A stretch of DNA of 63,821 nt, filler included, from Reticulomyxa filosa (GCA_000512085.1; 14 parts of 14 records of this genome joined end to end with filler, not necessarily neighbours in it); one strand, 5' to 3'; shown: positions 1 to 63,821, numbered from the whole stretch's first letter. Notes: a model not told the origin generated them from the sequence alone. Numbers and translations: made by a program.

Positions 1-129
1 TAGTTATCTGACTTCAAATTATTTACAATCGAAACTGAAAAAAGTTTCCCTTGTGACCGTGTCATAGTTTATATTACTGAACTAATAATAATTTTGTTTC
101 TAAGCTCATCCAATCTAAACTACTCAATA

Positions 130-1000
130 TTTCCTTTACATTAACAGTTTGATTGATGGATTTCAAAAATAAATGGACATAATGGTTAGATATCTAGTTG
201 GTTACTTGAAGGAATTGCAATGAAATTGAATGAAACACAAATCGATTCTGTTTTCACATGTTTAATCAATGGACTCAAAGGTAACAGTAAATGGAATCGT
301 AACTTGTATGCAAAGTATATTGGATATCTTTCAATGAAATTAAACAAAAAGCAATTGGATGATATTTTTGAATGTTTGAACGGATTAAAAGATGAAAATG
401 AATGTGTGCTTTATGTGGAAAATCAATTGAAACAATTTCAACAAAATTGAGTGATAAAAAATTGGATAGATTTTTCAGTGCCTTCATTCATGGATTAAAA
501 GATATAAATAAATGAGGTCGTGGATCATGTGCAAAATCACTTGGCATAATTGCAACAAAAGTGAGTGAGAAACAACAACTGGAAAAAGTGTTCGACACTT
601 TGATGAGTGGGTTAAGAGATGAAAATAATTATGTTTGTATATCATATGCAAAATTCCTTGAAATAATTCCAAAAATTGAATGAGAAAAAACTGGAAAAAG
701 TTGTCAATGTTTTGATATTTGTTTTCAAATATTCGACCCAACACAAACAACGACTCATCTAAAGATGTATCATTGGTGGGATTACTTCGAAGAATATCAG
801 CGAAATTGAATGATAAACAATTGTATTTATTGGTGATACATTTGTTGGAAAGAGCGAAAAAGGGATATAAATAGTATGTTGAAATGCATTGCCAAAAATA
901 TTCGAAGATATGTGGAAACGTGCAACAATTGGTGGATTGAAAGAAAAATATTCAAATGAATAATAAAAGTACATTGATGAACGAAGGTATTGCGATTTCT
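130..1000 (+). pseudogene. Degenerate HEAT/PBS-lyase-like repeat protein
   Basis: Tandem ~39-aa units of the type KL-x-EKQLDxVFxCLxNGLKDxxxxVRxSCAKSLxxI, spread over several frames (MKLNETQIDSVFTCLINGLKG; MKLNKKQLDDIFECLNGLKDENE; GSCAKSLGIIATKVSEKQQLEKVFDTLMSGLRDENNYV), with frameshifts and stops between them. Boundaries approximate. Confidence 0.7.
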
Positions 1001-1515
1001 TTAAATTTCCAAATAAAAATAAGTCAAGAAATTGTATGTTATGTACCATAGGTACTTTTGGCATTAATGATATTGAAAGTTGAACGAATGCAAAAAAATT
1101 TTTGTCAATATCTTGTCATTGCTTTTTATGACAGGCAATGAGGCAATCCCCGGGATGCATTATAACTTGATCGTACGAAAGATTGTTATTTTTGCATGCT
1201 CAACGGCTACGAACACACTTGTGCTTGTTAGAAAGCATTTACTGATTCTGCTTTTTTCATTTAATTTTTTTTTATTGGAGATTTTGTATCCGTTCAGCCT
1301 TTTTATGTGAGCAGGCTGCAATTAACTTGAAAAAAATTTTTAAATGAGAAAAACGCAAACTTTTTTGTCTGTCTTGAACTATAGTGAATGTACATAAAAT
1401 ACAACAAATTACATGCTCCCAATAAACTTCGTATTTCTACAAATTGTTTGCCACAAATTTTTTAAATATATCTTAAAGTGGCTATAGGAGTGGAAGGGCA
1501 AACGGAAGAGAAAAT

Positions 1516-3028
1516 ATGAATGGAAAACTCTTGGCTATTCTCAGCAGCATGGAATTGTTGTTGGTATTTGTGACAATAAATGTATTAAATGCGCTCATGG
1601 TGGTGTCAAGCGCAAATAATGAATACATGCAGTTCAGCCTGGGACTTGAAGAACAGACAAATAGATTCGGATCATCACTACAATATAAATATATTGAAAA
1701 TGTCACGGAATACGTTAATCAACTACATGTGGAATTGGTAACATGGAAGTGTGCGCAATATCAACAAGTCAACAGCTTGACAGATGTGTCGATGGTGCCA
1801 ATGCAATTCAAAAACGAAATTATACGTATTCCACAGAACAAGCTGTCGATACGTCCAAAGAAATTTAAGAAGACATACGACAAAACGCCGACCGTGAGTA
1901 CTTTCACATCAAAACCACTGTCATACAGGTAAATAATGGTGATATAAAGATCAAATGGAAAAAAAAATATATCTATGAAAAAAAAGTGTAGATTTACTTA
2001 TAGCAAGATAGAGTAAGGATAGAAGGGATTGCACATATGATGTTTGATTAAAAAAAAAAATAGTACGTTTACGAATGGCGAAGTAGAAGTGATGACACCA
2101 CCATCGAATGAGATACAAATGGCGTCAACAAGAACGAGTATGATATTCGAAGCATTGTTCGCAGTCAATTGTCACTGGTACCACATTGGCGCAGACTCAG
2201 AGATAAAATGTAAACGCTATCTACTGTCGTCGCAAATTTATCATCACAAGGTATCGTCGTACAAATACTTGTCATCAACTTCGCCTGATATGTCGCAAGT
2301 GTTGGTCAAGCTGCAATGTTAATTGTTTTTTTTTCTTCTATTTTTTTTTTTAAAAACAAACAAAAAATTGTAACATATCATATGATAACTCAGATCGTCA
2401 AGATACATGCAATTTTGTGGTGACATTGCTAAGTGAAATATGGACATACAGCGATGGAGATTTCGACACATTGTTCGACAAGCTGAAATTGTTGGCACAA
2501 GTTGTGATGGAAAGCCAATCGCTATTGTCCAATTGTTCATTATATGCCCTTATGGTGATAGAAGCGCTGACGGCGCAAATTAGATATGGACATAACGTAA
2601 CCGACGAGCAATTTTGTTGCAAATCGGCCGTAATGTCTATTTTCTATTTGTGCGCAGAAGCGCCGCTTTCTACAATAAGTGGTATCAAATGGCACTTATG
2701 CAATCAACATCCACATAACGATATACACCAGTATGCTCGCTTGCCTCCACAATTTTCAGTTCATGCACATCACAGACCATTCACATACAACAACTCAAAT
2801 GGCATCAAATCTACATATCGGCCATATCATGTTGTTAAGTTATCTTTATTTTTTTTGTTTCTACGTTATTGACATTATCTTTTGGTTGTGACTTGATTAT
2901 AGTATACGTGTGGAACTTGTGATGGAAACAAAATGGCACAAATGACTGCATGGATTTGAGGAATCTACAACTTATCGTTGTGATTGCACAATGCGAGCGG
3001 TGCATTGCAAAACTGGGCACCATAGAAG
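1516..3028 (+). CDS. Multi-exon hypothetical protein, probably degenerate
   Basis: Collinear + strand ORFs 1516-1932, 2044-2322 and 2417-2872 separated by AT-rich GT..AG segments (e.g. donor ag|gtaaat at ~1929). No family recognised. Confidence 0.3.
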
Positions 3029-3049
3029 GTAAAATCTTTTCTTTTTGTT

Positions 3050-3610
3050 TATGTTCAAAATATAAGTATGTATTTGTGATTGTATCAATAGAACACCTAC
3101 TGTGATGAGAAAAAAAAAAGAAAATACGGGGTAGAAACCACCCCCGTCTCCGAAAGGAGAAATAATGGTTTGTTTTATTTGTCTTTTTTTAAAAAAAAAT
3201 ATGTTTAAATGTTGTGTGTTGTTAACATAGGTTCCTCCGTCCGCAAACATCGTTAAATACCTGTTCCCTCCCTTCACACAAAAGAAAAAAAAATAAGTGG
3301 TTGAACCTTACCCTGTGTCCTCAACGAGGAAAAATGGTTTGTTATTTTTATATTTATATATATGTAAATATATTCTTTTGATATATAATGTTGCTGTGTT
3401 TGTGATTCAATAGGTTCCCCATCAAAGAAAAAACATATGTATATATTTATTTGTTCCCCTCCCTAAAACAAAAAAAAATGTGTAAGTGTCTTCACAGGAA
3501 AAAATAGAAACGCAAACAAAGTTCCAAATAATTGTTATAAATATATTTTTTTTGACTGTTGTTTAAAAAATTATAAATGTAACTTTGTTTGTTTGTGCAA
3601 ATAGGTTCGA
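3050..3610. repeat. Dispersed repeat / paralogous segment, copy A (partner at ~47070-47560)
   Basis: Shares TACGG(G/T)GTAGAA..CCAC..CCGTCTCCGAAAGGAGAAA, GGTTGAAC..TACCC and AATAGG..TTCCCCATC..AAAGAAAAA blocks, in the same order, with copy B. Confidence 0.75.
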
Positions 3611-3630
3611 CGTGACAAAGACGTAGTAGT

Positions 3631-3730
3631 NNNNNNNNNNNNNNNNNNNNNNNNNNNNNNNNNNNNNNNNNNNNTTAATTAATTAANNNNNNNNNNNNNN
3701 NNNNNNNNNNNNNNNNNNNNNNNNNNNNNN
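3631..3730. other. Artificial contig linker (first of 13)
   Basis: N44-TTAATTAATTAA-N44. Identical linkers at 5808-5907, 10888-10987, 33526-33625, 38510-38609, 41290-41389, 43436-43535, 45955-46054, 50331-50430, 52791-52890, 58652-58751, 60648-60747 and 62475-62574. Confidence 0.99.
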
Positions 3731-3880
3731 AACATACGTACATATTAGGCATACATAATGTACGTATACACATGCTAATGTTACATTGTAATCCCTTTTT
3801 TTCCCACTTTTTAATTTGTTGAATTGCATACCGATTTTTGACAGCTTAAAAAAAAAAAAAAATCTGCTGACTTTTTGCAG

Positions 3881-5689
3881 ATGTGATCAAATACATTGGG
3901 AAAGACGATTGGTTAGGCATTGAATTGGATGAATTTAATAGGAAAGGTCACAATGGTAACAACTACTTTACCACCAAAGAGGACCATGGCTTGTTTGTCA
4001 AACGACTGGAGAATGGCAGCCACAATGAAGAAGTATTTTTCGAAGTGGGCGATTGTAATCTTGCTTAAAGACAAAACCCACAGGGTCAGTCTCAGATTTT
4101 TTTTTTTCTAAACACTTTCTCAGCTTTAAGCATTCCAAATTTGGGTATATCCAAAAAATGCATATATAAATATACTTATATATACATATATATGTCCATA
4201 TTGGACAAGCCAACATGTTAAATGTGTCAATTGTTGGATTGAAGCCACTTGAGCATATTGCAAATGGTGGCAATGGAAGATTTCGAGAACAAAGGTACAA
4301 ACACTGAAAAGTCTTTGTTTTGTTTTGAAAAGAAGAGAAAAGAAATGTGAACGTAGGATGTATTGACAAAACAATCTTATTTGATGACTGAATGAAAAAA
4401 AAAGAAAAGATACTTTAAATGCAAACCGGGACAAGGTTACTTTGCATGTGTGTCGGCAATGTGGACTCAATAGTGAAAATGTGTGCAGAAGTGCCAAAGG
4501 TGAAACAGTCCGAAACAATCCCCAGAAGACCTGGAAATGGAACCTCCTGCAAATTATCAGTCGACGGATAGATCGGGTATGATGATTACCGAAGATAAGA
4601 ATGCGCAAGACGACGAGTTTGAATTGAATCGTCAGTTTACCACCATCAGCAAAGATGGAAGAAAAAATTAAAAGAGTTGAGCTCTTTTTTTTGGAGACAC
4701 GTTATATTTTGTAAGAACATTTTTGGATTGAAACTGTTATGGGGTTTTAGATTATCAGATTACTTTGGCACCGAAGGTGACGAAAATGCGGACAATGGGA
4801 CGAAAAATGGAAAGCGGTACTTGAGTTGCAAAACCGGATAAGGACTCAAAAAGACATTAGCAAGGTTTTGAAGGTCCCTTCCAACCTAAATGTATTTGGA
4901 CCAGAATTATCTGTTGAACGAAGAGTACGATCCGCGAACGAGCAATAGAGTCAACATGGAAGAACAGCTCGAGATTTTGGAAGAAAAAGAGAAGGAGTTG
5001 CAAAAAAGGAGGAATTTTGTAAGGTGATTGAAAAATTGCTAGTGAATGATCATATTGAAATGGCTGCAAGACGAACAGGTTTATTTTTGTCATTTATAAT
5101 TTTGTTTTGTTTATTCAAATGAACAAATGACATAATAATAAAATATATATACATATACATATATATATATATATGTATATATGAAAGGAATCAATAGCAA
5201 TGAGAACATTAGAATCGATTTGGATAAACCACTTGCCCAAGGCCATGATGGCAAAGACAAGCTTTCTATGAGACACGGCTACGGAATGTTTGTGACGACG
5301 AAAGACATTCACAAAGTGTTCCTGCAATTGTCCGAACTGAGCTTGCATGCAGCGATGCAATCGAATCGCGAATTTGTGGCTCATCCAAGGTAATAGAGTC
5401 ATCCTCGATGCAGGCGTGTTGTGGGGTCGTTCAGCTTTGATGGCCGAGAAATGTTTCGCATTTTGTTGGAGAATTGATCGCCCAATGGTCGCAAGCTTGC
5501 TTTGAGTCAGTGAAGGAGAATGTGAAAAGCGACAAGCGACTGAAGTTAGTGGAATTGAAACCTGTCAATGAAGACGAAGCAAAGTCCGTTCAAATATATC
5601 AAGGTGATAATGGAATGTGTCCTGATTTGCCATCCAAACACCGTCACATAAGAAACACCCATTTCATGGTGGGAATGACCAAGATGTGA
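3881..5689 (+). pseudogene. Multi-CAP-Gly domain protein, degenerate
   Basis: CAP-Gly motif VIKYIGKDDWLGIELDEFNRKGHNGNNYFTTKEDHGLFVK at 3883-4010. Further eroded copies: IVGLKPLEHIANGGNGRFREQRY (~4230-4300), DNGTKNGKRYLSCKTG*GL (~4790-4850, in-frame TAA) and IRIDLDKPLAQGHDG..HGYGMFV (5181-5300). Confidence 0.7.
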
Positions 5690-5907
5690 AAGAGACCAGC
5701 ACAATGTACAAAGACAAAGAATTTTCAGTATTATTTGTGTTGGACAGAAAAACATTGTCGAATTGGATAAGTGAATATAATTGCTATTTGAACACACATC
5801 ACATTTANNNNNNNNNNNNNNNNNNNNNNNNNNNNNNNNNNNNNNNNNNNNTTAATTAATTAANNNNNNNNNNNNNNNNNNNNNNNNNNNNNNNNNNNNN
5901 NNNNNNN

Positions 5908-6297
5908 AAGGACAAGGACAAGAACAAGAACAAGAACAAGGACAAGAACAAGGGGCGCAAAAAAAAGAAGCAATGCAAGCACGAATAAAAATGGAAGAAT
6001 TGATAAGACAAATGAGTGCATGCAACCGAGATGCCAAAAGAAGGAAAAAGAACGAAAGAAACAATTGAAGCGTAGATTGGAAGACATGAGAAAGGGACAA
6101 GAGCAAGAAAGTGGCGATGAGGAGAACATGGAGCCGCCTTATAAGCGAGCGAAGAGCATAATGACCTACCAGCCGCTCGTCGTTCAAAGCAATGGTTTGC
6201 AAAAAAAAAGAAAAGAAAGCCAGAAATGGCACACAAAGAAGCAAGCATCGTTCAACAGCGATTGGAAAGAGAAAGAGAAAGGAAGCAATAATAACAA

Positions 6298-6330
<33 letters not shown>

Positions 6331-8010
6331 TAGCAATAGCAATAGTAATAGCAACAGCAATAAGCATAACAATAGGAACAAAGACAAGAACAACAGCAAA
6401 AAGAAAACGAAAACAAAGACCAAAGATAAAAACAAGAGTAAAAGTAGCAATGAATATAACAGCAAAAATGGAGGAAGAAGAGGAGAAGAAGAAGAAGAAG
6501 AAGAAGATGAAGATGATGACGATGACGATGATGACAACGATGAAGAGGAGGAGGAGGATGATGACGATGAGGAAGATGACGAGGATGAAGATGAGGATGA
6601 TGATGATGAGGACGAAGAAGATGACGAAGACAGCGAGGAGGAAGAGGACAACTACAAGAACAAGAACAAGGACAAGGACAAGGACAAGGACAAGAACAAG
6701 GACGGCAAAGAGGAGAAGAATGACAAGAGTGATGAGATTGAGAGCAAACATAAGCATAGGAAATACAGCAAGAACAAGCGCTACCAATGGAACTTGTTGA
6801 CAAGCAACAGCGATATACTCGAAAAGATGAAGAAAATTCGCGCCAACCAAAAAAAAAACCGCAAAGAGGCGCACGGCGAAATGACCCGCGATGCGTTTGT
6901 AGCTTCGCGTAAAAAAATACAGCACTCGCAATTGGAGACGACCAGGGATTGGTTCAGTCTTTGCATTAAGAAGTTCGAGGAAATTGTCAACGATATCAAA
7001 CAAAGTCCTTTTGCAACGTTACACCGTGGCGAGCCAACAAATGAGCTTGCACAGTTCGAACAAGAGTTGTCCGTGTTGAAGCCTATGAAACCTAGTGTTT
7101 TTCAAAGATTGTTTCGACTGTTACGTTGTGCACTTGTGAATGTTTTATTTCTATTGATTTGGTTTATTTCCATTTTAGTCTTGTTAATTAATGCACAAAT
7201 AAATAAATAAATAAATAAATAAACAAACAAACAAACAAACAAACATCGTTCAACAGACTGTTCGAGTTTTCCCAATTGCTCAAACAAAACCCAAACGCTG
7301 TCACATGGAAAAACTCTCGTCTATTGAAGTCCGTATACAAAGCAGCTTATCGCAAACAACAAGCCATGATCCGATTGTATCCGCACATCTCCATCTTTGA
7401 TTTTTCGCCTTTCCAACCTGAGCGATCCCATCCAGTCTTTGAACTGTCTTGCTCGGTGCGCGCACTACAGCCAGAGCCTGAAGGAGATGAAAAAGAAAAT
7501 GCAAATTTAAATGCAAATGATCATGATCATGACAATGAAAAACAAGAATACGAGAAATGCTTTTCATCCAATATCTTTGCAATAAATAATGAGGAGTCTG
7601 TCGTGGGTGCTGATATTTCGCTCGCCAATGGCTCTGCTCAATCACTTAAAGCAAATCAATGTTCCAATACGAAGACAGAAAAAAGTAAAGCAGGTCAAAC
7701 AAAACTCATACATTTGATGGTGTGATTGATGATAACAATAACAATAACAATAACACAATACAAAAACGTGTGTTATTTGTACAACAACAAAAAAAAAAAA
7801 AAAAAAAAACGAAAGAATGCCATTTACGCTTTTTTGATAATAAAAACTTGTCGTATGATCTTCAATGTCTTCGTTCTCCGGAAGAACTTCGAAAAATTGA
7901 TCTGCAAAAACTGATTCAAAAAGTCGTGACTATCAAGGATCCACATGCATTGGCCATTCTATCCAAATACGTTGTGTTTGATCCTTCTTTGGCACAAAAA
8001 CAGGGGTCCT

Positions 8011-8047
<37 letters not shown>

Positions 8048-8968
8048 ACAAGACAAAGAGATGTCAGATTTGACAAAGACAACACGAACGAATGCCAACA
8101 ACTCAACTGTTCATGGCTATTGCTACGTTCCGGACAAATACAAACACAAGCTCATTTCAGCGTTGATGAAACATCAATACAAACAATTGCGACGAACAAA
8201 ACACTCAAAACTATTTCAAGGGATACCAATACCACAGCCGCCACCACCAAGACCGGATAAAGTCAGTCCAATTTACGTTATTATATCATAGCTGTTTTCT
8301 TTTTTTTTATTGTAGAGTAGCATATAAAACATAATATATATGTATATATGTATATAAACACAAACACAAAAGAACAAGTCAACTTCACAATCATTTGTCG
8401 CAAATGTGTGTGTGAATTACAATTGGAATAATTACTGTCAAGCAGCAGACAATTGCAGTAAGCTGCATATGTGCTCCGGCTGCAAGGGCGATCATCCGGC
8501 TCGGTTGTGCAATCAATGCTGCGTATTGTTCAACTGGGCAAAGTGTCAGAAATACTGTCCTCACCAAAAAAAGTTAATGTGTTCAAAACAACTTTTATAC
8601 ATTCCATAAATAGGCTATTCGTTGAATGTGATGCAAAATATGTGCATGTATATAGTCATCGTTGCTTGGCATGTGGCTCCAGGTATCATGCAGCGTGGAA
8701 GTGTCTTAATTTGTCCTATTACGTGAAAGATCGATATTACTATATCTACAAATACCAAAAAATTAAAAAAGGATTCTTTGCAGAAGAATCTAACAAAGAA
8801 GCAGAACGATTGATCCAAGAACAAATGGACTTTCGAAGAAAATCGGTTTTTTCCAAACACAACAAAGGGGAAAGTAGAAGCACCACCAGCACCGCTAACG
8901 GACCTCCTGACTCCAAAAATACTCAAAAATCTCATTCCAAATCCAAAACTAAACCCTATGTTGTTTAA
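5908..8968 (+). CDS. Multi-exon low-complexity acidic protein with C-terminal CCCH/CCHC zinc fingers (5' truncated)
   Basis: ORFs 6020-7210, 7276-7725, 7722-8291, 8406-8609 and 8471-8968 can be joined by GT-AG introns (e.g. 8573-8655). NS-repeat, poly-E/D and DK-repeat tracts. C-x8-C-x5-C-x3-H followed by C-x2-C-x3-H-x4-C, then a second similar pair. Confidence 0.7.
6288..6705 (+). repeat. Coding microsatellite tracts (AACAGC)n, (GAA/GAT/GAC/GAG)n, (GACAAG/AACAAG)n
   Basis: Directly visible. They encode NSNSNS, poly-Glu/Asp and DKDKNK runs. Confidence 0.9.
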
Positions 8969-9940
8969 TCGCAGCTGTTAGCTGTCTTTTTTAAAAAAAA
9001 GACAAATGTTCTATTTAAATAAAAGCAAAAATTGTTCGAACGGTACAATGTGCAGTGCTAGTGCTATTTTTTGTCTACTTGCTTTTTTTTCTTTTTATAA
9101 GTTCCTTGTTCTCACGTTTTGATGTGTGAAAAAAGCGTTGCTGTAAGTTTTGCAAAAGGGGGATCTATTGTGATCCGGAGATCAAACAAATTCATGTTGT
9201 CTTTTTTCGTTTGCCTTTGTTGTGTTGTGGTGCCGTATGAAAATTTGGCAATTGTCATTCTTGTTTCTATTCCGACTCTACTTAAGATTGGTCCAAATGA
9301 TTTTTTGTTTTCATTTTAATTGCGTTGTTGATTGTGATAGTCATTGCCAAATTTTATTGAACCAATTATTTTGTTGCCGATTTACATTAAAAAATAAAAT
9401 ACTTCCTTTTTGTTTCAAGAATTTTATTCGTTCATCTTTTGCGAATGGCTTGATTTTATTAACTTCTCATCCATTGTGTCTATGGTTTTCCCTTTTTCAT
9501 TGTTCAAAACTTGTGTACACAATTTAAATTCTCCTTATCACGCTTTTCAAAGGCTTCAATTGTTTTAGGGATTTTACAACGACAAAAGAAAGATGATATA
9601 AAATACCCATTTGGCTATTAAAATTCATGGAATTGAAAGAGAGGAATAGTTACTCAAGGGCAAAACAAGTGCAAGTAAAAAATTGAGGATTGTCAGAAAT
9701 CTTCCCACCAAATTTTAAAACAAAATAAAAAAGAGTTAAAAAAGATAAGAATAAAAAATAAAACACAAATTCAATTCGTCTTTATTCTTGTTGGTATTTG
9801 TTGTTTTCACAGTTCTTCAGTAAGTGCTTTGTTCCATCGTTGATTGGGCACACAAACAACAAAGTTTCCTTTGTCGTTCTCGACTACTTGCCTCAACAAG
9901 TTTCCTAACATATATTCATCCACACATCAATAGTATACTA

Positions 9941-10462
9941 TCAAATTTTGCACAGCACACATAAAAAAGGAAAGCTTACTAAACGAGAATCCTTTCCCTC
10001 TATATTTTCTAGAGCGTTATCTTCATTAGAGTTTGATTCAAAATTTTTTTCAAATTTGTCTTCCCATCTTCCTGTGTCTGCGTTTTTTTTGTTGGCTTGC
10101 TCGTTGCTAGTGTGCCTATTTCTTTTACTTCTGCTTCTGCTTTTTTTGTTTTCTTTTCTTCTCTCTTTTTGCTTTTTTCTTTCTTTCTCTTTTTCCTTTT
10201 CTTTGTCTCTGTCTCTGTCTCCGTGTCCGTTTTTTTTTTTGCATTTACTTTTATTTGTGCTGTCGACTTTGTCTTGCTCACTTGTTTTCCGAGTAACACT
10301 TGTTATTGTTGTATCATTTTCTTTCTTTTTTTTTTTATTTTCTTGTTGAGTTTGCAAATACTTTTCTTTTGCTATAAATTCTAAAAACAACAACCGGAGA
10401 TATGACTTTTTCAAATCTTTTAGTGCATCTTCATTCTTAAATTTTTCCATTAATGCTGGCAC
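9941..10462 (-). CDS. Exon of a lysine/arginine-rich hypothetical protein
   Basis: 173-aa ORF flanked by a plausible acceptor (aatag| at ~10463) and donor (gtaagc at ~9978). Neighbouring exons not resolved; no family recognised. Confidence 0.45.
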   Translation of the reverse strand: MPALMEKFKNEDALKDLKKSYLRLLFLEFIAKEKYLQTQQENKKKKKENDTTITSVTRKTSEQDKVDSTNKSKCKKKNGHGDRDRDKEKEKEKERKKQKERRKENKKSRSRSKRNRHTSNEQANKKNADTGRWEDKFEKNFESNSNEDNALENIEGKDSRLVSFPFLCVLCKI

Positions 10463-11089
10463 CTATTGTTTTGTTTTGATGGTTGGGATTGTTTTTTTAA
10501 TTTTCAAGGGACATAAAGCCAACACTCAAACAACACACTAGTGGCAAAGTACTTTTTCTTGGACCGGTTATTTCAAAAGATTACAAAAAACAAAAAAAAC
10601 TGTTTGTTTTTCTTTAATTTGTTTACCTGGTCGTCAACACAAACGGAAAATTGTTGTAATTTTAAAACATTTTTTTAATATTTGCTTGGTTGTTTTTAAT
10701 TTCTCGTCCATCGTCCAGCAAAAGTCCTCAAAAATGTCACTCGCTCGCCTTTCTTGTTTCTCAGACACAAACACCTTGTATCTGTCCGCTCATTGTTATC
10801 GGTCATTTTTTTTAAATAAGTTTATGCATGGCCGTTGCATTTAACAAAACAGGCGGAAAGTGTAAGGAGCGCGAAAGCAAAAAAGTCNNNNNNNNNNNNN
10901 NNNNNNNNNNNNNNNNNNNNNNNNNNNNNNNTTAATTAATTAANNNNNNNNNNNNNNNNNNNNNNNNNNNNNNNNNNNNNNNNNNNNAATCTAATTTTCA
11001 TATAAAATATATAAAAGTTTTGTATTATATTATATAAATATACATATATTTATTTATTAATAAATTATAATAAATAATATTTTATACAT

Positions 11090-12264
11090 AAAAGAAACAA
11101 AAAGATGTTGAAATAATAACTCAAAATTGGATTAAAAATTTATCTATTAATATTGGATGGATTAATGATTTTAATATTATTACTAGATATTTGTTAATGA
11201 AATATTATAAACCATTTAAAATATTTAATGATGAATGTATTAGTATGAATAATAGTTTAAAATTTTCTTCAGACTCAACTAAGATAGATGTCATAATTGT
11301 ACAATACAAATTTGGGATATAACATTAAAAAAACCAAAACAAATAAAAATATTAAAGGGATATTCTAGTATTATTAGATATGCAGAATTTTCTTTTGCTA
11401 ATACAGTAAGTTGCAAAGAAAACTGAACGCCTAAAACATATATTATGATGATAATTGATTTTATCAATGAAAAATCAACATAATTTTTTTTAAAAAAATA
11501 GCTACAAGTATTGTAGTTTTTAAATATGATATTGATTTTTCATTGATAAAATCAATTATCATAATAATATATGTTTTAGGCGTTCAGTTTTCTTTGCAAC
11601 TTACTGAAGTATGATATTATCTTGTTCTAATGATAAAACAATTAGATTATGGGATATAAAATCAAAAAAATATAAACAAATACAAATATTTATTGGACAT
11701 ACAAAAGTTGTTTCAAATGTACATTTTTCACCAAAAGAAAATATTATAGCATCAAGTTCTTGGATAAAACAAATATTATTTATTTCTTGTGAATGTCCTA
11801 ATAATTGTTTAATTTGTTTAACACTATTAATATCCCATAAACGATTGTTTTTCATATCATCTTCAAATGATTTAACTTTATGTTTATGGAATATTCATTT
11901 AGGTATTAAATTATTAACTTTATATGGGCACACAATATATTACAAAAACTAAAATAATTTTATTTTATCTTGTTCTGCTGATCATACTATTCAATTATGG
12001 AATATTTTATCTAAACAATGTTTTATTACTTTTTTAAGTCATTCTGATATTATTAGAGATATTTCTCTTTCTTCTGATTCACAAATTATTATTTCCTGTT
12101 CTGATGATAAAATTGTTCGATTATGGGATATTCCGTTACAAATTGAAACACAAATATTACATTCCAATTTTATAAAAATATCTTGTATAGATATTTCATC
12201 AGATAATCATTTTATTGTATCAACATCTAAAGATGAAACTGTTAGATTATGGAAAAGATTATAA
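11090..12264 (+). pseudogene. WD40-repeat pseudogene interrupted by a MITE
   Basis: WD units ILSCSNDKTIRLWD..GHTKVVSNVHFSP, ISSSNDLTLCLWN..LYGH, ILSCSADHTIQLWN, ISCSDDKIVRLWD, VSTSKDETVRLW. Lineage-type N-terminal motif IITQNWIKNLSINIGWINDFN. Several frameshifts. Confidence 0.85.
11404..11606. mobile_element. 203-bp MITE with ~75-bp terminal inverted repeats (Tc1/mariner/pogo-type CAGT ends, TA target)
   Basis: 11404-11478 (CAGTAAGTTGCAAAGAAAACTGAACGCCTAAAAC...) is the reverse complement of 11532-11606 with one mismatch. TA on the left, AA (mutated TSD) on the right. Excising it restores the WD40 frame AEFSFANSMILSCSNDKTIRLWD. Confidence 0.9.
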
Positions 12265-12433
12265 AAATATTTTATTTATTACAATCTGGTTAGTTGTGTG
12301 TAGAAAAGATTGTTAATTACATTAAGTGTAACACGAATAGTTGCTATTTCAGCTATTTTCAATGAAATGAAAATTAATCAAATAAAAAGTATATTCACAC
12401 TGAATTTGCCATTTCGTTGCTCTAAATTAAACG

Positions 12434-15400
12434 TCAAACGTGTGACTTAGAAGCAAATTTAGCTCTATAAGCGTCAACAAGCGCATTGCCTTTTGATCCA
12501 CCAGCATTTTTGAGAACAACCTCAGAAACTAAGTCGGTTAATTGATCTGAACCCTTCTTTGAATTAATTGCCAAGTTTTCGCATCGACCACCTGTAATAT
12601 TAGCAATCTGCAGAAAATTTTGTTGCGCTTTCTGGTCGACATAAAAAGCGTGGACTGGGATATTATGTTGTCTCAAAAGTGCAAGTTCATTTTCGTAATA
12701 TGTGGGATGAGAGAATAATTTTGTATTTTTCCAATAATTTTCTCCGAGTTTATTTTTTTTGGAATCTTTTCTTTTATTTATTACTTCTTCTTTTGTATTT
12801 GCTGCTGCGTCTCCAATTAAAATGATCTGCGAAACAGTTCCTTTTTGAACTTCTCTATTGATATGGACCAATCCAATTTCAATAGCTTCATTTCCCCATC
12901 CATAGTCAGCCTTAACACATTCCATAAAATTGTGAAGATTTTCAGGTTTAGATTCCCAAGTGGAGGACTGCAAAATCATATCTTCAGGAGCATTGTAATT
13001 TCGATACACAACAAATTGCATTTCGAAGCTGTTTGGAGGTTCTCCGTTATCTTTTAAAATAGTTGAAATACGTTCAAACATTATGCGTACTGCATGTTTA
13101 GCTTTTTGCAACAAACGATCCATAGAACCAGTTGCATCCATAAGCACTATTGTACGTGAAGATTTTTTCTCTTCCGTTCCTCTGTTCCGTTCACATAACA
13201 TTTTTTTCACTGTATTTACATCGTTTTTTTTTACAGCTGTAATTAGTTTCTCACTAAATTCGTGCTCTTTTGCAGCAAAAGCTACATATTTTTTGCTGTC
13301 TGCATATTGATCTTTAAAGAAGCTGTTTCGCTTTTCGTTGAGAAGTGGATAAAAATCGCCTGCACTGCGTGCCTTTTCAATTTCGTCTTTGGTAATCAAA
13401 AATCTCTCAAGTGACTTATCAGACAAGACCAAACTGTAAGAACCATTTCCTCCCTGTCTGGCTGTACGTCCTTTGATTTGCACTTCTTCTGATACTTCCT
13501 CCGAAAGGAAGGTTTGGATTACATGAGCCCCACCATTGGCATTTACAACTTGATCACGACAAATAAAGTCTGTTCCTCTACCAAAAGCTTTAGTATATAA
13601 TCCTATTCGTCCTGACGAAGTAGCACGTTTAATGAAAGATTCTTTCTCTTCAAAAGAATTTTCTTCCGTCATTACAATCGCACTGCTCTTCAACTCAAGA
13701 AAGTTGGATGACTCATAGAACTCCGTCAGTTGTTTTTTAGATTCGAAAAATACCAAGACAGCTCGCTTTGTTCCAGGATTTTTGCCAGTAATTCGATCGT
13801 CAATTTCTTTTTTGAGGGTAATGAAATAATCACTTTCACTGACAATAAGAATATCTTTTTTTTCGGCAAAGACAAGATTATTGTCACTAAACAAAGATGG
13901 CATATATGTGTGTTTGGAAACATGATAATCTTCCTCCACCACTTCTTGCTCTGGTGGACTCAGCGTTTTCAAGGTCCCACTCACTCCCATAATGCAATAA
14001 AAATTTCTCGGAACTTCGGCGTATGAAAAATTACCAATTTGAAATGAAATAAAGATATTATCTTTTAAGCTTTTGTTACTGATATTGTTTTGTGCATGTT
14101 CATGATAATATGCGAATAAAGTTTTGTATCCATAGCGAATATTGTAGCAAATACTGTCTTGCTCTTTGTATCCAATCTTGTCATTACTCACTTGATATCC
14201 ATGAGAGGTAAAGTCTTGAACATCACTCAACATGTCTTTAATTGCTTCATCTAATAATGAATCCCATCCTTTCAATATATTGCAACATGCTTTATATTCA
14301 TTGGATTGTTTCACATTGTTCAATTTTAAATTGGCTGATTTGTTATTCCAAATGTAATCAATAAGTTTTGTGATAGTGTCATGTCGCAAGATAGCGGCAG
14401 GAGAATAGCAGCTGCCGTAAAACTCGAGGTTAAAGAACACATCCACCTCATCGATTAATAGGACTTTGGAACGAACTACTCGCACCTGTTCCATGGTTTT
14501 TGAATCGTCACTAGGGAGAATCAAGTTTTCCACAAGTTTGCGCACATCACCTCCTTCATTATAATCCTTTCACAAATCTTGTTGAAAGTGCCATAATGGA
14601 TATGATTAATCACACCCAAGATATTGAATAATTGCTCAAAGCTCTTAAAATCTCTACTACTTAAATGTTCACTGTACGAGGCGCAACTCACATCAAAGCC
14701 AAGCAATGCCAACACACAAGAGGTAACAGCCAAAGTCACTGACTTGCCTTCGCCAGTCCCAATTTGAACCAAGTTTTTCGTTAATCCGACCTTGCTTTCA
14801 TCAATTCCTAACATTCGGAATATGGAAATGACCTGAGCCGGATGTGGTTGTAGCAAATAGCTGTCTTGATCCTCCGCCTCCTTGGCATCGTGGAAATAGT
14901 GTGAATTCTGAAGTGTCCATAGTGCAAAAATATGAGCCATCAAAATGGGGATTTTATTTCGAATATTTGCGTCCCATCGTTCTTGCCCTGGTTTTTGTTC
15001 GACGCCTCCAAAAATCAATTTTGTATTATTGGCAAGCATTGCAAATATGCTTGCATTGTTACTTTGACTTTTGGCCAAATTGTCCTTGAGCAATTGACAA
15101 TATTTCTCTTTAAATTCATTATACCTATTTTCCAATTTCGGGCCATCTAGTTTATCACCTTTGGTTTCTATTTTTTGCAAAACGTAGTCAAGTTCATGTG
15201 CCTGAATCTTTTGATTGAACATGGACACGGAATATCCCTGAAACACGCCATGTTCAGCGACAATCATCGCACCTATGCCACTTACGTCTTTTTCTAATTG
15301 CAATGCCAGCATTGAAACGCCAATGCCGCCTTGGTGCTTTTGTTTGAAGGCACTCAATAGTTTATCTATCTGTTTGCCAATGGAGTCTTTAAAGCTGAAG

Positions 15401-18400
15401 ATATGCATGGACATTTTTTTCATTGACAGTAAGTGTGGTACTATCTTTTCTGTATTCAAGTCTTGCATAGCCTCTTTTTCTAGTTGTTCCACTCGATTGG
15501 TTACCACAACGCTAACAGCTTCGATTTGGAGTTTTACAACACTTGAGAGGATTCCATGCTTCTGCATTGAGATAAAGCAATTGTAACAAAGATTTACATT
15601 ATTACAATCTAATGGCGTCCATTTGGTGTTGTCTTGCACTTTTTTTGCAAGCACTTGCACATCGAGTTCTAATTTTTTCGGACACTCTTCTAATTTCTCA
15701 GACTTGCCAATGTGCCTTTCCAATTGAGACATTTGTTTAAAGAACTCGATTTTGACTTTCAATTTATTGAAAAAGCGATCTCGTTCTGCATCATTAGATT
15801 TGGTCTTTTCGTTGTCAATTCCTTCGTCCATAGTGTCTTGTGCCATTTTCTCCAAACAAGCGTTAAGATCACGCATCACTTCGGCATATGTCCATATTTT
15901 GGTAGAGTCTTCTGGGAGACCGCAATACGTCTTTTTTTGTTTAAAGTGTTTCACCTTTTGCAACAGCGAACTCTTGCTTGCCACTGTTTCCATCACATCC
16001 AATACTTTATGCAAGTCAGGTACATTCAGCTGATCCACATTGGTTTTATACTTTTGATGAAGCGAAGTAAAGTATTTCGATATTTTCAAATCCAACTCTT
16101 TAATTCTGTCATTGAAATTGTTGGGCATCAATTCTTGTGCATCGGATGAAGTCAATTCAGCTTGTACTTCTATACATTGAATGATAAAATCAAGAGCATT
16201 TTCCATCCACTCCATAGTAGCGGATCCAATATCACCACGATCCAACACATCGAAATTGGAACCAATATTTTTTTGACACTTTTCAAAGGTATTGACTAGT
16301 GTGCCACGAGCTGTTGTAAAATATTTATTGATTTCGGGAATCTTTTTTTTAAATGTATTTTTGAAGTGAACAATTTCTTTCAAATCTATGAGCGCTTTAG
16401 TTGTGTCTCCTTCGGTCCATTTTTTATTCATGCTTACAACAATCTCTTGAGCCATCGCATTTACATTGGTCTTGATCATCTTTTCTTGATTGGATGTGCA
16501 GTTGTTCAACAGGTTGTTAATGTCGTCAATATTTTTCGATTTGATTACTTCATTAACAACGCCAGTGGTATGATCTAGTTCGCTCTTGATATCGTCATTA
16601 CAATGTGTAATCTCTTCTCCAAGCATTATTTGCATGTGTTTGGGTAAGGTATTCAACACTGATTGGCAAAGTCGAATTGAAGAATTGCTGTCTCGCGAGC
16701 TTGAATTGCCTACTTTCGCACGGGCTTCAATTAATTCATTTCGGACTTTCTGAGAGATGTCATCTTCAATCTCTCTCCATGTATCTCGATAAATTGCAGT
16801 CGTTTCCATGACTTTGATCAGTCTGGTATAAAGCTCTTTGGGTGGAGCTGACGAATAGGGATTAAATTGCTTACCCTCTAGTTTGATACGTCTGTACTTC
16901 TCCACAATATCTTTCAGCTTTGTTTCAATTTTTTTGCCGAGCTTATCTACGCAACTCATAATTTTACCAGTATTTTGATTTCCACTTTTTTTTTGCTGTT
17001 GTTCCTTCTTCGTGTCATCATCAAGCGAAATAGATTCACAATAATCACCTAAAATGCTGATAATTCTTCGAACCAATCGAATTTTATTTTCGGCCTCCAA
17101 AAAATTTAAAGCGCTGACTGATGCATCCATCGTATCCAGTATCGCTTCCATCCATTTTCCAATGGCAGACTTTGTGTTCTCTTGCATTCTTTCAATATCT
17201 CTTTGTACCACTTCATCCACAAATGTCAGTGCAAATTGTTGGGCGTCTTTCATCCATTCCAAATGATCGACTAGTTTGGTAACTCCGGTCAAGTCTACGT
17301 CATTTTCTCCCAGGAGAAGTACTTTCATCAACGTGGTTCTTGCCAAATCGTTCAACGAACGGGACAATGCATTTTTGATGTCATTGAACACCCTCTCAAT
17401 TTTTGGGTCATCGATATTCTGTTTGATTCGAAACATTTCCGCTGCAACGGTAGAGTATCTGTGTTCCTTGATAGCATCCAATACAGGTTTGGTATCAATG
17501 GTATCATTATAGATTTTGTCCTGATACTTCATATACAAATCCTTAAACTTGTAATTGGGCTTTGCAAAATCATCTAAAGCACTCAAAGCACTTGCTACGA
17601 CAATTTTGATTCGTAATGGTTTTGTGTTTGTGTCTCGATCCAATTTGAGCATTTCATCAGCCATTTTTTGATGTGTCTGTCTTAATTTGATTTCAAATTG
17701 TTCCAACATGTCTTCCGGGAAATATGCAAATATTGAACTTTTTTCCAGTTTCTTGACTTCGTTCAAGCGGTTGAAAATGATTTCCACTTTTTCAATTATT
17801 TTTGTGTTGTCACCACTTTCCGACACTGCGCTTTCTGTAAAATCCAAAGAATTGAGTTGGCTTTGAACAAATTTCGAATAATGTTGTAAAAAATGTTCCA
17901 CCAAGTCAAACGTATTGGCAACATCTTGTTTCAAAGGAGGAGCCGTTTTATAATCTTCTTTTTTTTCTTCACTGTTGCCATCGCCACGATCTCTGTTGGA
18001 TCGTTGATCTGGTGTAGTGGTTTCCGTTGAAAAGGCAGTGGCTTTGCATTCTTTCAAGTAACGGAGCACTTTTTCAGTTCTTGACACGTTTAACAGATCG
18101 AAATTGTGTCCGGTGCTGTTTTTGATCTTTGCAATCTCGCGTTCATAGTAGTGGATCTTTTCGTTGAGTTCATTTTCATTGTTAATCAGTCTTTGAATAT
18201 CACTTTGTAGAAAATTGTGACTCTTCAGCGCTTCCACAGTGGTGCCCAATGAAGAAAGCCCTTTTTGTAATAGATCTTCAAACTCTTTCCTTATTTGCTT
18301 ATTCTTCTGAAGCGTGTTCTTAATCTCGTCCATTTTTTGTGTGTGGGCGTCCTTGAGTTTTAGTGTTTCCGCTTTCAAGTTTTCCAGTGCCTTTTTTTTT

Positions 18401-21400
18401 TTCTTTTCTTCTTCTTGTACTTCTTCGATGGACTTGAATCCCTGTTTTCCGATGTACTCAACGGCCTCTTTTGATCCACTAGGTGACAAAAATGATGTGA
18501 TTGATGAGAAAGAATTACTTGCTTTGTTCAATTGATTATATTTTTGTTTCATCGCTTCCAATTTATTAATTCTCTCACGCACGATTTGGATTTTGCCATG
18601 ACGTTGTCCACATTTTTCTTTCAGCAAATGACAGCCCTTGGTCAATTCCTCCTCCATCTCTTGGATTTGAGACATAAGTTTCTGTGCATTTTCAATGTGC
18701 ATTTTTTTCAAATACGAATTGGCATTGCTAACGCACTCCGTTTTAAGCTGGATCAAATAGTCTTTGATTTTTTCTTGGCAGTTGACATTTTTCGTCTCCA
18801 AAGAAAATTCACGCCGAATGGTGGCCAATGTGGCTCGAATAGAATGTTCGAGTTGCATGCTCACCTCCTTGCGATTGGTAGATATTTTCGGGATAATTGT
18901 TTCCAAACGACGCAGATTACCAAGATGTGTGACGATTTTGCGTGCTTCAGCAAGTTGATTCGGGTGGTCCAGGTCTAATTCCAAATTTAAACTTGACTGT
19001 TGCAACTCGTACAAATGTGAGAATAACTTTTGTTTTATAGCATCCATTAGATTCGTGTTTCCTCCTTCTTGGCGCTCGTCGATCCACTTCGAATGACTCA
19101 CACAAAGCACACATTCATACAATCGATTGTAATCCACTGATGCATCTGACTTGCTCAACGAAGCGAGTATATTGTCAACATCTTTGTGTACATCACGCAC
19201 GAATCCGAAAATCTTTTCGATTGTTTGAAAGTACTGTCTTTCTGTTTTTTGTTCAACTGTTTTCACTTTTCGAAGATCGTCCATCACCAACACAAAACCC
19301 TTGATCTCGTCAAATGCTTGCGATTTCTGCTTTTCAAATAAATTGCAAATCTTTTGGCTTATTTTTTCAAAGTATCCGATTAATTCGATCAAAAACGAAC
19401 GGAACAGTTGTTTTGTAAATTTGTCGAGACCGACATGTTCCCAAGGCACTTCGAATACATTTACTGCTGCTTCTAAGGTATCAATTGTTTTTTGCACAAT
19501 GTCAATGCCATTTTTGTCAAGTTTTTCAAGCAAAATGTGAGCACTATCAATTTTTTCTTCATTTTTTATTGAAGACGAAGAGTTTGATATCTCTTTTGTC
19601 GACTTTTTCAAAACCGCAAGCCCTTCTTCTGTTGCACAGCGCTGGAGATAATCCGACAATTCACTTTCCAAGTTTTTAATCTCTTTTTTGATATCAATTA
19701 AAGAACAGATATGCTCTTGAATAGTGATGCCCTTTGCAATTGTTTTCAAATTTTTTTGAAACTCTGCAAACTTGTTCTTTGTAATGCATTCTTTTGCATC
19801 GTCGACACAATTGGCAAAGCGTTTCTTCAGTCTATGTCCTGCTTCTTTGTATGAAGCGCTAAAGGCAGGGAAACAGCTCTGCACTTGTGCCATTTTGTCC
19901 AAATGGATTTTTAATACGCTTTCTGCATTTCCCGACTCATCACCTCCGTTTATTTGTTGTTCGATGATTGCCATTAACTGATTCATTTGCTCATTGATGT
20001 TTTGGTTCAATGATTCCGCACTGGCAGCATCTGGTAAATGATTCCGCAATCCATTTGCCACTCCAAGTTCATCGTACACCTTTTTGTATGCCAAAACATC
20101 ATCGTTACTAAGATTATGTGGAGAGCTAATACGTTTGTTGAAAGCAGACTTGGCCTCGTCGCTTTTTTGGTTCCATTCTCGCGTCAACTTTTTCACACAA
20201 TCATTGATTTCCGTTTCGATAGTCGCATTCTTCAAAACCGAGTTCAGACGTGCGAGTTCGTCCAACTTTATTTTGGCAATGTTGTAATCACCACGTTGAA
20301 ACGCCAGCAAGATATTTTCTTTGTGCTTCTTTACTTGCAGGCTGACAGCTGACTTGGACGCCTCTGAAAGAAAAGGGCAGAATACGTCTTCGGGATGCGT
20401 AATAAAGTTTTTCAAGTCGATCAGTTCTTCTAACAAATCACTTGGCGAGTCGTGGATCAAGTCCGGCGCAATTACTTCTTTTTTTGTTTTTCTTGCGATA
20501 TCCAGCAAAATTGCTTTGTATCCTTCATCAGGATCATTTTCCATCGCATTGTACGTATCCTTTGCCAAAGCATGCATAAATGTCTTTTGCTCTTTAGGTA
20601 ATTTCGTGAATACGTATGAAAATGCACTGATGTGGTTTTCGATGGATGGGATAATCCCCACCAACGTACGTGCCAGCTCTTTCACGCAACTCATCCGATG
20701 TCCCAATGCGACATAACTGATCAACACCACTGGTTTTACGCTTTTGCACTGTTGCAAAGCTCGTATAATACCAATGCCATTGGCGACATCCACCTCAGGG
20801 CCATTGGTATCTTCAAATCCAGGAGTATCACAAAGTATCACGTTACCCTTTGCTCCAAGTATGCCCATCTCTTTCAAATCAATAGGAACCGCGGTAATGT
20901 ATCGTGTTTCCGACGCCGCTTTGGAACTGGTACTGACTCTGTGCAAAGCCTTATTTTTCACTTGCACAGGCGCAATGTGCGGTTTTCCGTCGACCAGTTT
21001 CTCCTGCATCACCGATCCAGCAAGAAAGTGAATACATGTGGATTTACCGGCCCCTGTCCCTCCAAGTAACAAGATCACATTTTGGTCTTTAATTTGTATC
21101 GCAGCTTTCTCTGCTTCATCTACTAACTCCAACATTAGATTGATATCGAAATACTCTTTCACCTTTTGACGTTTTACTTCATTGTCATTTTTTGGAATTT
21201 CAATTTCTAATAGTGAATTTTCATTGTCTTCAATAATCACACCATCTTCTAAAACGTCGAAATTTTGTTTGACAAGTTTGATTGTATCTATATTTGGCTG
21301 TCCTGTGATCAAATAATCTTTTGCATTTTTAGTTAATGTAAAGCCCAGCAAATCCAAAAATTCTCTCACCACTACAATTACCTCTTTTCCATTGGTATTA

Positions 21401-23158
21401 TTTTCTAACTTGTTAAGAATTGATCCCCAAGTTGAGTATATTTTGTCGCGATCTTCATCAGGTTTGATATTTAATAATGTATCAACCACTACGTTCATAA
21501 AGTCCTTGCATTCTTTATTATTGGCATTCAATTGTGACAATTTGTTCCCAATATCGGTCATGATTTGTATTGACGGCTTCACTGTTTTGTTGCTGTCCAC
21601 ACTTTGCACTGACTCCGAGTTTTGATATTGCTGCACTTTTGTTGTTTTCCTTGATTTCAATTTTTTGTTTGTTGATTTCAATACTTGATTTTTCCACTTC
21701 ATATTTCTTTTCATCATCATTTTCTTTATTCTCGTATTTCGCTTCTTCTAAGTCCTCTTTTTTTTTTGCTTTTGCATTCGACCCTTCTATTGGCTCATCT
21801 AAACTCGAATCTGAATTTTTGACAACAACTCGAAACACACCCAGACAATCTTGCTTTAGCATTTCTCCCCAAATATATTTTAAATCTCGTTCATCATCGA
21901 TTGTGTTGCTTTTATCTTGGGCATTTTGAAATTGTAAATCTTCATTTTCGAGTTGGAAGTGTTTCAACACATACTGTTTCATTTGTTGAAATGCGTTACG
22001 CCAATCATATTTTTCGATTTCTGTGGACAGCGGTGGACTGGAAGGGATCCAACTCACATAATGCCCATCATATTCAAATATAAAACATATCTATTTTCCA
22101 TATGCATGCACCTTTTTTTGTTTTCTCCTACTCTTTCACCCAAATTTAAAAAAAGGACGAACAACAATAATTTGAAAGGCTTCTGAGTTATCATCGTTCA
22201 ACAGTTCGTTAAAGTAATCACTTAATTCGTCAGCATATTCGATCATGTCATCTCTTTCGTCCATTCTCGACAACAGAAAAAGTTTTTCATTATTCTGCAA
22301 TTGCAAATGTTTAAACACTCGATCTCGTAATCCATTCCAATTTTTTTTCCACGTATCTTTCATCACTGCTTCGTTTGAGTCATTTACATGCTTTGGAGTG
22401 AATTCAAATAGCAATGAAGTACCATTTATTACATTAAATTTTTTTTCTTTCGTTTCCTTTATGTTATGTATGCACTATGTACTTTTATCCTATCTTTCTC
22501 TCCTTTTTTTTTTAATAAAAAGGGTAACTACCTCATATGAAAGAAATAATTCCAAAGTACTGTCTCCGCTGTCATTAATTTCTTCCCACTCTTGTTTTAA
22601 GTCATCGGCTCCTTCCACGTGAATTTCGTCTTTATTTTGTAATAAGAATTTCGACACTTTAAATTCGTTGTTAATATTTTTTATCAAGTCATTGTACACC
22701 TTTTCCCAATCGATATCTGCTTCACCCTCTTTCTCATCGATTAGTGCTTGTTCTATTTCTCGTTTGGTTACAGTATTTTTCACTACGATTTTGGAGTTGT
22801 TTTTTTTTTGTAACTCTAGTTTCTTTTTTTTTTTTGTGATTTTTTGAGTGAGAAAAAATATTGAGCAGAAAAAATATTGGCAGAAAAAAACTTAGTTAAC
22901 TTTAATCACAATCTCCAGTTCTTTTAGTCCTTTCACTGAATCTCCAAACTTTTGTGTGTCTGCGGGCAATATTGTTTCGCCGTTAATTTCAATTACAAAA
23001 TTCGAATTGGAAAAACACTCTGAAAATTTACTTCTAATGCCGTCGTATACATCGTCTAAATCCTTTTGGAAGTAGCTTTGAACTACGCCTCTCAATCTTT
23101 TTTTGATCGGTTTGCTGCCATCAGGAGTATAAATTGCAAGTACCTTTGAAATTGACAT
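12434..23158 (-). CDS. Giant ~3,500-aa protein: 4x PB1/beta-grasp-like + AIG1/septin-like P-loop GTPase + helical/coiled-coil + SecA-like DEAD ATPase + vWA (copy 1)
   Basis: Exons 23158-22901, 22822-22532, 22456-22163 and 22090-12434 (all introns GT-AG, phase 0), with two single-base frameshifts (~21640, ~14560). GTPase: LLLGGTGAGKST, SETRY, LCDTPGF, VFTK. SecA-type motifs: QIGTGEGKS, YSEHLSSRD, IHYGT, LIDEVD, MGVSGT, AVLVFF, FGRGTDF, GGAHVI, QIKGRTARQG. vWA: LMDATGSM, VVYRNY, GNEAIEIGL, ILIGDA. Confidence 0.88.
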
Positions 23159-24160
23159 GTTGGGTAAACGAAAGAATAAGATCAAGCGCTTGAAAAAGCA
23201 AAACAAAAGTTTACAACAAAAAATTTGTTAGTTTTGTCTCTTAAAAACCACTCGTTGATTTGTGGGCTGATCTTGCTTCTCCTTGATTGGAGGGATTTTT
23301 ATTTGCTGTTTATGCTAAACTTAAAATGTTGTCGTATTTGCTTGCCTTTCGTTGCTCGCTTTGGTAATTTGAAATTAAAAGCATCAAGCGCGAAACACAT
23401 TAATCCAACATGAAATTATCTTTGGCAAGTTTTTTGTAATAAGTTTTACAGAAGATAATTTTAATGTTTGCCTTAAAATTGTCGATTTATAGCGAAACTT
23501 AGATATTATTTCCAGTTCGTACGAAACACTAAATATTTTCACATCCTTTGCAATCATTTCTACGACATGTTCATACAAATATATGATTAAGTCCATTGGA
23601 TCTTTTTTTGCCCGTTAACAGTATTTCCACAAAAAAGAAATTTGTCAGCTTGATTCTTTAATATCGTAACATTAAATAGCAGTAATATGATTTTGTATAA
23701 TAAGATGTGGTATGAAATAGAAGTATACGTGTTTTTATTTATTTCTAGTAACCTTTCGCACAGCTTAAAAAAGGAAAATGGACAAATCATTTTTATAGGT
23801 GTGCCTTATCGGACAAAAGAAACTAATCAACTGCTGAATTTTTTTTATCTTGTAATTTTTTGCGGAAAAAAGTTATAATCAAAAGTTTTTTCTGTAAAAT
23901 TAGATACTTCCAAGATGATAAACTAGAATTTACCTTCTGAAATCGAACATTAAAAAATTAGTGTTGAAGTTCTACTTTAAGGAAAATACAGGCGTGGCAC
24001 AACTCGAGGCTTTCCTACAAAAAAAATCATCAACTTTACTTCACCGTTTCGTTTTCTTTACGGTGTTGGCTTTGTGATCGTTGAATTATTTTTGCCCGTC
24101 GTTATAACTGACAAGCTTTCAAAATGGTTTGTGAATTATTTTTTATTGTATGGCAGTTAA

Positions 24161-24459
24161 AAAAAAGAAGTAGCTCCAAAAAAAGACACACAAAATCACA
24201 AAGGCCAAGTGCTTTGTAGTTAAATCCTATCGTAATGAAAAAGCAGCATTTAAGGCAACTGGCCTACGTAATGACGTATTCAACAACCTTTCCCAGTTGC
24301 TTTCTTTTGATCTGTATAGCGCTATTCTATTGTGCAACCCAGTCGCCTTAAATATTGCTTTTTCATCTCCAAAGGATTGAATTTCAAGGTACTTGTCCTT
24401 TTGTGTTTTGTTTGAATGAACTGTATACGTTTTTTTTTTTTGGAACTACTCTGTTTTTT
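24161..24459. repeat. Old diverged inverted repeat (foldback), arms ~100-120 bp
   Basis: 24161-24262 (..AAAGGCCAAGTGCTTTG..AATCCT..ATGAAAAAGCAGCATTTAAGGCAACTGG) aligns with the reverse complement of 24339-24459 (..AAAGGACAAGTACCTTG..AATCCT..ATGAAAAAGCAATATTTAAGGCGACTGG). Confidence 0.75.
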
Positions 24460-24940
24460 GTTTAGAAGAAATGAATCAACAATTTTTGCTTTTGTTTGAT
24501 TGATGCACGAGAATGGTAAGCAACTGGTAAATACAAAATGGAAAATTAAGGGGATAAAAGGAACAGCAGATCCAGTAATTTTGTGAAAAACCTTTTTTTT
24601 TGGAGCAGAATGAATTGTCTTAAAATTAACAATAAATGATTATGTGTTTTTATTAAGATTTACATACACATATTCAAATATCAAATTCTCAAATGACATC
24701 CTTTGAACAATATAAGCAGAATTGATGAAAATTGCATTGCTTTGTAAAAAAAAATAAAAATGAAAAGAATAATTTTTCAAATTTTTTTAAAGTGATATCT
24801 TGTATCTTATTTACAATCTGTTGACATTTTGGTTCAAACGGTCCCAACGTTAGTCAATTCTTCTCTCATTACGTTGATTTTGGAGTCAAGATATTTCCAT
24901 TTTTAAGATTGTTAAAATTTTTAAAAAGTTTTTGAAACTT

Positions 24941-25157
24941 TTTTAAAATAATATATATGCATCGTGGAGAATCCAAAAATTAATAAAAGTGTAGAAAGGC
25001 ATAGAAAATCGTTAACCTTTTTTTCTTTTAATACCAGAACGAAGCATTAATTTTTATAATAGTTTTCAAAAAATGAAAAAACATTAGCGATTTTTATGAT
25101 TTTCTACAGTTTTATTAATTTTTGGATTCTCCACGATGCGTAGATATTATTTAAAAA
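24941..25157. mobile_element. MITE-like inverted-repeat element (second family)
   Basis: Perfect 30-bp inverted repeat GCATCGTGGAGAATCCAAAAATTAATAAAA (24959-24988 vs 25110-25139), extending imperfectly to ~70 bp per arm. No ORF. Confidence 0.75.
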
Positions 25158-25445
25158 AAGAATATCGAATAAATGCTAATTTTTCATGATGAAACGCATG
25201 AATATTCATAGGGGTTCATTTTAGGGATCTTTTTTTTTAGCTGTCGATTGTACAAAAATCAACAAAATTCAAATAGTGAAGAAAGTTTCGTGAAAGTAGC
25301 TTTAAGATTCTATTGGAACGTGTTTTGTCTTAGTGTCTTGTATACGACACTTACGTTGCAACCAATATTTTTTAAAAATGGAAAAATACTTTCTTGCATA
25401 ACGACTTGCACAAACTTACTGTCCCACAAACAAAGTAAGACAATA

Positions 25446-26420
25446 TCACAAAGTATAAGACTTGGAAAATTTTGTTCTATAAGCGTCAACAAGTGCGTTC
25501 CCTTTTGCTCCTCCTGCATTTCTGAGTACTTCCTCAGAAACTAAGTTAGTTAATTGATCTGAGCCTTTCTCCGAATTGATTTCTAATTTCTCGCATCGAC
25601 CATTTGAAGCACGGGCAATCTCTTCAAAATTTTGTTTAGCGCGCATATCTACAAAGAAAGCATGCACATTGATTTTTTTGTCTTTGAGGATATTTAGTTC
25701 ATCTTCATAGTATGTGGGCGTGGAGAATAATGTTGTTCTTTGTCAATAGCTTCTCCACCACCAGTAAAATGTGTGACAAATCACTTTAAAGAAATTGGCG
25801 GGAATGGCGCCTTATGACTACTATTACCCCTCTTTTGTGTTACCTCTTCCTTGGTATTTGCTGGTGCATCTCCAATCAAAATAACCTGTGAAATAGTTGC
25901 TTTTTCGTGTTCTCTGTTAACATGGGCCAATCCCACTTCGATTGCTTCATTTCCCCATCCGTACTCTGGCTCCACAGTTTCCATAAACGTACGTAAATTC
26001 TTGGGCTTTGATTCCCACGGAGATGTTTGCAGAAGCATGTCTGCTGGTGCGTTGTAATTCCGATACACCACAAATTGCATTTCAAAGCTATTGGGACCTT
26101 TCAAAACGATAGCGATGCGTTCGAACATAGTGGTCACTGCATTTTTTGCTTTTTGCAACAAGTGATCCATGGAACCGGTTACATCCATTAAAATCACTGT
26201 TCGTGAAAGTGTTGCCTCTGCCCCTTTGTTTCGTTCACATAGCATTGCTTTGACCTCAGCGATCTTATTGCTCTTCAACGCCGTAATTAATTGTTGCCCC
26301 AATTTGTGCTCTTTTTCGGCTTGTTCCACAAATTTTTTGCTCTCTGCGTATTGAGTTTTAAAAAATTCATTTCGCTTTTTATTGAGCGTTGGATAAAAAT
26401 CGTTTTGTTTATTGGGATGC
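25446..26420 (-). pseudogene. Orphan, decayed copy of the vWA C-terminal region of the giant SecA-like proteins
   Basis: Homology starts at DFYPTLNKKRNEFFKTQY and includes LMDVTGSM, MQFVVYRNY, GWGNEAIEVGL and ILIGDAPAN, ending at DAYRTKF. It has an insertion at ~25760-25830, a frameshift, and TGA where the paralogs have the Trp of YW. Confidence 0.88.
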
Positions 26421-26609
26421 TATTTCTTATGTAAGAACGGATTGCTTTTAAACTTGAATCCAATGACACAAATTAATAAGAAAACAAAGCAATCTGAAAT
26501 ACTTCACACTAACGACAAATTAGGTTTCGTCCACAAATGCACCATTTTAATTCAAATATTTATGTGAACAGAATTAATGTTATTCATTTCACTTGCTCTG
26601 AAGTAAGCA

Positions 26610-29600
26610 TCAAATGTACAAGTTAGGTGCAAATTTGATTCTATAAGCCTCAACAAGTTCATCACCTCTCGATCCACCAGCGTGTTTAAGAATTGTCGTA
26701 GAGACAACACCAGTTAATTGCTCTGAACCTTCATCTGAATTAATTTGTAATTCTGCACATTTACCACCTGAAGTACGGGCTATCGCTTCAAAATGTTCTT
26801 TTGCTTGTTCATTCACATAGAAGGCATGCACAGGGATATTACATTGTTCCAAGAGGTCAAGTTCTTTCTCATAGTAAGTGGGAATAGAGAAGTTTGTGCC
26901 TTTCCAATAGTATTCTCCTTTGATCTGTCTTTTCCTTGCCACTTCTTGTCTTGTATTTGGCGGCATGTCTCCAATCAAAATAACTTGTGAAACTTCCATT
27001 TTTTTGACTTGGGTATTGACATAAGCAAGCCCAATTTCAATAGCTTCATTTCCCAGTCCATACCCTGCACGAATGGTCTCCATAAACTCACGCAAATTAT
27101 CAGGTTTTGATTCCCAGGGAGAAGCTTGCAAAATCATATCTTCAGGTGCATTGTAATTGCGATACACCACAAACTGCATTTCAAAGCAATTGGGAGGTAA
27201 TCCATTATCTTTCAAAATGATTGAAATTCGATCAAACATAGTGCAAACTGTATTTTTTGTTTTTTGCAATAAATGCTGCATGGAACCAGTTGCATCCATA
27301 AGCACCACTGTGTATGAAGATTTTCTCTCTTCTGCTCCTTTGTTTTGCTCATATAACATTTTTTTCACTGTATTTACTTCTTTTCTTTTTACTGATGCAA
27401 TCAATTTTGCACTCAATTTGTGTTGTTTCGTAGCATATTCCACATATTTTTTATTCTCAGTGTATTGAGTTTTGAAGAATTCGTTTCGCTTTTTATCGAG
27501 CATCGAATAAAAGTCTCTTGCTTCACGTGCTCTCTGTATATCATCTCTGGTGATTAAAAATTTTTCAAGTGATTTATCACACAACACCAAACTATAAGAG
27601 CCGGATCCTCCTTGTCTGGCAGTACGCCCTTTAATTTGTACTTCCTCAGACAACTCTTCAGAAAGGAAAGCTTGAATCACATGTGGTCCACCATTGGAAG
27701 ATACAATTTCATCGCAACAAATAAAGTCCGTTCCTCGTCCAAATATTTTGGTAAATAATCCCACTTGACCAGAACTGGCAGCACGCTTAATGAGGAATTC
27801 TTTCTCTTCGAAAGAATTTTCTTCAGTCATTACAATTGCATCATTTTTAATCTCTGCAAAATTTGGTGATCCATAAAATTCCATTAATTGTTTTTTGGTC
27901 TCAAAGAACACCAATACAGCTCGTTTTGTTCCTGACATTTTCCCAACAAGTCGATCATTAATTTCTTTTTTAAGAGTAATGAAATAATCACTTTCATCCA
28001 CAATGAAAATGTCTACTTTTTCTGCAAAGGCGAGTTGGTTCTTGCTAAACAAAGACGGCATATAAGTATGTTTGGAAATATGATACTCTTTCTCCACCGC
28101 CTCTTGTTCAGATGAACTCAATGTCTCCAATGTCCCACTCACACCCATAATGCGATAGAAATGTTCGGGAACCGCTACATATGAGAAATTAACAATTCGC
28201 AACGTAAGGTGTATGTTGTTTTTGAAGCTACTATTACTAATTTTATTTTGCTCATGTTCATGATAATACGCAAACAAAGTCTTGTAACCATATCGAATAT
28301 TGTAAGAAATGTCATCTTGTTCTTTGTATCCAATTTTGTCATTGCTTACTTGATATCCATGAGATAAAAAGTTTTGAACATCATTCAACATATCTTTAAT
28401 CGCTTCATCCAACAATGAATCCCATCCTTTCAATACATTACAACATGCTTTGTATTCATTGGATTGTTTCACATCTTTCAATTTCAAAAACGATCCTCTT
28501 TTCTTCCAAATGAAGTCAACAAGTTTGGTAATGGTATCATGGCGTAATGTTGCTGCAGGTGAATAGCACTTGCCATAAAAGTCTTTGTTGAAAAATACAT
28601 CGACCTCGTCAACTAAAAGTATCTTTGAGCGAACCACTTCATTAGATTTTTTTTCTTCATTGTCATTACCAGGAAGGATTAAATTTTCAACAAGTTTGCG
28701 CACATCACCTCCTTCATTAATAATTCTTTCACAAATTTTGCCGAATGTACCATAATGAATATGATTAATTACACCTAAGATATTAAACAATTGCTCAAAA
28801 CTTTTGAAATCCCTGCTGCTCAAGTATTCACTGTAAGAAGCACAACTTACATCAAAGCCAAATAATGCTAATACACAACAAGTAATCGCCAAGGTTACCG
28901 ATTTCCCTTCTCCTGTTCCAATTTGAATCAAGTGATTTGTCAATCCTTTCTTTTTCTCTTCAACACCCAATATGCGGAATATGGAAATCACTTGAGCTGG
29001 ATGTGGTTGTACCAAATAAGACTTTTGATTGTCTACGCCTTTTGCATCATGATAGTATTGTACTTGTTGAAGTGTCCACAATGCAAAAATGTTAGCCATC
29101 ATTTCAGGAATGCTGTTTCGAATACTTGCATCCCAGTTTTCATCTTCTGGTATCTGTTTGATACCACGAGCACACAGTCTTGCATTATTTGCAAATACGT
29201 CAAGTTGTTTGGGATCTTCCTTGACTTTGAGCAGATTGTCATGCACAAGTTGGTTATATTTTGCGTAAAAGTCTTCATACATTTTCTTCAATTTCGATTT
29301 GTCGATTGGATCACCTTTGACTCTCATCTTATCCAAAACATGGTCAATCCCATGTGCTTTGATTTTTTGATTGAATAACGCAATAGAATATCCTTTAAAC
29401 ACACTATGCTCAGCAACAATCATTTTGCCCACTCCAGTTGATTCTTTTTCAAATTCTAATGCTAATGTAGCAATATTAAGACCACTACTGTTCTTTTTTT
29501 TGAAAGTATTCAATAGTTCATCAATGCGTTTATTAATATTATCTTTGAAGTCAAACATATTTACTGATATTATCTTCACTTTCACTAAGCAATTCACAAG

Positions 29601-32600
29601 ATTTTCTGGTCGTAAATCATCTATTGCATCTTTTTCCAATTGGCTGACTTGTTTGTTCACCATTGAATCAATGATTGTAATTTGGGATTTCGCAAAGTTT
29701 GAAAGAATTGAATATTTTTGCATAAAAATAAAGCATTTGTGCCAATGATTGAAGCAATTACAATCGGAGGGGCTCCACTTAGAAGTTTCCATAGTATTAA
29801 CAATTTGTTGTGTGCTTTGTTCTAATTGTTTCAAACGGGGTTCAAGTTTCTCAATGTTTGTAACGTGAGTTTTGCATTGAGACATTTGCGGTATAAAGTC
29901 AAGTGTATCTTTCATGTTTTGGAAATATTGATTTAGTTTCGCATCATTTGCTTTGGTGGTAGTATCATTGATTACTCCTTCATTGATCATATCATTTGAC
30001 ATTTTCTCCAAATGACTATTAAGAGCATTCATTATTTCCGAATACGTCCATAGATTGGTAGATGTGTTGGGGTCTTCAGGGATACCACAATCCATTTTTT
30101 TTTGTTTAAATGTTTTCAATTTTTGCAGAAAGTTATCATTGCCAACTATTTTCATGATGTCTAACACTTTTAGTAATTCTGGGACATTTTTTTTCTCGAT
30201 ATTGATTTTGAATTTCTTTTCCAACGACGAAAAAGAGTTGGAGATTCTTCTATCTAATTCTTTGATTTTCTGGTCGAAATCAAAGGGCATCACTTCATTA
30301 GCCTTATTTTTCACATCTGCCTTAAAATTCATGCATTGAATGAAAAATTCCAATAATTTTTCTATGGATTCCATTGTCTTGGGACTAACTTCACAACGAT
30401 CTAATGCATCCAAACTAGTTGTTGTTTTTTGTCGGATCTTTCCAAATTGATCAGTAAATGCGTTTCGAGTCGACTCGAAGCTGTTGTTAGCTGCAGATAG
30501 ATTTAGTTTTGCTGATTTAATATTGAGTAAATCTTTCAGATCCTTTAATACCCCAGTTACATCTTCGTTGGCCCATTTTTGATTTATCACTTCAACCATT
30601 TTTCGAATCATTATGGGTGCTTGGCGTTCAATCTCCTCGTTTTCAATGCTTGTACACTCATCCAAGAAATGATTAATATGATCAACGTTTTTGGTATTTA
30701 GTGCTTTATCTGCATTACGCATGGCCTTGTCCATGTTATCCTTAATTTCTGTTTCGCCTTGTTTCATATCTTTATCGAGCATTTCCTTCATGTGATCAGG
30801 CAAAACTGCTACTACTGTCTTGCACTGATTGATAACATGTTGAATTTGCATTGACGATTCTTTTTCCGTATCTCTACAGGCTGTTTTCAACTGAGCTCGA
30901 ACCTTTTTAAGAATAATATCTTCAATTTCTTTCCATTCGACTTCATACTTTGCAGTGATAAAATTGGCATAAATTTCATTGGGTGTGGGTGAAGAGGTAA
31001 ATTTAGGCAATGAACCATTTTTGAATCGATCTACAGTCTCTTTCAATTTGTTTTCAATAGCGTTCTTGAGTTGGTTCACGCGATTCATGATTTCACTTTT
31101 TCTTCCGTTCTTCCCTTCTTTCTTTGTGCGCTCCTTATTCGAAGAAATTAACTCATAGCAATCCCTTAAAATATCTGCCATATCTTGAATAAAACTGATT
31201 TTTTTTTTGCGTCCAAAAACTTCAAATTAGTCAATAATCTGTCGAATGCATCTAATTCCGTCTCCATATTTTTTTTAATATCAGATTTAACTTTCTTCAT
31301 TGTTGCAACAATTTCTTTTTTTGCCACCTCATTCACGAATTGAATGGCAGATTGTGCTTTTTTGATATATTCTAGACTATTCTTCAGTTCGTTCAGATTT
31401 TTAATATCTGCTTCGCTCTCCTCAAGTGGCAATACTTTTATTTTTTTGGCCAAGGTATACAAAGCTTCTGACAAAGAGGTTTTAATCTCATTGAATGATT
31501 TTTTTTTATTTGGATCGTCGGTTTTTTCAAGTTCATGCATTTTCATGGCAACGATAGAATATCGACGATTTCTGATCGCTTCCAGTACTGGTTTGATTTC
31601 AGTCTCATCGTGGTGGATTTTATTTTGGTACATCAAAAATAGATCACGAAATTTGTGATTGGGTTGAGCAAAATCATCCAATTCACTCAAAGCTTTAGCA
31701 ATTGTGACTTTTCTTTTCAATAATGCAGAGCTTGCTTCCATTATCGCCAACTTCGTCATCTCATCAGATAGATCCAAATACATTCGTTTCAATCGTTTGT
31801 CAAATTGTTCAATTATATCTTGTGGAAAGTATGTAAATATTGTTGGATAATCTTTTTGCAGTTTTTTGACTTCAGTCAATCGATCGGAAATACCTTCGAC
31901 CTCCTCAATCGTGCTTATATCACCGTCGTTGTTATTATCTTTTTTTTCATCATTGTTCGGCGTTACTCCACTTTCGGTAAGGTTCAAAGAATTAAGTTGA
32001 TTTTGAACAAAGATGGAATACTTTCGTAAAAATTCTTTCACCAAATTCAATGTGTTTGTGATTTCTTCTCTCAGAGGAACTACTGGTCTATGCTCTGTTT
32101 GTTTTTTTTCATCTTCATCATTGCCACTTGTACTAAATTGACTTGTTATTGTATCAACAGGGAAGCCGATGGCTTTGCATTCTTTCAAGTACTGCAATAC
32201 CTTTGCAGTTTTAGAAGCACTCAATACTTCAAAGGTGTACCCAGAATTTTTCTTTAATTTTGCAATTTCACGTTTGCATTGACGAATCTTGTCATTCAAT
32301 TCTTTTTTATTGTCGATTAAGCTCTGTACATCACTCTCCACAAATTCGTGACTCTTTAATGACTTACAAACACTTGCCAATGACATCTCTCCTTTTTGTA
32401 ATTGTTTTTCGTATTCTCTCTTTACTTGTTCGTCCTTGTCGAGTTTTTCTTTTAATTCCTTCATTTGTTTTTGATAACTTTCATTCATTCCTTTTTCTTC
32501 TTGTTTCAATTTTTCCAAATTCTGCTTTCCTTCTTCCACTCCTTCCATGGGCTGCTTGCTTGTTGTTTTCAAATAATGTATCGCTGCTTCCTTGTCGGAT

Positions 32601-33525
32601 GTCAACTGCGGAGATGTCGGTAACGAATTGGGGATGGAGTTTTCATTTTCATGCTCTTGCTTGGTTTCTTCTAATTGCGAAAGTTTTTCTTGGATTGCTT
32701 TTGTATTATCTTTATACTTTTGATCAGGCATAGTCATGATTTTGATCAATTCCTCTATTTTGATTTTCGTCACATTGATTTTCGAATCAAGATCTTTTGC
32801 ATTCTCAAACTTCATTTCCTGCAAATATGAATTGGCAGCACGGATATCTTCAGCACAAAATCTAAGTTGGATCAAACTCTCTTTCATCTTTTCTTGATTT
32901 GCCACATTTTTTGCTTCCAACGCAAATTCACGACGAATTGTAGCTAATATGGCTCGCACAGATTGCTCCAATGGACCACCCGCTTTTTGACGAAATGGGG
33001 TTAATTCCGGAATGGTCACTTCCAAACGACGCAAATTTCCAAGATGAGCAAAGACATTACGAGCGTCTTTGAAATGCTCAGGATGATCTAGATCAAGTTC
33101 CAATTCTTGACTTAATTGTTGCAATTCATGTAAATGCGATATCAGCTTTTGTTTTATGGTTTCCATCAAACTGCTGCTCCCATCTTCTTGACGTTCGTCA
33201 ATCCACTTTGAATTGCTCACACAACGAACACACTCACACAATCGATTGTAATCAATTGATACATTTTGTCTATTGAGAGAGCCAAGTATTGCATCAATGT
33301 CTTTTTGGATTTCGCGTACAAACGCATTTATTTTTTCGATAGTTTGATAATATTGACTTCCCGTCCTTTCTTTTACTACTTTCATGCCTCGAAGTTCTTC
33401 CATCACCAAAATCAATTTTTTGATTTCATCAAATGCTTGATACCTTTTTTTTTTAAACAGGTTCAAAATCTCTTGTCCAACTTTTTCAAAATATTCAATT
33501 ATTTCATTTACAAATGAACGAACTA
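26610..33525 (-). CDS. Giant SecA-like ATPase + vWA protein, tandem paralog (copy 2), 5' end cut by the contig boundary
   Basis: ORFs 33466-31166 and 31181-26610 are joined by a 1-nt shift in an A10 run (31199-31208). The frame is open to the contig end. Collinear with copy 1: QIGTGEGKS, LVDEVD, MGVSGT, FGRGTDF, QIKGRTARQG, LMDATGSM. Confidence 0.9.
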
Positions 33526-33625
33526 NNNNNNNNNNNNNNNNNNNNNNNNNNNNNNNNNNNNNNNNNNNNTTAATTAATTAANNNNNNNNNNNNNNNNNNN
33601 NNNNNNNNNNNNNNNNNNNNNNNNN

Positions 33626-33656
<31 letters not shown>

Positions 33657-36600
33657 AAATAACAATGAAAACGAAGAGGTACTAAATCAGACGTATATGA
33701 CACCCACACTTTTAACAAATACACTGTTGACAAAAGACCCTGAGTTACCATTGAAAATGTTTCGACATCGATTGCGAACGTATGTAATACTGAAGCGCAT
33801 CCCCGATGGAATGTGGCAAGGGTGGTGGTCGGAGCCAATGGCATTGGCAGCGGTGACAAATAGTCTGACGAAATACGTAAGCGAATTGACGGAAGGAAAA
33901 GACAAGAAGGCAACGGATAACAACAAGACCAAAGTATCGTTGTCGAAATTAGATGAAAGCGGATGGGTGGAAATGGATATGAACGACTTGATAAAGGAAA
34001 AGACCAAAGCCAATGAAATGAACTGCGAATTGCGCTTTTCACACGGTCGCATTCGCGGAATGGGACGAGATGCAACGGGAAACTTTACAGTCCGCGGTGG
34101 ATTCAAAAATGACAAGACGCAAACGAGTAATAGTCCATTTGCAGCATTCCGCGACAAACTACGCAAACACAAACCACATACTGACGGCAATGCATTTGTT
34201 AAAGATATGGTAACAGAGTTGGAAAGTGGAGACTCGTACCTGTTTGAGTTTGAATTTGACCAGGCCTATCACGGCAAACACAATGTCAAATATGTGGGAT
34301 TGGTTATGTCTGATCATTCATTGCTTGGCTGTTATCACAATCAAGCGACGAATCAGGGAGGATATTTCCAATTGACCCCTTTGGCCATTTTGCAGACAGA
34401 ATTTGAACATTTGTGTGGACATGGACCTATTGTTATCAATCCCTATGTCAATTTGTTCTCGTATACATTTGAGCTATCCAATGCTACGTTCCATCAAATC
34501 CATCACTCGATTCAGTATTTCTTCCACATCTTCAAAACCGCTCCCTCGCTCGAAGATGCCACCAGAGCTACGTATGCCCTGAAAATCCTTTTCAAAATGC
34601 TTAAAGTGCATTTGGAAGCCTTTGGAATTGTCTTTGAAAAACGTGCGCAGTGGCATCAAGACAAAGACTTTGCCAAGTATGAACACATGACCATTCAGCA
34701 AATACATCAGGCCATTCAACAAGAGGTCGAGCAAGCCGAGGTCCAAAAAGAGCTTTTGGAAAAACAAAAGCAAAAGAAAAGAAGAAAAAGAAAAAGAAAA
34801 AGAAAAAGACAAGAATCAACAAGAATCAAAGACTGAATCCACCAATCCTGATCAAACAATTGTTGAAAAAGATAAAGACAAAGACAAAGATAAAGAGGTC
34901 GAAATCCCATATTTCCCAGGATTGGACAAAATTCAAACGTTATTGTTGGATGTCATCTTATTTGATACTTCGACGCTACCTCGTCGAGATAAAGCGTCCT
35001 CACTCCAATTGACGGAATTGGAGCAACTCCAAGAAGACAAAAATGTAGCAAGCGATATTAAAGCAGAAGCAGAAGCAATTGAAACAAATGAAGCAATAAC
35101 AGAACAAGAGGCAATAAGTGCACGTCTGAAATGGGAAGACACATTTGGAGCCATTGATTTTTGTGGTGAGAAAAATGAAGAAACAGATGGAGTGAGTGAG
35201 ATTTGTGAACAGGCCATTGAAACATTAATTCGTGCATTTGATGTCATGTATCCATTGCCCGAAAATAAATTGAAATTTTTGTCGGATATCATTGCCGCCG
35301 TAAGTCTGCATCGCAAAAACAAGGTATTGGAAATTCGCAGATCGCAGTCACAAGAGATAAATGCTGAGAAGGATGCAAAAGCAACGAAAGAACATTATGA
35401 AAAAGGAAGAAAACAAGGTCGAAAGAAGAAAGCCAAGAAATATGGAGCTGCGATACACAAATTGACAAAAGGGTATTCCCAAAAAGAGGTGTATGAACAA
35501 GTGCTATTGCGATTGTTTGATCGCTTTTCCACCAAAGACGATTTGGCAGATATGCTATTGCCACGAGAGTCGATGCTCAAACGCGCAGAGGATGCCCTGG
35601 TCACCACCATGCAAAGCTATTCCTCTGACTCGAAACAAGAAAAAGAGTCGAAAACAAATGAAACCTCTTCGGATATGAAGAATCCAAGATCACTCGCACG
35701 AAGTCCCTCTGAACATCATTCTGTCAATGTTTTGCAAGAATTGATCGAATTTTGTGTCAATCAATACGTTACGCTATTTACATATATTAATATATATGTA
35801 AATATGTGTATTAAATAATATATACCTCGCAAATAATAAAAAATGCAGATAAACACATTGGGATTGGAGAATGCGTCAAGTGCATCGGAACAGAGCGCAA
35901 TCCAATTATTAGCCGGATTGCAGAAGGATTTAATATTGAAATCGCGATTGCTTATTCCTGACAAAGTACTGCCCGTAGTCAATGAAGATATAAAAAAAAA
36001 GATGGAGGAGACCGAGCGAAGCTATTTTGTACGCTTCCTTCAATTTGCCTCCATTTTGTTGTCTGCAACGACGCGAATTATCAAAGAACAGACGGACTAC
36101 CTCAAAAGTAAAGTAGCATCTGCAGCCGACAAAGACAAGTCGGACACACAAACACAAGAGCAAGAAAAGAAGAAAGAAACATTTGTACCTGCTGAAGTGG
36201 ACAAATCGAAAGAGACTAAAGACAAATTGATCGACGACAAGAAAGAAGGACAGGACAAAGATAAAGACAAAGACAAAGATAAAGATAAAGATATCCATGA
36301 AATTGATGACAACGAAGAGGAAGAGTTCACAGAATGTTTGCGATTGAGTTTGTTATCGTTGTTGCCGACATTGTTAACCGCCCTTGGAAGTGACAAAATA
36401 GTAGTGAACAAAGGATTGGTTTCATCATTGATCCCATGCGCGTGGAGTTTCGTTCGAGAATTGAATCGATTGAATGAAATGCTACCCAATATGTCCAAAT
36501 ATGATCAAAGGTTTGTTCGACAGATAACTGGCGAACTCACCTCTGACATTCAAGTATTGGAGACATCTCATCCCTATCCTGCAGGCATTCAAATCTTCCG

Positions 36601-38509
36601 ACAAACTGTCACCTTCCCGCATGCTGATAGCATTCGCTTGACATTTGATCCACGTTGTTCCACTGTTAGCAATATGGATATGTTACAAATCTATTTCGAC
36701 GAAAATGCATCATCTGAAGAATTGGTGCCCAATGGCTCATTTTATGGACCGCCTCGACAATCGTGGCCACGTTCGAGTATGTTGATTCCTTCCAATTCCA
36801 TCACCCTTACCATGTCTGCGAGATCACAGCGCGAAAAGGGCAATCGTCAAACGCGCTGGGGCTTTCGAATTGTTGCGCAAGGCGTTATTACAAACGTACT
36901 GCCATGGCTTATGGATATGTCAGCTACTGCAAGTGGTTTGCTTGCCAAACTGTGTGCCAGTTTGATTCGTGGAGAGCCAACGACATCACACGATCGAGAC
37001 TTTTATCCTTATTTGAACAGCTCGGATATGGAAATGGATGCTTTGGATTCTCTGTCAAAGGAGTTTGGTGCAGCTCCGGGTCACAAAGACGCGTCCTCTG
37101 GAGTGTCTTCCACACATAATGCCAGTGGTGGTCCAGGTGACAGCACAATGGCAGACTCGACGTATACAAAGGACCAATTGAAAAAAGTATCATGCAATGG
37201 ACTATTGTCATTGGGTTTGGAAGACCCATCCACCATCGAAAATATGTCATTGAGTAAAGACTTATCCTTTGATTCCACTTTATCGCCTCCGCGATCAGCG
37301 TCGTTGGAATTGAAAGCCAACTTGTCCTTTTTGCTGGACTACATTGAAGGCAAGCCTTATACCAATGCGTTGATAGAAATGTTTGAGAAGCAACAAGGAC
37401 GATTTATGGTGAATCAAAAATTAATGGGAGAATGGAAGCGAGCAGTACGAGCAGTGCAAGCGGCAATGATCAAACATGGTGGCATTGCCAGTTTGGCGAG
37501 ACAATATTGTCAACAACAGACCAACGCGTCTTCACATCATACCGACGAAGAACATAACGTCGGTATTGGAGGGGACAAAGAAAATTGGAGTCCTTCATTC
37601 AAAAGAAAAACCGCAATTGAGAAATTGAGCAGCAATGATTTGAGAATTCTGTCGGAACGGGTGCGTGTTATTGCCAATGCAATCAAGCCATTGGCATTAC
37701 GTTGGATGGGACCCGCTGCGCAGCTGTTGAAACAATGGAATTATTGGTTTAGCTTTGAAGAAGTGGACTTCAAAATGGAAAGTTACAAAGAAAAGCAAAC
37801 ACAACACCAAAAAGAACAGGCCAATTTGAACCATCCAAGTGCAAGTGAGCCAAGCACTGCTGCGACAACTACGACTCCAGAACAAAAGCAATCGAGTGAT
37901 AAAGACGTTAGTGGAGAGCAAAAAAAAGAGGAGCAAAAGCCTTTGTTTCCAACAGCATCATTTGCACTGTTTGAAGAGGAATATGGTGATCCAAGCAAAA
38001 TTGATGACTTGGAACAATTGTGTCGATTGAAGCGGTCTCCCTTTTATCCATTCAATGTACCCAAAACAATTGATCGTTTGTATCACAGCGTGTATTGCAA
38101 AGAATTGGACTCGTGTTTGAAGTCCCAACAGCCTCCAAAAGATGGACATATCCAAGTGTCGGAATACGTCATCGACATGTGTCAGAGACTGCTCTTATTC
38201 CGCAGTTCGCATTCCAGTGAGCCATTGTTTGGAACCAAGACCCAAGTCGAAACGGATACATTGGAAAAGAACAAAGACATGCCACAATTCAATTTGTCTC
38301 ACAGCAATGAAAAATACCAACATGATGCTATGTATGTTTTGGACAAAGCAAGAACAAAAGATATCGAAAAAGCAGAAGCAATAGGAATAGGAATAGGTGA
38401 AGATGATGACGATATGAACTTGACCCGAAGTATGAGTGATTACATCCCGCAACAACAAATGCAATATGGTCGATTGGACAAAGAAAATCAAATCAAAGAG
38501 GAAGATGAA
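33626..38509 (+). CDS. Fragment of a giant protein with a CUB-like domain of the ZZEF1/HECTD4/MYCBP2 E3-ligase type
   Basis: ORFs 33697-34836, 34922-35818 and 35843-end, with a frameshift in the A-rich tract ~34770-34860 and an intron ~35768-35849. Motif ETSHPY..VTFPHADSIRLTFDPRCST..DMLQIY..G..SWP..LIPSNSITLTM..RWGFRIVAQG at ~36560-36885. No HECT/RING domain is visible in the fragment. Confidence 0.65.
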
Positions 38510-38639
38510 NNNNNNNNNNNNNNNNNNNNNNNNNNNNNNNNNNNNNNNNNNNNTTAATTAATTAANNNNNNNNNNNNNNNNNNNNNNNNNNNNNNNNNNN
38601 NNNNNNNNNTGTTAAAAACGATTATACTTATAAACCACC

Positions 38640-41289
38640 TTAAATCGGGTTCAAATTAGTTACACTAACCTTGACATATCCCTTTAAAGTTGTTTCTAAT
38701 AATTTTTCCTGCAATCCCTTATTAAAAAATGTATCTCTCATGCACTCAGCTAAATGTAAGTTCCAATGTTCCCCTGAGTACTCTATTGGACTCCACCTGG
38801 GATGGTCTTTTGCCAAGAACGTTCCCCAAGGCAGTCTTTCCTTTTTCCACACTGAGTTAACATTAGTTTGAGAGGAACAAATGTCAGGACACAGTACCTT
38901 GCTTTTAAGTAGATGGCATCCTCTGAATGCACATATAAAATGCATCCTACTGTGATGGCTGTTTGTGTGTTTCGGGTCTGAATTTTCACACTTGACGCCA
39001 CACATTGGGCACATCTATAACCAAGGCAAAAAAAAAAGAAGAATAAGCACGAAAAACTTTGTAAAAAAAAAAAAAAGATTATCAAAACTTCCATACAACC
39101 CAAGCATGTACTTCGCATTGTATTTTTGATATCATTGAGAATCTTTTTAAGCACCTCATCCAATTTTGGTACATAGGGTTTATTTAGATAATCATTCAAT
39201 TTATTTGAAACACGATTTTGGAAAATATCCACTCGACAAATAAATTGAGTTGCTGTATAAAGATAGTTTAAGTGAAAAATTAGTGTCGTTTATGAATAAA
39301 ACAAAAATATTAAAGAAATCGGCACAACTTCCTATTGCAACTTGTAAACAACAATCTTTGAGAAGATCCTGTTTATTTTGTTTGAGATTAATGTTAAGTT
39401 TTTTTTCAAAAATTAAGAAAGTCTATACTTAACACAATAGTCTCCAAGCGTTACTTTGTTTTGGTCGGCATCTTTTGAGTCAGTTTGGTTAGAATGTGGC
39501 TTCCAATTCGAAGTAAGGTCCAATATCTGTTGAATTCGACTACACAATATGCTATATCAACGGGAAAAAAAAAACACACAAAATTTTCTGTAATAACTTG
39601 CTGCAAAAAAAAAAAAAATGAAGACTTAACTTTTGGACATATTTTGAGATTGTCTTATCACCGTACACTGGCTGTTCCTTTAAATGTGATACATTGTTGT
39701 CAAATTCTCTGTCAAAATTTTCATAATACACCTGTATTGAATTTGTGATCAATTGATATGCATATTCACACGAATCCGTTTCAAATGCTTTTTTCCAGAT
39801 CATTCCTGTGAGCCTTTTACTTCCTAAATTCTCTCTTATTTCTTCTATTCTTGCTTCAATACATTTTCTCACTCTATTTTATTCGCACGAAAAGAAACAA
39901 AACATTTTTGTCGTTGCTCTTGTTTAAGAAATAACAAATAAAAAAAAAAAAATGTGTTTAAACTCTTCCATTGTCCAATATTCGATCTGATCAAAAAATT
40001 TCGTCACAACATGATCACCCAATTGCACATCTGTCTCTAAACCTTTCACTCGATTATTAAACCTGTTCCATCCTGAAATTTGTTCAGCTTTCAATTCTTC
40101 TTTTTGGGCAGTGAAATGTTGTTCACACAACTCGTGAAGTTTATCTGCTAAACGTTTCTTTGCCCACCAATGAGCAGCACATCGAAAATTTTCTGACAAC
40201 CTCCATTCATTCTATGATTTATTATTAACTTTTGAACTAATAGTTTGTAACAAAGACAACAACAAACCATGTGTTCTGTATCATAGGCTGACATTCTGGT
40301 ATCCAAATATTTGAAAATATTCACCCATTCCTCTCTGTTATTTCTATTAGCCATTTCAACAGTTTCCAAGTTTTTTTCCACCCACTCCTTGACACAATTT
40401 TCCAGAATTTGATTTAAAAATTTTGTTGCCGACAACCCACATATTCTGTAAATAGCTCACAGCAATTACAAATTGATTATTTTTTGCGGCGTCAGCAAAC
40501 GGCATCAATTGAGTCTCACTCGACGGACAACATCCAGAAATCTTATTTGGTTTAATTATTTCCTCAAAATAAGCATTGTCGAGTTCACTCAAAATCTGAT
40601 CCAACATTTTTGTAATTTCACAATATACATACATATACATATATAAATATATAAATATATATTATTTTTAGCAAACATTCTTTTTTTCATTCTCTTCGTT
40701 TTGTTTTATGACAAGGTTTTTTTTGTAGAATATCTCATCCCACGCTTGTTTAATTTCCATTTCACTTTTACAATGATTTTGAATGAGTCCATCAGCTACT
40801 TTGTCAATCAATTTCTCCATTTCATTTTTGGTGTCCCTTATTTCTTCGTCATTACAAATTTGCTCAAATGCAGTAACGCATTCTAATTTGTAATATTCAG
40901 AGCGATTTTCAAAGTCCACTTTATATTGTCTTATTAAATTTTCTGGTACTTTTTCTTCGTGCATTTGTTGATAAATATCACTTTGAATTTTATTTTTTAT
41001 TGTTTTGAATTCATTGTTCCACTCTTTCTGGAAAAGGGTCATTCGACCCTCTTTTGTGGACCGATTGGTAATTGCATTTTCCCTCAATGCACTTACTTTG
41101 AGATGACTCACGTCTCGTAATCTTTTCAGCTCATCACTGATGCACTCTTGCATCATTTTGTGATAGGCTTGCGACCGGAAATCAGCAGGAGCCAACACAT
41201 CTTGAAACAACAAAATTTGATCCCACATTGCGACCATCATACGTCTCCATTCTTCCATGTTTCGATAATTGTTTATGTCATCGTTTTTA
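38640..41289 (-). CDS. C-terminal half of a very large inducible GTPase (GVIN1/VLIG/URGCP-like), multi-exon, 5' truncated
   Basis: Spliced C-terminus CLGCME|RCPMCGVKCENSDPKHTNSHHSRMHFICAFRG..LCPDICSS..PWGTFLAKDHPRWSPI matches the GVIN-type Cys/His tail pattern GCxExCPxCxxxC..H..H..H..G..dIC..WsI. Helical exons lie upstream. The GTPase domain itself is outside the contig. Confidence 0.7.
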
Positions 41290-41440
41290 NNNNNNNNNNN
41301 NNNNNNNNNNNNNNNNNNNNNNNNNNNNNNNNNTTAATTAATTAANNNNNNNNNNNNNNNNNNNNNNNNNNNNNNNNNNNNNNNNNNNNAAATTTTTAAA
41401 AATCATATTTTTGATCAACCTAGGAAAAACTTACCATAAA

Positions 41441-41578
41441 ACCAATTTCATATTTAAAAACTACAATATTAGTATATTTTTTTAAAAAAATGTTTTAAAC
41501 TTTATTTTTCGTGGAGAAAATCGATTCTCTTCATATAGTGCCATTTAGGTATGGCGGTTTTTTTTGCAATATACTGTA
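41441..41578. mobile_element. Partial MITE related to the 11404 element
   Basis: Ends ..GCCATTTAGGTATGGCGGTTTTTTTTGCAATATACTG|TA. Internal CATATTTAAAAACTACAATA block is shared with the reverse complement of the 11404 MITE core. Close relative at 61095-61224. Confidence 0.7.
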
Positions 41579-44500
41579 GTAACAAAGTTGTGACGATCTA
41601 TTGACAGTCTAAAGTTATGATATAATTGATTTAGCTTTCATTATGTTTTAATTGAATAAAAAACTGAAAAACTTAAAATTATTTTTAAAATATTTAATAA
41701 ATTGATTCATTCATAACTTGTTTTTTTTAAGATGCAAGTCACCAAAGATGATAATCTTGATAACAAGTTGTTCGTCAAATCACTGCATATACAATACAAT
41801 TATTGACCCAAAATAATAATGTGAATTTCACCATAATAAAAGCTTACATTTTATGACAAATGAGTATTAGCTTCTAATTGCAGTTATAATTACCACATAT
41901 TTGATTATGATGTCTTATTTGCTATATATTATTAAATTAGATTATAATCTTGTTTCCGAAATATGCATTACAATAAACATATCGCATGAGAAGTAGTATT
42001 GTTTGCATAAATCAAATCTTTCAACAGGATAGAATACTTGTTCATTTTAAGTTTTTGGTTTTGAAAAACAGAAAATTTATTTTTCTTTTAAGGTATGTTT
42101 ACACATTTGATACAAAAAGATATAGCTTGCAAAAAAAACATATTAATTGATCCAACTATTTACAATAAAGATAAAAATTAATATCAGTTGTAATATTTAT
42201 TGTTCTGGATGTCGTATTTAAATAGTTTAGTTCAATGCTTTCATTATGTTTGAAATACTTGCATTTTCCTGATTTATCATAGCTATCAAATTGACATTTG
42301 CTTGAGCAATAAGTTATTTATTTGCATCTTGAATATATCTGACTTATACTGTTTTGTCACAATAGGAGAAACAGTTTTATTTTGATAGTCATTTAGATAT
42401 TTACATGTATTTGTATATATTTTTACTGTATTGTTGTTTGTACAAAATCAATTATCACTTTGTATTTTTTTTTGTTATCTTGCTTGTTCAATTGAATTAT
42501 AATGAATGTATATTACTGAATAAGCTTTTAATTAACGATACATTAATTTGATATCGTAACAATTTGAAAAAAACTGAGTTTGTACATATAGATTGCAAAA
42601 AAATTTTGCAAGTTGATATTGAAGAAATAAGTAATCCAACATACTTGACACGCCACTACTGCGACCACCAAAAAAATACTATTAAAAATTTCAAAAAAAA
42701 GTTAAATTAATAATATATTTTTAAAAAGATTTTGAAAAAATGTTGATTTTTGACTTAGAAAATCTATCATCTTTATAAGGTGCAATTTTAGTTTATCAGT
42801 ACTTTTGTTACCAGGCAGAAAAATAATTAAATACTTGATTTTAAAAAATTAAAACTTGAGTTGATCACATTATACATATTTTCTTCTGTGGTTAACAATC
42901 TTGCGACATTATTTTTCCCGAGTTTTAATGTACGCCTTCCAATATTATAAGTTTATTTTTATACCAAAAGAGTTAATCTATTTTCAAATTTTATGAAGTT
43001 TTAAGATATTTTCATTGATTTGTAATCTCTTGTGCATATTGGCAATTCAATACAGCAATGTTTTGTCCAACTGTGCTCACTACAGTGAGGCAGTATTACA
43101 CATAACATACATAGCCAATGAGGTTTGTGATATATTTTGATGTTTCTTTCCTTTTTTAATTTTTGAACTATGCTTTGATATAATATTTGATCACCAAGCG
43201 TTAACACTCAAATAGCAAGAGATTGCAAATAAAGTTTTTTGAGTATTTGTATTCAAGAAATGGGATTGCGTTTGGAAAAACCTCAACTTACGGACAACCT
43301 GTCACTTCCTCTTTTTTTCTTTTCCATTTTTTTTTTTTTACTTATTTTTTCCCCCTAAAATTGGCTTATTTTTTTAGCACAAGAGAAAGAATGGATAGCA
43401 TAGTGAAAAAAGCGTTAGTCCTGGCGACTATTTTANNNNNNNNNNNNNNNNNNNNNNNNNNNNNNNNNNNNNNNNNNNNTTAATTAATTAANNNNNNNNN
43501 NNNNNNNNNNNNNNNNNNNNNNNNNNNNNNNNNNNATAGAAAAGGACTAGAAAAAAAAATCCAAAAATAAATACAACAATAAATTTTGTGCAGCTCACTT
43601 TAGTCAATGTCAAGGAGTTGCTGAATTTTTTTTTTAAGGCTCGCCAACACAATCGATACAATAAAATTTATTCATATCATTGGACACTTGAATGCCCAAA
43701 GTCCTCACTTGTTGTGGACGTTCAAAGCAAATCAAATACTTTAAAGAGTCAGACTCCAACAATGGATCTGAAAAGGAACACGTCGAGTACAGTGGCGGTA
43801 ACCACGCGCCAGGTTCGCTCAGGACGTTCGCCTTTCAAGAATTTGTGGTTGATCACGCTGCAAGTACTCTATAACATTGAAAAAATATGCCATCAACACC
43901 ATCGTTGGCAACTCCACGTCTATCAATCGGATAATACATCATCATCCTCCTGCTCATTTCCTTTTTTCTTCTTTTGTTGACAAAGCTTCGACGTTCATAC
44001 TCGAGTTCGGTACTGAATGCACGTTCACTGTTGGTCCCACTTCTATTGAGATTCTTCACTACATTTCACATTTTCATATAAAAAAAATCATTCAATGTTT
44101 ATCTGTCTTTTTTTTTTTAATAAATAAAAAAAGTCTTCTGATCGTCTTCGGTAGTGCTGCAATTGTATGCTTCATTTGTGCCATAATTGCCATGCTATTA
44201 TCCATACGGCTTCCATCAATAACCTTTTTTTTTTTTGAAAAAAATAGTAGTTTATTTATCTAAAAAAAGAATTGCATGTATGACTTAGATCCTTTTATAT
44301 CGAAACATAAGAACATTGTGTAACTGTGGCGAGTAAAAGTAACCAAATACCATTACGAAGAAAATGACTTTGATTTGTGGTGCTGAGCGACAACTGCAGG
44401 GTCACGCCTTTTCTCATGTTTTTGGATTTCCGCGTTTTTATGTTCAAGTTGCTCAAGTAGTTCACTGTTCATGTAGTTTTTGCAGACTTGATAATAATCC

Positions 44501-47069
44501 ATCTTGACTTAGTATATTATTTTCGCTTTCCATGCCTACCTTATCTTGGGGGTAAAATTCAAATTATTGCGTCTCACTACTTGCACTCTAACTCGCCAAA
44601 AAATCACCCCTTTATGCTTTCGCTTTGTCTGCAAACATAATGTTTGTCTTTCTTCCAATTTTGAAAAATTTAATTGGTTTCCTACAAAATAAACAAGCAA
44701 CAAGCTTTTTTTTTTTTTGGGTTAATATTTTTTCAAGTAAAACGCAAAAACAAGCAAAGAGTAATTTTTTTGCAGTTTATTTAACATTCTTCAACTAAAA
44801 CATGAGCTTTTGGGATTGGATAAAATGGTTGAAATAGAAACATAATTCCTAAATGACATCCTACAAAAAGACGAAGAAGGAAAGTGCGCAAATGGCATGG
44901 AGGCAAAGAGAAGTCCCAAGATTTGTATTTGATACGAGATTTGATCCAATATAAAGATAAAGATAAAGAAATTAAAAATGAAAAACAAACTCAAAGTCAC
45001 AAGCGATAGCAGCAGTCGATATCATTTCTTTGCGAAGCATATCGAAACCAAGTTTGGCGACATTGGCGTGAGCGATTTGGTGGAAAGCAGACTAAAAGAA
45101 GTAGCACTGACGTGTTCATCGATTGCGCAATATCAATTCATCAGCGCATATCAAGGCTGTCATCACCAGGCCGTATGTTCGTGCTCGGCGCAGAGATGGG
45201 GTCGAGCAAGATGCTTGTCTTTGTCATACCTATCATCAACAATCTGGTCGAACACGTTGTCATAAAGATAGTCGTGTTGCTGATGAAATTAATGTAGATA
45301 TGGACAAACGTCCTTTTTTTATTATTTTTTTAAAATAATACAAATCATTGTAATAATTTTTTCTTCTAATTAAAAATAAATGTAGTGTTATAATTTTTTT
45401 AAAAGAGAAAATTATATTTCATTTTTTTATAAAGATGTTTTTTCAAAGGGACACATTTTTTCGTCACCTTAATTCAAAGTGGGCTATCATTTGCATGCTT
45501 TATGTTATATTCAAAACATGGATAAGAAGTGATGCAAACGAATGAAAAACAAAAGCAAAAAAATCAATGAAATATTGTTATTTTTTACCAAATAAGGATT
45601 GATAATTGGATATGATGAAGATAGCTACATTTTTAAATTGAACCAACTAGCTGTTGATATGGGCATTTGTGTGTCGATGATGCTATCTCTGATGAAAATG
45701 TGTTAAGATACATCACATTGAACATAAATAAATGTGTTGGTGAAGAAGAAAAAATGGAAACAGTTAGGTCTTGATCTTTCGTTGTAAATATGTAAATTGT
45801 AATGGTTTGAAACATAATTGTTATATCAATGTAAATGGAGGTATTACTTTAAATAATAAATAAAATATCTTCTGAATGAAAAGTTAATGGATGAAACTTT
45901 GCTAAATATGATTCAAAGAAGAAAGAAAAAAAATAAACAAATTGAAAGCAATGANNNNNNNNNNNNNNNNNNNNNNNNNNNNNNNNNNNNNNNNNNNNTT
46001 AATTAATTAANNNNNNNNNNNNNNNNNNNNNNNNNNNNNNNNNNNNNNNNNNNNTGTACGTATGTTCATGATTGAATAACTGTTTACAGAGCTCCAAGCA
46101 ATATCACGACAAATGAAGTAGTTTTAGACTATTTCAATTTGCGTGAAATTACTGGAGGGCGATTGTGGATATATTTTGCACAAAAAAAAGACGGCATGAT
46201 TGACTTTAATTCATTTATCATTTGATTTGCGCGAGTAATTAAAAAAATAGTGATTTTTTCATTTTCTCAATGTCATATATTTTTTCGTTTTATCACTACA
46301 ATCAATCTTTTCATAGAAAAAAGAACTAGCACAAAATCTCTTATTTCAAATAAACAAAATAGTACAATGGCGTGATAGCGGGCGAGGTCAATGTGTCGAT
46401 AGAAATACATGGACATTGCGTGCAAAAACAAATACCAAAGAAGAATTTGGGTGTTGCTGGAGTGCCAGCGAAAACGACATTATCTTTCGAGATGTAACAA
46501 TGGCGTCTGCGAAACAAATGTCGAGTTAGTAACAAAAAAAAAGAAATTTCTTTTAAACTTATTATTATTTTTATTAAAAAATGGTGATTTGGTATTTAAA
46601 ACATAACATAGACTATGACCTGTTCGAACAAATGGAATATGCTCCGCTTGTTGAAAATGCGATGCAAAGCGTTGAGCAATTGATGGAGATGCAAAGACTA
46701 CAAGCAAGAACAAAGGTTTCGTGATTGGGGAGGCTTAACACTGGAAAATATTGTTGGTAGATATATATGATGAAGCCAATCAGCACTTCCAACATTGACA
46801 ATGCACCAACGTATTCCAATTGCCAGATGAAAAGGCTAATTGCCTTTTTTTATCTCTTCAGGTGATATCGTGCATTATCACCGGAAGTGTCTCGCTCGCG
46901 CCAGCGTCGATCAACAAAAAAAAAATATTTTTTATGTCAATGCCCGCTCACAACACGCCGTCGAATGTATCTACGACAATTTTTTCAGGTACAAAATGTT
47001 CTTTTTTTTATATATAAGTTATAAATTTTTAAAAGAAATATACATAAATAAAAAAATGTGACATAATGA

Positions 47070-47560
47070 TGTGTGTCTGGTCTACAATAGGTCCCGCTGT
47101 GATAAAAAAAAGAAGATACGGTGTAGAAGACCACTCCGTCTCCGAAAGGAGAAAACAAGGTTTGCTTTGTTTCTTCTTTTTTTAAACAATAATAATGTGC
47201 TGTGTGTTTGTAATAGGAATTCCCCCACTGCGCCAAAGACTGTTCACCTTTATGCCCAATGTCCCCTTTTATGCACACTATCCCACACACACAAAACAAA
47301 CTGGGGTTGAACTCTACCCCGCATGTGAAAAAATAAATAAAGGTTTGTATATTTATATTCATTTATGAATAATCCTTTTGCTGTACAATGTGATTGTGTA
47401 TGTACTTGATGTCATAGGAATTCCCCATCGCAAAGAAAAAAAATATATATACATATATCTATTTTTGTTTTTTTTATATAATTTATCCCACTTCCTTCAA
47501 AAAAAAAGTTTTGCGAGTGTTTTTCACACAGGAAAAAAGATTGTTCCAGTCGACAAAATA
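47070..47560. repeat. Dispersed repeat / paralogous segment, copy B (partner at 3050-3610)
   Basis: See copy A. Minus-strand ORFs share KQT..SPFGDG..FY.V.SFF. Confidence 0.75.
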
Positions 47561-47992
47561 TGTTGTTTATTTTAACAAGGGGGAGGGAAAAAAAGAAATC
47601 AATAAAGTATGGAAAAAAGGATAGTTGGAAAAAGGAAAAGGGAAAAAAATGTAATAAGAAAAAAAGAAATAGAAAAATAAAAAAAAAGAAAGAAAAAAGG
47701 AAAAAAGAAGAAAGTTTAATGGGAAAAAATAAAAAAGAATAAGTGAAAAAAAAATAAAATAAGAATAAGAGAATAAAAAAGAAATTGTTAGTAATTTTAT
47801 TTGTTTTGAATTTTATTTTATGGTGGAGCTTTGACTCCAAAAAGTATTGGTACCTGTGCGGATACCAAGTTTTAGTTAAGTAAATATTTTTTTTTATATG
47901 TTTGTTTGAAAAAAAATTAACTTTGATTTTTCGCAAAATACAGCTCAAAGTTATCGTGTGTTATTATAGAAACCATGATTGTTGTTTTTTAG

Positions 47993-48090
47993 TTTGAATG
48001 TGGTTTCTCCGTTATCGCGATGAAATTGATCAAGTTTTGCATGGAATTACATTCAATATACAAACGGGCAAATCAAGTATCAGCAACTGC
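47993..48090 (+). pseudogene. Short remnant of an ABCC/MRP-type NBD2 start
   Basis: LRYRDEIDQVLHGITFNIQTGKSS resembles LRYRxxLDxVLxGIxFxIxxGEKIGIVGRTGAGKSS with an internal deletion. No continuation. Confidence 0.5.
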
Positions 48091-50566
48091 ACCGGCCACT
48101 CAATCTTCGTAATCTTCAATTTGAAATCCAATAGTGCCTACATCAATGTTACAAACAAGGCATCAGCAACACAGCACATACACTCACATTACCTGTGAAG
48201 GCGAAGAGAAAGAAAGAAGCAAAGTCCTTGTTCGTGCCATTTGCCAAATTGCTGCTGGCTTGATTATCGACATCATCAAAAGTGGGCCACAATGCAGTGA
48301 GAAAAAGGCCCAAGCAGAGTCTATGGAGTGAGTGCATTTGTTCGATATATGCAACTGGCCAGCATTCACCCACAATTTCGAACTCATATCAGCCAAAGTA
48401 TATACGTTTGATAGTAAAGCGCAATGTACGGAATGTAATGGTCACAATGCGACCGACAGTGTCACAATTATTTTTTTCCTTATACGTCCAATCCAACTGC
48501 TGCTCCATTGACTTTCACTTTTTCGCCGACGCTAATACATAGAATATATTATTGCGGAGTAGTATACAAGTATTGCGATCCCATATCAAATATTTCTTCT
48601 TTTTTTTGTCAGATCATGATGAATACAGCCTGTATGGATTATCTGTGGTTCAATGTGCTTGAATAACCACATTACACACCAACAATATATCCAAGCATCT
48701 CCTTTCCGACAAACTCTCCAGCACAACATCCAATATATAAACCAATCGCGATATCGCAAAAGCCAGCACAGTCGTCAGTAACAACAGCAGCGCACCGTCC
48801 GTTCAATTTGTGAAGATATCCCGATACTGCAACAATTGAGATTATTTGTTGTTACAAATTGAAGACGATTCCAGAAATATGACCGACCAGTGTTTATACG
48901 CTATCGACAATTTGTGGACGTAATGGAGCTGCAGATCGATGGTTGCAAAGAGCCTGGAAATGCAATTTGTTGTTCAAAGTGTAATCTTCGTCTTATCAAC
49001 AATGAAGTATTCAAGACCAATACTTGAACCAATGAAATATCGCCTCCAAGGTGTCATATCCAGATGCGAATGAGCAATCTGATTTCACTCCAAACAAGTG
49101 ATCATCCAGGCAAAAGGATAGATGTGCTGGCATAACGAAAGTGGTTGCAGTTATTGTTGACACGCACGAAAAAGCCAAGCGTGTTCATATAGCCAATTCG
49201 TGTCACATTCCTCTTTCTTCAATTTCATCAACATCATCCACAATAATCTCCAATTGGTGAATTATTATTTGTCCCCTTCTCCTATGGACTGTAGATTTGA
49301 AGCGATCCAAAAAAACTTATATACCAAGAATTATATCCATATGAAACATTGGGCATTAGACATTAGCAACAAGTTGTCCGGTGCAGTGTCGACACTCCAT
49401 TTGCAGACCATACCTTGGTTGTTGGGCAAGCACTGAATTCTTGAGTGTGTTCAAAGGCATCAAACATCGTATCAGATAGTATTGGCACTTTTGTAGATAC
49501 TTTGTGTAAGTATCATCAACAATAACGCTACTCATTGCTTCTGTTGCCCAAATTATCTCCTCTCCGAGTTGTGTCGCCACGGACAGTCAAACATTGAACA
49601 TAACGAACATGGCAATTCATTGATATCGTCATCGAATAGCGTGTTATTAGATGAATGCATTGCATGGAAAAACGGTTTGAACACAATCGGCAATGTAATG
49701 AATAATTTTGTATGTGGAAACGCTGCAAACAAATAAGATTGAGATAAGCTCGACAATCTTGGAAACTGCTCAACGAATTGATTAAGTATTATCTGAGGAC
49801 CACAATCACATCGCTGGTCAGAAATATAATCGCATTACGAGTCGCCAATAAAGATGAATGAAACAATGTGAATTCATATATCCGTCGCAACACTGTTATT
49901 CAACACACGCAACCCAAGAAAAAAACAAGAAAATAAAAAAAAGGACAAACGTCGACGTGAAGAATGTATGCTGTTTGTATCATATTTTCAGTGGTTGTAA
50001 TATGCATCAATCAAGGCAATGCAAACATATGTCCCTTCATTGTGAAGTACTTTAGTTTTGGTTTGGAGTGAGAGGAAGAGTAAAAGGAGATTAATGAAAA
50101 GAAAAAAGAAAAAAAAAGAGAAGAAAGAGTAAATACGAAAATGTGGACCAATAATTTTAGGAACGTATCGATCACTTCAAACAATATGACAAGTAGCAAT
50201 GGATCGTGTGTAAGAGGGACGACGACGATGACAATGTACCAGCGCAAGAAGCAAGGCCTGTCCACGTCCATAGAGACAAAGTGGATAAAAAAAAAGATCG
50301 ACACAATACATCACTGGGAGATTATGAATANNNNNNNNNNNNNNNNNNNNNNNNNNNNNNNNNNNNNNNNNNNNTTAATTAATTAANNNNNNNNNNNNNN
50401 NNNNNNNNNNNNNNNNNNNNNNNNNNNNNNTATGACAAAGAAGCACAATACCCAGAAGTCGATGGCACGTATACACCATGCATGTTTATAGTTCATTTTT
50501 TTATTTTTTATTTTTCATAATCTAACAAATGGAAGACTGTATTTGTAACAATTTGCAAATTGCTTT

Positions 50567-51590
50567 GTGACAGGAGACACACATTTTAGTGCTGGAAGTT
50601 CATTCATTTATGGAGTGTCGATAAAAAATCAAATTGAGGCAAGACGAAGAATTGGATACTGTCCACAATTTGATGCAATCTTTGATCTGCTAACAGCATA
50701 TGAACACTTGAAATTTTATGGAACGATCAAAAGGTTGAGGAGAAAAGAATTAGAAGATCAAATAAGAGTTTTATTGAAAGCCTTGTCATTGAGCAAATAT
50801 AAAAACAGAAGAGCTGGAACGTATAGTGGAGGAAACAAACGCAAATTATCTGCTGCTATTGCTATGATTGGAAATCCTCCTGTTGTCTTTTTTAGGTATG
50901 ATGTAATTTGTCCTTTTTTTTTAATTATTATTATTATTAATTTTGTGATTTGCTTTTTGGAAAATAGATGAGCCAAAGCACTGGTTATTACTTAATTATA
51001 TTTTAATCATCAATTTTTTTTTTTAAATTTAAAAAAAAAAATGATGAATACTTTATAGGAATGGATCCTGTATCTCGTCGACACATGTGGTCGTTCATAA
51101 ATACAACAATGGAAGGACGATGTGTGATATTGACAACACATTCAATGGAAGAGTCATCGCTTGGGTATTATGACCAATGGTCAACTCCGTTGTTTAGGTA
51201 AGGTATTTTTGTTGTTGTTGTTAAAAGAAGGTTATAAAACAATTTAAAAAAAAATTAAAGGAACTCCACAACATTTGAAATCAAGATTTGGAAAAGGCTA
51301 TCAATTAGATATAACCTTTGCATCTCGAGCATCAGCAGAGGAAAGAGAGAAACTTAAAACAAAAGCAGAGGAAGAACTTAAACAACATTTTTCTGTACAA
51401 CTGATTGAAGCAAATCAAAATAAAGCTACATTTGAACTCGGATTTGAGTTTCAAAGAGATGGAGCAATGACATTGGCACAGATGTTTCGCATGGTAGAAA
51501 ATCTCAAGTAAAAGTTATCTATTGTTAGCTATACTTTGAACCAAACTACTTTAGAACAAATCTTTGTGAGAATGGCTCAGTTTAGCTGTT
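50567..51590 (+). pseudogene. ABCA-family transporter C-terminal NBD2, with lesions
   Basis: IGYCPQFDAIFDLLTAYEHL, YSGGNKRKLSAAIAMIGNP, DEP, GMDPVSRR, ILTTHSMEE, GQLRCLG|TPQHLKSRFGKGY, QTTLEQIF. Lesions: Walker A not recognisable, deletion after SMEE, extra base after DEP, TAA at 51509 before the TTLEQIF motif. Confidence 0.88.
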
Positions 51591-52264
51591 ATTTTGTGTG
51601 TATGTAAATACACTATATCTTAGACAAATTATTGTTTGTGTCTATAATAGTAAACATGGTGCTGTATCCGAATTTTAATTGGATAAACAAACAAAAGAAA
51701 ATAAATTTTATTTCACATTGACAATTTTGTTTATTTTTGGTCTGTTGATAGAATTATCACTTTAATAATTTAAATTGTAAGTCCACAAAAGAGCAAGTTC
51801 AGTGAAGCTTAGCGCAAGAAATTGCTTTAGGAATAGTTCTTAATCTTTGCAATTACAAGATTTGAATCGAAAAAAGGATATTATGTGTTTATTGTTGTTA
51901 ATAAAAATATATTTCGAATGGAGAATAAAAGATTATAAAATTATGTTTGGTTATAAAAATCAAACAATTATTTTTATTGGAAATAAATTAATGATTCTAT
52001 TAAAAATATTTCAAATAAATTATCGGAATTAAGAATTCAAACAAATCCAAAAAAAATTAAATTTGCATTTCAACAATATGTCAAAATCTAGGATTTGAAA
52101 TGTTTATTCAAGGAAATCAGATTGCAACAAAAAATGATTAATCAATCAATGTTCTTTGAGTTTAATTAACTGATGGTTCAATTATCTAATTGAAATAAAT
52201 TTTTTGGTTTTATGTAAAAAGAAAGTTTGCAATTTTGAATGTCCCAGATTTTTCTTACATATAT

Positions 52265-52790
52265 TCATCCCCAAACATAAATTATTCCGTTGCTTGAACC
52301 ATGACATAAATTAATACAACTATTATCATTTGATTTTTGTTTGATATTATTCACATTCTTTTTCAATTCCATAAATTTAAGGCATGTTACTGCTCTGTTT
52401 ACTTTCATTACATACAGCTCATTCTTATTTGATCGAATATCCCAAAACCGAATCGTATTATCATATGATCCAGTACATATCACATTTGAATTACCACAAA
52501 ATTCGCTATTCTTTATTACAAATGGTGAGTATTCAACACACCATACTTGGTCTGTATGTCCATTGAATACTTGAATTGATTGACAAGATCGAATATCCCA
52601 CAAACGAACACTTTTATCATTTGATCCAGATAATATTGTATTTATTAATTCATTTGACCCATATTTTACATTTTTAATCCAATCTTTATGTCCTTTGAAT
52701 ACATTCAATTGTTTGGTTGTTTCAATATCCCATGTTCGAATGGTTCTATCAATTGATCCAGAACAAATTGTATATCCATTTCCACCAATC
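52265..52790 (-). CDS. WD40-repeat protein, C-terminal part (5' truncated)
   Basis: GGNGYTICSGSIDRTIRTWD, FKGHKDWIKNVKY..ILSGSNDKSVRLWD, FNGHTDQVWCVEYSP..ICTGSYDNTIRFWD, LCHGSSNGIIYVWG*. Confidence 0.92.
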
Positions 52791-54386
52791 NNNNNNNNNN
52801 NNNNNNNNNNNNNNNNNNNNNNNNNNNNNNNNNNTTAATTAATTAANNNNNNNNNNNNNNNNNNNNNNNNNNNNNNNNNNNNNNNNNNNNAAAAAAAAAG
52901 CAATAATAAATTCATTGATAGTTTCGAGAAAAATTATTGAATATATTTATAGATTAGATTAAACAGATATCATTGCTACTCAAATTACTGATATTATTGG
53001 TGTTTCTTTTGGACAGGGAACATAATACTGAAAGTACCCTTTTTTCCCAAAACAAGCAAAAAAAAAAAATTCACAAATCATCCCCCCACACGTCAAAGAA
53101 AATGTGAAATCATTCGTACTTGTTTCCTCATTGTTTACTGTGTTTGAGGTGCGGCGGCTTCAGCAGGCTTTTCTTGTGGTTTTTACTTTGCTTGTTTTTG
53201 GTTCTTTGAGTTTCTATATTCTGTTCGCATTTTCGTCAATTGGGTCTTCGTTCTCTGTCTGGCCGAGTGCTGTGGCAAGCGTAATATCTGGACTTAAAGA
53301 TCGTTGGTGCCAGTCATACAGAATCAATATCTTCCAATTGTCACATTTAATATTTTTATAAAAAAAAACAAAACCACACGGACCTCGATATCGAGGTGCC
53401 GAATAAAGAAATACAATACATATAAGTGTTGTAGCTTATTCTTGCGAACATGTAAGTCCCACATTTTTTTTCCAACGCTGCATGCGATATTTCGCATCAA
53501 AACCAGAAAAACATATTTACAAAACACACATAATAATTTTTATTATACGTTAGATATTTTTTTTAAAAATACTTTTACAAAAAAAGAAAAAATTACTTAA
53601 CATAAATATCATTTTGTTCATCGTTCATCTGTTTTATTATTCAACACTATAAAAAAGATTATTTGTTCGTTTCACAGTTGGCTTGGTGACGTCAAAGCAA
53701 AACGAACGCAGAAACACACAGCTGGTGAACAAAATGAAAACTTTGAGGGCCCGCTAAGAGAGAGGGTTGACATGAAGCTAGCAACACTAAGGTATCTAAT
53801 GCTAGGATTGTTCACCAGCATAATGAAAAAAAGGATAATCATGAGTGGGACAGTTTAGGGTCCCCTGAGCGTGTAAAAATATTGTTGCAATTATATCACA
53901 TACCAAATGTGAGCAACAGTTTGTCGGTGCAATGGAATAATAACTGCTCTAAAACTGACAAGAAATATCCATTTTAATTTGCAGGACATTTTTTAAAGAT
54001 AGTTTTCTTGTCTTTTTGATGTGATTTTATTTGACGTTATATACTTATTTTTTTTTATTTCCATTGCTTTTTAATTGTTTCTGGGTGTTTTTTGAAGCTT
54101 GTTTATTTAATAGCAATTATATTTCACAGTTGTACATGATGAAATTATTTCATATCAGTCGGACATAAAACTTGTCTAAACAAAAAATTCTTGTTTATAC
54201 AATTCCAATCACTAATTGTCATTTAATTCGTAGAGTTTGCACAATAAAGAGAGATCAATAAATAATCGATGTTAGGTCTCTTTTTGAATACAAGTTTTGA
54301 CACTTTTCTTACTTAAAGATTATTTTGAGTACAGTATTTTGTGACGTCTGATTAATGTTTGTTCTTTCAATTAATCGTAATCAACA

Positions 54387-54952
54387 ATGAACAAAAATGA
54401 AGATATTGAACAACCACTAATGAAAAAACTTAAAAATCATGACTTTTCTCTGAGGTACACGTTAGAAAGCATAAACACCTCGCATCCTAAGGCAAATATC
54501 CACAATATCCCCAATGAGAATACCAAAAAAAGATTCAAGTTTTCAATCAGACTTTCAGTTTTGTTACCAAAACATTTAAAATTCTTCTTGAGTATCAAAA
54601 AGCGTGTTGTGAAAGATAGACAACGTCCAAAAGAAAAAAATTCTACTGAGAAGACTTTGCCGCCAGAAGAAATTGGTAAAAAAGATCATTTCAAAAAAAT
54701 TTTTACATTTTGATTCACTCTAAAAAATGTATAGAATACAATGAAAAGAAATCACAAAAGATTGTGGCTGAATTTGTTCGAGCATTTCCACACTATAAAG
54801 AGACATTATCTCAGCAATTTCCTTTAGAATGGCTCGCGGAAGATAAAAATGAAACCACAGAGAAAGAAAGAGTGAGAGAAGTATTTAAATTTTCTGCACT
54901 GAGCAGATCCCAACGAGAACAATTGATAAATGAGATTTTTGAGAAAAAATAA
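54387..54952 (+). CDS. Hypothetical protein (two ORFs joined by a 1-nt shift in an A-run at ~54695)
   Basis: Overlapping ORFs 54387-54713 and 54710-54952 with coding-like composition. No family recognised. Confidence 0.4.
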
Positions 54953-55331
54953 CCTATTTTCAAGTTGATTGAAAAAAATTATTGTTCACTCCCTCTTCTT
55001 TTGGCGTGAGTGTTTGTTAAAAATTATGTAACAATTTTGCAAATGAGTTGCTTTTCTTAAAGTATCACGAAAAAACAGTATTTTCATTATTTAATCCTAT
55101 TCCTCTTCAGAACACTGCGTTCAGAGAGGAGAACGAAACCAAAAAAAACCTTGAACATTTTCACAAGTCGTCTAAACTGCACAGAAAAATACCAAGACGA
55201 CAAAAGATATAGATATAGATAGATATATATACTTTCATGCTTTTGTTCACTTTGTTACTTGAGTGGAGCCCGCTACGAGAGTTGCAGTGAGAACTCTAAG
55301 CAAACTCTTAGAGCCGAAAAACACAGCCCTT

Positions 55332-58195
55332 TTAAACATTTTGCTTGATGGTGCTCAACTCTTTCCACAAAATGCTCTTGGTTGAATTACATTCATCGAA
55401 TAGGCGTTGCAAAGCGGGTGACTGGACAAGATGGACGCGTTGGAGTTCAGCCAAGCAATTATCAATAAGTTCCATTAACAACTCAGCAGCCTTCTTTTTG
55501 TCTTGCTCGCAGTAATGAGTCCTAATAAATTGAATAGTTTGAAAGTGTGTGAACATGTTTTCAAAATGTCGCAGTGCGATGAACATTTTGCCAAGTGCGA
55601 CGTGAATGACCACAGATTCAATGGACGTTGGTTCGAAAGCATCATGCAGTTCTTTCAGCAACAATTTCCATTCATTTTCAGCATGCTCGCTCTTTAACAT
55701 TTTGTGTTTTTGTTCGCGTATATGTATGCAAATTATTACCCCTTTTGCAAAAGTGAAATTTTTTTTTCCCCAATGCGTTTATGCGGACAACAAAGTGTGC
55801 ATGATATACATCATATGGATGTAAAGTGCTGCTCTTTCGCACTTCACGCAGTGGGTTTAACTTAACTAGTGGATTATATCCTGTCAAATTGCATAGGCAC
55901 GTGACATAAAACACCTTAGCGTTGCAATATCTGCGCGCTTTCTCTTCTTTTGATATTGAATTGTCCAACTTGTTTTGACGGATAACAATGGCAACCAACT
56001 TCTCCGCGTATTGTTGCGCTTCGTTGTAGTTCTTTATTTTGAAGTAGGCTACGCCTAACCCTTGAATTGCGGACATTATATACCTTAGGGCTATTTCATT
56101 TTCTTCTTCCATTGTTCGTCCTTTTTTTTTTTAAGTATGATACGTCTCAAAAAAAAAAGTTTTTTTTTTTAAACTTCAATCCAAAAAAAAAAACTTTACC
56201 TGATTTGGCAGTTTGGGTTTGTTGTACGTAAATGTAGGCCTTCTGGGCCAATTCATTTGCAAGTTGGAAATATTTTATTGCAGACGTGAAATTGCGTTCA
56301 TCCGACATGAAGAATCCGCCAAGGCAATATACTTCACACAAAGCGTCCCAATACACTCCCCAGTCATCCGCAAAGGACAATGGCTTGTCCACGCCTTCTT
56401 CATCTTCTTCTTCGTTGTCTTTGCTATCATGGCTATAGTCACTTAAAACCTCAGAACTGCAATCTTTGTCAAAGGCATTGGTTTTCATTGACATCGAACT
56501 GCGTCTTTGGATCTCTGAATTTACCAGTTGATTGCATCTTTTAAAAAAGAATAGGGAGCGATTGACATATTCCAGCCCTTGTTGGTAGTCTGTTTCCGTT
56601 TTCATTCTCTTGTTATAGCATACACCTGCCAATACAAACCATGCTTTCGCAATGGTCAAAATTAAGTCCAAGTCATTGCTTCTCCAACCATCGAGCATTG
56701 AAGTGTTCAAATGCTTTATAAGGTTATCCGCAAATTTTTGTTTCATGCCTTCTTGTTCAGCTTCATGTGTCATCTGTGCCAAATGCTCCAACTCTTGTTG
56801 CATCTTTATGAGTGCCGAACATTCGTTCATTGCAAATGCTTGACCAATGCCAAAGTTCAATGGTGTCTCCCCGTAATTGACACCTTCCCATGGCGATACA
56901 TTATCACACGGCCAAGACACTTGATGATTGAAATGCCTTTCATTGCTTCCACACGACAAAAGGCTGCTGTCAATCGTGTTTGACAGTTCCGTGTTTTCGT
57001 CTTGCATTTGTTGTTTCGCCGATGCTTGGTTCTGGCCTTGGCTTGGACTCTGGCTTTGGCTGCCAAAAATGCCACTTTTTTCGTCTTCGCTTGTTTCATT
57101 CAATCCCTTCATTTTCACCTAAAGAAATACATCACATTACACTTTTCTTCCTAAAGGGACAACAAGGTGGAACCGCAACACTGACATATTTTGCAGTCCA
57201 TTTTTGGTCATTGTTGTTATTCAAAATTTTTTTTATATCAAATGTTTTTGCATGCAGCTATCCCTTGTACTAAGAAAATTTTTTTTGATCAACAATAATT
57301 TACTCAATTTTTTTTTTTGACAACATACACATTGCCAAAACAAACCAAAAAAAACTGCTGCTGGACTTGTATAGCATTTGTTATGACAAAAAAAATACTT
57401 AAAAACAATAGTATTACCTTTTCTGAAGTTAATACTTTTTTATCACCACGGGCCCTTGGGGTACGCAATATATCCGTGTACTGAATATGTGTATACGTTA
57501 TTGTTTTTTTTTCTTTCACACATCAGGTTAGACAACTTAACTTTCATTCCTCGTTTTTCTGCATAATTTCTGAGGATTGCATGAACTTTTGGAAATCCAA
57601 CTTTAAACATTTTCAACATGCTTCGAATACTTGGCAGCTTGCCATCGTGTTCAGCACGAAACTTGTCCAGCGTTTCCACGGAGCCTCGAACCACATCACC
57701 ACTCTATTTTTTAAAAATCAGTTGAGCGCCGTAAAAAAAAAAAAAAAAAATTGGTTGATTTTGTCACATACTTTCCAATTATCAGGCGACCGTTTTTTTT
57801 TTTTTGAGCTTGATGGATCTCGTGGCGTCTTTTTCTATATATTTGTTAGACAACGACACAATGTACTCGTTCCCTTTTTTTTTACGTTGTCCTGAGGGAC
57901 TCCACTAAAGAAAATACCGTATAAACTGAACACAGTTGTTCGACTTTTTACGTTTTTTTCTCAACTGCTGTCTCTTGCATAATAATATTAGCCATCATCT
58001 CTTCAGAAGAGTGTGCCATTGACAAAGGGTTGACATCCGCAATGTTGAGCTGTGCCTATGCACCAAATTTTTTTAGATATTTTTTGTTAAAAAACAAACA
58101 AACAGAATTACTGTTCTCAATGGGAAGGAGCACTGGTCTTGAGCCAATTCTACGTTGCTTGTTGTGCTAAACATCTGTACATTTTCCACATGCAT
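55332..58195 (-). CDS. Multi-exon protein with an N-terminal HTH-like segment and C-terminal TPR-like repeats
   Basis: Exons bounded by GT-AG from a probable ATG at 58195. GKLPSIRSMLKMFKVGFPKVHAILRNY is helix-turn-helix-like. TPR-like: VYCLGGFFMSDERNFTSAIKYFQLANEL, AIQGLGVAYFKIKNYNEAQQYAEKLVAI, IHVALGKMFIALRHFENMFTHFQ. Confidence 0.65.
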
Positions 58196-59086
58196 GCTGG
58201 ACCAACTTTAGAATTTACCAATAATTTACTAAAAATAAGTCAGCCAACAAAAAAAACACACGCTTTTAAGGGAAAAAATTAGGGCACGTGTTCAGTTTTG
58301 AACAAGTTGCAGCTGAAGAGAAAACGTTGATAATTTTTTCAAAAGATGTTTAGCGATTACACTATGCTTTTTGAGCTTCCTTCATCAAGTGTTGCATTCA
58401 GCATTCAAAAAATCGAGGCAAGTTTGCTCTCTGTTTGTGCGGGATGATATTTGACATATTTACAAGATAAACGTCAAAATACGATTGTTGGTGAAAAAAA
58501 ACCAGAAGACTATAATGTATCACTCACTATTCTTAGACTTCAACTGTTTGACTCAATAAACTGAAAATTTGGTTAAGATGAACAGTTATGTTTGGTGATG
58601 AAATGTACTTATTTGACAATGGGTTCAATATCAAGGACGGATACAAAGAAANNNNNNNNNNNNNNNNNNNNNNNNNNNNNNNNNNNNNNNNNNNNTTAAT
58701 TAATTAANNNNNNNNNNNNNNNNNNNNNNNNNNNNNNNNNNNNNNNNNNNNAGCTCACTGCGAGCGAAAGTCAAGTCAACGGCACAAAAAGCGTATCAGC
58801 ATTAAACACTATTCCTAATGGAAACCATAAGCACTAAAGCTTGATTTACTTCTTAAGTAGTCCACAAATGATACAAACTCTGCAACTTACAAAAACGCAA
58901 TATTTCATAAAGTAAAATTAGTAAAAGAAATAAATGTCAACATCTAAAAAATTTTAAATATCCATTATTACATTTAATGAATTATTTTTTGCATAATGAA
59001 TACAAGCGGATTAGTTGTTTTGAATAATTTTAAATTTAAAAGTGAAACTCAATTGCCAAAGTTTATGAAACAACAATATATAAACG

Positions 59087-60042
59087 TTACATTTCATTAT
59101 TAACCATTAAAATCTTATCTTTATCATGTGTTTTTTGATGTCTTTCTAGGCTGTATTTTTATTATTGTTATTATTTTTTTTTTTAAGATAATATAATTTG
59201 AAATAAATTAGTTAACTTGGATCTTCGTTTGAAATTATGTTTACAAATATCACATTGATTAGGTCTTTCGGCTAAGTGTGTTTTTTGATTTAGTTCAAGT
59301 TCTTTTTGTTTAGCAAATAAACGGGAACAATCTTCGCACTTGAAGCTCCTATATTTTTATTTTATTTGTTACTTAATATATATATTAATAATATAATTAT
59401 AAAAAAAAAACAAAAAACAAACCATTTAGTGTGAATTCTGTAATGTTTACTAAGATTTATAAGTGATACAAATTCTTTTTTGCATGATGGACATATATAT
59501 ATCATTTTATTATTTTTTAATATGAGTTATTCCTAGTAATTTTGAATTAATTTCTTTATACATGTGTTTTAATTCGTTATTATTATTTTCATCGTTGTTG
59601 TCATTTGCATTGTGGTTACCATTTGCATTATTGTTATCATTTGCATTATTGCTATCACTTTCATCGTTATTTTCACTTTCATTGCCATTTTCATAATTTT
59701 CATTTGTATTATAGTTACTTGTATTGTCATTAAAACAGTTGTTTATATTTATTTTTTTTTTCAAGTTTTCGATTTCTTGTTGAAATCGTTCCAATTTTTT
59801 GTCCTTGATTCTTTCGTTTTTTTTCAATTGTTTAATCTCAAGTTTCAATTGATCAATTTCTTCTTCTTTTCTTTTTTTAAACTCATAATATTTATTCTAT
59901 AAAAGCAATAAACAAAAATTTAAAAATATTTTTCATTTAAATAAAAAAATATAACTTTAATATTATTGAATTGATTAAAGTAATTATCTAATTCAATACG
60001 ACAATCATGTTCTTTATTCTCTTCATCATGAGAATGATCCAT
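59087..60042 (-). CDS. Coiled-coil + Asn-rich + three C2H2 zinc fingers (putative transcription factor), 4 exons
   Basis: Spliced C-terminus YICPSCKKEFVSLINLSKHYRIHTKW|SFKCEDCSRLFAKQKELELNQKTHLAERPNQCDICKHNFKRRSN|LERHQKTH. One 1-nt frameshift at ~59512 (A6 run). The fingers are missing from the supplied ORF track. Confidence 0.8.
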
Positions 60043-60342
60043 ACTAACAAAAACTATAAATGGTCCAAACTTAAAAAAAAGATTACCCCTTGAAAAACTT
60101 ATTTTTTTTCCGATTTTTGCAAAAAATAGTTTTCACTTGCATTGTTGAATTGTCGAAGTGAGAAAATCATGTTTATTATATTTTTTGTAAAAATGGAGCT
60201 GTTGATTTGTTGAAATTTGTCAAGACTGTGTATTCTATAAAAAATACTTTTGATCAATAGCTCTATTTCTACAAAAGATACAATAATAGTTTTTGATACA
60301 AAAATTTTAACTTTAAATATCGCTAATATTTGAAATAATTAA

Positions 60343-60576
60343 ATGTGTCGATGTGAAGAATATAACCATACTCTGGAAAATTGCCACACAAGAATGCCAA
60401 AAGTCATATCAAAGTCAATGTGTCGTAACTGTGGTGACATGCACTTTCTCATGGACTGCCTGAGATTGTATGTACCAAGTGCTCCAAGATGCATCATAAA
60501 AATTTGTGTCCGGAAAGAAATCTGTCAAGAGAGCTTCCTCATTTGGATGTTCAAGATGGGTTTTTTTCCAATCTGA
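60343..60576 (+). pseudogene. Degenerate CCHC zinc-knuckle coding segment
   Basis: CRCEEYNHTLENC and CRNCGDMHFLMDC, with a third eroded Cys cluster. Confidence 0.45.
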
Positions 60577-61094
60577 TTCATGAATGAATAAAAAACACTC
60601 TAGTTTTTTCGGAGTAGAAATTATATAATAATTCTATTTTAGAAATCNNNNNNNNNNNNNNNNNNNNNNNNNNNNNNNNNNNNNNNNNNNNTTAATTAAT
60701 TAANNNNNNNNNNNNNNNNNNNNNNNNNNNNNNNNNNNNNNNNNNNNTAATTTACTTTGTTTACTGAAAGTCACTCTAATTGAGAGTAACAATCTTTCGT
60801 ATTACATTTAGTGAAGCTCTTCACTGTAGACTCCCCACAACATGATGAATCTTCTCTGACCTGCCAGATCCAGCTTTTTTTTTAGGGTTCCATTACACTT
60901 ATATGACGACAGCCAAAATCGAAGCTATACTTATATTAAATTTCTTTGCTAAAGATCGAATACTAGTTCCACCGACCAGCATAACAACAGCACTCTTTTC
61001 TTAAAAGCAATCAAATGTTTCATTATTTTAAATATCAAACTTTTGAAATGTCAATTAAAAATATTAACAATAAATAAAATTAGCAAAAAAAAAA

Positions 61095-61224
61095 AATTTA
61101 ATATTCAAAAACTACAAGATTACTATATATTTTTTTTAAAAAAAATTATGTTTAAATATTTATTTTTCATTGAGAAAATCATATTGCCATTTAGGTATGG
61201 CAGTTTTTTTTGCAATATACTGTA
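61095..61224. mobile_element. Partial MITE, same family as 41441-41578
   Basis: ..GCCATTTAGGTATGGCAGTTTTTTTTGCAATATACTG|TA end and ATATTCAAAAACTACAAGA internal block. Confidence 0.7.
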
Positions 61225-61904
61225 TTTATTTTTGTGGGCACCACATATTATTTATATTCAAAATTTATTGTGTTATTGTTTATTTAGAAAATATTGTTAC
61301 GAAATTCAAGAAGATTTGATTTTATATAACTCAAATGTGTATTAAATAAATAAAATAAATATAAATACAATAATCAATGCAAATGTATAACAATTTTTTA
61401 AAGAATTTTTAAAACAATTTTATGCTTCACCTGCTGGATATTTACACACAAAAAAGTTATTTCTTTAAATTTCAAAAGGAGTCTAAAATGAAATACAACA
61501 ATTAAGATCACATGAACAACGCCATTGTTTCAATATTAGCTCACTAAAGCATTTGCTTTCGCTTCGTATAACAGTAAGTTTCAGCTTACCGAAATTCAGT
61601 TTTTGTTTGCAACTTGAATCTGTTTTATATAGAAAAGTTTAAAGATTTAGTTATCTGAAGATATGCAATACTTTATATACAGTTTGCCATTCACTGCTGC
61701 ATTATAATTATTTTTCTGGGTTTTAAAAATAACTTTCGTGGATATAATTCATTCCATATCAATAAACAAAAACTAAGTAACAAATGACTATGCATCATTA
61801 ATGACAAGCGCACTGTGTTGTGTAAAAGGGAAATCACGTTATTTCGTTGTTCTTAAAACATTATTACATACCTGATAAATAATAAATATTAGAAACAATT
61901 TAAA

Positions 61905-62474
61905 ATGGATGGCTCCATTATGTTGGATTTAGACTATCGTAAAGCGGTAGAATTGTCAAAAGAAAGTTATGAATTGGAGCAAAGCAAGCGCAAAAGAGAA
62001 GAAGAGACACTAAAAAAAATAGAAGAGTACGAGAAGCAAAAAGAAAACCAAGAGAAAGAAAATCGGATGGCCAATGAAAATGAAGGAGCCTCAATGAAGC
62101 TATCTCAAACAAGAAAATGGCCATGGGACGAAGCAACATCCCTTCAACTCTTTTTAGTTTTGTACGATCAGTTTGTTTTAAAACTTTTTATAAAAACGAG
62201 TTGAAAAAACTTACGCGTGCAAAATTATGTAATCTGTTGTGTTTGTATGTGTGTACTTTTGAAATGTTGGAATGAAAAAGTGTGTGATGAGATGGGAAGA
62301 GAAATACATAAAACATGGAATTGGTTCGGGTTTACAAAACTTGGGAAACTCGTGCTTTATGAATGCGACGTTGCAATGTTTGGCTTACACTCCATCGTTT
62401 GCACAATTGATGGCGCAGTATCTCCATCGCCCCATTTGTTTTGTAATTTTGTGTATTTTTTTTTTTTTTTTTTT
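61905..62474 (+). CDS. Ubiquitin-specific protease (USP36/42-like) N-terminal part with a UIM-like helix, 3' truncated
   Basis: Cys box GSGLQNLGNSCFMNATLQCLAYTP at ~62320-62395. UIM-like DLDYRKAVELSKE in the upstream ORF 61905-62204. Confidence 0.8.
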
Positions 62475-62574
62475 NNNNNNNNNNNNNNNNNNNNNNNNNN
62501 NNNNNNNNNNNNNNNNNNTTAATTAATTAANNNNNNNNNNNNNNNNNNNNNNNNNNNNNNNNNNNNNNNNNNNN

Positions 62575-63778
62575 TATTATTATTATTATTATTATTATCA
62601 TTATTATTATTATTATCAGTATCTAAGTCAAACGCAGAAGGTTGCTGATCAAAGTAATCATCGTTACGGCTAATAGCATCAAGCAGATCATTTTTCTGCG
62701 AGTTATAAATTTCATCAGCCATGGCATTCGCATTGCGCCTGTCCTCGTCATCGTCTGCGCCATTGGGATTGACACTGGCATTAGCAGCGGCATTGGACTG
62801 AAGCGAGGGAAGGGAGGAGAGTTCAAGACTTTTGCGAAGGAGCGAAATTTCGTAAATTTTGGCTTCGAGTTCTTTGACGAGTTCCTGTTTGTCACGTTCC
62901 AAGTGGGCATTGCGATGGGCGAGTTTGATGACCTCATTGTGGACAGACTGGTTGATTTCATTGGCATCATCGAGTTGTTGAGCATTTTCCTGTTCGAGTT
63001 TGTTGCAGTATTCTTTGAGTTGGTTCACTTCCTCTTCCAATCGGCTCTGGTCCTCCAACTTGGTCAGCAGCACGTCCATTTGTTGCTTCAGTTGTGACGT
63101 GCGTCGCTTCTCGTCCTGGAACTGTGTGTACAACTTCTTCTCCACTGCCGTGGACAACTCGGTGTTCTCAGTGTCTTCAAAGCCGTCAAAACTTTTGATA
63201 TGACGTTCCAGGAACATTTCTTGCTTTTTTTCCGTTTCCAAAATTTCTTGCTCTTTTGCTTGCAATTCCAATTGCTCCTCACGCTCCACCATCTCGCGCT
63301 TCATCTTATCCAGCTTTTGCAACTCCATCTCATACTTCACCTTCTCTTCTTCATACAACTCGTTCATCAATGAAAAATCCTTCTCCAATATCTTCAAGTC
63401 ATGCTCCTTCATTTGAATCACGTTCTTCAATTCTTCATTCTCCAACTTCAACTCCTCGTTCTCCTTCGCCAAATTCTTTATTATCTCTGTCGCTTGATTG
63501 CGCTGGTCCATTGCCTCCTCCAACTTCAATTCCAAACGCTTTATTGTTCGCTCCGCTTTCATGTCGTTTGATGCCTTCTCCAACTCCGCACGCTTCTCGT
63601 TCGGCAACGACTGCACGTACTTCACCATCGCGTCTCGTCCCTCGTTGTCCACCGAACCGCGTCGCAACGCTCCTTCTCGCTTCCCTGTACCCAAATCATA
63701 CGTTCGCATGCGTCTATGCTTTTTATTCCCATTCTCTTCTTTCGATTCTTCGACCACTTCCACTCCCAAGGTCTGCAT
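62575..63778 (-). CDS. Coiled-coil protein fragment
   Basis: ~400-aa E/K/L/Q-rich ORF with heptad character, running into poly-Asn at the contig end. Confidence 0.75.
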
Positions 63779-63789
63779 GGGGGATTATT

Positions 63790-63821
<32 letters not shown>

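Follow-up and report, generated by a model that had tools for sequence, protein, structure and literature searches.

SecA is the textbook motor with a single job, the passage of preproteins through SecYEG. A gene of the foraminiferan Reticulomyxa filosa raises the question of whether a motor of this type may serve elsewhere, since a first-pass annotation had read from its DNA a giant eukaryotic protein with four PB1-like units, a GTPase, a helical rod, a SecA-like ATPase and a terminal vWA domain. The gene lies on a 22.5-kb contig that forms one piece of the window, the 63,821-nucleotide stretch of DNA analyzed here. Coordinates below are positions in this window, and all features lie on its minus strand. 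The motifs listed in the annotation were all recovered on this strand, in the order claimed and 0-3 nt from the positions claimed.

The region 12434-23158 (minus strand) is a spliced nuclear gene of R. filosa with a predicted product of ~3,500 residues. Its coding frames, identified by ORF scan, span 2,399 and 703 codons in DNA of ~37% GC, which excludes chance. The public model RFI_03864 (2,780 aa, five exons) maps to 23158..14524 and includes four introns of ~70-78 nt, each starting with GT and ending with AG. Exon 1 (22901..23158), an exact match to RFI_03864 residues 1-86, carries the start codon and N-terminal unit 1 (~86 aa). It is followed by intron 1 (22823-22900, 78 nt), exon 2 with unit 2 (22532..22822, residues 87-183), intron 2 (22457-22531, 75 nt), exon 3 with unit 3 (22163..22456, residues 184-281), intron 3 (22091-22162, 72 nt), exon 4 with unit 4 and a Lys/Glu-rich linker (21584..22090, residues 282-450) and intron 4 (~21513-21582). 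Exon 5 of the public model (14524..21510, residues 452-2780, 100% tblastn match) falls within the 2,399-codon ORF and is closed by an out-of-frame stop at 14521-14523. The 703-codon ORF (12434..14545, stop codon 12434-12436) encodes the remainder of the motor, followed by the vWA domain. As the annotation had noted for a transit peptide, neither a signal peptide nor a transmembrane stretch was seen in the protein, which is thus probably soluble and cytosolic.

Bacterial ORFs are among the closest non-foraminiferal relatives of this gene, as would be expected if the contig were a bacterial contaminant of the R. filosa assembly. This origin is extremely unlikely given the four GT..AG introns in the N-terminal part, an intergenic GC content of 19-30% versus 34-43% in coding DNA, a contig on which no bacterial genes were found, and the recurrence of related places, at least 55 of them, across more than 40 contigs of the R. 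filosa assembly.

The two long frames are separated by a frame change at 14559..14562, where the focal copy, reading ATTATAATGAA, has one base fewer than its tandem paralogue, reading ATTATTAATGAA. This change ends RFI_03864 early, while the 703-codon frame continues the ATPase and vWA parts. The public model is thereby corrected, as it truncates the protein within the motor. The earlier description of one reconstructable gene holds for the order of the motifs on one strand but needs this 1-nt correction. The tandem paralogue (26610..33525), which is cut by the contig edge, is 46% identical to the focal copy in the central region and 70% in the ATPase-vWA module. The dN/dS ratio between the two copies ranges from 0.12 to 0.24 and is low along the whole length, a pattern that indicates purifying selection on the tandem copies. 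Compared with the paralogue, the 703-codon ORF has a ratio of 0.16 (697 codons).

The frame change of the focal copy arose either by misassembly or by inactivation in the very recent past. In the latter case, the focal copy would be a pseudogene yielding at most a 2,780-aa protein deprived of most of the motor and of the vWA domain, a reading that we take seriously without favoring it. The change is present in the assembly, outside any long homopolymer, and the family clearly loses copies: some of the matching places in R. filosa are degraded, several with 8-14 stops, and a truncated third copy, which retains, over two frames, no more than the scaffold helix and the vWA domain (25464..26401; tblastn with paralogue module residues 584-879, 65% and 51% identity), is a vWA-only fragment 200 bp from the neighboring gene. 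However, the 703 codons past the break are open in AT-rich DNA and show the low dN/dS given above, so that any inactivation must be very recent. Moreover, the neighboring paralogue has a frame change of its own inside an A10 run (31199-31208), the type of site prone to assembly errors; the draft genome was built largely from pyrosequencing reads. The end of the public model at 14524 would also suit two genes, as annotated, one for a GTPase-rod protein and the other for a separate protein starting inside the motor and comprising NBD2 and the vWA domain. This arrangement is highly improbable, as it would cut NBD1 between motifs I and II, and as the break point is read through in the tandem paralogue and in ~40 homologues, among which are uninterrupted ORFs from bacteria as well as two contigs from transcriptomes. 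We thus describe the product as a single protein, interrupted in the focal copy by error or by recent loss.

The first question concerning this protein is the identity of its motor. The N-terminal part, with lead-in helices and NBD1 (14563..15063), was delimited by alignment with the paralogue model and matches Pfam SecA_DEAD at 1.5e-7, while NBD2, with motifs III, V and VI (13391..13996), matches Helicase_C at 1.5e-6 and, weakly, P-loop_SecA; both SecA_DEAD and Helicase_C had been anticipated from the motifs. Motif search recovered the ordered SecA-type SF2 motifs that had been listed, motif I TGEGKS (14740-14757), motif II DEVD (14441-14452), motif V GRGTD (13568-13582) and motif VI QIKGRTARQG (13451-13480), and in addition motif III GVSGT (13973-13987). 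Between motifs II and III, an insert of ~146 aa (13997..14434, coordinates transferred from the paralogue, secondary structure from the model) sits at the site of the preprotein cross-linking domain (PPXD), and both the profile and VIA alignments to SecA cross it; Pfam SecA_PP_bind gave no match in the members searched, this insert included. After NBD2, the model places helices at 13172..13390, including one of ~42 residues comparable to the SecA scaffold helix, and the VIA alignment extends to SecA residue 750. Across the family, SecA_DEAD was matched in 25 of 25 members and P-loop_SecA in 21 of 25.

The grouping of the ATPase with another SF2 family would have contradicted the annotation, and three comparisons gave the preference to SecA. 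A profile search of the PDB with the motor returned SecA at 1e-19 versus 1e-5 for the next family, the best 36 Foldseek matches of the motor model were all SecA or SecA2, and VIA aligned 537 residues with SecA at Z 29.4 as opposed to ~19 for DEAD-box helicases. The predicted motor is therefore of SecA type and not from another SF2 family. It nevertheless departs from SecA and SecA2 beyond the shared motif order, PPXD-site insert and long helix after NBD2. Neither a wing domain nor a two-helix finger nor a C-terminal tail could be detected, with no SecA_SW match in 25 members, and only ~70 helical residues, according to the model, separate NBD2 from the vWA domain. The family motor is located near the C-terminal end of a ~3,500-aa protein, followed by a vWA domain and with no membrane-channel context. 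A SecA orthologue is ruled out by the undetected wing domain and two-helix finger, and by the scores of the curated NCBIfam SecA models, the best of which reaches 61 bits with cut-offs of 725-1085.

SecA motors descend from DEAD-box helicases, which are also the next-best structural matches, and the module could accordingly be imagined as an SF2 helicase or translocase acting on RNA or DNA, in antiviral sensing or restriction. We consider a nucleic-acid substrate improbable, because the motifs are those of SecA, an insert occupies the PPXD site, SecA leads the helicases by ~10 units of Z and by 14 orders of magnitude in E-value, and domain searches found no nucleic-acid-binding or nuclease domain. 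A polypeptide substrate, as for SecA, is the reading retained below.

The domain downstream of the motor (12449..13165) was delimited by VIA comparison with integrin beta I-like domains (Z 18.6, rmsd 2.8, 194 residues), and Foldseek also recovers the CMG2 vWA domain. The MIDAS motif DATGS (13124-13138), found by motif search, represents the DxTxS variant that had been reported, and alignment with the paralogue located the MIDAS Glu in NEAIE (12878-12892) and the MIDAS Asp in LIGD (12809-12820). These residues are invariant or nearly so in 15 sequences. Fold and conserved residues bear out a terminal integrin-beta-I-like vWA domain with an intact predicted MIDAS.

On the N-terminal side, the G domain (20374..21186) was defined from a model with a pLDDT of 86.9. 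Foldseek ranked GIMAP7, 1, 2 and 5 and Toc34 as its best matches (GIMAP7 E 6e-7), which confirms the GIMAP-type identity on the predicted fold. The modeled domain is thus a TRAFAC fold, nearest to GIMAP and Toc. By motif search, G1 GGTGAGKS (21040-21063), a G2-like SETRYIT (20893-20913) and G3 DTPG (20818-20829) were found, G1 and G3 at the sites claimed, and in the family the G1 G-x4-GK[ST], the G2 Thr and the G3 D-x-P-G are invariant. The candidate G4 is indeed present as a G4-like FTKLP (20596-20610) but lacks the Asp in the focal copy, so that guanine specificity is uncertain; the family form is TK[YFL]x, and the canonical [NT]KxD occurs in ~4 of 17 members. Likewise, the expected Pfam matches to AIG1 and MMR_HSR1 do appear, together with Dynamin_N and Septin, but remain sub-threshold; such matches to AIG1 occur in 11 of 17 members, with a best value of 9.4e-4. 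The domain therefore resembles the GIMAP/AIG1/Toc34 ('paraseptin') GTPases in fold and in its conserved G1, G2 Thr and G3, and differs from them in its sub-threshold AIG1 match, its mostly missing G4 Asp and an identity of 12-18%.

Between the two engines, the conservation profile delimits a family-specific central region of ~1,770 aa (15064..20373) that can be aligned between bacterial and eukaryotic members, with the exception of one variable insert. Searches of Pfam, NCBIfam and PADLOC found no known domain in it, and we assume from the character of its sequence that it is helical. In front of the G domain, four exon-sized units with a common motif were recognized by eye in the paralogue alignment, and unit 3 is common to the R. 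filosa paralogues. These units had been read as four PB1-like domains. Pfam gives no match even at E 10 and BLASTP no self-similarity; their protein-language-model neighbors are ubiquitin-like, PB1, CIDE-N and TDP-43_N clusters with scores of 0.76-0.81, which have the value of leads. The four units are probably beta-grasp candidates, PB1 itself being a lead. The N-terminus differs between lineages, with these four units in R. filosa and a U-box in one bacterial member.

Homologues indicate how far this organization extends. From G1 to MIDAS, order and spacing recur on one polypeptide in ~40 of 51 homologues: G3 follows G1 by 78 residues and, after ~1,650-2,000 aa, motif I is followed by motif II (+102), III (+155), V (+135), VI (+37) and the MIDAS (+111). 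The conserved core thus comprises, in order, a G domain, a family-specific region of ~1,700 aa, a SecA-type motor and a vWA domain. The whole ATPase-vWA module is matched by more than 150 cluster representatives at E < 1e-232. Two eukaryotic transcriptome contigs carry the whole architecture, which corroborates the single-protein organization proposed at first. Besides R. filosa, rotifers, a ciliate, a diplomonad, a diplonemid, a chrysophyte and an amoebozoan display it in a patchy distribution, and at least seven eukaryotic lineages carry the family.

The description as eukaryotic is too narrow for the family, which is no specifically eukaryotic invention. Genomes of Legionellales, Chlamydiae and other bacteria contain uninterrupted ORFs of 3,000-3,400 aa with the same architecture, in genuinely bacterial surroundings: they lie next to dnaE in a Legionellales MAG, on a gammaproteobacterial contig of 2.9 Mb and in a Chlamydiae MAG. 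On the bacterial side, the family is found in intracellular or protist-associated bacteria, and the 79 bacterial loci include 12 from Legionellales, 16 from Chlamydiota, 5 from Mycoavidus-type Burkholderiales and 1 from Rickettsiales. In the tree, bacterial sequences are intermingled with eukaryotic ones, and eukaryotic monophyly is disfavored (AU p 0.011). The family would also illustrate cleanly how a 10-kb gene is exchanged between domains of life.

In this conserved giant protein, a SecA-type motor without channel-engaging parts thus has a GTPase of immunity type and a MIDAS domain as neighbors. We propose that this protein is a nucleotide-driven remodeller of other proteins, acting in the eukaryotic cytosol in host-microbe conflict, where it would serve eukaryotes as a host defence factor and bacteria as a translocated effector. 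The MIDAS site would grip an acidic residue on the target, the SecA-like clamp, driven by ATP, would pull on a polypeptide segment or unfold it, and the GTPase, with the N-terminal oligomerisation-type units, might gate assembly at a membrane or target surface. The defence role is suggested by the family expansion, the pseudogenes, the variable N-terminus and the exchange with intracellular bacteria, and the U-box N-terminus of one bacterial member implies that this protein acts within eukaryotic cells. Expansion and horizontal transfer are compatible with a role in conflict but fall short of proof, and defence-system models gave no match to the protein.

A housekeeping role in eukaryotes would account differently for the same machine, which could remodel membranes, organelles or the cytoskeleton, for example in the reticulopodial network, with the bacterial copies being effectors that mimic it. 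Trafficking and scaffolding are further roles of vWA domains and of GTPases of the GIMAP, Toc and septin types, purifying selection extends over the whole length, and the core is conserved across very distant hosts, with 45-58% identity in the motor-vWA module. Yet the very patchy eukaryotic distribution, the dozens of copies and pseudogenes in R. filosa and the lineage-specific N-terminal modules are not what a core housekeeping factor usually shows, and we judge this role unlikely. The chances appear evenly balanced for our overall reading, namely a family of giant cytosolic remodellers with a SecA-type motor, engaged in host-microbe conflict, with the focal frame change being an error or a recent loss. 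If the conflict role is true, the family would represent a new class of protein-remodelling machine on this front. More tentatively, and with clearly more doubt than belief, a SecA motor may have been moved from export into a cytosolic two-engine machine, traded between bacteria and their hosts and used by both sides; this would be the first use of a SecA motor away from the translocon in the eukaryotic cytosol, and an SF2 analogue of midasin.

By its logic, such a machine would be the SF2 counterpart of the AAA+/MIDAS machines midasin/Rea1 and MoxR-vWA, in which an NTP motor is paired with a MIDAS-bearing vWA domain; by analogy with those systems, the protein could hold its substrate under force. 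The family motor is nonetheless of SF2/SecA type and not an AAA+ ring, and homology is limited to the vWA fold; the matches to midasin cover the P-loop only. GVIN/VLIG, GBPs and RNF213 are likewise cytosolic NTPases of giant size that bear helical extensions and have expanded in particular lineages, but this is an analogy only, as the NTPase classes differ and no sequence or fold match to the family was found.

The architecture had been thought undescribed. In the literature, we found no description of a GTPase/central region/SecA-like/vWA architecture as a family, but some of its domains have been noted in passing: GIMAP-type GTPase and SecA-like domains are mentioned, in the passage concerned, among endosymbiont effectors and in intracellular bacteria (PMC3482391), and a passage on the eukaryotic association module of phage WO describes a SecA domain type with a closer affinity to invertebrate than to bacterial sequences (PMC5062602). 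As far as the passages on them go, the Amoebophilus effectors, the phage WO module and the Omnitrophota giant proteins (PMC3482391, PMC5062602, bioRxiv 10.1101/2023.11.21.568195) share with the family divergent SecA_DEAD motors without scaffold and wing, in very large proteins. According to the same passages, the giants of endosymbionts and predatory bacteria differ in their many transmembrane segments and in their toxin, OTU or glycosyltransferase domains, and neither the core architecture nor eukaryotic members are described there. A Wolbachia locus matches the family motor with 31% identity.

The focal gene lies on a contig of 22,538 bp (positions 10988-33525) from Reticulomyxa filosa, a naked foraminiferan; a search of the species' own genome identified this contig as C3559 of assembly G000. 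GC content on this contig is 34-43% in coding sequence against 19-30% in the flanks, and an Rfam search across it returned nothing. Every long frame of the locus is carried by the minus strand: an ORF scan delineated a 703-codon frame (12434-14545), a 2,399-codon frame (14521-21720) and short frames reaching up to 23206. In the database search, the 2,399-codon frame matched the public protein RFI_03864 (P0001, 2,780 aa) with 100% identity. Mapping of this public model placed its exons 1 to 5 on the minus strand at 23158-22901, 22822-22532, 22456-22163, 22090-21584 and 21510-14524, separated by introns of 78, 75, 72 and ~70 nt that start with GT and end with AG. The lengths of introns 1-3 (within 22091-22900) are each divisible by three, and intron 1 contains a 16-nt unit repeated 2.5 times (22851-22889).

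The public model ends at 14524 for a single reason: at 14559-14562 the assembled focal copy is one base shorter than its tandem paralogue (ATTATAATGAA in the focal copy versus ATTATTAATGAA in the paralogue). On the 3′ side of this frame change, the alternative frame is open over 703 codons and carries on the same ATPase. In the public annotation the first nucleotide-binding domain (NBD1) is split, with motif I on one side and motif II on the other; the split is best explained as a product of the frame change. The single reconstructable gene of about 3,500 aa proposed in the first-pass annotation thus holds if the 1-nt correction is made at 14559-14562, but not on the uncorrected assembly. The focal frames on either side were analysed separately, unjoined and without exon joining; the intact tandem paralogue (26613-29264, minus strand) stood in for the motor-vWA module and P0001 for the spliced N-terminus.

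All the motifs named in the first-pass annotation were found where it had placed them, on the minus strand. The G domain harbors G1 (21040-21063) and the G3 motif DTPG (20818-20829), together with a Thr motif resembling G2 and the G4-like sequence FTKLP. The motor displays motif I TGEGKS (14740-14757), motif II DEVD (14441-14452), motif III GVSGT (13973-13987), motif V GRGTD (13568-13582) and motif VI QIKGRTARQG (13451-13480), followed by the MIDAS motif DATGS (13124-13138) of the vWA domain. The spacing of G1, G3, motifs I, II, III, V and VI and MIDAS is near-fixed in about 40 of 51 homologues (2.4-3.7 kaa), and the same order is found in uninterrupted bacterial ORFs of 3,010-3,376 aa. The whole set is also present on a single transcriptome contig of Sulcionema specki (7.9-kb transcript) and in a transcriptome-derived protein of Endostelium zonatum, likewise on one contig.

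A model of the last 884 residues of the paralogue, built on 25 sequences, reached a pLDDT of 85.8. SecA and SecA2 filled its first 36 Foldseek places (E down to 2e-18), ahead of DEAD-box helicases and vWA domains. With VIA-align, the motor gave a Z of 29.4 over 537 aligned residues (model 1-686, SecA 28-750) against ~19 for DEAD-box helicases, and model residues 648-868 scored 18.6 against integrin beta I-like domains. The family profile, compared with the PDB, retrieved SecA at 1e-19 and Mss116, the next family, at 1e-5. As the first-pass annotation had anticipated, Pfam recognized SecA_DEAD in all 25 members, with P-loop_SecA in 21 of them. The SecA preprotein-binding and wing/scaffold models were unmatched among these 25 members, the curated SecA models gave 61 bits against cut-offs of at least 725, and in the model the gap between NBD2 and the vWA domain comprises only ~70 helical residues, including one 42-residue helix. 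Judged from sequence and predicted structure, the motor is of SecA type, with an insert at the site of the preprotein cross-linking domain (PPXD) and a scaffold-like helix; on the same grounds it appears devoid of the SecY-engaging parts and is not a SecA orthologue. In the vWA domain, the MIDAS residues (DxTxS, with the NEAIE Glu and the LIGD Asp) vary hardly or not at all. No hydrophobic stretch suggesting a membrane span or a signal peptide was found in the protein.

The G-domain model, built on 17 family members, had a pLDDT of 86.9, and its first Foldseek matches were GIMAP7, GIMAP1, GIMAP2, GIMAP5 and Toc34 (E 6e-7 to 1e-5, TM 0.45-0.6). Structural comparison of the predicted domains, suggested in the first-pass annotation, placed the G domain nearest to GIMAP/Toc34 and the motor nearest to SecA/SecA2, the vWA domains being matched too. 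The Pfam hits it expected for the G domain were both obtained, but only below threshold: all 17 members matched MMR_HSR1 and 11 matched AIG1, in addition to Dynamin_N in 13 and Septin in 6. The G4 of the family reads TK[YFL]x, with the Asp found in no more than ~4 of the 17 members. The central region (~1,700 residues) revealed no known domain and an Atlas search gave no usable match; it aligns between bacterial and eukaryotic members, except for a variable insert. Comparison of the homologues showed that the N-terminus is lineage-specific. In R. filosa it consists of four exon-sized units sharing a motif visible in the paralogue alignment, with no Pfam match at E up to 10 and no BLASTP self-similarity. 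Their nearest protein-language-model neighbours, at the level of a lead, are ubiquitin-like, PB1, CIDE-N and TDP-43_N clusters (0.76-0.81). The only domain matches in the N-terminal regions of 31 homologues were one U-box and two extra P-loop domains. In the Rotaria proteins P0025 and P0026, an extra P-loop domain (AAA_22, nSTAND3 and AAA_16 matches) lies upstream of the family G domain.

In R. filosa, no fewer than 55 places spread over more than 40 contigs matched the family with 51-83% identity. Several copies contain 8-14 in-frame stops (for example C26708:8789-10891, C26932:1263-3824 and C22115:9592-12051 of G000), and many others are intact, in what looks like a birth-and-death pattern. 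Three copies lie at 10988-33525: the focal gene, the tandem paralogue (26610-33525, minus), cut by the contig edge, and a fragment. The frame change of the paralogue falls within ten consecutive A (T on the plus strand) at 31199-31208, the kind of site where assembly errors typically occur. The third copy (25464-26401, minus), probably what is left of a pseudogene, starts ~200 bp downstream of the paralogue, counted from its stop codon. It retains only the scaffold (post-motor) helix and the vWA domain and is spread over two frames, with 65% and 51% identity to the paralogue. Focal gene and paralogue gave a dN/dS of 0.16 over the motor-vWA part and of 0.12-0.24 over the central region, with dS near saturation.

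Beyond R. filosa, eukaryotic members occur in bdelloid rotifers (Rotaria, Adineta), Blepharisma stoltei, Hexamita inflata, Sulcionema specki, Epipyxis sp. and Endostelium zonatum. In an exhaustive profile search, more than 150 cluster representatives matched the motor-vWA module over its whole extent at E < 1e-232; with E values of up to 1e-30 the number was 1,711. Bacterial ORFs with the full architecture were found as well. One of 3,376 aa is surrounded by ordinary bacterial genes on a metagenome contig of 126 kb; a Legionellales MAG has the architecture adjacent to dnaE, a 2.9-Mb gammaproteobacterial contig has it close to nadA, and it also occurs in a Chlamydiae MAG. The 3,376-aa member is flanked on either side by large TPR_12/TPR_10/NPHP3-like repeat proteins (1-9798 and 20330-22738 of locus L001). 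One bacterial MAG member, P0014 (L006:3120-12266), carries a U-box N-terminal to the GTPase (Pfam E 1.9e-9), a domain useful only where a ubiquitin system exists; its gene neighbours encode MFS transporters and a WD40 protein. Bacterial and eukaryotic motor-vWA modules share 45-58% identity and are interleaved in the trees. Forcing the eukaryotes together cost 50 log-likelihood units (AU p 0.011), in a test made after the first tree had been seen. When ATPase-only bacterial relatives served as the root, the branching at the base of the family was not resolved, and the tree therefore does not give the direction of transfer. The architecture is not a eukaryote-only invention, and the first-pass label "eukaryotic" is incomplete; the first-pass observation stood, and its interpretation survived in part.

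Literature searches, with the R. filosa genome paper outside their range, retrieved no paper describing the architecture, in agreement with the first-pass annotation, which knew of none. In the database output, homologues go under just two names, "SecA family profile domain-containing protein" and "hypothetical protein". Effector domains of the amoeba symbiont Amoebophilus include a GIMAP-type GTPase and a SecA-like, helicase-related type (Zhang et al. 2012, PMC3482391). The eukaryotic association module of phage WO includes a SecA domain type nearer to invertebrate than to bacterial sequences (Bordenstein and Bordenstein 2016, PMC5062602), and giant bacterial proteins possess divergent SecA_DEAD domains lacking scaffold and wing (West-Roberts et al. 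2023, bioRxiv 10.1101/2023.11.21.568195). The portions of these three sources on which we draw do not describe the G domain/central region/SecA-like motor/vWA core or its eukaryotic members. The family is thus a known motor type within an undescribed, widespread architecture. In the phage collection, the module was unmatched in phage WO, the sole match being an unrelated vWA protein.

The architecture almost certainly combines two NTPases and a MIDAS site without a membrane anchor. GTPases of the GIMAP, Toc and septin type undergo nucleotide-dependent assembly on membranes, SecA clamps unfolded polypeptide between PPXD and NBD2 and moves it, and MIDAS domains, as in midasin and MoxR-vWA pairs, grip an acidic residue of their partner. 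From these known behaviours, we propose a docking-and-pulling machine in which the vWA domain would dock on a target, the SecA-like clamp would pull or unfold it, and the GTPase with the N-terminal units would switch or concentrate the machine. The protein might serve in defence in eukaryotes and as an effector in bacteria. Several traits of the family point to a role in host-microbe conflict: its copies have multiplied and in part decayed, its N-termini vary, it has been exchanged with intracellular bacteria, and one variant carries a U-box. Taken whole, architecture together with a remodelling machine in such conflict, the statement seems to us evenly balanced between right and wrong; its functional part is tentative, and somewhat more apt to fail than to hold. 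In PADLOC, the motor-vWA module and the central region matched no defence system, and the G domain gave weak P-loop-level matches only.

A related motor was present at 79 bacterial loci, including 12 in Legionellales, 16 in Chlamydiota, 5 in Mycoavidus-type Burkholderiales and 1 in Wolbachia. Proteins of ~1,000 aa from Legionella nautarum, L. drancourtii, Coxiella, Parachlamydiaceae and Simkaniaceae (loci L023, L025, L045, L046 and L067) carry a related SecA-like motor with motif I near residue 300, without GTPase or vWA domain, and form a well-supported sister group. Two SecA-like motor modules stand in tandem in a 2,136-aa gammaproteobacterial ORF (L026:8393-14800, on a 3.8-Mb contig), motifs I, II, III and VI each being present twice.
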